From: Anaerolineales bacterium
GTDB lineage: Bacteria > Chloroflexota > Anaerolineae > Anaerolineales > Villigracilaceae
Direction of reading: 5' to 3'
DNA length: 43,054 bases
NCBI GenBank assembly: GCA_043767565.1
Contig: JAYUGV010000020.1
Location: 1-43,054 of the forward strand
How positions within the stretch are numbered: the stretch's first letter is position 1; the number at the start of each line of letters is the position of its first letter. Of this stretch, positions 1 to 43,054 are shown piece after piece. The notes beneath the pieces are model-generated. The model was not told the DNA's origin and did no database searches. It saw nothing but the letters and a program-made list of their open reading frames with translations. The position numbers and the translations under genes are program-made.

Positions 1-1239
1 GCTGTTACAAATCATCGTGATCATTACGATTGCACGAGCCTTGGGAATGCTTTTCACAGTAATGGGACAGCCAGCCGTCATTGGAGAAATGGTCGGCGGA
101 ATCCTATTGGGTCCATCCCTGCTTGGCTGGCTATCACCGCAAGCAGAAGCATTTCTCTTTCCAGTGAGTTCCCTGGAGCTTTGCAATTGCTGGGTCAGGT
201 TGGGGTCATACTCTTCATGTTCATCGTTGGCATGGAGTTGAATCCACAATCTCTCCGTCAACGCGCTCACTCCGCCGTGCTCATCAGCCATGTGGGTATC
301 CTGGCACCGTTCATGCTTGGCACTGCCCTGGCACTTTTCCTATACCTACCCTTAGCCCCACAGGATGTTTCCTTTCTTTCCTTTGCATTATTCATGGGCA
401 TCGCAATGAGCATCACAGCCTTCCCTGTGCTGACACGCATTCTCGAGCAACGCGGACTTTCCCGGTCATCCCTTGGAAGCACTGCAATCGCCTCTGCGGC
501 TGTAGATGATGTGACTGACTGGTGTCTCCTCGCAATCGTTCTGGCCATCGCTCGGTCAGAAAATCTCAGCAGAACAGCCATGACAGTCGGACTTGCGCTA
601 GCCTTCACCGCTGTGATGATTTTTCTAATCAAGCCTTGGCTCCGCCAGATCATGTCGAGGACAGATTATAGTGGAGCGCAAAGCAAAAGTATTATAGCAA
701 GTACATTGTTGTTCGCCTTTGCATCCGCACTTTTTACCGAAACCATTGGCATACATGCATTATTCGGAGCGTTTCTCGCGGGTGCAGTCTTGCCTCCGCA
801 AGAAATCTTGCGAGTGCCTGTGAAAGAAAGACTCGAAACCTTTGGCACAGTGTTTTTATTGCCGCTCTTCTTTGCCTTCACGGGTCTCCGCACCCAGATC
901 GGATTAATGGACGACTGGCAAAGCTGGTTCCTGTGCGGATTGATCATCCTGGTAGCGATTGCAGGCAAACTCGGAGGCACTACACTCGCGGCACGCTGGA
1001 CCGGTATGAGTTAGGGGGAATCACTTTCCATTGGCGCGCTAATGAATACACGCGGCCTGATGAAATTAATTGCTCTCAACATCGGATACGACCTCGGTAT
1101 TCTCTCGGCAGAGATCTTCGCCATGATGGTTCTTATGGCACTGGCTACAACTTTCATGACCGGACCGATCTTATCGCTCATCGAGACGCGGAATCAAAGA
1201 ACGGCGTTGGCAAAACCTGACACCAACGCGGCTTCTTGA
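1..1239 (+). pseudogene. Cation:proton antiporter (CPA2/Kef-type) pseudogene, 5' end outside the window
   Basis: Motifs GQPAVIGEMVGGILLGPS, SITAFPVL.RIL, AAVDD, LLPLFFAFTGL and MNTRGL are split over ORFs 17..241, 181..1014 and 1042..1239. There is a frameshift near 175-181 and an in-frame TAG at 1012-1014 ([17 protein letters not shown]). Confidence 0.85.
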
Positions 1240-1265
1240 GCGAGGATCGTTACGCTAGTACAAGT

Positions 1266-1452
1266 TCATCTATGCGGCAAATCCACTACCAGATGCGCGA
1301 ATTGGATTTTTCATACCCCGCCAAATCTACGATCGTGCGCGCCAGTTTCAGGATGCGATGATAGGTACGCGCCGATAAATTGAGCTGCGTCATCGCAGTC
1401 CGCATCAAGCTCTGATCCTCGTCCCGCAACTTGCAAAATTTCGTACATCTCC
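1266..1452 (-). pseudogene. comM: 3' fragment of comM/yifB (Mg-chelatase-like AAA+ ATPase), copy 1
   Basis: Manual minus-strand translation gives KFCKLRDEDQSLMRTAMTQLNLSARTYHRILKLARTIVDLAG, then after a frameshift QFAHL. This matches the ComM C-terminal signature LSAR..HRILKLARTIADL. Confidence 0.8.
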
Positions 1453-1600
1453 AAATAAATATAAGTATTGCGAATGAGATTCAATAAATTTAGGATTGAT
1501 TGTCACACGCTTCGAATCAATAGACCTCACGGATAAGGACCATGCACTCTCCTCCATTGATCAATTTGCATTATTGAAACCGTGATCTTGCATTGAACTT

Positions 1601-1654
1601 CCGCAGAAATTGAAGAGACATTTGCCAAGGCAAATGTCTCTTCAATTTCTGCGG
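1601..1654. repeat. Perfect 26 bp inverted repeat (terminator-like hairpin) overlapping the tRNA fragment 3' end
   Basis: ccgcagaaattgaagagacatttgcc-aa-ggcaaatgtctcttcaatttctgcgg. Confidence 0.9.
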
Positions 1655-1697
1655 GGCGGAGAGATTTGAACTCTCGACCTCACGGACCCGAACCGTG
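1652..1697 (-). tRNA. 3' half of tRNA-Pro(CGG); truncated, probable att-site remnant
   Basis: The minus strand reads CACGG-TTCGGGT-CCGTG AGGTC GAGAG-TTCAAAT-CTCTC CGCCCCG. This gives the anticodon arm (CGG), variable loop, T arm and 3' acceptor strand. No D arm or 5' acceptor strand lies upstream. Confidence 0.85.
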
Positions 1698-1740
1698 AGG
1701 TTCGAATATCTGTTCTATATATCCATTATTTACTTTTAGC

Positions 1741-1904
1741 ATCTCCGCCCGCATCAAGCTCTGACCAGCCTCCTGTAACTTTCAAAATCGTCTTATCTCC
1801 CCAACACATATCTACGTTGCTGATAATAGCTGACAAGCCATTTTTCGAGAAGCGTTCGTTTTGGATATCATGCGGGCTTGGTCTCTAACCCGAATCGCTT
1901 CACT
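1741..1904 (-). pseudogene. comM: Internal/3' fragment of comM/yifB, copy 2 (degenerate)
   Basis: Frameshifted translation SEAIRVRDQA / HDIQNERFSKNGLSAIISNVDM / VGEIRRF*KLQEAGQSLMRA. It shares ccgcatcaagctctga (1749-1764) with copy 1 (1400-1415). Confidence 0.7.
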
Positions 1905-4011
1905 ATATAGGCAATATCAAAACTTCGTCTGTCCCGATTCGCCCTGCATCGCAGACCAGGGCAATGCCACCGCCAGCGAGTGGACGTATGGAATCTTCCA
2001 TAGTGAACAATAAATCCCCATTCACCCAGGCTTGGATTTGATCGCCCTGCACATCAATTCTCATTTTATACGATGTACCAAATTGCCTGGCAAAGGATTG
2101 TTCAGCCAGCACAACTTCCCCATCTAATCGTTTGATCAATTTAATTTTATTTTGCTCAGATAGTAACAGGGCATAATAGCGTTCCTGTCCTTGTACACGC
2201 GCCGCCACGCCAAAGGTCTTGACCAAATGCGGTGTGATTTCGGCTTGCACGCTGTAATCCGTCCATTCGCGGGTGCCGGTAACGACCATGCCGCGTCCAC
2301 GATTTTGGATAACACGGAAAGCTTCACCGAATTCGTCGGTGAAGTAGTCGGCGGCGTTGACCCATTGTCGCTTCCACATGGTTCCAGATGCAACAGGTCT
2401 GCGGAATGTGACGTTGGGCGAGCCATCCCATGTAAGCGAATCGAGATGGATTGCACCTTCAGCAGGTTCATCGGTAGAAATCGAAATGCCAACATGGACA
2501 ATCGGTGCGCCGCCGAGATCGGGCATTTGCCATGTGAGCTGAGATGGTTTGCCGGGATTCAGATTCGTGATCGGTCCATACGTCGTGATGAGTTGATCGG
2601 CTTCGCCATAGCTTTGGATGACAAGCCCAACTTTGATCGGCGTTAAGTTGGCGCTGTTGGATAGCAAATCAGCACGGACGATTTGTCCGGGATATAAAGT
2701 CGGTGAGGCGAGCAGGCTGTAACCGGGCATGTCAATGGCTTCAGGGGGGATAAAGGTTGGGGTCCACAGAGCAGACGTCCCGTTGGAAGTGAGGCGGTAA
2801 GTAATTGTCAAAACACGTTGATGAGGTTGAGTCGGATGAGGAGTGTTGTCCAATGTCAGGTTGTCAGCCTGTGATTGAAAGCCTTGCACTGAACCGGGCA
2901 ATGAAAAGTGGAAGCGTGCCCCATCTTTGGGGCGAGTCCATTTTTTACCGCGCATGACATAGGCGGACTCGAGAATAAAATCAGTTTCATGCAAGGCATC
3001 GCTGATGGCGCGACCACCATCAGCGGTGGGGAGATAAAGTCGATCAGCAACGGGACCGCGCCAATCATACGTGCCATTGAAAGCGGATAGTCCGTTGCGG
3101 ACGCCAAGGATGCAACCGACATTGGCAGCATTGCAATCGGTATCCCAACCGCAAGTGTTGACGATGGTTTGAGCTTTACTGAAATCACCCTGACTGTATA
3201 ACAGACTCAGAATCACAAGACCATGATTTGGAATGATGTGACAGTTGCCGCCATATTTGTCGTAGCCATAGTGCGCGGCAAGTTTTGCGCGGGCGGCATG
3301 CCAATCATGCAGATCAATAGTGTGCCAGGCGCGTACATCGGCGATGAGACGATAGGTGATGGAATCATGAGGGATGAAAACGATGGCAGTATCAATGAGT
3401 TTATCGAGATCGGATTCAACGAAGGCTTGAGAGATCAACGCGGCGATGACCTGCGCGCCGTAGATAGCCTCACCATCGTGACTAACACTGGCAGCGCGGC
3501 GCGCAAGATCAACAGCCAGAGCAGGATCACCGGGCGCGATCAAGCCCCAACCATCAATAAAAATCTGCGCCCCGATCTGTTCTGCGACGACTTTGCCATT
3601 CAGTGCCATCGAACCGGATCGCGGCGCAGGGATGCCATCCTTGAGTCGCAGGTAGGCGGTGTGTTCGGTGGAGTTGCCGAGTCCGCCCCACCAGAGGATG
3701 GTGCGGTTCTCGATGATGTAGTTGAGCCAGGTCTGACCGATCTGCGCAGGGGTGAGATCGAGCGAGTTGTTGTAATCAGGCAGGGCACGTAAAAAAGTAA
3801 ATGTGCCGGAGGTGTCGTCATCAGTGACAACTAATAAGTGATTACGCAGAGGCAAGTCGTGACGGTCATTGACGCAATACTTGATCTCACCGAAGCTCGC
3901 CATGATCTGGTCGTAGGTCCAGCCTTCGAAGGGACGTCCCAAATAGACGCCGATCATTTTGCCAAGCACACCAGCGTAGACACGTTCGTAATAGTCAGGA
4001 GGGAAGGTCAT
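1903..4011 (-). CDS. ADP-ribosylglycohydrolase family protein with C-terminal beta-sandwich (DUF1080/ConA-like) domain
   Basis: 702 aa. Motifs YAGVLGK.IGVYLGRPFEGW, TDDD, SHDGEA and GWDTDCN. The beta-rich C-terminus reads WTDYSVQAE...IQAWVNG...GGIAL. Confidence 0.85.
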   Translation of the reverse strand: MTFPPDYYERVYAGVLGKMIGVYLGRPFEGWTYDQIMASFGEIKYCVNDRHDLPLRNHLLVVTDDDTSGTFTFLRALPDYNNSLDLTPAQIGQTWLNYIIENRTILWWGGLGNSTEHTAYLRLKDGIPAPRSGSMALNGKVVAEQIGAQIFIDGWGLIAPGDPALAVDLARRAASVSHDGEAIYGAQVIAALISQAFVESDLDKLIDTAIVFIPHDSITYRLIADVRAWHTIDLHDWHAARAKLAAHYGYDKYGGNCHIIPNHGLVILSLLYSQGDFSKAQTIVNTCGWDTDCNAANVGCILGVRNGLSAFNGTYDWRGPVADRLYLPTADGGRAISDALHETDFILESAYVMRGKKWTRPKDGARFHFSLPGSVQGFQSQADNLTLDNTPHPTQPHQRVLTITYRLTSNGTSALWTPTFIPPEAIDMPGYSLLASPTLYPGQIVRADLLSNSANLTPIKVGLVIQSYGEADQLITTYGPITNLNPGKPSQLTWQMPDLGGAPIVHVGISISTDEPAEGAIHLDSLTWDGSPNVTFRRPVASGTMWKRQWVNAADYFTDEFGEAFRVIQNRGRGMVVTGTREWTDYSVQAEITPHLVKTFGVAARVQGQERYYALLLSEQNKIKLIKRLDGEVVLAEQSFARQFGTSYKMRIDVQGDQIQAWVNGDLLFTMEDSIRPLAGGGIALVCDAGRIGTDEVLILPI

Positions 4012-4048
4012 GTGTTTTGTTCCTTGGATGTTTAGCAGATGTTTGATT

Positions 4049-4060
4049 TTAACCGGTTAA
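4049..4060. promoter_or_regulatory. LacI-type palindromic operator candidate
   Basis: Perfect palindrome TTAACCGGTTAA about 40 bp upstream of the ARH start codon. Confidence 0.5.
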
Positions 4061-4120
4061 CAAACAATCCCACCTATTACAGTGTAAATCAAGTTATTTG
4101 AAATTTCTATTTGCTCGAAG

Positions 4121-4174
4121 GCGGTCTACCCTGAAGTGTGACCGCCGTGTTGCGCAGGGTACACCGACCCTGCG
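4121..4174. repeat. Two short GC-rich hairpins (REP- or terminator-like)
   Basis: gcggtc...gaccgc and cgcagggt-acaccg-accctgcg. Confidence 0.4.
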
Positions 4175-4216
4175 GGAGCACGAACAGTTAAGCAAATTTA
4201 TTTACTTTACGATGTA

Positions 4217-4411
4217 CTATTGATCTGTCTCATCCACTTTGCAACCCAAGCCAAATCCATGTCCGCCTTTGTGAAACAGGTGCATTTCAACAGGCACGTG
4301 GTTCTCGAATAATTTCTGTGCATACAGTGTGGACTCTTCCACTTTGCATATATCATCGTCGTACGCATGGATCAAAAACGCCAGGGGTGTTTCAGGCGTG
4401 ACAAGATTCAG
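4217..4411 (-). pseudogene. C-terminal remnant of an alpha/beta-hydrolase (acetyl/feruloyl-esterase-like)
   Basis: Manual translation LNLVTPETPLAFLIHAYDDDICKVEESTLYAQKLFENHVPVEMHLFHKGGHGFGLG... retains the catalytic Asp and His motifs. It has no start codon and is cut at the MITE-like element. Confidence 0.75.
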
Positions 4412-4412
4412 T

Positions 4413-4507
4413 CAGGACTTTCGCTCAACCCGCCGACGTTAGAGAATGTCGGCTACGCAACTATTTTTTGAGTGTAGCTGGGCGCTCTCTAGCAAGCGAA
4501 AGTCCTG
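4413..4507. mobile_element. 95 bp MITE-like element with 13 bp terminal inverted repeats and internal GTAG-type REP palindromes
   Basis: Ends are caggactttcgct (4413-4425) and agcgaaagtcctg (4495-4507). Inside are the hairpin gccgacgtt-agag-aatgtcggctac and a degenerate inverted copy gtagctgggcgctctctagc. Confidence 0.6.
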
Positions 4508-4530
4508 TTAATATCACCAACTTGTGATGG

Positions 4531-5769
4531 TTATGAGTCTAAAATAGGAGCGTTGAACTTCCTCGCCTGCGTCAACACGATCGCCCCTGTTAGAGTCAAA
4601 CCAGCGCTTAAAACGAATATCTGCCAATATTGCCAGCCATACGAAATCAGCAGCAACCCAAAGAACGGTCCCAATAACCCGCGAATTCCAGAGATCGTGG
4701 AATTGAGCGCGGCATACGCAGGCACATGCTCGGGACCTGCCAGATTGGATACGGTATATAGGATCGCCAGATCGGCCCCGGCTGTGACGAGACCCGCCGC
4801 TATAAACGAAGGCAATAACATCCAGCCTTGCGTTGCCCAAATATAAGGCAACATCACGAGAGTATTCATGGCAAATACGATTTGCAGACTTCGCAGACCG
4901 CCGAGACGGTCCAATATCCGCCCGCCGAACAGGTAGCCAATAAACCAAAACAGTGATTGCACAAACCCAAGCAAGCCAACTGCCGTATAGGATAAATTAA
5001 GTTGATCCACCTGAATGATCGGGTATAAGGGCGAAGCCATTAACGCACCCAACCCAAATAGAAAAATCCCACTTAAATAAAATGGCATCCTGCGATCATT
5101 TTGTATAATATGGATTGGTGAGATCGTACGGCGAGGCAGATCTACCAATGTATCGGGAAGTTTGCGCATCACGGAGAAGAAGATCAAGGTTGACCCTATC
5201 CCTGAAAGACCTGCGAGGGGCAACAAGGCGCGATATCCCCAATGATCCAGAATCCAGCCCGCCAGCGGAGTGAAGATTAGGATCAGCGCCACAAACCCGA
5301 CCCGCACCGCCGCAAGGATGCGCCCACGTTGCTGAATCGGATATATAACTTGTATGGTTTGAACATAGGCTGGCGAGGGCCATGCTTCCAATAGCCAGAA
5401 GAATGTAAAAATGATTAACAGGCTGGTGGCGTTAAACGCAATTGCGGTTAGCAAAAATGAGCCACGCCCCACCAACCAACAGATCAGGGCAACACGCTTC
5501 ATCCCCCAACGGCGCATAAACCAAACACTGATGTTTGTAGTGAGCAGTCCCAAGGCAGTGATCGCAAAGTAATAGGCTACTTGTTCAGTAGTCGCACCTG
5601 AGCGCCGCAAGATAATTGGAATGAACGTGATGGCGGTGGACATCACACTGTGGATACGAGCGGCACGCATGTCTACTTGCATTTTCTGGCGCACATCGGC
5701 ATCCAATGGTCCAACGAGCCACATTTCTAGGTGTAGTTGTAACCTGGCAAGAGCGGCAAAGATATTCAT
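4531..5769 (-). CDS. MFS transporter
   Basis: 412 aa with about 12 hydrophobic segments. Loop motifs RRWGMKR, GRILDRLG and QRGR. Confidence 0.85.
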   Translation of the reverse strand: MNIFAALARLQLHLEMWLVGPLDADVRQKMQVDMRAARIHSVMSTAITFIPIILRRSGATTEQVAYYFAITALGLLTTNISVWFMRRWGMKRVALICWLVGRGSFLLTAIAFNATSLLIIFTFFWLLEAWPSPAYVQTIQVIYPIQQRGRILAAVRVGFVALILIFTPLAGWILDHWGYRALLPLAGLSGIGSTLIFFSVMRKLPDTLVDLPRRTISPIHIIQNDRRMPFYLSGIFLFGLGALMASPLYPIIQVDQLNLSYTAVGLLGFVQSLFWFIGYLFGGRILDRLGGLRSLQIVFAMNTLVMLPYIWATQGWMLLPSFIAAGLVTAGADLAILYTVSNLAGPEHVPAYAALNSTISGIRGLLGPFFGLLLISYGWQYWQIFVLSAGLTLTGAIVLTQARKFNAPILDS

Positions 5770-5867
5770 AAATCAGATACGCCTTTTATTGAGACAAAAT
5801 ATTATAATCATCCAGAATCAACGTAAACAGGTTGATAACTTAAAATCTAAAGACTGTGACAATACAC

Positions 5868-6935
5868 ATGCCTAACTCAAAACACTTTTCTCGATTAGCA
5901 AATCTGATCTTCATCATTCTATTTACTACTGCCTGCGGGATTGCACCCACTCCTAGCCCTACACCCACCCTAATCCCAACCCCGGAACCACCAGTGGATG
6001 CATTTACTATGAATCAACAACTGGCTCGAACAGTCAACCTGGGGAATGCTTTGGAAGCGCCAAATGAGGGTGAATGGGGAGTCGTATTGAAAGAAGAGTT
6101 CTTTCAATTGATCCACCAAAAAGGCTTTACAGCCGTGCGCCTGCCCGTGCGCTGGAATGCGCATGCCATGGAAAAAGCTCCCTACACGATTGACCCGGAA
6201 TTTTTCAGGCGGGTGGATTGGGCAATAGCGCAGGCTTTCGCAAACAATCTGACCATCATGGTTAACATGCACCACTATGAAGCAATGGCACTCGACCCAG
6301 TTGGACACCAAGCTCGTTTTATCGCACTATGGCAACAAATCGCCGAACATTATCAGTCTTATCCAGATGCGCTGTTGTTCGAACCCATGAATGAACCAAA
6401 CGGCTTGATGACGGCCAAGCGCTGGAATGCTCTTGTCGCGGCCACCTTACCGGTGATTCGTGAGACCAACCCCACGCGCAATATTGTCATTGGACCAAGT
6501 GAATGGAACAGCTTGCAGGCTCTGGATGAACTGACGTTGCCTGCCGCCGATCAACATATCATTGTTACTTTCCACTACTATTCCCCTTTTGAGTTTACTC
6601 ACCAAGGCGCAGATTGGGTAGCAGGAAGTAATGATTGGATGGGTACGGAATGGAAAGGTTCCAGCATTCAAAAGCAATATTTACAATATGATTTCAACCT
6701 GGTCGAGCAATGGGCTAAAGACAACCAGCGTCCCATTTTCCTGGGTGAATTTGGAGCCTATAGTAAAGCTGATTTAGACTCGCGCGCGCGCTGGACAACT
6801 TTTGTAGCGCGCGAAGCCGAGGCGCGAGGCTTTAGTTGGGGCTATTGGGAATTCTGTTCCGGTTTCGGTGTGTACAATTTAGCTACCAGTAACTGGAATG
6901 AACAGCTCGTACAAGCCCTGATTCCACCTCAGTAA
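5868..6935 (+). CDS. GH5 endoglucanase/mannanase lipoprotein (Thermotoga Cel5A-like)
   Basis: Lipobox FTTAC, a PT-rich linker, VNLGNALEAP, acid/base NEP and nucleophile FLGEFG. ATG at 5868 is preferred over GTG at 5856. Confidence 0.9.
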   Translation: MPNSKHFSRLANLIFIILFTTACGIAPTPSPTPTLIPTPEPPVDAFTMNQQLARTVNLGNALEAPNEGEWGVVLKEEFFQLIHQKGFTAVRLPVRWNAHAMEKAPYTIDPEFFRRVDWAIAQAFANNLTIMVNMHHYEAMALDPVGHQARFIALWQQIAEHYQSYPDALLFEPMNEPNGLMTAKRWNALVAATLPVIRETNPTRNIVIGPSEWNSLQALDELTLPAADQHIIVTFHYYSPFEFTHQGADWVAGSNDWMGTEWKGSSIQKQYLQYDFNLVEQWAKDNQRPIFLGEFGAYSKADLDSRARWTTFVAREAEARGFSWGYWEFCSGFGVYNLATSNWNEQLVQALIPPQ

Positions 6936-6971
6936 TACCTCTGATCTGTTCTCACTTAATTGGAACTTTTT

Positions 6972-8750
6972 TCAGGGAGCCTTCACTATCTTTAAGGCCA
7001 AATCAATCTGGAAGCGGGGCACGTCGATGGTTACAGATCCATCCTTCACAGTGATCTCCAGAGGAGCGGCTGTGGGTAACCCGTCTATGGTCGAATACCA
7101 TGTGACTAGGAAGCGCCCTTCTTGCAGGCCGTTTAGAGTGAAGGATAGTCCTTCTAGCGGCGCAGGCGAATAAATCCAGTTAGAGCCGGGGTTTTTATCC
7201 TTATAGTAAGCCAATTGGGTACCATGCATATTATAGTTTTCATCACGCACCCAAATAAGAGCATGATCGGGTTTGGAAAGAATCGAAACAATGCCGCCAC
7301 TGGGGCTTGTTTCAACCTGTGAGGGAGTCATTTTGGTCAGGTCTTCAGCCTTCATGAACTCTGAAATACCCTTGTACTGAAACCACAGGTTGGAAGGATC
7401 GATATAATTATCCCACCACCAGTATATGGCAGTGCTGGCGTATCCGGAAAAGGGCGCCGCCCACAAACCGTTGTGCAGGTGGGTTCCACCTTTGTTAAAT
7501 GGTGTGTTCCCATCGTCGGAATTGCCGTGCTCAGCCAGAACAGCGGGCTTATCACCAGAGTTTTTCTGTATCTTGGCTAAATTTTGAGAAAGCGTACTGG
7601 CTGGATCACTTGCAGAATAATCATGCTGTTGGGCAAAATCCAACTCAGGCATCGACCAGATCTTGTTATCGATACCGTTTGCATAGCTCGTGGAACGTAA
7701 ATGATTATAAGGATCGTATTTCTGCAGCTCCTTCGTCATTTCTGTGATCCAGGGAGCGAGAGCATCATCATTGATCGGTGTCCAGTTGATCTCATTCCAC
7801 CACTCCCACACTCCCAGGCTGGGGTATGCAGCCCAACGGGCAACAGTATAGCGCAAGCGGCGCTTGAATAAATCCCTGGCAGTTGGGTCGCTGACGAAAT
7901 CGCCTGGAGTTTTTAGCGACCCGCCTAGTGCAATATTATAGGGATTGGAAGCCCATTCGGCATTGGTTGATTCACTAAAAGCGCCGTGGTTGATCAGGCA
8001 AAGTTCCACGTAGATACCGCGGTCTTCAGCGAGGGTTAGCACCTGATCAAGAAGCCAGGCCTGTTTTAAGCGAGCTGAATAATTCCCCAATCCAGTGTCT
8101 TGCCACTCCAGACCAAAAGACCATGAGGCCATCCATACACGGATGAAATTGCCACCGTTTTGACTGAACTGATCGAGCCAGCTCGTGAAATCCTTGAGCA
8201 CATCGCCGGTAGACCACGCTATGTTTAACCCAACCGGAAAAAAGAAGGAGCCATCATCGAGTGCGAAGTAGCGAGGATCCTCTTTGTTGATGCGCAGGAA
8301 TCCATGTGCTGCGGGGTTGGCGGCAACATTTATGATCAACGGTTCGCTTTCCAGGGTGGGGTTGGTCAATTCAGCCCGGGCAGTCCACTCACCTGACACA
8401 TCTGGCGTGAAGCGCACTCGCCAACCGGGAGCGTCTTTGGGAGTTAGAGTCTGCGGATCGAAATCCTGATACCAGAAAGCCGGAACCAGTACAACTTTCC
8501 CAGCGGGCGAGGTGAAGCGCACATTGAGGTCAGCCTGAGCCGGGTCAAACGGGTTGGAGAATGAACTGTCAGTATCGATTGCGAGTTCAAAATGGGCAAA
8601 AACTTTAGCCGTCTCTCCAACGGGCTTTAGGGCCAAGCCGCTGAACGCCTGTTGGGTGGGTTGGCTTTGAGTAGATGGGACTTGGGTACAGGCGCTCAGT
8701 AGTTGAAACAAAAAGATTGTGAGTACGAGGCTGGCTATGGGTCTTTGCAT
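6972..8750 (-). CDS. DUF5060-domain plus GH5-like glycoside hydrolase lipoprotein
   Basis: Lipobox LLSAC, NPFDP and WRVRFTP (DUF5060-like), WEWWNE (acid/base) and VLAEHG (nucleophile). A GGAGAG RBS precedes ATG 8750. Confidence 0.8.
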   Translation of the reverse strand: MQRPIASLVLTIFLFQLLSACTQVPSTQSQPTQQAFSGLALKPVGETAKVFAHFELAIDTDSSFSNPFDPAQADLNVRFTSPAGKVVLVPAFWYQDFDPQTLTPKDAPGWRVRFTPDVSGEWTARAELTNPTLESEPLIINVAANPAAHGFLRINKEDPRYFALDDGSFFFPVGLNIAWSTGDVLKDFTSWLDQFSQNGGNFIRVWMASWSFGLEWQDTGLGNYSARLKQAWLLDQVLTLAEDRGIYVELCLINHGAFSESTNAEWASNPYNIALGGSLKTPGDFVSDPTARDLFKRRLRYTVARWAAYPSLGVWEWWNEINWTPINDDALAPWITEMTKELQKYDPYNHLRSTSYANGIDNKIWSMPELDFAQQHDYSASDPASTLSQNLAKIQKNSGDKPAVLAEHGNSDDGNTPFNKGGTHLHNGLWAAPFSGYASTAIYWWWDNYIDPSNLWFQYKGISEFMKAEDLTKMTPSQVETSPSGGIVSILSKPDHALIWVRDENYNMHGTQLAYYKDKNPGSNWIYSPAPLEGLSFTLNGLQEGRFLVTWYSTIDGLPTAAPLEITVKDGSVTIDVPRFQIDLALKIVKAP

Positions 8751-8852
8751 ATGCTCTCCGAAAAGTTTATGAACAGTGAGACGACTCTGCAAGCCTATAA
8801 ACACGCTAATAGACTGCAGAGTCGCTGCATACTGGTAGAAAGAGAATGTTCT

Positions 8853-10109
8853 TTACGGCGTCCAGATCGTCCCGTCGGGCCAGCGGCTTTGCGTCCATTC
8901 AATCGGCGGAATGCTGATCGGATATTTCGCAGCCTTGGCTTCGTCAATATCAATGCCCAAGCCAGGCTTATCGTTCGCCCATAAATAGCCATTGTGCAAT
9001 TCAGGAATACCCGGAAAAACTTCCTTGAGCGGATCGCCAAAATATATCATCTCCTGAATCCCAAAATTGTGACATGCCAAGTCAAGATGCAGATTGGCAG
9101 CATGCCCAACGGGAGATGTGTCGCCGGGTCCATGCCAGGCGGTGCGGACACCGAACGATTCGCACAACGCCGCAAGTTTGCGCGCAGAGGTGATACCTCC
9201 AAGCTGAGAAATGTGCGAGCGGATGAAATCAATCAACTGCTCGGCAATTAGCGGACGCCATTCCAGCGGATTGTTATGCAATTCGCCCATCGCGATCGGC
9301 ACAGCGCATTGCTCGCGCAAACGACGGAACCATTCAATTTGATCAGGCGCGAACGGGTCTTCCAGGAAAAACAAACGATATGGCTCCAGGGCTTTCGCCA
9401 TCCGAATGGCATCAATGGGTGCAAGTCGTTCGTGAATGTCATGTAACAGGAACAAATCAAAGCCAATCTTGTTACGGATATATTCAAACAACGGCGGAAT
9501 GGAGCGCGCATACCAATCTGGGTCATAATAAGCGCCCGGGAAATTTCCCTGGGTATTATCCATTGATTTCATCCGATGTGTTGCTTGTGGGGCTTTTTTG
9601 CTGGGCCGCGAGTTCTTCTTATTCAAGTCTTTTACGCGTCCACCATAACCACCCATTTGCAGGCGTACTGCCAGCGTACCTTCGGCTTGATATTTGAGAA
9701 CGTTATCCAACACTTCTTTGGGCTCGCGTCCATCGGCATGCCGATAGACCATGGCAGCCTCACGACATTTACCGCCTAACAGATCATAGACAGGCATGTT
9801 CGCGACCTTGCCTTTGATATCCCATAGCGCCTGATCCACGCCACTAATGGCATTGTTCAGCACCGGTCCATTACGCCAATAAGAATTGACGTACATCATA
9901 TGCCACAGGTCTTCAATGTTGGCGGGATCACGTCCTTTCAACAATGGCGCGAGATACTCCTCCACAGCTTTGGCAACCAATGTCGGGCGTTGCGTAAACG
10001 TGGCACAGCCGACTCCATAGAGTCCCGGCTGGTCAGTTTCCACTTTGACGATGACAAGTGCGATACCATCTGGAGCGGTAAGAATGGGTCTTACATTTGT
10101 TATTTTCAT
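8853..10109 (-). CDS. Enolase-superfamily acid-sugar dehydratase, RspA/ManD (mannonate dehydratase) subgroup
   Basis: YWRNGPVLNNAISGVDQALWDIKGK. Metal-ligand motifs LHDIHER, EDP and MGE. WHGPGD.SP. Confidence 0.85.
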   Translation of the reverse strand: MKITNVRPILTAPDGIALVIVKVETDQPGLYGVGCATFTQRPTLVAKAVEEYLAPLLKGRDPANIEDLWHMMYVNSYWRNGPVLNNAISGVDQALWDIKGKVANMPVYDLLGGKCREAAMVYRHADGREPKEVLDNVLKYQAEGTLAVRLQMGGYGGRVKDLNKKNSRPSKKAPQATHRMKSMDNTQGNFPGAYYDPDWYARSIPPLFEYIRNKIGFDLFLLHDIHERLAPIDAIRMAKALEPYRLFFLEDPFAPDQIEWFRRLREQCAVPIAMGELHNNPLEWRPLIAEQLIDFIRSHISQLGGITSARKLAALCESFGVRTAWHGPGDTSPVGHAANLHLDLACHNFGIQEMIYFGDPLKEVFPGIPELHNGYLWANDKPGLGIDIDEAKAAKYPISIPPIEWTQSRWPDGTIWTP

Positions 10110-10147
10110 GTGCTTATCCTTTTATTTTTTATTTCATCTTACGTAGT

Positions 10148-10297
10148 CAACCCCGAAGGGGTGAAACGATTATAGATTTCGGAATGGTTTTACCAATCCC
10201 GGATGGATGTCATGGGCTTGCGCGAAAACATGTCATCCCTTCGGGATTATTTCCACGCTGGTTTCAAAACTAGAATCATCCCATCCCTTCGGGATTG
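10148..10297. repeat. Nested inverted REP-like repeats (AATCCCGAAGGGATG family)
   Basis: Outer pair 10148-10175 and 10270-10297, inner pair 10195-10214 and 10229-10248. All carry a CCCGAAGGG-like core. Confidence 0.7.
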
Positions 10298-10312
10298 AAG
10301 ACTGTTGAGTTA

Positions 10313-11560
10313 TTAATCAAAAAAATCATGGTCTTCTGCTGAGAGATATTGACGCGCTTTTTCTTCGATAAAATCCACGCCTAAACCTGGAGTATTCCAA
10401 ACTTCAATCAAGCCATCTTTCACAATGGGATTTGGCAAACCTTTGATGATGTCATACCACCATTCGGGTTTTGCTATTGGATATTCAAAAGCGATGTAAT
10501 TTTGCGGAAGCGTGGCACACACCTGAACGAGCGCAGCCAGCCCGATCAAGCCGTCGAAGACGCCGTGCGGTGCCATCATAATACCGTGCAAGTCAGCATA
10601 TTCTGTCACCCATTTCAACTCAGCGAGACCGCCGATATCTTCCGGGTCTGGACCGATGATACGCACAGCATGTCTTTCAATCAACTCTTTAAAGTTCTGG
10701 CGCAAATAGATTTGCTCGCCGGTGTGAGTGGGCGTCGCTGTAGCTTGCGTGACCTCACGATAGACATCTGCCAATGTATACGGGGTGTAATCACCGGTGA
10801 TCAAATCTTCCATCCACATGATGTTAAGCGGCTCAAGCGCACGCGCCACGCGGATCGCATCCGACACCATCCAGCCAGGACCACAATCGAGTGCCAGACC
10901 GATCTCATCGCCAAGCACAGATTTCATCGCTTCAACACACGCGATGATATGCTTCATGCTTTTCTCGGTCAGCAAGCCGCGGTTGGCATGCGGCGTATCA
11001 GACATGGAGAGCACTCCCCCTTTCGTTCGAAAGTAAGGGTTACTCTGCGGTACAACTCCCCGCGGCTCATCATAAGAAAAGTTGGGGATTTGATAAGGCA
11101 TGGCGCTGTGAAAACCGATCGGTGACTTAATGATGGTAAAGCCTTCCGCTGCAGCTTTCATTTTGCGCATGTCTTCGGCATAATCTTCGGGGTTATAACC
11201 CGTCATTGGAAAACGCACCCCGCCGTTATACACACGCACTTTGTCGCGGGTCTTGCCGCCGAGAAGTTTGTACACAGGGATTCCGGCAGCTTTGCCAGCG
11301 ATATCCCATAACGCCATCTCTACCGCACTGACGGCACTACCCCACGGCTTGAAACTCCCCATGCGGCGGATCTTCATCATAACGCGTTCTACATTGGTCG
11401 GGTCTTCACCGATCAAGTATTTTTTATAAAACAAAACATGGGGCTTGAGGTACGGCTTGGTATTCTCTGCCTGACCGTATCCATAAATTCCTTCATCCGT
11501 ATTGATGCGAATGACAGGGTTCTCGCCAATGACAGCACATTTGAGATCAGTAATTTTCAT
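10313..11560 (-). CDS. Mandelate racemase/muconate lactonizing family dehydratase
   Basis: AVEMALWDIAGKAAGIPVYKLLGG. Motifs LDCG, MEDL, TGEQ and PGLG. Confidence 0.85.
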   Translation of the reverse strand: MKITDLKCAVIGENPVIRINTDEGIYGYGQAENTKPYLKPHVLFYKKYLIGEDPTNVERVMMKIRRMGSFKPWGSAVSAVEMALWDIAGKAAGIPVYKLLGGKTRDKVRVYNGGVRFPMTGYNPEDYAEDMRKMKAAAEGFTIIKSPIGFHSAMPYQIPNFSYDEPRGVVPQSNPYFRTKGGVLSMSDTPHANRGLLTEKSMKHIIACVEAMKSVLGDEIGLALDCGPGWMVSDAIRVARALEPLNIMWMEDLITGDYTPYTLADVYREVTQATATPTHTGEQIYLRQNFKELIERHAVRIIGPDPEDIGGLAELKWVTEYADLHGIMMAPHGVFDGLIGLAALVQVCATLPQNYIAFEYPIAKPEWWYDIIKGLPNPIVKDGLIEVWNTPGLGVDFIEEKARQYLSAEDHDFFD

Positions 11561-11564
11561 AAGA

Positions 11565-12572
11565 TTATCTTTCTGCTTCGATATTGACGCGTTCCAACAT
11601 CGCCTTCATATATCCGATGGTATACGCTGTCCCAACTTGGGGCGTACCGCCCATTGCCGGAATATGATCCGCGATAAAGACGCCGTCAAAATCCACGGCG
11701 CGCATGGCTTTCAAGACCTGGTACATATCCATATAACCATCGTCAATAAACGTTTCAACGAAATACGGCAAAGGTTTATCCACGTTGCGGAAGTGAACCT
11801 TGAAGAGTTTTTTGCGTTCACCAAAATAGCGGATGGTTTCAAATACATCTTTGCCCATCTTCGAACCGCCTTCAGCCCAGCAACCTACACAGAGACATAT
11901 CCCCACGTTGGGGCTGTCGGCAATTTCAAGTGCGCGTTTGTAACCGTCAAAGTTACTGAAGATACAGCGCGGAATTCCACCTAACTCTTCAACCGGAGGA
12001 TCATCAGGATGAATACCGATTCTGACATTCGCCTCTTCTGCCACGGGCGCAACTTGTTTGATGAAGTAGATAAAGTTTTCCCAAATTTCTTCCTGGGTGT
12101 ATACGCGTTCATGGGTCAGTGTGCCTTCGTAGGTTCGATCGATCCACCGGCCTTTGCCGCCCTTTGCCAAATCAAAAGCGCGCGCAGGCGCATTGCCGCG
12201 CGTGAACTCGCCTTCAGTACTCCAAATTCCATTTGCCATGTGAGCATAGGTTGTATAAGGAATGCCCGCTTTGCCAAGATTGCGCAGATGGGTTTTGTAT
12301 TCCTCAATTTTTTCGTCACGGCCGGGCAAACCGAGCGTAATGACATCTTGATTATGAACGCTAAAACTTCCAAAACCATACACTTTTAATCCAGCCGCTT
12401 CAAACAATTGTTTGCGGCTTGAATAATATTCGTAACTGGCTTTGTCACCGCCTGTCCATAAGACGACATAGTCAACGCCCATCTGGCGGATAAAATCCAA
12501 ATCCGCTTGAGCAGGCTCGGGGGTGATTTGAGCCGCGATCTTCATCCCGGGAGGTAAAGGCATAAGCGCCAT
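11565..12572 (-). CDS. uxuA: UxuA-like mannonate dehydratase (paralog A)
   Basis: Motifs HPDDPP, HFRNV, ETFIDDG.MDM, DH.P and IGYMKA. Confidence 0.8.
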   Translation of the reverse strand: MALMPLPPGMKIAAQITPEPAQADLDFIRQMGVDYVVLWTGGDKASYEYYSSRKQLFEAAGLKVYGFGSFSVHNQDVITLGLPGRDEKIEEYKTHLRNLGKAGIPYTTYAHMANGIWSTEGEFTRGNAPARAFDLAKGGKGRWIDRTYEGTLTHERVYTQEEIWENFIYFIKQVAPVAEEANVRIGIHPDDPPVEELGGIPRCIFSNFDGYKRALEIADSPNVGICLCVGCWAEGGSKMGKDVFETIRYFGERKKLFKVHFRNVDKPLPYFVETFIDDGYMDMYQVLKAMRAVDFDGVFIADHIPAMGGTPQVGTAYTIGYMKAMLERVNIEAER

Positions 12573-12581
12573 AAAATTCTC

Positions 12582-13883
12582 CTACGACCAGAGTCGATCC
12601 CAACTGCGTTCGGCATCCCATTGGGTGGTTGGTTCAAAGAAACCTTTATCTTCAGCGATGTGATGTTCTTTGACAATTTCTTCATTCAACGTGAAACCAA
12701 GACCGGGCGCATCGGGGACAGTAATGTATCCATTATTGATGAGGGGCTTCAAACCGATGTCAATAAAATCAGCCCAGTAAGGTACATCAGTGAAGTGATG
12801 TTCAAGGGCGATGAAGTTCTCGGTCGCCGCCGCGCAATGGACAGCCGCCATGGTGCTGATGGGTGTACCTGCCATATGTAAAGCCATGCTCACACCATAC
12901 TCTTGCGCAAGGTCACCGATCTTTTTTGTTTCGAGAATGCCGCCACTTGTCGCAAGGTCGGGATGAATCACATTGACGGCGCGCGCTTGCAGCAACGGCA
13001 TGAAGCCTTCTTTCAAATAAATATCTTCGCCGGTGCAAACCGGTGTTTTCAAAGCGCGTTCCATTTGAACCCATTGCTCAGTAAATTGCCACGGGACCAT
13101 ATCTTCAAGCCAGGCAAGATTAAACGGTTCGAGTGCTTCACCCAGGCGAATACAATCATCCACGCCGATGTGACCAAAATGGTCGGCGGCAATCGGCACT
13201 TCATATCCAACAACCGCACGGACTTGTTCAACATACTCGCAAAGCATTTGAATGCCTTTGGGCGTGAGACGCACGTGGGTAAACGGATGTTGGATGCTGT
13301 TGATATCGAGCATACGATCCAATTGCGTACCATCGTTTGTATTCAAAGTTCCAGCAGGATATGTAAGCGCGCCCTGCACGCCGATGAGCGGTTGAATGCC
13401 AATGTCCATTTTGAGCATGGTAAAACCGCGCGACATTCTTTCCTTGAGCTTATGCCCCATGGCTTCGCCAGTGGGTTCGTTGGGGGTATCACAATACATG
13501 CGGATCGCATCGCGGAATTTTCCACCTGCAAGTGCGTAAGCCGGAACGTCATAGGCTTTGCCAGCTAAATCCATCAGCGCCATTTCAATGCCGCATACGC
13601 CGCCGCCTTGACGGGCATGATGACCAAATTGTTTTATCTTTTTGAAAATCTTATCCACATTGCATGGATTCTCTCCAATGAGGTGCCGCTTAAGCATGAG
13701 CGCATAGGTCTTGCTGGCGCCATCACGCACTTCGCCATATCCGGCTAAACCTTGATTGGTATCAATGCGGATGATAGGAAACCGCCACCCCTCCCAGCCG
13801 ACAGTTGCCACGCGCACATCTGTGATCTTCAACTCGCTGGGGCGGGATCGCTGATTCACATGATCTTCGGGTCGCGCGTTCAT
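12582..13883 (-). CDS. Mandelate racemase/muconate lactonizing family dehydratase
   Basis: GIEMALMDLAGKA, LKMD, ADHFGH, LEDM, TGED and PDAPGLG. Confidence 0.85.
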   Translation of the reverse strand: MNARPEDHVNQRSRPSELKITDVRVATVGWEGWRFPIIRIDTNQGLAGYGEVRDGASKTYALMLKRHLIGENPCNVDKIFKKIKQFGHHARQGGGVCGIEMALMDLAGKAYDVPAYALAGGKFRDAIRMYCDTPNEPTGEAMGHKLKERMSRGFTMLKMDIGIQPLIGVQGALTYPAGTLNTNDGTQLDRMLDINSIQHPFTHVRLTPKGIQMLCEYVEQVRAVVGYEVPIAADHFGHIGVDDCIRLGEALEPFNLAWLEDMVPWQFTEQWVQMERALKTPVCTGEDIYLKEGFMPLLQARAVNVIHPDLATSGGILETKKIGDLAQEYGVSMALHMAGTPISTMAAVHCAAATENFIALEHHFTDVPYWADFIDIGLKPLINNGYITVPDAPGLGFTLNEEIVKEHHIAEDKGFFEPTTQWDAERSWDRLWS

Positions 13884-14701
13884 TTGTTATTCGCCTTTTT
13901 CCATGCTGTGAAATCTGCTTCGATATCTTCGCGCCACGTCCCTACATCGATTTCACCGCTGGTATATTTTCCTTCAGAGATGCGCAGTTTGCCGAACTCA
14001 TCACGCACACGGGTGGCTTCGCTGGCTTCAACAACTTCTTGAACCAAATGCGGCGGGATGAAGTAGATGCCGGTATTGGTGCCGAGCACAACATCGCCGG
14101 GCAGAACGGTCACGCCGCCAATCTTGACGGGAATATTAATCCCTTCGAGCGTTTCATCGGCAATCGCTGATGGATGCGCATCCCGCATAAAGAAATTCAC
14201 ATCAGTGAGCGTAACCAGCCCGGGCAGGTCACGAATCGCACCGTCCACAACGAGACCGGCGCGAGTACGGGTGCGGACAGCCGTTCCGAGATTGTCACCC
14301 ACAATGGTGCCGCCATCGATCTTGCCGCGCAGATCCACGACCATCACATCGTTGAGTTGAAGTTGCTCGATGATCCAGGAGTTTTGTCCGCCGATCTTGC
14401 CACGTCCTTCAGCAGTGCCAGCCGTTTGAATTGCTTCGTGATAATCGGGGCGATGCGGAAGAAAAGAAGCAGTGAGGGCGCGACCAACCAACACAACGCC
14501 CGGGTGAGTTTGCATGAACCCGCCCACAAATTGATTTTTATAACCATGATTCAAAAGCACCGACCAGACTTCCTCAGCGGTGACAAGCTTCATGCGCTCG
14601 AGCAGTTCATCAGGCACGCGCGGGCGTCCGTCGTCAAATCTTTCAAATGGGTTAAGTTTGGTGAGATGGATCAAATCATCTTTTGAGGGTTGAATGTGCA
14701 T
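13880..14701 (-). CDS. RraA-like/HMG aldolase family protein
   Basis: Motifs VGDNLG, VVDGAIRD and IGGVTVLPGDVVLG. It overlaps the downstream gene (ATGA). Confidence 0.8.
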   Translation of the reverse strand: MHIQPSKDDLIHLTKLNPFERFDDGRPRVPDELLERMKLVTAEEVWSVLLNHGYKNQFVGGFMQTHPGVVLVGRALTASFLPHRPDYHEAIQTAGTAEGRGKIGGQNSWIIEQLQLNDVMVVDLRGKIDGGTIVGDNLGTAVRTRTRAGLVVDGAIRDLPGLVTLTDVNFFMRDAHPSAIADETLEGINIPVKIGGVTVLPGDVVLGTNTGIYFIPPHLVQEVVEASEATRVRDEFGKLRISEGKYTSGEIDVGTWREDIEADFTAWKKANNK

Positions 14702-14722
14702 ACTGTTTTCTCCGTTTATATT

Positions 14723-15550
14723 TTATTGATGTGTCCAGCCGAGCATTCGCTCAGCCTTACTTGAATCAAAGAAGCTTTTCGTCTCGCTTAAATCACCGCG
14801 CACGGGCACATCGGGAAAGAATTTTTGTTTCAGTTCGAGCGAAGGCGTTGCGCTGATGGTGTCAGGAGCGGCAAGAAAAAATACTTCATGCCCTTTGAAG
14901 TCTGCGGTTAGCGAGTTCAGGCAGGCTCGCGCTGAAGCATCGGAACGTACATAAGCCCATAAATTTTTGGCTGCAAATTCAGTTTCGCTGTAGCCTTTCG
15001 CTGCCACTGCCGTAGCGCGGTCTGATACAACCCAATGGAAACGCATGCTTGCGATGACCATGTTCTCATAACGCCGCGCAAACGAATTACCCTGCTCCTC
15101 ACAAATCCATTTCGACAGACTATACGGGTCTTCGTTATACGTAGGATGTTTCTCATCCAACGGGAAATAATCGAAATGGGGCCAGCGGCTGTAGGCAAGC
15201 CCCATGGCATTCACGCTGGAGGCTTGACACACGCGCTGGATTCCAACCTCCACTGCGGCGCGCAACGCATTGTAACTACTCACGACATTGTTATTATGCA
15301 CTTCGTGATCAGGATGCGAGCCGGGCGCGGGAATTGCCGCCATATGCACCAAAGCATCACAACCGCGCAGCGCATTTTCAAATGCAGCATAATCGGTCAG
15401 ATCAGCCTGTATGTAATTGACGTCAGGTTGGTCAATAACTTTTTCCGGTTGGACACGGTCTATGCATACAACACTATGCCCCTGAGCCAAAGCCATTTCA
15501 ACGATGGCTTTTCCTACACGTCCACTACTACCAGTCACTGCGATATTCAT
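14723..15550 (-). CDS. NAD-dependent epimerase/dehydratase family oxidoreductase (extended SDR; uronate-dehydrogenase-like)
   Basis: Motifs VTGSSGRVG, HMAA, ASS and YSLSK. Confidence 0.85.
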   Translation of the reverse strand: MNIAVTGSSGRVGKAIVEMALAQGHSVVCIDRVQPEKVIDQPDVNYIQADLTDYAAFENALRGCDALVHMAAIPAPGSHPDHEVHNNNVVSSYNALRAAVEVGIQRVCQASSVNAMGLAYSRWPHFDYFPLDEKHPTYNEDPYSLSKWICEEQGNSFARRYENMVIASMRFHWVVSDRATAVAAKGYSETEFAAKNLWAYVRSDASARACLNSLTADFKGHEVFFLAAPDTISATPSLELKQKFFPDVPVRGDLSETKSFFDSSKAERMLGWTHQ

Positions 15551-15553
15551 AAA

Positions 15554-16534
15554 TTATCCTGCCTTGGCATAGATGGCTTGTCGTAAACCGCGAATATATC
15601 CGATGGCATACAACCGTCCAAACGATGAATAACCGGCGTTGTCGTTGCTATCGCCTTCCACGGTTGGCACATGATCGGGACGTAACACACCTTCGAAGTT
15701 TATATCCTTATACGCCTGCATACATGCCAGCATATCGGTCTGACCATCATCGTGCCAGGTCTCTTCATATTTTTCCGCTGTGCCGCGCACATCCCGGAAG
15801 TGCACAAAAAAGATTTTATCCTGGTTGCCGAATTTACGAATAACACCCGGCAGATCATTCGTCATCAACGTGAAATTTCCCTGGCACAACGTGATGCCGT
15901 TCATCTTGCTGGGAATCATGTCAACCAGGCGTTGATAATTCTCCACACTACGCATGATGCGCCCCACTCCGCGGATCGGTGAAAGCGGCGGGTCATCGGG
16001 ATGCATGGCAAGTTTGACGTTCCATTTCTCCGCCACCGGTACGACGATCTTTAGAAAATGCTCGAGTGTTTCCCAAAGCTTTTCTTCGCTGATCGGACCA
16101 TTTTCCGTTAGAGGCGCGTCTTTCATCAAGGCATTATCATAACTTGTGACCACCGAACCGCCGCGTGAGACCGTGCTGGTATTGGTGCGCATCCAGTTGA
16201 AGTCGGTCATCCATTCATAACACCAGACGGGAATGCCCAGGCGTCCCATGTTTTCAATAAGCGTGCAGACTGTAGCGATCTCTTCATCACCGCCGGGCAA
16301 ACCGCGTTTCGCTTTGTTCAAAGGCGGGCGGACTTCGATCACCGCGAGATTGAAGCCTGCGCTTTCATAGCGTTGCTTCATGCGCAGCAACGGTAAATAG
16401 TCCCACGGCGCATCGGTACCGTTGGAGGGTTCGTTAAACGGCAAGCCGCCTACAGCGTAATCCACGCCCGCTTGTTTGGAAAGTTTCCACAAGGGCGAGG
16501 GGGTTGGGGGTAAAAACTCAGCAATCTGGATCAT
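15554..16534 (-). CDS. uxuA: UxuA-like mannonate dehydratase (paralog B)
   Basis: Motifs WMRT, HPDDPP, HFRDV, RPDHVP and [11 protein letters not shown]. Confidence 0.85.
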
Positions 16535-16539
16535 TCTTT

Positions 16540-17533
16540 TTATCCTTTCAAAATGGTTTCAATCGTTTGAAGCTCTTTAGCGTTCAACGCTATATTTTTC
16601 AACATGCCAATTGCATCGTCAACTTGAGCAACACCACTTGCGCCGATCAGGACTGAAGTCACGGTGTTGAAGCGTAAGACCCACGCAAGCGCTATCTGAG
16701 CGAGAGTCTGATTGCGTGCTTTTGCCATATCATTTAATTTTTTTTACTTTGGCGATTTTATCATCCGTAATATTGGCTGGCTTCAAAAAGCCGTGCGGCT
16801 TGGAGGCGCGTGATCCATCCGGAATCCCATTGAGGTATTTATCGGTCAACAAACCCTGCGCAAGCGGCGAAAACGGGATACAACCAATGCCTTCCTCTTC
16901 CAATACTTTCAACAAGCCATCTTCGATCCAGCGATTGAACATGCTATAAGATGGTTGATGGATCAGACATGGCGTGCCGAGGCTGCGCAAAATTTGGGCG
17001 GCTTTGCGCGTCTCTTCCGGCTTATAGTTGGAGAGGCCGACATACAGCGCCCGTCCACTGCGGACGATGTAATCGAGCGCGCCCATGGTTTCTTCGAGCG
17101 GTGTATCCGGGTCGGGGCGATGATGATAGAAAATATCCACATAATCCAGTCCCATGCGCTTGAGGCTTTGATCCAGACTCGAAACCAAATATTTGCGCGA
17201 GCCCCATTCGCCATACGGACCTTGCCACATGTAATAACCCGCTTTCGATGAAATAATTAATTCATCACGATACGACTTAAGATCATCGCGCAGGATTTGT
17301 CCAAAGGTCTCCTCGGCTGATCCGGCGGGCGGACCATAATTATTCGCCAGATCAAAATGCGTGATGCCTACATCAAATGCCCGGCGCACCATCGCACGGC
17401 TATTTTCATACACATCCACGCCGCCGAAGTTATGCCAGAGACCCAGTGATACGGCAGGCAGTTTGAGTCCGCTGCGACCCGAGCGGTTGTAGCGCATTGC
17501 GTTGTAACGTGTTTCGTTTGGTACGTAAGTCAT
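16540..17533 (-). pseudogene. gpr: Aldo/keto reductase (L-glyceraldehyde-3-phosphate reductase/YghZ-like) with a +1 frameshift in an A8 run
   Basis: SLGLWHNFG, FDLANNYGPP.GSAE and FSPLAQGLLT. Removing one A from the run at 16738-16745 joins VKK-LNDMAKARNQTLAQIALAW (ORF 16540..16728). Confidence 0.85.
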
Positions 17534-17546
17534 AAATGCTTCTCCA

Positions 17547-18338
17547 TTAATCATCCTGCATGATAGCACTTCGTCCGCCATCGATCAAAATTGTATTGCC
17601 TGAAATATAACCAGCCAATGGGCTGCACAGGAACGCGCATAAAGCGCCCACTTCTGCAGATGTGCCCAAGCGCCCCACCGGATGCAAGCCAACCACCTGG
17701 GCGCGTTTCGCAACCGGGTCGGGGAATTTACCAAACCATTCAATATTCATCGGTGTGTCAATAAACCCGGGGGCAATTCCAACCGTTCGAATATGTGTTC
17801 CCCACTCAATCGAGAGGGATTGAACCATTGCCACTAAACCCGCCTTGGCAACATTATATGGGAAACAATTGGGTAGTGTATAAAAGGCGTGATTGGAGCC
17901 CATGATAATTACAACCGGCGCCGGCGCTTGATCCAGATACGGTTTGGCAGATTGCGCCACGCGCCAATGCGCGCCTAAATTAAGATCGATATTGGCTTGC
18001 CAATCCGCTTCGCTCAATGGTGAAGCGCCGATATGAAAATTCCGCCCGGCATTTGAGACAACGATATCCAACCCGCCAAGTTGATCAGCTGCCCAATCCA
18101 CAAAAGCACGCGCAGCAGCTCCATCTGCCAGATCAATGGATTGATAAAACGCGCGCCGCCCAAAACCTTCCACTGTGGATATAAACCGCTTCGCCCCTTC
18201 GCTGTCAGCTGCTTCTATTCCACAGCCTGCGACATCGCTCCCAGCTTTTGCCAGCGATTCAGCGATGCCCGCGCCGATGCCACTGCTAACACCCGTGACG
18301 AGAGCGCGATAATTGGAAAGATCAATGTTTATACTCAT
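17547..18338 (-). CDS. Short-chain dehydrogenase/reductase
   Basis: Motifs TGVSSGIG, NAG, YNVAK, PGFIDT and IDGG. Confidence 0.9.
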   Translation of the reverse strand: MSINIDLSNYRALVTGVSSGIGAGIAESLAKAGSDVAGCGIEAADSEGAKRFISTVEGFGRRAFYQSIDLADGAAARAFVDWAADQLGGLDIVVSNAGRNFHIGASPLSEADWQANIDLNLGAHWRVAQSAKPYLDQAPAPVVIIMGSNHAFYTLPNCFPYNVAKAGLVAMVQSLSIEWGTHIRTVGIAPGFIDTPMNIEWFGKFPDPVAKRAQVVGLHPVGRLGTSAEVGALCAFLCSPLAGYISGNTILIDGGRSAIMQDD

Positions 18339-20665
18339 AATTCCATCACCTCGTTCACAGCTTGCTCAAGTGAGATGGATTGCTTTTCACTCACAAGCGT
18401 TTTGAATTTTTCCTCTCCGAGCTGTGAACGAACACTTTCCCTAAGCTTTTCATGGAGAGACTTAATAATGGGAGCTTCGCGCGCACCTTTGTAATCATGG
18501 ATCGCTTCAACCATACTCCAAAGCCTCGCCGCTTGCTCATGCTGGTTATTTAAAGAAATTGTCCCCGCAAGACTCTCAAGACACCAGGCGATCCCCAATC
18601 TATTTTTATATTGATTAAAAAAATTCAACGCTGTTTTTAGATTACTTAATGCTGATGGTGCGTCACCTTTGGCTAGCGCCGCTTCGCCCAACCCAAAGTA
18701 AGCCCAACCTAAACCGGCTTTATGCGGACCAATTAATTCAAAAACAGCGGCACTTTCCAGGTAACACTTTATGGCCTCATCAAACTCGCCTCGCAATAGC
18801 GCGTTGAATCCCAAATGACCAAGCGCCCAACCGATTGCCTGTCGTTCAGCCTGCGCCCGCGCCAGAGCGAGACCTTCTTCGATCATGGTCTTTGCAGTGG
18901 CAACATCGCCCTGCATATTAAGGACTTCGCCCAACGTTAAAGTTGTCCACGAAATTCCGAGTTTGTCATCCAACTTGCGGTATATGGAAAGGCTTTGCTC
19001 AAGCCAGGTACGTCCGGTAGCTGTATCGCCACGTTCGTGCGCCAACCAGCCCAGCCGATTAAGCGCCCAAGCACTCATGCGGATACCACCCCGTCTATCC
19101 ATGCGCAACTCGACCGCATCGTTGACCATGGTGGATAAACTCCACGTTACCGCGGCACGAATGTTGTCGATCTCGATCTCCATATTGTCGAGCCATTTTT
19201 TTTGAGTATAGTCATCGAGTGCTCTTGGAGCCCCGGCCTCCGCGAGGTTGAAATAATATTCGGCGTGTCGTCGTCGTATCGTGTCGGCCTCACCGCTTTC
19301 GATCAACCTGGTCATGGCATATTGCCGGATCGTATCAAGCAGCCTATAACGCAAAGCCCGTCCCTCCACCTTGCTGCGCTTTAATGCCAGGGATTTCTCG
19401 ATCAGATGTCCGAGCAATTCCAGGATCTCAGTGGGCTCAACACCCTCCCCCACACAGATGGCTTCGCAGGCTTCAAGAGTCCAACTTTTCGCAAATACAG
19501 CCAGACGGGGAAACAGCACCTTTTCAGATTCGGTCAATAAATCATAGCTCCAATCGATCAAGGCTTGCAGGGTTTGATAACGCGGTAATGCTGTGCGGCT
19601 TCCGCCAGTTAATAAACGAAAAATATCATCCAGGCGCGATGCGATCTGTTCCACGGGCAGCATACGCAAACGGGCTGCTGCTAACTCAATAGCGAGGGGA
19701 ATTCCATCCAGGCGCTGGCAGATTTGTGCAACGGCTGTCTCATTCTCTTGATTTAGGCTGAATCCGGGAATGACATTGGCGGCGCGGTCGACAAATAATT
19801 GGACCGATTCAAATTGACCCAATTGACCGGGAAGCGCAGGATGTCGCCGGTCGGGCATGGATAACGAAGGCACATAGATCGCGCGTTCGCCGCTGACCCC
19901 CAACATTTCCCGGCTCGTGGCAAGGATACATAGTGTTTGGCATGCCTGCAATAGAGTTTCAGCAAGTTCAGCGCTCGCCTGAACGACATGCTCGCAATTG
20001 TCAAAAATCAACAACAAGTTTTTGCCGCGTAAATGCTCTGTGATGGCGGGCATGAGGTCGCCATCCGATTCTTCAGCAATGCTCAAAACAGCAGCCAAAG
20101 TATTTGCTACCAGATCAGAGTCGGTCAGAGGTGCAAATTCCACGAGCCAGATACCATCAGGAAAAACATCGAGCAAACCAAACGCAGCTTGCAGTGCCAG
20201 CCGTGTTTTTCCGCAGCCACCGTGGCCTGAGAGTGTAAGCAAACGGACATTACCATCATCCGAAGGTTTTGATGTAAATACGCGATGGATTTCTTTAAGC
20301 TCCTTTTCCCTCCCAAAGAAGTTGGTCAATTGGATGGGCAGGTTGTGAAGCGCGGGCTTGGCCTCCTCAGCTATCGAGGCTGATTCAGGCTGGCTTAAGG
20401 GCGAATGCGTTGATAGTCCAAGCTCAAGCAATCGAGCGACCCATTCAGGTTGTTCTTCCAAATATAAAGCAGGTACAAAACGCGCCGCCAGTGTAGCCTC
20501 ATCCGGGGTGCGCTCGTTTTTTTCCAATCGGCTGATTTGCGATTCACTATACCCTACCGCAATGGCAAGCTCGCGCTGGGTAAGTCCGGATTTTTTCCGC
20601 AGGAATCGAAGTAACTCTCCGAAAGTGGCGAAGTTTTCAGGTGTAAAGACCAGAGTACGGGACAT
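18335..20665 (-). CDS. XRE-HTH + STAND (NB-ARC-like) ATPase + TPR transcriptional regulator
   Basis: N-terminal GLTQRELA...SQISRLE, Walker A GHGGCGKT, Walker B LLIFDNCEH, GIPLAIELAAAR and C-terminal TPR-like helices. Confidence 0.85.
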   Translation of the reverse strand: MSRTLVFTPENFATFGELLRFLRKKSGLTQRELAIAVGYSESQISRLEKNERTPDEATLAARFVPALYLEEQPEWVARLLELGLSTHSPLSQPESASIAEEAKPALHNLPIQLTNFFGREKELKEIHRVFTSKPSDDGNVRLLTLSGHGGCGKTRLALQAAFGLLDVFPDGIWLVEFAPLTDSDLVANTLAAVLSIAEESDGDLMPAITEHLRGKNLLLIFDNCEHVVQASAELAETLLQACQTLCILATSREMLGVSGERAIYVPSLSMPDRRHPALPGQLGQFESVQLFVDRAANVIPGFSLNQENETAVAQICQRLDGIPLAIELAAARLRMLPVEQIASRLDDIFRLLTGGSRTALPRYQTLQALIDWSYDLLTESEKVLFPRLAVFAKSWTLEACEAICVGEGVEPTEILELLGHLIEKSLALKRSKVEGRALRYRLLDTIRQYAMTRLIESGEADTIRRRHAEYYFNLAEAGAPRALDDYTQKKWLDNMEIEIDNIRAAVTWSLSTMVNDAVELRMDRRGGIRMSAWALNRLGWLAHERGDTATGRTWLEQSLSIYRKLDDKLGISWTTLTLGEVLNMQGDVATAKTMIEEGLALARAQAERQAIGWALGHLGFNALLRGEFDEAIKCYLESAAVFELIGPHKAGLGWAYFGLGEAALAKGDAPSALSNLKTALNFFNQYKNRLGIAWCLESLAGTISLNNQHEQAARLWSMVEAIHDYKGAREAPIIKSLHEKLRESVRSQLGEEKFKTLVSEKQSISLEQAVNEVMEL

Positions 20666-20817
20666 AATTACATTAATTCCAATAGATCAACTACGAATTG
20701 CCACAATCAGGAGCAGTTGTCATGATTTCGGAGTGTTTTTGTCAAGAAAGCGCATATTTGGCAAGTTGTTTTGCAGTATTCTTGCTACAGTTCGCTCAAC
20801 AATTAAAGGAGTTCAAA

Positions 20818-21006
20818 ATGTTAATGTTAAACACACTATTATCCAAAGTATATTTCGATGAAACCTTGAAAAATGCCGCTCAAGCCCGGGCTGACCGAAA
20901 AGCTCAAAATGGCGGCAGTACCCGCAATAACATCACTGGATTATTCTTCCTGCTGTTTGCAGCACCGTTCATGTTTTGGCTATTCCAGTCATTAATTGCA
21001 GGATAA
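20818..21006 (+). CDS. Small hypothetical protein (about 62 aa) with C-terminal transmembrane helix
   Basis: An AAGGAG RBS precedes ATG 20818. It fills the gap divergent from the STAND regulator and has the hydrophobic tail GLFFLLFAAPFMFWLF. Confidence 0.6.
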   Translation: MLMLNTLLSKVYFDETLKNAAQARADRKAQNGGSTRNNITGLFFLLFAAPFMFWLFQSLIAG

Positions 21007-21012
21007 GACCTG

Positions 21013-22164
21013 TCAATCGACAGGTTTCCGCTTCTCCCAACCCGCCCGGAAAAGAGGGAGGAAATTTCCCGGGTTATAGGGGTGTCTCTCTATCTCTTCA
21101 TAATTTAGGTCAGTGCCCCAGCCAATACGATCAGTCTCAAGTTCAATATAGCCGTTTTTCACCTTGACCGGATTGGTCAGGATGATTCCACTCCAATCCT
21201 CGTTGAAGTCATCAAAGATTTCATGGATAAAAAAGTTGGGCGTAGCTGTGTTGAGGTGTGCGCAGACCAACGAACACAATGGACCTTGTGCGCTGTGAGG
21301 CGCAGTCACACTATTATGCGCGTGAGCCATTCCGCAGACTTGTTTGGATGTAGTAAGCCCAAGATATTGCGGCTCCAATTGAATGATGTGAACTGCGTTG
21401 TGGCTGAGCAATTCAGCAAACTGTTGTGGGCTGTAATAATCTTCGCCACATGCAATTGGAACAGGACTGCGCTTCGCGACATATGCCATTTGTGAAATAT
21501 ATTGAGGCGGTACTGGCGCTTCAAACCAGGTTGGCTGGTACTTTGCCATCGCGTCCGCAAACTGCACAGCCGTGTGGGGACTAAAGCGGTTATGAGCTTC
21601 GATCATAATGTCCACATTGGGACCGACCGCGTCGCGAACAGCGGCGATCAAATCCAATGACAGGGCAAAATCTTCGCGGTCAACATACCTCCACGCCGCG
21701 CCAAACGGATCAAATTTTAAAGCAGTGTACCCGCGTGAGACAACATCCTTTGCCTTATCGTAAAAACTTTGCGGCTCGCGCGGACCGCGATACCAGCCGT
21801 TGGCATAGACGCGCAGACGCTCATGGCAACGTCCGCCGATGAGTTTATAGACGGGCTGTCCCGTGACTTTGCCCATGATGTCCCAACACGCAAACTCGAT
21901 GCCCGAAAGCGCCGCTCCCTGAATCTGCCCCCCATCAGAATAAACTTCGCGAAACAATTTTAACGTATGGTTTTCAACATCAAATGGATCCTGGCCGATC
22001 ACAAATCGTTTCAGTTCCTGGATTGCAGACTCAACTGTCTTCGCAAAGCCGTTCAATGTCGCTTCGCCAATCCCATGTACACCCTCATCAGTATCCACAC
22101 GCGTGAAAACCCAATTCTTCCACGGGTTGCCAACGATATATGTAGTAACATCGGTGATTTTCAT
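21013..22164 (-). CDS. Galactonate/gluconate dehydratase-like enolase-superfamily protein
   Basis: MKITDV start, GIGEATL, YANGWY, LKFDPFG, IEAH, FEAP and CGED. Confidence 0.8.
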   Translation of the reverse strand: MKITDVTTYIVGNPWKNWVFTRVDTDEGVHGIGEATLNGFAKTVESAIQELKRFVIGQDPFDVENHTLKLFREVYSDGGQIQGAALSGIEFACWDIMGKVTGQPVYKLIGGRCHERLRVYANGWYRGPREPQSFYDKAKDVVSRGYTALKFDPFGAAWRYVDREDFALSLDLIAAVRDAVGPNVDIMIEAHNRFSPHTAVQFADAMAKYQPTWFEAPVPPQYISQMAYVAKRSPVPIACGEDYYSPQQFAELLSHNAVHIIQLEPQYLGLTTSKQVCGMAHAHNSVTAPHSAQGPLCSLVCAHLNTATPNFFIHEIFDDFNEDWSGIILTNPVKVKNGYIELETDRIGWGTDLNYEEIERHPYNPGNFLPLFRAGWEKRKPVD

Positions 22165-23132
22165 ACGGTTAACTCGATCTCCAGCCACCACGTTTTTGAG
22201 CCTTGTGGTTGTAGTGTCTCAAATAATTTGTGTACTTTGACCGCGTCATTCAATGAGTCCTGCCCGCCCATGCACGGCTCCAAACCCATGTTGTAATACG
22301 GAGCGCCGCCGTCCATGCCCAATGCGCCGAGGTTCATCCACACCGCCACTTGCGGAAGAAGCGCAACATCCCAGCGCATTTTTAATTCGCCATCCTTTGC
22401 GCGTACGGAAGTCCAGCCTTCGCCCGCTGGCAATGGATCGCTCCAGAATTTGATGGCGCGCGCCGCGGAAGTTTCGGGCAGGGTTGGGAAATTTAATCCA
22501 GATGCGGCAAAGGGGTATCGTAAATTTTTCACAATGGAAACAAGATTCTCCGGGAATGTTCCGTTGACGTTGAACGTTGCGGAAGCAGGCAAAAGCAACT
22601 CCATGCCAGGTTCAATCGCCAGCAAGGGATGAATACTCCATACATAATGTATCGGTTGGTCTGAATTATTTACAACCTCATAGTCAACATGAACGCTGGC
22701 TGAATTTTCAAAGAGCGTAATCACACGCGTAAATGTATAAGGCAGGGCAATTCCCTGTGAACGGGTTGTTAATTTTACAATGCCAGCCTGTTGATCCAAA
22801 TGAAACTCGGCAGGATGCGACCAGATTTCGCCATGATCTTGAATAAGCGCGCCCATCCAGGGCTCGGATGGATATGTACATTCCGCCACACTGGGAAAAC
22901 ATTCGTCCCAACCGCCAGTATCTGCCTGCTCCACATAGACACTGCCGTGCGGCACACGTTTATAAGGATAACGCGGATGGCGCCAGAGCCATTCACGTCC
23001 ATTGCGGTGATCCCGCAGGCTGTTAATTTTTCCACCCAGCTCCGGGATGATGCTTAACTCCATCAAGCCGGTGTTGATCTGGATTGATTCAAAGCCTTCA
23101 ATGACACTTCGATGGATGGAGAGTTGATTCAC
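22161..23132 (-). CDS. Galactose mutarotase/aldose-1-epimerase-like protein
   Basis: PELGGKI.SL, GGWDECFPS, DHGE.W, WSIHP and GLEP. The GTG start has a GGAGG RBS and overlaps the upstream stop. Confidence 0.75.
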   Translation of the reverse strand: MNQLSIHRSVIEGFESIQINTGLMELSIIPELGGKINSLRDHRNGREWLWRHPRYPYKRVPHGSVYVEQADTGGWDECFPSVAECTYPSEPWMGALIQDHGEIWSHPAEFHLDQQAGIVKLTTRSQGIALPYTFTRVITLFENSASVHVDYEVVNNSDQPIHYVWSIHPLLAIEPGMELLLPASATFNVNGTFPENLVSIVKNLRYPFAASGLNFPTLPETSAARAIKFWSDPLPAGEGWTSVRAKDGELKMRWDVALLPQVAVWMNLGALGMDGGAPYYNMGLEPCMGGQDSLNDAVKVHKLFETLQPQGSKTWWLEIELTV

Positions 23133-23944
23133 AAGTCCTCCACAAATGTATCGGAAAATTGGACACGTGTAAATTTTTCGGGAGTGTGCGTATCGGGAGT
23201 ACCGATTCGATTCCAACTCCAGGCTGGTTGCGGCGACGGGAGTTGGTTCGCCACTTCGAGTTTTTCAAAGCGTCCAAAAAAGATATTCCACTCATCGCCA
23301 TTTTGCGGTGGCAGGGCACGATCATTCGCCAGCCATTTCATGCCGCTCCATGGAAAGGCGATTTCCACCGTCCAGCCTTTATCCACGACCGCGCGGTTGT
23401 TGATCATACCGTCCACATGGACTGCCGAGCGTACGCCGGGGAAATCCCAACCCGGGAAGGCCCAGCGTACACCGCGCGGATGAATACCCTTCCAAAAATC
23501 CCAGCCATTGCGATCATGGTTACCGCCAAACGATAACCCTTTGGAATACAGATCAAACTCCGGCACGTCAAACTTGCCGCCGCGCTGATAAGCATCCCGC
23601 CAGATAAAGAACACTTCATAGATGGTGTTCAGCGCATTGATCTCGAATTCGTAATAACAATCACCGCCGTCGATGAATACCTCAACATCATTTTCCATAA
23701 AGATGATCGAATCGCGTTCGGTGAGGCGCGCATCTACAAAAGGCTCTTCCACCCAAAAACCAATGTATAAATTTTCATCATCCCAAAGGGCAGCGGCACG
23801 GGTATCAAAGAAGGCGGGGTCGCCGGTGATCATATCCACGAAGCGCGGAGATTTGGGAACTTTGCTCCAGGCTGGTTCCGTTAAGTTGCCGTCCACGGTC
23901 AGGGGCGCGCGCGTACGATAGCAGGTGTAATCAACTGTTGTCAT
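23129..23944 (-). CDS. Stand-alone carbohydrate-binding family 9-like protein
   Basis: VDG.L.E.AW, LWDDENLY, DVEVFID, YYEFEIN and WTVEIAFPW. No signal peptide is evident. Confidence 0.8.
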   Translation of the reverse strand: MTTVDYTCYRTRAPLTVDGNLTEPAWSKVPKSPRFVDMITGDPAFFDTRAAALWDDENLYIGFWVEEPFVDARLTERDSIIFMENDVEVFIDGGDCYYEFEINALNTIYEVFFIWRDAYQRGGKFDVPEFDLYSKGLSFGGNHDRNGWDFWKGIHPRGVRWAFPGWDFPGVRSAVHVDGMINNRAVVDKGWTVEIAFPWSGMKWLANDRALPPQNGDEWNIFFGRFEKLEVANQLPSPQPAWSWNRIGTPDTHTPEKFTRVQFSDTFVEDL

Positions 23945-24846
23945 TTCAACCACTCCGCAAATTCATTCATGAATAATTCGATCTGGGCTGTCTCGCGCTC
24001 ATCCAACGTATAAGCCGGGCTGCGGCAATAGTCGCTGGCGATGATGCCGCGCTTTTTCAAAATAACCTTCTCAACTTTGATGATGAGTTCAACACCCTGC
24101 ATCCAATAGTTAATATAAGGGAGCAGTTTGTTGTGAAGGATTTGAAAAGCAGTCTTATCGGTTTGCCAGAGTCGCCATAATTCAACATAGACTTCCGTAA
24201 AGGAACAACCGGGTTGGATACCCACTGCGCCGCGCGCCAACACATCGGGCATTTGCACACCGGCATACCCCACCAAAGCTTTCAACTTTCCTTGCGAGCG
24301 TTCGACCAGCTGCGAAACATATTTCCCCGGCGGCTGGGTTTCGACTTTGATGAAATCAGCATTGGGCAGGGCATCACGCAATTTAAGAAAAACTTCCGGG
24401 GATATTCGCACGCCGGTTTGGACGGGTGCATATTGAACGATGACGGGGATTTTCACACTACCGATGACTCGCTTAAGATGTTCAAGGATCGCATCTTCAC
24501 TCGGACCAAGAAAATAGGGCGGCAATAGCATCAACGCATCGGCGCCCTGTGCTTCGACAGCCTGCGCGCGCTGGGTGGCTACTTCCCAACTGTGATCGGT
24601 GATGGATATAACCCCCGCAATGGACTCAGAATGAGTTGTTTCAGCCAAAAGGAGCTTCTGCATGCGGGCGCGGTCGTTGTCAGCTAGTTTATAAAATTCG
24701 GTGGCGAGCCCAAACAAGGTCAAGGCTGAAGCGCCCGTCTTGAGCAGGTGTCGAACAAGTGCTTGAAAACTGTCCTCGTCTAATAATCCCGAATTAGTAA
24801 ACGTTGCCGCGACAATTGGAACGATACCGGCAATATGTTTTGACAT
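23941..24846 (-). CDS. Dihydrodipicolinate synthase/NAL family aldolase (putative keto-deoxy sugar-acid aldolase or dehydratase)
   Basis: GLATEF, GADALMLLPPY, VQYAP and the Schiff-base Lys in FIKVE. Confidence 0.85.
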   Translation of the reverse strand: MSKHIAGIVPIVAATFTNSGLLDEDSFQALVRHLLKTGASALTLFGLATEFYKLADNDRARMQKLLLAETTHSESIAGVISITDHSWEVATQRAQAVEAQGADALMLLPPYFLGPSEDAILEHLKRVIGSVKIPVIVQYAPVQTGVRISPEVFLKLRDALPNADFIKVETQPPGKYVSQLVERSQGKLKALVGYAGVQMPDVLARGAVGIQPGCSFTEVYVELWRLWQTDKTAFQILHNKLLPYINYWMQGVELIIKVEKVILKKRGIIASDYCRSPAYTLDERETAQIELFMNEFAEWLK

Positions 24847-24875
24847 AAAAAATAGCCGCCAGATTCTAAATTAGG

Positions 24876-25202
24876 CTACCACCCGGTGAAGAACCACAAT
24901 ACCATGCAACCAAAGGGCAGGGAAAATATGACGCCTAAAACGGCTGCCATTAAAAATTGCTCGGATTGCCCGCCTTCCCTGGGGATGCGGCTACCGATCA
25001 ATCCACCGATCAAACCACCCGGCGAAGCCAATATGAATGCAAAACCGATAATAGTGAGCAGGCTTGGTCCAGCACCATAATAGTGCCCAACTAACACTAT
25101 GGCGGGGAAGATCGCAGGCCAAACAAGACCAACAACTACAGTGGCAATTGCACCCACCAGCCACCCGGTTAATGCAAATACCAGAGGTCGGGGCATCTTC
25201 AT
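24876..25202 (-). CDS. Small Gly-rich membrane protein (3 predicted TM segments)
   Basis: 108 aa, hydrophobic, with a GGLIGGLIG motif. It fills the gap within the operon. Confidence 0.65.
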   Translation of the reverse strand: MKMPRPLVFALTGWLVGAIATVVVGLVWPAIFPAIVLVGHYYGAGPSLLTIIGFAFILASPGGLIGGLIGSRIPREGGQSEQFLMAAVLGVIFSLPFGCMVLWFFTGW

Positions 25203-25236
25203 TTGTTTTTATCCAATCGCAATGGTATTAAAAGTT

Positions 25237-26247
25237 TTAAACGGGTAACAGATCAGACAATTTTTCAGGCTCAATTGTCGGGTTTGATTCATAAAGATAA
25301 CAAGAGGCAGCTTGATGTTCGCTCAATCGGAAGAGTGGCGGAGACTGCTTGCATTTATCCATCACAAATGGACAACGTGAAGAAAACTTACAGCCAACGC
25401 TCTTTTCAGAAAGTTCAGATTCTCTGACCTTGATCTCGGTCTCACCCCAGCGGCGATTCATATCAGGCCACGGGATCGAGTCGATCAACAGCTTTGTATA
25501 TGGGTGCTGCGGATTTTTAATTACCTTATCCACATCGCCCGCCTCCATCACCTGGCCGCGATACAGAACCACGATCGAATTAGCGATGTGATAAGCGGTA
25601 GTGAGATCGTGGGTAATATAAATTATCGAAACGCCATAATCTTTTTGTAAACCGCGCAGGGTTTCCAAAATATTAGCGCGTAGCGAAGCGTCCACCATTG
25701 ACACAGGTTCATCAGCCACCAATAGTTTTGGACGAAGTAACAGTGCGCGCGCAATGTTGATGCGTTGACGCTGTCCACCCGAGAGTTGATGGGGGAAGCG
25801 GCCCAACACATCACCCGGGCGCAAACCAACAGCAGTCAGCGCTTCCACCATTCTGTCCATAGCCTCGCTTTTCGATTTAGCCAATTTGAAGCGCGCTATG
25901 GGAACAGTGAGTAAATGATCAACTGTATAGAAGGGGTTGAACACCGCAAACGGGTCCTGGAATACAGCCTGCACCTCTCGTCGGAACAGCATCCTTTCTT
26001 CGCCGCGCAGGCTATGAATATTTTTGCCTTTGTAGAGAATCTGGCCAGAGGAGGGCTCTATGAATCCTAATAACAACATCGCCAGGGTGGTCTTGCCGCT
26101 GCCACTTTCACCAGCCACTGTGGTGATCGTTGGCTGTTCAGCATCCAATTTCAGTGACATGTTATTTAATGCGATCGTGGAAACACGGGAAAGTAATCCA
26201 CGTGAATAGGTTTTTGTAACGTTTTTGAATTCCAGTAGATCGGACAT
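25237..26247 (-). CDS. Opp/Dpp-type ABC transporter ATP-binding subunit (OppF-like)
   Basis: GESGSGKT, LSGGQRQR, ADEP, HPYT and a C-terminal Cys motif. Confidence 0.95.
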   Translation of the reverse strand: MSDLLEFKNVTKTYSRGLLSRVSTIALNNMSLKLDAEQPTITTVAGESGSGKTTLAMLLLGFIEPSSGQILYKGKNIHSLRGEERMLFRREVQAVFQDPFAVFNPFYTVDHLLTVPIARFKLAKSKSEAMDRMVEALTAVGLRPGDVLGRFPHQLSGGQRQRINIARALLLRPKLLVADEPVSMVDASLRANILETLRGLQKDYGVSIIYITHDLTTAYHIANSIVVLYRGQVMEAGDVDKVIKNPQHPYTKLLIDSIPWPDMNRRWGETEIKVRESELSEKSVGCKFSSRCPFVMDKCKQSPPLFRLSEHQAASCYLYESNPTIEPEKLSDLLPV

Positions 26248-26250
26248 GGG

Positions 26251-27216
26251 TTAGGCTTTCTCCGAGTAAAGGTGGCATTCGAGAATCTGTCCGCCGGATA
26301 AGGTGATGGATGGCGGGCGTTGTGTTTTACATATTTCCATCACTTGTGAACAGCGCGGATGAAAGGCACAGCCGCCGGGAAGTTGTAAAAGTGCCGGTGC
26401 CATGCCAGGAATCCCGTTGAATACACCCTTGTTTTCAAGGTTGGGCAGGCTGTGGATGAGGGCTTGGGCATACGGGTGCTTGGGGTCAGTGAACATATCC
26501 CGCACTTTGCTTAATTCCATGATCCGCCCGGTATACATCACAGCCACTTTATCTACAAATTGCGCCATCAAGCCCATGTCGTGGCCGATCAAGATCACGG
26601 CTGCACCAATTTGCTTTTGCACACGGTCAATGGTCTCCATGACCTGTCGTTGCGTAACCACATCCAATGCGCTGGTGGGTTCGTCGGCAATGATGACTTT
26701 CGGTTTCAGTAAAATGCTGATGGCAATGCAGGCGCGTTGTTTCATACCGCCGCTTAATTCGTGCGCATACATTTTGAATACGTTGCTGCTAAGGTCCACA
26801 GACTCAAGCGCTTCTTTACAGCGTTTTTCAATTTCAGCGCCAGTGAAACCTACATCGTGCGCCATGATCGCATCCACCATTTGAGCGCCGATGCGTGTTA
26901 CCGGGTTAAGCGAATTCATCGCGCCTTGCGGAATATAAGCGATTTTGCTAAGGCGCGCCTTACGCATGTTCTGATCGCTGAGACTCATTAGATCGGTGCC
27001 ATCCACTATGACATTGCCACCTTCAATGCGGCCCGGGGGTTTGATCATTCGCATCATAGCCAATGCCATGGTGCTTTTACCTGAACCTGATTCACCCACC
27101 AAGCCTAACTTCTCACCTGCATTGAGCGTTAAATCCACCCCATCCAGGGCGCGGGCACGGCCGGCATCGGTGTAATAGGTTACTTGCAGGTTTTTGACTT
27201 GAAGGACGGGGATCAT
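26251..27216 (-). CDS. Opp/Dpp-type ABC transporter ATP-binding subunit (OppD-like)
   Basis: GESGSGKS, LSGGMKQR, ADEPTSALD and GCAFHPRC. Confidence 0.95.
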   Translation of the reverse strand: MIPVLQVKNLQVTYYTDAGRARALDGVDLTLNAGEKLGLVGESGSGKSTMALAMMRMIKPPGRIEGGNVIVDGTDLMSLSDQNMRKARLSKIAYIPQGAMNSLNPVTRIGAQMVDAIMAHDVGFTGAEIEKRCKEALESVDLSSNVFKMYAHELSGGMKQRACIAISILLKPKVIIADEPTSALDVVTQRQVMETIDRVQKQIGAAVILIGHDMGLMAQFVDKVAVMYTGRIMELSKVRDMFTDPKHPYAQALIHSLPNLENKGVFNGIPGMAPALLQLPGGCAFHPRCSQVMEICKTQRPPSITLSGGQILECHLYSEKA

Positions 27217-27272
27217 GAAAGCACCTTGAAATAATTTATCTTCTGTATATGCTGTATATAGATTAACATAAG

Positions 27273-28172
27273 TTATTCCGATTTGCGAATTCGAGGGTTG
27301 GCAAGTTCATCCAGCCCCATATTGACGAGAGCCAGCGAGCCAAGGATGAGCACCAAGGCAAGGGATGGCGCCAAGGGCCACCACCACCAATTATTGAAAA
27401 ATGCGCTCGCGCCTTGCGCCGCCCAAATGATATTCCCCAGCAATGGTTCGCGGAGTGGACCAAGACCCAGCACAGCCAAATAAAATGAGGCAAACACTGC
27501 AAAGAAAACCTGGTTCACAAAAGCGGCTGCAATGAACGGCAACAGATTAGGCAGGATTTCACTGAAGATAATGCCCGAGTCGCCCATGCCTGAAAGTTTG
27601 GCAACGGAAACAAACTGGCGTTCCTTCATGGTTAGTACTTGCGCTCGAATCACCAAAGTGGGTCCCATCCAGGCGAGCAGCACGACCACAAATGCCATGG
27701 TGAATATGGTGACATCACGCTTATCCAGCGAGCCGGCCAGGATGACCTGAATTAGAAAGGCCGGAATAGGTGTCAGGATTTGACAAACGCCTTTGATAAT
27801 CACATCCAGCCAACCTCCGAAGTAAGCGGATATGAAACCCAACGCCACTCCGACCAAAGTGCCAAGCGCTCCTGCGAGCAAACCGATGATGGCAGTTTGC
27901 TTTAAACCGACCACCATCGCCACGTATAAATCACGACCAAAGAAATCGGTGCCAAACGGGAATTCCCGACTGGGTGGCAATTTATTCTTGACGGAGATAG
28001 GATAGGCATGTTTGAGGTCGGCGGTGAGTAAGCCGTGGACAGTAAAGAGGACGAGCAGCAAGATAATGGACAAGCCAACCGCCAGACCTTTGTTACGGCG
28101 CAAGTAGCGCAATACCAAAGTCAAGCGGCTGGGTTGGAGTATTTCAGGTTGGGTTAGAGAAACAGTCGTCAT
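27273..28172 (-). CDS. ABC transporter permease (OppC-like)
   Basis: PFGTDFFGRD, EAA-like loop FVSVAKLSG, ILPNL and NPR at the C-terminus. Confidence 0.9.
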   Translation of the reverse strand: MTTVSLTQPEILQPSRLTLVLRYLRRNKGLAVGLSIILLLVLFTVHGLLTADLKHAYPISVKNKLPPSREFPFGTDFFGRDLYVAMVVGLKQTAIIGLLAGALGTLVGVALGFISAYFGGWLDVIIKGVCQILTPIPAFLIQVILAGSLDKRDVTIFTMAFVVVLLAWMGPTLVIRAQVLTMKERQFVSVAKLSGMGDSGIIFSEILPNLLPFIAAAFVNQVFFAVFASFYLAVLGLGPLREPLLGNIIWAAQGASAFFNNWWWWPLAPSLALVLILGSLALVNMGLDELANPRIRKSE

Positions 28173-28189
28173 TTTATAGGGGCTCCTCA

Positions 28190-29185
28190 CTAATTTCGAA
28201 TGCGGGGATCAAGCAAAGGATATACAAATTCCATCAACACCATTAAGGTGGCGACGGCAATGGTAACAAATAAGACGACACCATAAATAACCAGGAAATC
28301 ATTGGACTGGATCGCTTCTTGCAACACACGTCCAAGCCCGGGCAAGCCAAATTGAGATTCGATAACAATTGCAGAAGTGACCACCCCGCCTAGTGCCAAA
28401 GCCAGACCGGTTACTTGCGGCAGGAGGGCGTTGCGCAGGTAATAATCCTTAAAAATGGCGTACCCCCCGAGTCCCTTGTGCTCGGCAAAGTTAACATAGT
28501 CTTCACCCTGAATGGTTATCCCCATACCGCGCATCGTAAGCGTCCAGCCTCCGACAGAGCCTAACAAGAGCGCCAAACCAGGCAGGAGTTGATGCCAGAC
28601 CACATCCCAAACAAAAGCGGGTGAAGACCAGTCGGGGATGACTCCAGTACCATAAGCGCCGCCCAAGGGGGCTAGTTTGAGTTTAAAACCGATAAAGAAT
28701 AATAACAGAACCCCCATGACGACTGGTGGCACACCTTGCAGCAAAATAAAGGGTGTTGCCACGGTGCGAAGCCATTGGGGCGAACGCGGCCAGGCAGCAA
28801 TCGCACCCAGTAAATTTCCAATAACAAAGGATAGTGTGGTGGTTACGAGCAGGAGAACAATCGTCCACGGGAGCGAGTCCATAATCAATTCCATGACGGT
28901 TCTAGGATATTTATTGAATGATACGCCCATATCAAGGCGAGCGACGCTGGATACATAATCCCAGTATTGTGCCAGGAGCGGTTTGTCAAGACCAAATTTT
29001 GTATTGTAAGACGCGATAATTTCCTCGAGGCTTTCAGGCGAAAAACCACCGGTGCGCGCCAGCGCGGCAAAACGCTCACGCACGGGATTCCTATCAGAAA
29101 GCCGCGGGATGAAGAAGGAGATGGTTGAAGCAGCCCAGATCACCAAAATTAGAAAGAGCAGGCGGTTAATAATGAGTTTTGTCAT
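28190..29185 (-). CDS. ABC transporter permease (OppB-like)
   Basis: FGLDKPL, DYVNFAEHKGL, LRNALLP and LDPRIR. An AAGGAG RBS precedes ATG 29185. Confidence 0.9.
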   Translation of the reverse strand: MTKLIINRLLFLILVIWAASTISFFIPRLSDRNPVRERFAALARTGGFSPESLEEIIASYNTKFGLDKPLLAQYWDYVSSVARLDMGVSFNKYPRTVMELIMDSLPWTIVLLLVTTTLSFVIGNLLGAIAAWPRSPQWLRTVATPFILLQGVPPVVMGVLLLFFIGFKLKLAPLGGAYGTGVIPDWSSPAFVWDVVWHQLLPGLALLLGSVGGWTLTMRGMGITIQGEDYVNFAEHKGLGGYAIFKDYYLRNALLPQVTGLALALGGVVTSAIVIESQFGLPGLGRVLQEAIQSNDFLVIYGVVLFVTIAVATLMVLMEFVYPLLDPRIRN

Positions 29186-29247
29186 GAGGCACTCCTTGCA
29201 TAGGATAATAAATAATAACACTTGCAGGCGAAAAACAGTTAACCTAA

Positions 29248-29293
29248 TTTCAATGCATAGGGACACTACAAGCAACGTCCCTATGCATTGAAA
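29248..29293. repeat. 17 bp inverted repeat (REP-like hairpin) between SBP and permease genes
   Basis: tttcaatgcatagggac-N12-gtccctatgcattgaaa. Confidence 0.75.
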
Positions 29294-29336
29294 AGTTTAT
29301 GTAAAACCTGAACGAATCAGGTCTTGCTTGTAAAGG

Positions 29337-29366
29337 TTACGTGGCGCGCTTGAGCGCGCCACGTAA
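29337..29366 (-). terminator. GC-rich hairpin directly after the SBP gene (attenuating or stabilising stem-loop)
   Basis: ttacgtggcgcgct-tg-agcgcgccacgtaa, 18 bp past the stop codon. Confidence 0.7.
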
Positions 29367-29383
29367 TTCAAAACATCAAATAT

Positions 29384-31225
29384 TTATTTGGCTTTCTCGA
29401 GGCCGGTGATAACCAACATACCGGTATGTGCCCAGAAAGCGCCGTTGGTACCCATTGCCAAATTGTCCGCGGTTGGCCAATTGGTCCAATAGGTCTGGTT
29501 GTAGGGGATGCGGTGCAACCATTGGATGATAGGAATGTCGATCGTGTCACGCCAGTAAATGCCCATTGCCTGTGCAGCAAGTTCCGAGAACCTGGGGTCG
29601 TCACTGCTGAGCGGAGCCATCTCGGCGAGAATAGCATCGTATTCCGGGTTCGAATAACGCGAGAAGGCGTTGTTACCCGCAGTTGTGCCGATCGGGGAGC
29701 TGTTGGCGGAGGTGTATAACTTTAATACCGCCTCTGGATCCTTTAAGCTGGCGCCGTGACCGAACATATAAAGACCGGGTTCACCGTTCGCCATATGGTT
29801 GTAGGAGTCAGGGCTAAAGTCAATGTCAGCGTCAAAGCCGCCGGCACGCAGCATTTCAACCAGAATCGTTACGATATCTGAATGAATGCCTTCAAAGCCG
29901 TTGATGACGGCCGGTACTGTTGCGCCGTCCTTCTCCCACATGCCATCGCCATTTTTGGCAAAGCCAGCAGCGGTCATAAGTTTGGCGCTTTCATCAAGGT
30001 CAAACTTGCGTGGTTCATATTGTGCTACCAACGCTTTGACATCATCGCGATCTGCAAACTTCTGCAAGCCAGGATAGAGAGGGAAGGGGTAAATGGTGGT
30101 AACTTTTGCACCTTCGTATAAGAGTTCGTCAATCTGGTCGCGGTTAACAGCAAGGCTGATAGCGCGGCGGACGTTCTTATCGTTAAAAGGCGCGATCTGA
30201 GTGTTCATCCACAACGAGTTAGGCCACCAGTCTAGATAGCCGTAAGGTGAAGAGCTGCCGGTGTGAGTCGTGACCTTCGGGTTGGAATCAAGGATCTGCT
30301 TGGCAACGCTGCTGCGCACATCGAGGATGGCGTCAAATTCGTTGTTGACCAGGCGTTGGATGACGATATCCATGTTTTGACCGACTTGACCGCCGATGTT
30401 CACAATGACGATACGCTTAACCTGAGGTTCGGCGATACGGCCAGCTTTGACAGCCCACCAATCTGAACGCAGATCATAGATCTTCTGGTTGGCGTCCCAC
30501 AGAACGAGGCTATAAGGACCCGAGTGGGGCATATCCAAGCCGCCAGGGAAAGCCTGTACATCGGCTTGTGCTTCCAATACATGCGCAGGCACAATTGGAA
30601 TGCCGGTATCGAACTTGAGCATCAGCACTTCAAAGGCAAAGCGCGGGGCGGGGATCTTGAATGTGACTACCACGGTCTTATCATCTGGAGTAGCAACGCT
30701 TTTCATATATTGAACAAAGGAACCATGGTAAGGCAACTTGTCGTTCGTCAACTGGCCATTGAATGTGAAAGCTACGTCTTTGGAGGTCACGGGTATACCA
30801 TCGCTCCAGGCGGCATCTTTATTGAGTTTGATGGTCAATTCGGTGAAGTCGGCTTTGGTGTATTCCATGCTATCAGCCAACCAGGGGATTTGCTTGTCGG
30901 CGAAGATGGCAAAGTACATCAGAGGTTCCCACAGCATGGCATTGCCAGACTGATGGGTGTAGCCGGTGGACCAAGGGTTGGTTGTGCCAATCGGGTCACT
31001 AATAGACCAACCCAGGATGGCAGTGTCTTCACGGGCAACTTCAGACAAACTAGCAACGGCTTCGGTTGCCGCAGGGGCATCGGTCGCAACGGCGGGGGCA
31101 TCGGTCGCAACGGCGGGGGCTTCGGTCGCAACGGCGGGGGCTTCGGTGGGTTTTGCACCACCACCGCAAGCAACGAGCACGATCGCCACCAAGGCGATGA
31201 TACTAAATAACTTGAACTTATTCAT
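29384..31225 (-). CDS. ABC transporter family-5 substrate-binding lipoprotein (probably oligosaccharide-binding)
   Basis: Lipobox VLVAC, repeat linker, PWLA, WSDG.PVT..DV.FT and VRRAISLAVNR. Confidence 0.9.
   Translation of the reverse strand: MNKFKLFSIIALVAIVLVACGGGAKPTEAPAVATEAPAVATDAPAVATDAPAATEAVASLSEVAREDTAILGWSISDPIGTTNPWSTGYTHQSGNAMLWEPLMYFAIFADKQIPWLADSMEYTKADFTELTIKLNKDAAWSDGIPVTSKDVAFTFNGQLTNDKLPYHGSFVQYMKSVATPDDKTVVVTFKIPAPRFAFEVLMLKFDTGIPIVPAHVLEAQADVQAFPGGLDMPHSGPYSLVLWDANQKIYDLRSDWWAVKAGRIAEPQVKRIVIVNIGGQVGQNMDIVIQRLVNNEFDAILDVRSSVAKQILDSNPKVTTHTGSSSPYGYLDWWPNSLWMNTQIAPFNDKNVRRAISLAVNRDQIDELLYEGAKVTTIYPFPLYPGLQKFADRDDVKALVAQYEPRKFDLDESAKLMTAAGFAKNGDGMWEKDGATVPAVINGFEGIHSDIVTILVEMLRAGGFDADIDFSPDSYNHMANGEPGLYMFGHGASLKDPEAVLKLYTSANSSPIGTTAGNNAFSRYSNPEYDAILAEMAPLSSDDPRFSELAAQAMGIYWRDTIDIPIIQWLHRIPYNQTYWTNWPTADNLAMGTNGAFWAHTGMLVITGLEKAK
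31075..31147 (-). repeat. 21 bp coding tandem repeat (APAVAT[E/D], about 3.5 copies) in the SBP linker
   Basis: tcggtcgcaacggcgggggc(a/t) starts at 31080, 31101 and 31122. Confidence 0.9.
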
Positions 31226-31285
31226 TTGTTCTAATCTCCTCGTAATATGGTTATTGATTTATTTGCATTACACAAACCGGGCGTG

Positions 31286-31433
31286 AGAGATAGGATGAAT
31301 TATTTAGTGCGAGTACCTCCTTTGTCAGGATGTTGCGCTTTTGGGGTCGAACGACTAAAATTATAGGTGAATGATGTCTTTATGTCAACTGCAAGATGTG
31401 ATAAATCATTTTCACAGACAAGAGATAGGATGA
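31286..31433. promoter_or_regulatory. Direct-repeat operator candidates flanking the promoter
   Basis: agagataggatga occurs at 31286-31298 and 31421-31433. Related GATGT half-sites lie near 31327, 31374 and 31395. Confidence 0.5.
31360..31388 (-). promoter_or_regulatory. Consensus sigma70 promoter of the ABC/dehydratase arm
   Basis: Minus strand TTGACA-taaagacatcattcacc(17 nt)-TATAAT. The -35 box is 31383-31388 and the -10 box is 31360-31365. Confidence 0.85.
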
Positions 31434-31689
31434 GTCTTAGAATCTTAGAATCTAAAATTCAAAATCGCATTTTTTCAATTAAGACTTACAGAAAAAGCCA
31501 TGAAATCTTTGGCGCACACGGCTTCTGATATTATCCAAGCAGCTGGTCAAAAATAGTTTTCAAGCCAGAAGGGCGTATCTACATTAAAAATGTGAAGCTA
31601 ATGAAACGAATCAATTTCAACTGGCCAGCCTCTCACTAAATCAATACTCAAACTTAACCAGCATACATAAATCTTATTACGGAGAATCC

Positions 31690-33159
31690 ATGCCTGAATT
31701 TTTTCGAATAACCCTGGAAAAGAAAGTAATCCGTCTTTGTTTGCTCTTTGCTCTTCTAGGCGTATCAGCTTGTCAATCAACCCCAAAAACAGAAACCACA
31801 CCGTCCACCCCAATCCCCGCGGGCAGTTTGCTTACGCCCGAAAAAAGTCAACCCATACCCGGTGGACCCGTCTTATTGTATAAGGGAATATCCCTCCGCA
31901 AGGTATTGGATATTGGACCCGGAAAAATTCGTGTGGTGCTCAACCCCGCCGATGGAAATGTATATGTATTAAATCCGGGTGATGGTATTTACAGGATCAA
32001 CAACCTGGCTGACAACGCATCCAAGGAACTGGTCGCTTCGTCAAAACAAGAAATCGGCGGCTCACCCACCGGAATGGCATTCGCACAAGACGGCACATTG
32101 TATGTTGTTTACAATGAAGTAGTGAACGACAACACGAACCGTGTGGTCATCCGCAAAGGGACACCCGATGGAAATGGGAAGTTTACATGGGGAACGCTTG
32201 CCGCATCGGAGCCTTATCCATTAAGCAATACCTATTTCGATCATTTGTATAACGGCATCGTCGTCAGCGCGGATGGTCAATATGTTTATGTCAATGGCGG
32301 TTCGCGCACCGACCATGGTGAAGTGGAAACTAATGGCGGCGCTTTTCCCGAGACTCGTGAAGCTGCCCTGACTTCAAAAATTTTAAGAATCCCCACCAGC
32401 GCAAATGATCTGGTGCTGCCTAATGATGAAGCCGCTTTGGATGCGCAGAAATTAATTTTTGCACGCGGAACACGCAACGCCTACGATATGGCATTCGCGC
32501 CAAACGGCGATCTATTCGCAATTGATAATGGACCCGACGCAGATTATCCCGATGAACTCAATTGGATCCAGGAGGGCGCTCATTATGGTTTCCCCTGGCG
32601 CTTTGGCACACAAGACAACCCTCAACGTTTAGCCGATTACGACCCTGCAAAAACCAAAGATGTATATTTGCAAAGCGGTTTCTTCGCTGTTGACAATGGC
32701 TTCTATCATAACGATCCAAAATTCCCGCAACCTCCTACAGGCACATTTACCGATCCGGTTATCAATCTCGGACCTGACGTGATGAAATATCGTGGAGATG
32801 ACGGCAACGAACACGATGCAGGCAAGGAAGGCAAAACGCTTTCGACATTTACACCGCATCGTTCTCCCTTGGGGCTGGTCTTTGCAACTGAGGCAAAACT
32901 CCCCACTCCCTGGCGCGGCAGTGCTGCGCAATTCAACGCCTTTTTAGTGAGCTGGGGTGCGGCAGGCGGAACATTAAGCGACAAGGGTCAGGATCTGCTT
33001 TTCTTGCAACTCTTCAAGAAAGACGATCATTACGAAACCACCACGCTTCAAATTGCAACCGGCTTCAAAAATCCAATTGATGCGGTTTTGATCGACAACA
33101 AATTGTATATCCTGGAATATGGTGACTCAGCTGCCATCTGGGAATTAACATTTCAATAA
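31690..33159 (+). CDS. PQQ-dependent sugar (glucose/sorbosone) dehydrogenase family lipoprotein
   Basis: Lipobox GVSAC, a PT linker, GSRTDHG, ARGTRNAYDMAF, DELNWI, HYGFP and HRSPLG. Confidence 0.8.
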   Translation: MPEFFRITLEKKVIRLCLLFALLGVSACQSTPKTETTPSTPIPAGSLLTPEKSQPIPGGPVLLYKGISLRKVLDIGPGKIRVVLNPADGNVYVLNPGDGIYRINNLADNASKELVASSKQEIGGSPTGMAFAQDGTLYVVYNEVVNDNTNRVVIRKGTPDGNGKFTWGTLAASEPYPLSNTYFDHLYNGIVVSADGQYVYVNGGSRTDHGEVETNGGAFPETREAALTSKILRIPTSANDLVLPNDEAALDAQKLIFARGTRNAYDMAFAPNGDLFAIDNGPDADYPDELNWIQEGAHYGFPWRFGTQDNPQRLADYDPAKTKDVYLQSGFFAVDNGFYHNDPKFPQPPTGTFTDPVINLGPDVMKYRGDDGNEHDAGKEGKTLSTFTPHRSPLGLVFATEAKLPTPWRGSAAQFNAFLVSWGAAGGTLSDKGQDLLFLQLFKKDDHYETTTLQIATGFKNPIDAVLIDNKLYILEYGDSAAIWELTFQ

Positions 33160-33171
33160 TCAACCACCAGC

Positions 33172-33936
33172 ATGAACAATACCATGACGAACGTAGATTC
33201 AAGGTCGACCTCTGATAATGCCCCAAACCCGGGACATATACGCACGCGCCGCGGTTATCATGAGATCTTTGAGGCTCTGCAACAACGTATTCGTCAGGGG
33301 GATTGGTTACCCGGTGCACGCCTGCCCAGCATTGTACAACTGGCGAAAGAGTATCAAGTCGGCGCCGGTTCGATCCGTGAGGCTTTACGTTCCTTACAAT
33401 CCATCGGACTGGTCAAGATCGAGCACGGCAGCGGTGTGTATATTACCGGATCACGACCCGCTACTGAACTATCCAGCCACTTTCAAAACGTGGGCGAGGA
33501 TCAACTTATTGCGCTCGCTGAAACCCGTTGTATTTTGGAACCGGAACTTGCGGCTCTGGCTGCTGAACGCGGAACGGATGATGAGTTGGCTGAAATTGAA
33601 GGGCTTGTGCGCCAAATGGAAGAGGAAGATAAACACGGCAATGATTTTGCCGAACTGGATGTATTGTTCCATCGGAAAATAGCGCATGCCGCGCGTAACC
33701 CCATACTCTACCAAACTATAGAAGGCGTTAGTGATTTATTTTTAGAGAGTCGCCGTGCCGTCCTTTTAAACCCGACCTTGTTATTGCGCGCCTTGCGCTA
33801 TCACGCCCTGATTGCAGAAGCGCTAAAGCTAAGAAATGCGCCGCAGGCACGCTTATTAATGCAAGGGCACATGAACTCCATGTTGGACGAAGTTATAGCT
33901 TCCGAAGAAAATAAAAATAATAAGGAAAAACTATGA
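33172..33936 (+). CDS. GntR/FadR-family transcriptional regulator
   Basis: PGARLPS, SIREAL and HGSGVY, plus an FCD domain (ETRCILE, DVLFHRKIA, N, H). Confidence 0.92.
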   Translation: MNNTMTNVDSRSTSDNAPNPGHIRTRRGYHEIFEALQQRIRQGDWLPGARLPSIVQLAKEYQVGAGSIREALRSLQSIGLVKIEHGSGVYITGSRPATELSSHFQNVGEDQLIALAETRCILEPELAALAAERGTDDELAEIEGLVRQMEEEDKHGNDFAELDVLFHRKIAHAARNPILYQTIEGVSDLFLESRRAVLLNPTLLLRALRYHALIAEALKLRNAPQARLLMQGHMNSMLDEVIASEENKNNKEKL

Positions 33937-34760
33937 GAATTGCAGTTACAGGCGGCAACGGGGATATGGGCAGAAGCCTGATCCCATATTTGCTGGAACA
34001 GAATCACACAGTCGTCAGCATTGACCGCGCATTACCAACACCCGCTCGTGTACCTGGTGTGAATTTTATCGTGGCAGATACCCGCGATTTTGGACAATTC
34101 GTTGCCAGCATTCGCGATTGTGATGCATTGATTCATCTTGCGGCGATTCGCGCACCAGTCAATCATCCCGACCCCGTGGTCTATGCAGATAATACGATCA
34201 GCAGTTACAACGCTTTGAGTGCCGCCGCAACGCTCGGGATTAAACGTGTGAGTATGGCGTCTTCCATCAATGCGATCGGTGGGGCGTTCAGCCGCTCGCC
34301 GTGCTACGATTATTTTCCTGTTGATGAAAATCATCCCACCTATTCAGAAGATCCTTATAGTCTTTCCAAGTGGGTCATGGAACAACAAGGCGATGCCTTC
34401 GCTCGTCGTTTCGAATGGATGTCGATTGCGAGCTTACGTCTGCACATGTTGATCGATTCACGCGCGCCGGCAGTTCAACGTACTGCACCCATGGGAGAAA
34501 TTGCAATCAAGCACATTTGGTCTTACACGCTGCTCAAAGAAGCGAGTCGGGCTTTCCTGCTTTCATTGACAGCAGATTTTACCGGGCATGAAGTTTTCTA
34601 CATCACGGCGCCTGTTACAGCCGCAATGCAACCGTCAACCGAACTTGTACAGCAATATTACCCGTCCGTAGAAATTCGCGGCGACTTATCAAACCATAAC
34701 AGCCTCATCAATTGTTCCAAAGCCGAGCGCATCCTCGGCTGGAAACACCAGGAGAATTAA
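33933..34760 (+). CDS. NAD-dependent epimerase/dehydratase family oxidoreductase (paralog of 14723..15550)
   Basis: VTGGNGDMG, HLAA, ASS and EDPYSLSKW. Confidence 0.85.
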   Translation: MRIAVTGGNGDMGRSLIPYLLEQNHTVVSIDRALPTPARVPGVNFIVADTRDFGQFVASIRDCDALIHLAAIRAPVNHPDPVVYADNTISSYNALSAAATLGIKRVSMASSINAIGGAFSRSPCYDYFPVDENHPTYSEDPYSLSKWVMEQQGDAFARRFEWMSIASLRLHMLIDSRAPAVQRTAPMGEIAIKHIWSYTLLKEASRAFLLSLTADFTGHEVFYITAPVTAAMQPSTELVQQYYPSVEIRGDLSNHNSLINCSKAERILGWKHQEN

Positions 34761-34763
34761 CCT

Positions 34764-35951
34764 ATGAAGATCACAGATATCAAACCCCTCCCCGTTTGGG
34801 TGGGCAGTCGCAATCAGTTGGTTGTCAAAGTGGAAACCGATGAAGGGCTTTACGGACTCGGCGAATCAGGCTTGAGCGGACGCGAGTTGGCGGTCATCGG
34901 CGCGCTGAAACATTTCCGTGAATTTCTGATCGGCAAGGACCCATTGCAGATCGGGCGCATCTGGCAGGAGCTTTATCGAAGCCAGTATTTTGAAGGCGGA
35001 CGTGTTTTGCTTGCTGCGCAAAGCGCCATCGATATTGCGCTTTATGACATTGCTGGCAAAGCCCTCAATGTGCCAGTGTATCAATTGCTGGGCGGCAAGC
35101 ATCGGGATGTGATTCCGTGTTTCGCAACCGCATCAGGTGCGGGTCCGGCATTGATCGATGATGTCAAGTTATTGAGAAAACATGGTTGGAACGTCATCCG
35201 CACCGGACCGATGACGCTCGATCATCACGGCGGCTTCACTGGGGAATCAGATATTTGGGAGCCCCGTGAAAGTATTCCCATGACTGCCAAATGGCTGACA
35301 AAGGTGCGCGAAGAATGCGGCAGTGATTTTGTGATGGGCATTGATTATCATCATCGCCTCAACCTCGCTGAGACGGCGTCTTTTTGCCAGCGTATGCCAA
35401 AAGGGACACTTGATTTTATTGAAGAACCCATGCGTGATGAATCACCTGAAGCATATGAAGCGTTGCGCAAAATGACGGATGTTCCGTTTGCAATTGGCGA
35501 AGAGTTCGCAAGCAAATGGCAATTCGCGCCTTTCATTGAAAGACACCTCACCGATTTTGCGCGCGTGGATCTGTGCAACGTGGGAGGTTTTACTGAAGCG
35601 ATGAAAGTGGCTGGTTGGGCTGAAGCGCATTACATTGACTTGATGCCGCACAACCCGCTGGGTCCCGTTTGCACTGCCGCAACGATCCATATGGCGGCGG
35701 CGGTACCCAACTTTGCCTGGCTTGAAGTGCGTGTGACGCAAACCGAGAATTTATATTACGGGCAATCTGGTGTAAACGATGCGGAAGCGTTATTCCCGGT
35801 TCAGCCATTGCTCGAAGGCACATCCTTCCCCGTGCCCACTGCGCCTGGACTCGGCATTGAGATGGATTTGAAACTCGCCGAATCACAGACCTGGAAATTC
35901 TGGGAAGCCCCGCATTGGAAGCGCCGCGACGGCTCTGTCCAAAATTGGTAA
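34764..35951 (+). CDS. Mandelate racemase/muconate lactonizing family (galactonate dehydratase-like)
   Basis: AIDIALYDIAGKALNVPVYQLLGG, IDYHHR, IEEP, IGEE and MPHNPLGP. Confidence 0.85.
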   Translation: MKITDIKPLPVWVGSRNQLVVKVETDEGLYGLGESGLSGRELAVIGALKHFREFLIGKDPLQIGRIWQELYRSQYFEGGRVLLAAQSAIDIALYDIAGKALNVPVYQLLGGKHRDVIPCFATASGAGPALIDDVKLLRKHGWNVIRTGPMTLDHHGGFTGESDIWEPRESIPMTAKWLTKVREECGSDFVMGIDYHHRLNLAETASFCQRMPKGTLDFIEEPMRDESPEAYEALRKMTDVPFAIGEEFASKWQFAPFIERHLTDFARVDLCNVGGFTEAMKVAGWAEAHYIDLMPHNPLGPVCTAATIHMAAAVPNFAWLEVRVTQTENLYYGQSGVNDAEALFPVQPLLEGTSFPVPTAPGLGIEMDLKLAESQTWKFWEAPHWKRRDGSVQNW

Positions 35952-36011
35952 AACATGAATCTGGACATTTATTCCGGATCAAATTTAACCCTGTGCTTGA
36001 TTCTTTAAAAT

Positions 36012-37208
36012 ATGCCTGCTCTTACCCGTCGTGACTTTCTGATCCTTGCAGGTGCAGTTGGCACGACAGTTTTAGTCGCCCGCATTGGGGCAGGTAAATA
36101 TTTAAATAGCCAATCATCAGATCCACTTCAAACTTTGGAGACATCCATGCCTTCTTCGTCACTCATCTTTGCCAGCGGATATGCTCCCGCAAATCAGCCA
36201 GGCATTCAAGCATTTATGTTCAATGAAACCAGTGGTGCGTTGGAATCGCATGGTTCTTTCACTGGCATCTTCAACCCTTCGTTCATCCTCGTCCATCCCA
36301 ACGGTAAATGGCTGTATGCAGTAAGTGAGGCAGGTCAATCGAGTGACGGCACCCCGGGCGGTGTCTGCGCCTTGAGTTTTGAGCGTGAACCATTTTCCAT
36401 ACGTTTGCTAAACCAGCAAACCACGCGCGGTGATTGGCCCTGTCATCTGAGGCTCGATGGAACAGGTCAATGGTTGGTCGCTACCAATTATGGTACTGGT
36501 AACGCTGCTATATATCCGCTTCAAGCTGATGGCTCTCTCGACGAGATGACAGATTTCGTCCAACATCAAGGCAAGGGACCGAACACGGCGCGACAAGAGG
36601 GACCACACGCTCACTCATCCATCTTCACGCCGGATAATCGCTTCGTCATCATCGCCGATTTGGGAATTGACCAGCTTGTAATGTATAAATTCGATTCGTC
36701 AACAGGCAAACTTTCACTGCACGCCTCGGTCAACGCATCGCCCGGGGCTGGTCCACGCCATTTGGCTTTTCATCCAAACGAAAAGTGGCTGTATGCCGCG
36801 AATGAACTTGATAGCACGGTGACGTTATATGAGTATGAGGCTGTGAATGGCACATTACTTGAAAAACAAAACATACCTACCATCCCATCTGATGCTCCAG
36901 AAAATATTGTTGCCGATATTCATCTCGACACATCTGGCAAACGGCTTTATGTTTCCAACCGCGGGTATAACAGTATTGCCGTATATGACCTCAACGACGA
37001 TGGCAATCTGACTTTGGTTTCGATTCCTGCCTGCGGCGGAAACTGGCCGCGAAATTTTGCGCTCGCGCCGCAGGGAAACTTTATGCTGGTCGCAAATCAA
37101 TATAGCAATGAAGTGAGCGTCCTGCCAATTCTTGATGGAGTGGACGTGCTCGGCGATCCAGTGGCACGCGCAACTGTTGCTGGCGCTTCATGTGTACAAT
37201 TTGTATAA
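36012..37208 (+). CDS. pgl: 6-phosphogluconolactonase/lactonase family protein with N-terminal Tat-like signal
   Basis: TRRDFL followed by a hydrophobic stretch. Motifs NPSF, PCH, RQEGPHAH, DLGID, GPRHL, SNRG and PRNF. Confidence 0.85.
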   Translation: MPALTRRDFLILAGAVGTTVLVARIGAGKYLNSQSSDPLQTLETSMPSSSLIFASGYAPANQPGIQAFMFNETSGALESHGSFTGIFNPSFILVHPNGKWLYAVSEAGQSSDGTPGGVCALSFEREPFSIRLLNQQTTRGDWPCHLRLDGTGQWLVATNYGTGNAAIYPLQADGSLDEMTDFVQHQGKGPNTARQEGPHAHSSIFTPDNRFVIIADLGIDQLVMYKFDSSTGKLSLHASVNASPGAGPRHLAFHPNEKWLYAANELDSTVTLYEYEAVNGTLLEKQNIPTIPSDAPENIVADIHLDTSGKRLYVSNRGYNSIAVYDLNDDGNLTLVSIPACGGNWPRNFALAPQGNFMLVANQYSNEVSVLPILDGVDVLGDPVARATVAGASCVQFV

Positions 37209-37211
37209 ACT

Positions 37212-38213
37212 ATGAATTCATCAACCGATACCCCTCGTTTTGATTTTGTCAGCCTCGGCGAATCCATGTTGCGGCTGAGTGTGCCAACCGGCAAGAGACT
37301 CGACGACACACGCCTGCTTGATATGGAACTTGCCGGTGCAGAAAGCAATGTCAGTGTGGCGCTGGCGCGATTGGGCTGGCGCGTGGGCTGGGTCAGCCGC
37401 ATGCCAGATCACGCCCTGGCAAATGCCATCCTGCGCGCATTGCGCTCCGATGGTGTGGATATATCCGCAGTGAAGCGCGTACCCGATGAACGACTGGGTA
37501 CATATTTTATCGAATACGCCACCGCCCCACGCGCAACCCAGGTGATCTACGATCGCGCGAACTCGGCTGCTGCGCATATGACCATAGCTGATGTTGATTG
37601 GGATTATCTGTTGGATACACGCGTCTTACATCTCACGGGCATCACAGCGGCGATCAGTGAAAGTTGTTATGCAATATTGGTTGAGGCGATCCGATGTGCG
37701 CGTGCTGCGGGCGTGATGGTCAGCTTCGATGTGAACTTTCGCGCCAAATTATGGTCGGCGGCTACTGCTAGAGAAAAGCTACGTCCGCTCATTGCAGAAG
37801 CCGATTTATTATTGTGCAAAGGTACAGATGCCGCGGCTCTGTTTGGATGTCAGGGCGAACCACGTCAACTGATGGCTGAGTTGCAAAAGTTAACTCGTGC
37901 CTCTGCCCTCTTCTGCACGTTCGGTGAAAAGGGCGCGGCATTATTGAGCGGCGACGAATTCGTAACGCAGCCTGCGCTCCCTGTTCAGATCGTTGACCGG
38001 ATCGGCAGTGGTGATGCGTTTGCGGCTGGCGTGCTCGATGGCTGGCTGGCAGGTGACGCATCTGCAAAAAACACTTCTGCTTTACGCGAGGGCTTGAAGC
38101 ACGGCGTAGCGTTGGCAGCCATTGCGTTGTCACAATTTGGGGATCGAGTCTTATCATCGCGCACCGAACTGAATGCGGCGTTGGCAGCCGAGCGGCTCGA
38201 TATTTCGCGTTAG
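37212..38213 (+). CDS. kdgK: 2-keto-3-deoxygluconate kinase (PfkB family)
   Basis: GESMLRL, GAESNV, YDR, FDVNFR and DRIGSGDAF. Confidence 0.85.
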   Translation: MNSSTDTPRFDFVSLGESMLRLSVPTGKRLDDTRLLDMELAGAESNVSVALARLGWRVGWVSRMPDHALANAILRALRSDGVDISAVKRVPDERLGTYFIEYATAPRATQVIYDRANSAAAHMTIADVDWDYLLDTRVLHLTGITAAISESCYAILVEAIRCARAAGVMVSFDVNFRAKLWSAATAREKLRPLIAEADLLLCKGTDAAALFGCQGEPRQLMAELQKLTRASALFCTFGEKGAALLSGDEFVTQPALPVQIVDRIGSGDAFAAGVLDGWLAGDASAKNTSALREGLKHGVALAAIALSQFGDRVLSSRTELNAALAAERLDISR

Positions 38214-38222
38214 GAGAAAAGC

Positions 38223-38852
38223 ATGTCTGCCATTCAAGAAATTCTTGCAAAAAAAGTTGTGGCTGTTGTAAGGCTGGATAATTACAACCGTGCCGTGGAT
38301 GTGGCACGGGCGCTCGTCGCAGGCGGTGTGACCGTGTTGGAATTTACGCTCACGGGTCGCGGCGCCATTGAAGCTGTTTCAGCGACTCGAAAAGCTTTGG
38401 GCGACGCTGCCTGTGTGGGTGTAGGAACAGTTCTAAAGGCGGAGGATGCGGAGGCGGCGATCGATGCGGGCGCGGAATTTCTAGTCACGCCTGCCGTCCG
38501 CCATCAAGTCATCGCGACCTGTGTTAAACGTCAAACTTTAATTCTGTGCGGTGGGTTGACGCCCACTGAATTATTGGAAGCGCACGAGGCAGGCGCTGAA
38601 ATGGTGAAAGTGTTTCCCGCCCAATCAGGCGGACCGAATTTCATTAAAAATGTACTTGCCCCCATGCCCTTCTTAAAGTTAGTGCCCACCGGCGGAGTCA
38701 GCCCAGAGAACGCGCGTGATTATTTGGCGGCTGGTGCGGTGGCAGTTGGCATCGGCGGAAATTTGGTTTCCAACAAACTCGTGGCAGCAGAAGCGTTCGA
38801 TCAGATCACGCTGACAGCCCGGGCTTGTATGGCTGCCATTGGCGCAAGTTGA
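38223..38852 (+). CDS. eda: KDPG/KHG aldolase
   Basis: VAVVR, LEFT, GVGTV, TPTE, VKVFPA and PTGGV. Confidence 0.92.
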   Translation: MSAIQEILAKKVVAVVRLDNYNRAVDVARALVAGGVTVLEFTLTGRGAIEAVSATRKALGDAACVGVGTVLKAEDAEAAIDAGAEFLVTPAVRHQVIATCVKRQTLILCGGLTPTELLEAHEAGAEMVKVFPAQSGGPNFIKNVLAPMPFLKLVPTGGVSPENARDYLAAGAVAVGIGGNLVSNKLVAAEAFDQITLTARACMAAIGAS

Positions 38853-38936
38853 GCATTTGGATTTATTGGTATAAATTTATAGAGCTGACTTTAGTTGTAG
38901 CCGATCGTTGAAAATCAATCTACAATGGAGGCTCAA

Positions 38937-40103
38937 ATGAATTCTCGTGAACGTGTCTTGACAGCATTAAATCATAAGGAACCAGACCGGGTTCCTTATG
39001 ATATGGGGGGCACAGTGGTTACCGGCATTCAAGCCAGGGCTTATGCCCGGCTTCGTACATATCTTGGCTTGCCCGAAAAAGAAATCAAGATCATTGATAT
39101 TCTGCAACAACTTGCCCAGGTGGATGACGACGTGATGGAGCGGCTGGGCGTGGATTGTCGCAACATCTCGCCGCGCTCCACTGCCAGTTTTAAAATTGAA
39201 CTCAAGCTAACTCCCGATGGAAAATATAGTTATTTTTACGATGAATATCAAATCGGCTGGCGCATGCCGGTGGATGGCGGTATGTACTACGATATGTTCG
39301 ATCATCCGCTGAGTGGGGAGATCATAGCAAAGAACGTGGAAGATTACATCCTGCCTAACCCGCTCGACCCTTCACGTTTTGAGGGGTTACGTGAGTCTGC
39401 CCTAAAAGTACTGGAACATGAAAAACGCGCCCTGATCATTGGCAATATATCAGCGGGAATTTTTGAATTGTATTTATGGACGCGGGGCTTTAAAGATGGT
39501 TATACCGATTGGGCTGGGAATCCAGAATTAGCCAGGAAGATCTTGCGGAAATACACCGACCTGCAGCTTGCCTATTGGGAACGAATGTTTGAAGTCATGC
39601 AGGGTATTCCCATTGACGTGGTTCAAATGGCTGACGATCTCGCGGGGCAAAACACCGTGCTTATCTCCCCCAACTCATATCGCAAACTGCTCAAGCCCTT
39701 CCACAAGGAAATGTTTGATTACATCCATTCGAAGACCGACGCAAAGATTTTCTTCCATTCCTGCGGAGCCGTCCGCAAACTCATCCCAGACCTGATCGAA
39801 GTGGGCGTGGACATCCTCAATCCTGTGCAGGTTAACGCCGCGGATATGGACTCAGCCGAACTCAAGCGCGAGTTTGGGAAGGAAATTTGTTTCTGGGGCG
39901 GCGGCGTGGATACGCAAAGCGTATTCGACGAAGCGCACACGCCGGAAGAGGTCCGCGCCGATGTTCGCAAGCGCGTCGAAGATCTCATGCCCGGCGGCGG
40001 ATTTGTCTTCAACACGGTCCATAATATTCAGGGGAACGTGCCTCCTGAAAATATTATGGCGATGTGGGAAACTTTGCAACAGTACGGCGTATATACCAAC
40101 TAA
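38937..40103 (+). CDS. Uroporphyrinogen decarboxylase-like / MtaA-CmuA-like methyltransferase family protein
   Basis: MNSRERV...EPDRVP, DEYQIGW, DDLAGQ, FHSCG, GVDILNPVQ, FWGG.VD and GGFVF...HN. GGAGG RBS. Confidence 0.85.
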   Translation: MNSRERVLTALNHKEPDRVPYDMGGTVVTGIQARAYARLRTYLGLPEKEIKIIDILQQLAQVDDDVMERLGVDCRNISPRSTASFKIELKLTPDGKYSYFYDEYQIGWRMPVDGGMYYDMFDHPLSGEIIAKNVEDYILPNPLDPSRFEGLRESALKVLEHEKRALIIGNISAGIFELYLWTRGFKDGYTDWAGNPELARKILRKYTDLQLAYWERMFEVMQGIPIDVVQMADDLAGQNTVLISPNSYRKLLKPFHKEMFDYIHSKTDAKIFFHSCGAVRKLIPDLIEVGVDILNPVQVNAADMDSAELKREFGKEICFWGGGVDTQSVFDEAHTPEEVRADVRKRVEDLMPGGGFVFNTVHNIQGNVPPENIMAMWETLQQYGVYTN

Positions 40104-40113
40104 AGGAGAAATC

Positions 40114-40767
40114 ATGGACCTCAAAAATGTCTCGGAAGCCGTGGTCAATGGCAGCGTTCAAGATGTACAAACGACTGTAAAGGAAGCGCTTGACGCCAAT
40201 ATATCAGCAGAAAAAATTCTCAACGAAGGTCTCATCCCTGGTATGACCGAGGTGGGCTGTCTGTTTGAAGCACAGGAATTTTATGTGCCGGAGATGCTCG
40301 TCTCTGCCAAGGCTATGCAATCGGGTTTGAAAACGCTCAAACCGCTGTTGGCGAGTCAGGCATCTTCATCAGGCGGACAAGTGACTCTCAAAGCCGCCAT
40401 AGGCACAGTGAAAGGCGATCTTCATGATATCGGCAAAGACCTGGTGATCATAATGCTTGAAGGTGCGGGTTTTCAGGTAACTGATCTGGGTGTGAATGTG
40501 CCGCCTGAAAAATTCATTGAAGCCGTTAATGACGGCGCGCAATTGATCGGTCTTTCAGCGATGTTGACAACAACCATGCTTAACATGCGGAGCACTATCG
40601 ACGCATTGAAAGAGGCCGGGGTACGGGATAAAGTGAAAGTGATTGTCGGTGGCGCGCCATTGAACCAGTCATTTTCCGATCAAATCGGAGCGGATGGGTT
40701 TGCCAAAGACGCAAGCTCTGCCGTGCGGAAAGCCAAAGAATTAATGACCACACAGGAGATCTCATGA
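40114..40767 (+). CDS. Corrinoid (cobalamin-binding) methyltransferase cognate protein
   Basis: Cap domain (EFYVPEML), B12 motif GDLHDIGK, GLSAML and VGGAP. An AAGGAG RBS precedes ATG 40114. Confidence 0.92.
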   Translation: MDLKNVSEAVVNGSVQDVQTTVKEALDANISAEKILNEGLIPGMTEVGCLFEAQEFYVPEMLVSAKAMQSGLKTLKPLLASQASSSGGQVTLKAAIGTVKGDLHDIGKDLVIIMLEGAGFQVTDLGVNVPPEKFIEAVNDGAQLIGLSAMLTTTMLNMRSTIDALKEAGVRDKVKVIVGGAPLNQSFSDQIGADGFAKDASSAVRKAKELMTTQEIS

Positions 40768-41750
40768 AAAAACTTCGTTGGGGATTGCTAAGCACGGCCC
40801 GCATCAATGGCGCGTTATTGCCGCCGCTCCGTTCATCGGCTCGCAACATATTGACCGCCGTCGCCAGCCGCGATCTTGAGCGAGCGAAAATCTATGCCGA
40901 TGAACGGAATATTCCGCGCGTCTTTGGCAGTTATGAAGAGCTGCTCGCCGACCCCGACGTGGACGTGATCTACAATCCCCTGCCCAATAGTATGCACACC
41001 GAATGGACCATCAAAGCCGCTCAGGCGGGCAAGCATGTGCTGTGCGAGAAGCCGTTGGCGAACACTGTAGAAGAAGTGGATGCAATTACCGAAGCGGCGA
41101 AAAAAGCTGGTGTCATTGTGATGGAGGCGTTCATGTATCGCCACCATCCGCAAACGCTAAAGGTAAAGGAACTGGTTGATGCGGGAGCCATTGGCAAACT
41201 TCAACTGATTCGCGGATCGTTTACCTTCATGATGCCAGCCGATCGTGAAAACGATGTACGGCTGAACGCGTCGCTCGGCGGCGGCAGTATCTGGGATGTG
41301 GGCTGTTATCCCATTAGTTACGCGCGCTTAATCGCGGGTGCTGAACCGACTGAAGTTTTTGGCTGGCAGGTAACCGGCGCGAATAGCGGCGTGGACGAAT
41401 CATTCTTTGGTCAAATCCACTTTCCTAATCATGTCTACGCTCAATTTGATTGCGGCTTCCGCACACCGCAACGCACCAACATGGAACTGGTCGGGGATCA
41501 AGGCAGCATCACGGTCAAACTACCCTTCACTCCAAAATTAAACGAGGAAATTTTTGTGACGAACGGCGACGAGAAGCGCATCCTCACCATACCCGGTGAG
41601 GATCTGTATCTGGGTGAGGTTGAGAATATGGCTGACGCAATTCTGGAGGGCAAAGCCATCCGCATGAGCCTGGCTGACAGCCGCAATAATGTTGCCACCA
41701 TCCAGGCATTACTGCGTTCCGCTCACGAAGGAAAAACCGTCACGCTGTAA
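40764..41750 (+). CDS. Gfo/Idh/MocA family oxidoreductase (aldose dehydrogenase-like)
   Basis: WGLLSTARI, PLPNSMH, VLCEKP, EAFMYRHHP and GGGSIWDVGCY. Confidence 0.9.
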   Translation: MKKLRWGLLSTARINGALLPPLRSSARNILTAVASRDLERAKIYADERNIPRVFGSYEELLADPDVDVIYNPLPNSMHTEWTIKAAQAGKHVLCEKPLANTVEEVDAITEAAKKAGVIVMEAFMYRHHPQTLKVKELVDAGAIGKLQLIRGSFTFMMPADRENDVRLNASLGGGSIWDVGCYPISYARLIAGAEPTEVFGWQVTGANSGVDESFFGQIHFPNHVYAQFDCGFRTPQRTNMELVGDQGSITVKLPFTPKLNEEIFVTNGDEKRILTIPGEDLYLGEVENMADAILEGKAIRMSLADSRNNVATIQALLRSAHEGKTVTL

Positions 41751-41786
41751 TTACTTAAGCGTTATCAAAAACCCTAATATTCATAT

Positions 41787-41829
41787 AGAGCTTTCGTTCG
41801 CAATCGGTTTATTTGCGAACGAAAGCTCT
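41787..41829. terminator. 17 bp stem hairpin after the Gfo/Idh/MocA gene
   Basis: agagctttcgttcgcaa-N9-ttgcgaacgaaagctct. Confidence 0.75.
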
Positions 41830-41942
41830 GTCATAATTAAACCCATTCTTTAATAAAGTTACATTTATCACTTGTGCATCGTTATAGATAAGTTGTATAA
41901 ATAGGGTGCGAAACTATATCAACTTCACAGATTGGCACAAAA

Positions 41943-43054
41943 ATGTATCCACTACCCAAAAAAAACCATGTCCCCCGAAATCTTTCCCGTCGCGATTTCT
42001 TACGTCTTGCTGGCATTGCGTCCGCGAGTTTGTTGGTAACCAACTGCCAACCTCAAGCCACAGCAGTGACAACCCCGCCGCCGTCCAGTGCCTCTAAAAC
42101 ACCGGTCTCAATCAGCCGTGTGCAAACGTATGACCGAGCCACAATCGAGAAGCAGTTGCAAATATTGATTGATCAACTCGGGGGTCTTGACGACGTAGTC
42201 AAGCCAGGCGACAGTGTCGCTATCAAAACCAATCTGACCGGTGGCGTAAATTCAGGATTGCTCAACGGTATTCCCGCTGAGGAGAGCTACGTCACTCATC
42301 CAGAGGTTGTGCGCGCCTTGGTCAAGCAAGTCCAAGCAGCGGGGGCGAAGGAAATTTTCATAGTCGAGGCCGTCTATGAATGGGAGTCTTATAAACAGTG
42401 GGGCTATGAGGAAATTGCCAGTGACCTCGGCGTAACATTGATCGACCTGAACGACTCCAAGCCTTATAATGATTTCGTGGAGACACCGGTTGGGCCTGAT
42501 AGCCACATTTATGATAAGTTTACCTTCAACAATATATTGAACGACGTGGATGTGTTCATGTCGGTATCCAAGATGAAGAATCATTATCTCGCGGGTGTGA
42601 CGCATACACTGAAGAATCTATATGGTCTCGTGCCATATCGATTCTATCGCTTGAATGAAGAGGATAAATATCGTTCCGGTTTCCATGGTACAGAGGCGCA
42701 AACTCAACAGCGCCTGCCGCGCATCATCGTGGATATCAACCGTGCGCGCCCCATCCATTTTAGTTTGATCGATGGGATCAAGAGCACACAGGGCGGCGAA
42801 GGTCCGTGGATCGAATCGCTGGCTGCGATCGAGCCGGGTTTGTTGATTGCAGGCAAAAACCCAGTCGCCACAGATGCTGTTGCCACGGCTGTCATGGGTC
42901 ACGATCCGACAGGTGAATATCCTGAATCCCCCTTCGTCCGTTGCGTCAATCACCTCAACCTTGCCGCGCAAGCCGGGTTGGGCACAAATCGACTGGATGA
43001 AATTGAAGTGCTTGGAGCGCAGATCGCCGACGTTAAAACCCAATTCATTCCAGC
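41943..43054 (+). CDS. DUF362 domain protein with Tat signal, running off the window end (absent from the ORF track)
   Basis: Manual translation MYPLPKKNHVPRNLSRRDFLRLAG...TNC...VKPGDSVAIKTNL...THPEVV...SKMKNH..GVTHTLKNLYG...IDGI. Confidence 0.85.
   Translation, partial: MYPLPKKNHVPRNLSRRDFLRLAGIASASLLVTNCQPQATAVTTPPPSSASKTPVSISRVQTYDRATIEKQLQILIDQLGGLDDVVKPGDSVAIKTNLTGGVNSGLLNGIPAEESYVTHPEVVRALVKQVQAAGAKEIFIVEAVYEWESYKQWGYEEIASDLGVTLIDLNDSKPYNDFVETPVGPDSHIYDKFTFNNILNDVDVFMSVSKMKNHYLAGVTHTLKNLYGLVPYRFYRLNEEDKYRSGFHGTEAQTQQRLPRIIVDINRARPIHFSLIDGIKSTQGGEGPWIESLAAIEPGLLIAGKNPVATDAVATAVMGHDPTGEYPESPFVRCVNHLNLAAQAGLGTNRLDEIEVLGAQIADVKTQFIP

Follow-up and report, generated by a model that had tools for sequence, protein, structure and literature searches.

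We report that a sugar-acid operon of an Anaerolineales bacterium carries, 3' of eda, adjacent genes for a UroD-superfamily protein, a stand-alone corrinoid protein and a Gfo/Idh/MocA dehydrogenase, and that homologs of the UroD-like protein form a subfamily strongly tied to sugar genes. The locus lies in a window of 43,054 nucleotides, by which we mean the whole stretch of DNA that was analyzed. We consider it somewhat more probable than not that the UroD-like and corrinoid proteins constitute a plug-in O-demethylase that depends on a corrinoid, needs no oxygen and acts on a methylated sugar or cyclitol, a chemistry and a substrate class that we infer from protein families and genomic context. 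O-methyl groups protect plant and algal sugars against breakdown.

In the mechanism that we propose, the UroD-fold protein would act as a methyltransferase I: its predicted metal site would hold the substrate (an O-methylated sugar, sugar acid or cyclitol), whose methyl group would then move to the Co(I) of the neighboring corrinoid protein. The freed hydroxyl would likely lead into sugar catabolism without oxygen. A RACE activator encoded on another contig of the host genome (C64) may keep the cobalt reduced. The methyl group could be transferred to homocysteine by the stand-alone homocysteine S-methyltransferase encoded next to RACE or, in genomes that have a pterin-binding methyltransferase, to tetrahydrofolate. 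The Gfo dehydrogenase would oxidize the demethylated aldose in the direction of the aldonate/KDG route.

Organization of the locus

An earlier note on this DNA had described a B12 methyl-transfer module embedded in an Entner-Doudoroff run. Open reading frames and family assignments confirm the genes that it named, the HSCG and DxHxxG motifs, the common orientation of the genes from kdgK to Gfo (all on the plus strand) and the ATGA overlap. The features are collected in Table 1.

Table 1. Features of the locus, with positions in the window
Feature	Coordinates	Strand	Basis or remark
GSDH-family lipoprotein	31690-33159	+	upstream sugar-acid run (31690..37208)
GntR/FCD regulator	33172-33936	+	upstream sugar-acid run
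NAD-dependent epimerase/dehydrogenase	33933-34760	+	upstream sugar-acid run
ManD/DgoD-like enolase-family dehydratase	34764-35951	+	upstream sugar-acid run
Lactonase, twin-arginine-like N-terminus	36012-37208	+	upstream sugar-acid run
Divergent Opp-type ABC importer	25237..31225	-	accompanies the sugar-acid run, including in genomes without the cassette
PfkB/KdgK-like kinase	37212..38213	+	scores below NCBIfam cut-offs
KDPG/KHG aldolase (eda)	38223..38852	+	exceeds TIGR01182 cut-off
AT-rich 84-nt gap, eda to UroD-like gene	38853..38936	.	80-82 nt in four close relatives
TIM-barrel protein of the UroD superfamily (sugar-linked subfamily), predicted corrinoid methyltransferase I	38937..40103	+	PF01208, E 1.4e-24
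Stand-alone corrinoid protein (cap and B12-binding domain)	40114..40767	+	PF02607 and PF02310, DLHDIG
Gfo/Idh/MocA dehydrogenase	40764..41750	+	ATGA overlap with corrinoid gene at 40764-40767
Hairpin, 19 pairs, without U-tract	41785..41831	+	single copy in genome
DUF362 protein, twin-arginine-like N-terminus	41943..43052	+	open at contig end

The UroD-like reading frame is open from position 38925, and the start at 38937 is favored by a GGAGG just upstream and by gaps in the orthologs. The best NCBIfam match of the Gfo protein is the D-xylose 1-dehydrogenase Gfo6, below the cut-off (132 vs 350); a paralog with 62% identity is encoded on contig C299 of the host. The strong hairpin that the note had placed after Gfo is present, with -30.5 kcal/mol for the folded stretch and a z-score of -6.4 (none of 200 shuffles was as good), and was not called by a terminator scan. 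We rejected its reading as a conserved operon end: the DUF362 gene starts only 13 and 45 nt past Gfo in loci L049 and L069, respectively, and the hairpin is absent from these short gaps. Because a DUF362 gene adjoins Gfo in these two loci and lies directly 3' of the UroD-like gene in L050, it may be part of the cassette.

Fold and predicted metal site of the UroD-like protein

The top Foldseek match of the predicted structure is MtaA (PDB 4ay7, E 7.4e-11), and VIA-align comparison with UroD and MtaA gave Z-scores of 19.1-20.6 and rmsd values of 3.7-4.1 over 303-312 aligned positions. Sequence identity to MtaA and MtbA is 16-17%; no characterized close homolog was identified, no PDB sequence matched at E 0.001, and no close solved structure was found by sequence or fold. 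The HSCG motif corresponds to H278-S-C280-G (numbering from 38925), in which H278-x-C280 aligns with the HxC of MtaA, and H366 occupies the position of the third Cys of five MtaA-like proteins. The conserved residues are E181, D237, D238, H278, C280 and H366: among 171 aligned homologs, D237, D238 and H278 are conserved in 170, H366 in 168 and C280 in 161 (nine have Asp instead). From these alignments we predict a His-x-Cys…His site with an Asp-Asp pair, not His-Cys-Cys. PMC10418091 describes His-Cys-Cys as the mark of S-methyltransferases, one or both Cys being replaced in O-methyltransferases. As reported for CdmB, a UroD-family methyltransferase I can be metal-free and can use non-ether substrates, and the motif therefore leaves the substrate unfixed.

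The protein is neither HemE nor MtaA. Membership of the MtaA/MtbA/Mlp S-methyltransferases was rejected: the His-Cys-Cys is incomplete, with H366 at the third position, and the scores for MtaA and MtbA fall far below cut-offs (58.6 vs 235.4 for TIGR01463 and 43.4 vs 400 for NF040654). HemE was likewise rejected; TIGR01464 gave no match at E 1e-5, and solved UroDs reached only E 0.23-0.32 by profile. Profile comparison with the host genome's own MtaA-like protein was uninformative, with a probability of 1.8. An Atlas search with homolog P0012 returned unnamed URO-D clusters only, and matches in a plasmid collection were only 29-30% identical. Among 7,999 candidates scored, 7,969 matched at E 1e-30 or lower, not all of them members of the same subfamily.

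Candidate corrinoid partner, activator and methyl acceptor

The DLHDIG motif comprises residues 102-107 of the corrinoid protein, which scores 192 bits against TIGR02370, below the cut-off of 215.3. A model of the complex between the UroD-like and the adjacent corrinoid protein scored 0.78, while the best of three controls scored 0.00. This passes a mark reached by 116 of 157 solved pairs and 2 of 215 mismatched pairs; at least 89% of contacts recur between runs, and the partner pLDDT is at least 89. The pass may reflect mere likeness to solved methyltransferase-corrinoid pairs.

Scanning the 37 open reading frames of the window revealed no pterin-binding methyltransferase or RACE, as the note had observed. 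The genome search that it proposed was fruitful for the activator: a RACE protein with all four RACE domains is encoded on contig C64, adjoined by genes for the homocysteine S-methyltransferase and an MtaA-like protein. The methyl acceptor came out differently, since no stand-alone pterin-binding methyltransferase was detected in the host genome (G000, 75% complete), only MetH, with the homocysteine enzyme beside RACE as the candidate in its place. Stand-alone pterin enzymes are present in two other genomes (G189 and G201). A Wood-Ljungdahl methyl sink was rejected for the host, as ACS/CODH was not found in its 75% complete genome; ACS/CODH is present in G201.

The distribution of RACE is consistent with a corrinoid-dependent role. 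RACE is in any case common in the host family (155 of 200 genomes, which as relatives are not independent): it was found in all 66 genomes with a homolog of the UroD-like protein vs 89 of the 134 without one, so that none of the 45 RACE-negative genomes has a homolog. Among 80 diverse homolog-bearing genomes 72 have RACE and eight gave no match; a stand-alone corrinoid protein was present in three of four RACE-negative Bacteroidota tested. In 11 of 180 loci, which span 47-88% identity, the next gene 3' of the homolog is a corrinoid gene, and this direct adjacency recurs in separate clades. Locus L349 carries in a single run a sugar ABC transporter, xylA, the homolog, a corrinoid protein, MtaB, RACE and a homocysteine methyltransferase, while L347 encodes the homolog, a corrinoid protein, a pterin methyltransferase, an SDR and a dehydratase; both loci end in SDR and dehydratase genes. 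The predicted fold, the RACE gene of the host and its co-occurrence with homologs, the complex model and the complete system of L349 all support the reading of the two proteins as a corrinoid methyltransferase pair.

These data bear on two other readings. The UroD-like protein could be a metal enzyme that serves sugar catabolism without any corrinoid (a hydrolase, lyase, epimerase or decarboxylase on a UroD barrel), the corrinoid gene being an occasional neighbor that serves another methyltransferase. Its last-strand His resembles that of UroD, 145 of the 180 loci have no corrinoid gene in the DNA examined (many are short contigs), Bacteroidota homologs reside in SusC/SusD loci apart from a corrinoid gene, and the MtaB of L349 could be the real partner of the corrinoid protein there. 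However, MtaB was not found in any of five genomes searched (G000, G189, G201, G202 and G128), and we rejected it as the partner in the host; together with the absence of homologs from RACE-negative relatives, the recurrent adjacency and the passing complex model, this makes the corrinoid-independent enzyme quite improbable. Still less probable, and in our estimation hardly to be expected, is the acceptor direction, in which a methyltransferase II would move a methyl group from the corrinoid protein to a thiol or a sugar hydroxyl. Both by structure and by profile the closest match is MtaA, itself a methyltransferase II, and the host combines MtmB-like and MttB-like donor enzymes with the lack of a detected stand-alone pterin methyltransferase; but each of these donors has its own corrinoid gene, an MtaA-like protein and a homocysteine methyltransferase are already encoded beside RACE, the third Cys is absent, the scores are far under the MtaA cut-offs, and the context is one of import and catabolism.

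Genomic neighborhoods of the homologs

A sugar-use marker family was found within 5 kb of the homolog in 74 of 106 loci, and two markers in 49. One and two markers, respectively, were found in 2 and 0 of 14 MtaA-like loci, in 2 and 0 of 20 random windows (likewise when rescored by Pfam) and in 12 and 4 of 123 genome tiles; the markers were built from the same homolog neighborhoods, and the controls are thus undercounted. Distant homologs (30-37% identity) have sugar markers in 3 of 20 loci by BLAST and about 6 of 20 by Pfam. Neighbors that exceed curated cut-offs vary by clade and include xylA, xylB, iolG, iolM, iolN, iolO, ribulokinase, nagA and kduD; sister clades border on xylA/xylB (as in L070 and L051), inositol (as in L053), arabinose or GlcNAc genes. 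Cultured carriers of a homolog include Mariniphaga sediminis SY21 and Maribellus maritimus 5E3. Three loci with homologs of 76-79% identity (L073, L153 and L154) have no clear sugar-catabolic neighbors. The subfamily behaves as a plug-in module whose clades are placed in different sugar pathways.

In 6 of 40 loci with at least 55% identity, and also in L331, a desaturase-MocE-like fusion is encoded at most two genes away from the homolog. The fusion is 57% identical to the desaturase of a Sinorhizobium desaturase-MocE-reductase run, and MocDEF is reported to demethylate 3-O-methyl-scyllo-inosamine. Locus L070 has a MocD-E-F fusion, and both L070 and L051 encode tandem binding proteins. No MocDE-like gene was found in the host genome or in five relatives, and in a sample of the class the homolog adjoins just one of 20 MocDE-like genes.

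The corrinoid methyltransferase I might also take its methyl group from a donor other than a sugar methyl ether, such as an S- or N-methyl sugar, a methoxylated aglycone or a small methyl compound arriving with glycans. One Cys is kept at the site in 161 of the 171 sequences, some homolog loci contain nagA, creatininase-like amidohydrolase genes, S-Me-THD-like genes with AFOR, MttB or MtaB, and UroD-family methyltransferases are reported to accept aryl ethers, haloalkanes and methyl-selenide. On the other hand, the His-Cys-Cys of S/Se enzymes is absent, the neighbors are catabolic enzymes of monosaccharides and inositols, and the MocDE-type neighbor suggests a methyl ether on a polyol. We regard such a donor as unlikely.

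As for the O-demethylase reading, the substrates that the note had offered as examples, 4-O-methylglucuronate and methylgalactose, found no specific support. We did not adopt 4-O-methylglucuronate as the favored substrate: by our own reasoning methanol could leave without a demethylase on the standard uronate route, because the ring carbon that bears the O-methyl group becomes the one at which mannonate dehydratase eliminates. Methanol release from methylglucuronoxylose has reportedly been observed. Inositols were not adopted at the host locus either, since the 75% complete host genome yielded neither IolN nor UxaE, and its matches to IolM, IolG and IolO have only 24-31% identity.

Relationship to the Entner-Doudoroff operon

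The note had proposed that demethylated sugars enter the KDG route. The broad link to sugars stood, as the neighborhood counts show, while the tie to the dehydratase, KdgK and Eda proved to be limited to one lineage with homologs of 82-88% identity. Among the 40 loci at 55% identity or above, eda is found in six, kdgK in four and ManD in three. Family-wide coupling to kdgK and eda was rejected, the Entner-Doudoroff operon being common without the cassette. In the host lineage, a sugar-acid operon that already existed probably gained the cassette at its 3' end.

Whether its product feeds that operon is a separate question. We give even chances to the cassette being a passenger after eda, with its own promoter and a product that goes not to KDG but elsewhere, for instance to xylose isomerase/xylulokinase; such an arrangement would concern the local coupling only and does not conflict with the O-demethylase reading. 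The Entner-Doudoroff run lacks the cassette in nine loci with sequence beyond eda, and none of 12 such genomes has an ortholog; xylA/xylB and the MocDE-like oxygenase are the companions in the nearest sister loci, and two xylA genes and one xylB gene lie elsewhere in the host genome. The gap upstream of the UroD-like gene is 80-82 nt long in four close relatives, with a partly shared motif, and may hold a promoter or operator of the cassette, but it contains no significant hairpin (z -0.76), and no consensus plus-strand promoter was called in it. Also against a passenger, the cassette order is retained in five other loci (L049, L069, L149, L155 and L160, the last without kdgK), the host and L049 belong to different genera with similar identities across the whole block, and SDR and dehydratase genes also end L347 and L349. 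In the tree, the nodes bearing on one vs two origins of the Entner-Doudoroff context have supports of 20-58 and do not resolve them. Given a sugar demethylase, coupling of the freed aldose to the aldonate/KDG route by Gfo is possible though somewhat doubtful, and is the least certain step. The lactonase looks exported and therefore possibly does not serve the cytoplasmic Gfo.

Comparison with known systems

According to PMC13222342 and PMC10418091, the three- or four-component O-demethylases of anaerobes (OdmB, VdmB, MtvB, MtoB) and the related CdmBCA system have a UroD-superfamily methyltransferase I, a stand-alone corrinoid protein, a RACE activator and a separate methyl acceptor. The present system shares the superfamily, the corrinoid protein and the activator and has a candidate for the acceptor, but the substrates known for the others are haloalkanes or methyl ethers of aryl compounds. 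The present subfamily, in contrast, resides in sugar operons, usually without adjacent activator or acceptor genes. CdmB, the only member of that set compared, is remote from the UroD-like protein (E 0.85 by profile) and was not among the matches listed in the fold searches. MtaA and MtbA share the fold and the HxC motif, whereas here the third Cys is replaced by His, an Asp-Asp pair is conserved and the host is bacterial. The type 1 mlp clusters of Kountz and Balskus (PMC10418091) likewise pair uncharacterized UroD-family proteins with a corrinoid protein, occur in non-methanogens and lack a folate methylase, but each contains at least two His-Cys-Cys Mlps and Ram, with sulfur/selenium neighbors; our locus has one UroD-like gene, with RACE on another contig, and is not assigned to them. 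The text of PMC10418091 nowhere uses the term 'sugar'. Our search of mainly open literature listed no paper on a corrinoid demethylase for sugars or cyclitols.

The MocDEF oxygenase of rhizopine catabolism and the P450 6-O-methylgalactose demethylase have the net outcome that we propose here, a cyclitol or sugar stripped of its O-methyl group; both need oxygen and the P450 releases formaldehyde, whereas here the intact methyl group would move to cobalt anaerobically. It is conceivable, with chances a little under even, that the multi-phylum UroD-fold subfamily as a whole consists of cobamide-dependent O-demethylases, the oxygen-independent counterpart of these enzymes. Its clades would be specialized on methyl-pentoses, methyl-inositols such as pinitol, methylated amino sugars and methyl-hexonates, each plugging into the operon that uses the product; some Chloroflexota would have an oxygen-using and a B12-using demethylase for the same substrate in one operon, and in the host lineage the module would be wired into the sugar-acid route. 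If true, this would name enzymes for an open carbon-turnover step in sediments, digesters and guts; some of the proteins labelled 'uroporphyrinogen decarboxylase' would gain a function, and cobamide-dependent cleavage of methyl ethers would reach beyond aryl compounds to carbohydrates. The clade-specific neighbors provide a short list of candidate substrates.

A similar set of genes in Bacteroides thetaiotaomicron, BT_0340, BT_0342 and BT_0343, is presumably situated among sugar genes. The passage on them gives no substrate and describes their products as a corrinoid protein and two methyltransferase-like proteins, labelled 'Mta'.

Gene organization of the locus

The run of co-oriented genes described in the earlier note was found again on the forward strand with the same order and families, and the ATGA overlap and the HSCG and DxHxxG motifs are all present in the window sequence. 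The hairpin reported to follow the Gfo/Idh/MocA gene stands as a structure far above chance (z -6.4; as good in 0/200 shuffles), but less so as the close of the run: it lacks a U-tract, and in two relatives DUF362 lies only 13 and 45 nt behind Gfo. Twin-arginine-like signals open both the lactonase and the DUF362 protein, which suggests export along with the GSDH-family lipoprotein.

Features of the window, in gene order for the forward-strand run
Feature	Position	Strand	Remarks
GSDH-family lipoprotein gene		+	
GntR regulator gene		+	
NAD-dependent epimerase/dehydrogenase gene		+	
ManD/DgoD-like dehydratase gene		+	
Lactonase gene	36012-37208	+	signal at N-terminus
KdgK-like kinase gene	37212-38213	+	
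eda	38223-38852	+	
URO-D-family gene	38937-40103	+	ORF open from 38925
Corrinoid protein gene	40114-40767	+	
Gfo/Idh/MocA dehydrogenase gene	40764-41750	+	
Hairpin	41785-41831		
DUF362 gene	41943-43052	+	signal at start; last in run
Long sugar-acid region	6972-31225	-	four further enolase-family dehydratases, two UxuA-like genes, RraA-like and DHDPS-like aldolases, Opp importer, CBM9-like and DUF5060 genes
Sigma-70 match	31388-31360	-	perfect TTGACA-17-TATAAT, upstream of Opp binding-protein gene
HTH-AAA-TPR regulator gene	18335-20665		776 aa, within sugar-acid region
ORF	22161-23216		no Pfam match; 31% match in locus L090, adjoining two UroD-like genes
ORF	24876-25202		no Pfam match
ORF	3223-3792		no Pfam match
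ADP-ribosylglycohydrolase-family gene	1903-4011		

Genomic neighborhoods of UroD-like homologs

A conserved tie of the UroD-like protein to the Entner-Doudoroff genes (dehydratase, kdgK and eda), which the earlier note had suggested looking for, did not hold across homologs. The eda-uroD order is confined to loci at 82-88% identity, five besides the query: L049, L069 and L149 also have the corrinoid and Gfo genes, L155 ends at a contig end, and L160 lacks kdgK. Among 40 loci at 55% identity or more, eda occurs in 6, kdgK in 4 and ManD in 3. A search of 300 order-level genomes gave 18 kdgK matches; among the best 12, sequence continues beyond eda in 9, with a UroD-like gene there in 0/9. None of these 12 genomes holds an ortholog of the UroD-like protein, and six have partial 35-38% matches elsewhere. 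The order manD-lactonase-kdgK recurs in 7/11 wider regions, in several cases accompanied by gntR and the Opp importer, and the cassette (UroD-like, corrinoid and Gfo genes) is in none of these seven. The sugar-acid operon thus exists independently of the cassette, which a single lineage most likely added to it. In the query and four relatives, 80-84 nt separate eda from the UroD-like gene; this stretch, in which a motif is shared in part, might serve the cassette as a promoter of its own. No strong hairpin was found within it and no consensus promoter was called.

Unlike the Entner-Doudoroff association, the association of homologs with sugar genes is general. Neighbors were annotated for 180 loci, some of them near-duplicates, and markers were counted in the 106 flanked by 7 kb or more, leaving out 74. 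At least one marker family for sugar uptake or catabolism lies within 5 kb of the homolog in 74/106 loci and two in 49/106, as against 2/14 and 0/14 MtaA-like loci, 2/20 and 0/20 arbitrarily chosen windows, and 12/123 and 4/123 genome tiles. Because the marker families were derived from the homolog neighborhoods themselves, controls were rechecked with Pfam, and the control windows again gave 2/20 and 0/20 (138/146 ORFs, E 1e-22). Distant homologs (30-37% identity, n=20), 18/20 of which have H-x-D, rose from 3/20 with markers to about 6/20 under Pfam (65/117 neighbors scanned).

The pathway genes vary from clade to clade on the tree. The query's sister loci have xylA, xylB, DUF4380 and a creatininase-like gene; another clade has iolG, iolM, iolN, iolO and uxaE; others have araA, ribulokinase and a glycyl radical enzyme, or nagA; and a further one has SusC/SusD together with Gfo and TIM-barrel genes. 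In a 400-genome sample of the class, 5/5 close DUF4380 genes adjoin a homolog, 4/5 with a corrinoid gene. The close homologs L073, L153 and L154 have no clear sugar-catabolic neighbors. An operon recurring in L055-L064, L135, L139 and L224 encodes LacI, a sugar ABC transporter, three UroD-like proteins, a corrinoid protein and a glycyl radical enzyme with its activase (no named family over cut-off for the enzyme), often with araA and ribulokinase.

Predicted fold and metal site

The AlphaFold2 model of the UroD-like protein (mean pLDDT 79.2) matches MtaA and UroD structures; sequence and profile comparison found no solved protein close in sequence. Scores far under family cut-offs reject an MtaA/CmuA identity, and HemE is rejected by the lack of a hemE match. 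Across 171 aligned sequences (the query and 170 of the 180 loci; those under 300 aa were left out; residues numbered from 38925), D237, D238 and H278 are each present in 170, H366 in 168 and E181 in 164; position 280 is Cys in 161 and Asp in 9. H278-x-C280 lines up with the HxC of MtaA, and H366 occupies the third-Cys position of five MtaA-like proteins. According to PMC10418091, His-Cys-Cys marks S-methyltransferases, and O-methyltransferases swap one or both Cys. The predicted site thus points away from sulfur chemistry, although it does not prove an ether substrate, since CdmB is described as a metal-free UroD-family methyltransferase I acting on haloalkanes.

Probable corrinoid dependence and partner proteins

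A reductive activator of corrinoid proteins (RACE), which the earlier note had suggested seeking in the host genome (G000), is encoded on its contig C64 together with a stand-alone homocysteine S-methyltransferase and an MtaA-like protein. The genome also encodes MetH, formate-tetrahydrofolate ligase, and MtmB-like and MttB-like genes, each of these two with its own corrinoid gene. In a sample of 200 host-family genomes (homolog presence scored at E 1e-40), RACE occurs in 66/66 with the homolog vs 89/134 without it; this supports corrinoid dependence but falls short of proof, because RACE is common in the family and kin are not independent. Across several phyla RACE is found in 72/80 homolog-bearing genomes. 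Three of four RACE-negative Bacteroidota tested have a stand-alone corrinoid protein; in two of the three its gene neighbors either one for homocysteine methyltransferase or one for a pterin methyltransferase along with MTHFR.

A corrinoid gene lies directly 3' of the homolog in 11/180 loci and anywhere in the locus in 35/180; the other 145, many of them short, show none. L349 combines, in one co-oriented run, a sugar ABC transporter, DUF4380, xylA, the homolog (57%), corrinoid protein, MtaB, RACE and homocysteine methyltransferase, and L347 the homolog (67%), corrinoid protein, pterin methyltransferase, SDR and enolase-family dehydratase. MtaB was sought in G000 and four close relatives and not found, which would make the adjacent UroD-like enzyme the simplest partner of the corrinoid protein in G000. 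Their predicted complex scores 0.78 vs 0.00 for the best control, a mark met by 116/157 solved and 2/215 mismatched pairs, with at least 89% of contacts common to runs and partner pLDDT of at least 89; this pass may reflect only resemblance to known pairs.

The C64 group (L014:8793-18858) comprises a corrinoid protein, an MtmB-like protein (456 aa, free of internal stops), an ECF transporter, RACE, homocysteine methyltransferase and the MtaA-like protein, with S-x-C replacing H-x-C. Of 15 host-family genomes with a match, at least 10 have the MtaA-like gene no more than a few kb from RACE, and the group looks like a shared methyl-sink module. In three Bacteroidota (L238, L239, L240) the stand-alone corrinoid gene is divergent from a GntP-family (gluconate-type) permease; in L240 a UroD-thioredoxin-like fusion and a homocysteine methyltransferase come after the corrinoid gene. 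The product of L051:12014-12733, 3' of the corrinoid gene, resembles by eye a stand-alone methionine-synthase reactivation domain; it has no Pfam or NCBIfam match at the thresholds used.

Proposed function

Taken together, the evidence tips the balance modestly toward the UroD-like protein being a plug-in, oxygen-independent corrinoid O-demethylase for a methylated sugar or cyclitol. Methyl uptake by Co(I) is established chemistry in ether- and methanol-cleaving systems, and by analogy we propose, as the most likely mechanism, that the enzyme's ligand would be an O-methyl sugar, sugar acid or cyclitol whose ether oxygen is polarized at the predicted His/Cys/Asp site, with Co(I) taking the methyl group. 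RACE would reactivate the cobalt, and the methyl group would pass to homocysteine or, in genomes G189 and G201, possibly to tetrahydrofolate. A split cobalamin system linked to methionine synthesis, described in the abstract of PMC12478193, offers a precedent. For the query clade the neighbors favor a methylated pentose or hexose, and Gfo scores best, though under the cut-off, against a xylose dehydrogenase family. On chemical reasoning 4-O-methylglucuronate ranks low as a candidate, since the uronate route itself could split off its methoxy group as methanol.

The architecture is of a known kind; for the proposed substrate class no description was found in the literature searched. The earlier note knew of no characterized anaerobic pathway. 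According to passages in the respective sources, anaerobic methyl-galactose demethylation is not elucidated (PMC12316285), the P450 route is oxygen-dependent (PMC6292453), and BT_0340/0342/0343 are given only as 'Mta' proteins (PMC8941943). This analysis adds a negative result for the Entner-Doudoroff link, controls for background, the co-occurrence with RACE, a map of pathways by clade and the neighboring MocDE.

MocDE-like oxygenases and host physiology

G000 (75% complete; closest named matches are Anaerolineae/Anaerolineales records) and four relatives (5/5) encode a COX1-family oxidase subunit, so strict anaerobiosis is not implied for the host. A search of G000 and five relatives gave no MocDE-like gene. 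A fatty-acid-desaturase-like gene lies within two genes of the homolog in six of the 40 closest loci (L070, L072, L075, L077, and L161 and L163, which end at contig ends) and in L331; in each of the four scanned, the gene encodes a MocE-like ferredoxin domain scoring below the cut-off of TIGR02377. The desaturase part in L070 shares 57% identity with the leading gene of a Sinorhizobium meliloti pSymB run (desaturase-MocE-FAD reductase-PanB-like), which is possibly but not necessarily the rhizopine gene set; L072 also has a PanB-like gene (39%). MocDEF/MocD demethylates 3-O-methyl-scyllo-inosamine according to PMC13434037 and PMC2593844; passages of PMC10107442 and PMC6668481 do not state this. 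MocDE-like genes occur in 20/401 class genomes, about 11 of the 20 in sugar loci by neighbor reading and only one adjoining a homolog. From the parallel plug-in pattern and the operons holding both systems, we infer that oxygen-using and oxygen-free routes may serve the same methyl ether.

L070:11818-14088 is a single-chain desaturase-MocE-reductase fusion of 757 aa, with like frames in several other class genomes. Directly 3' of the MocDE-like gene, L070:14145-14957 (271 aa) and L075:12692-13603 (304 aa) encode proteins without a family match. A Pseudomonas syringae mocDEF copy, its function called unresolved, adjoins the TIM-barrel gene 'xylA2' (PMC5132102 and PMC13434037), and the two proteins may be candidate counterparts of its 278-aa product.
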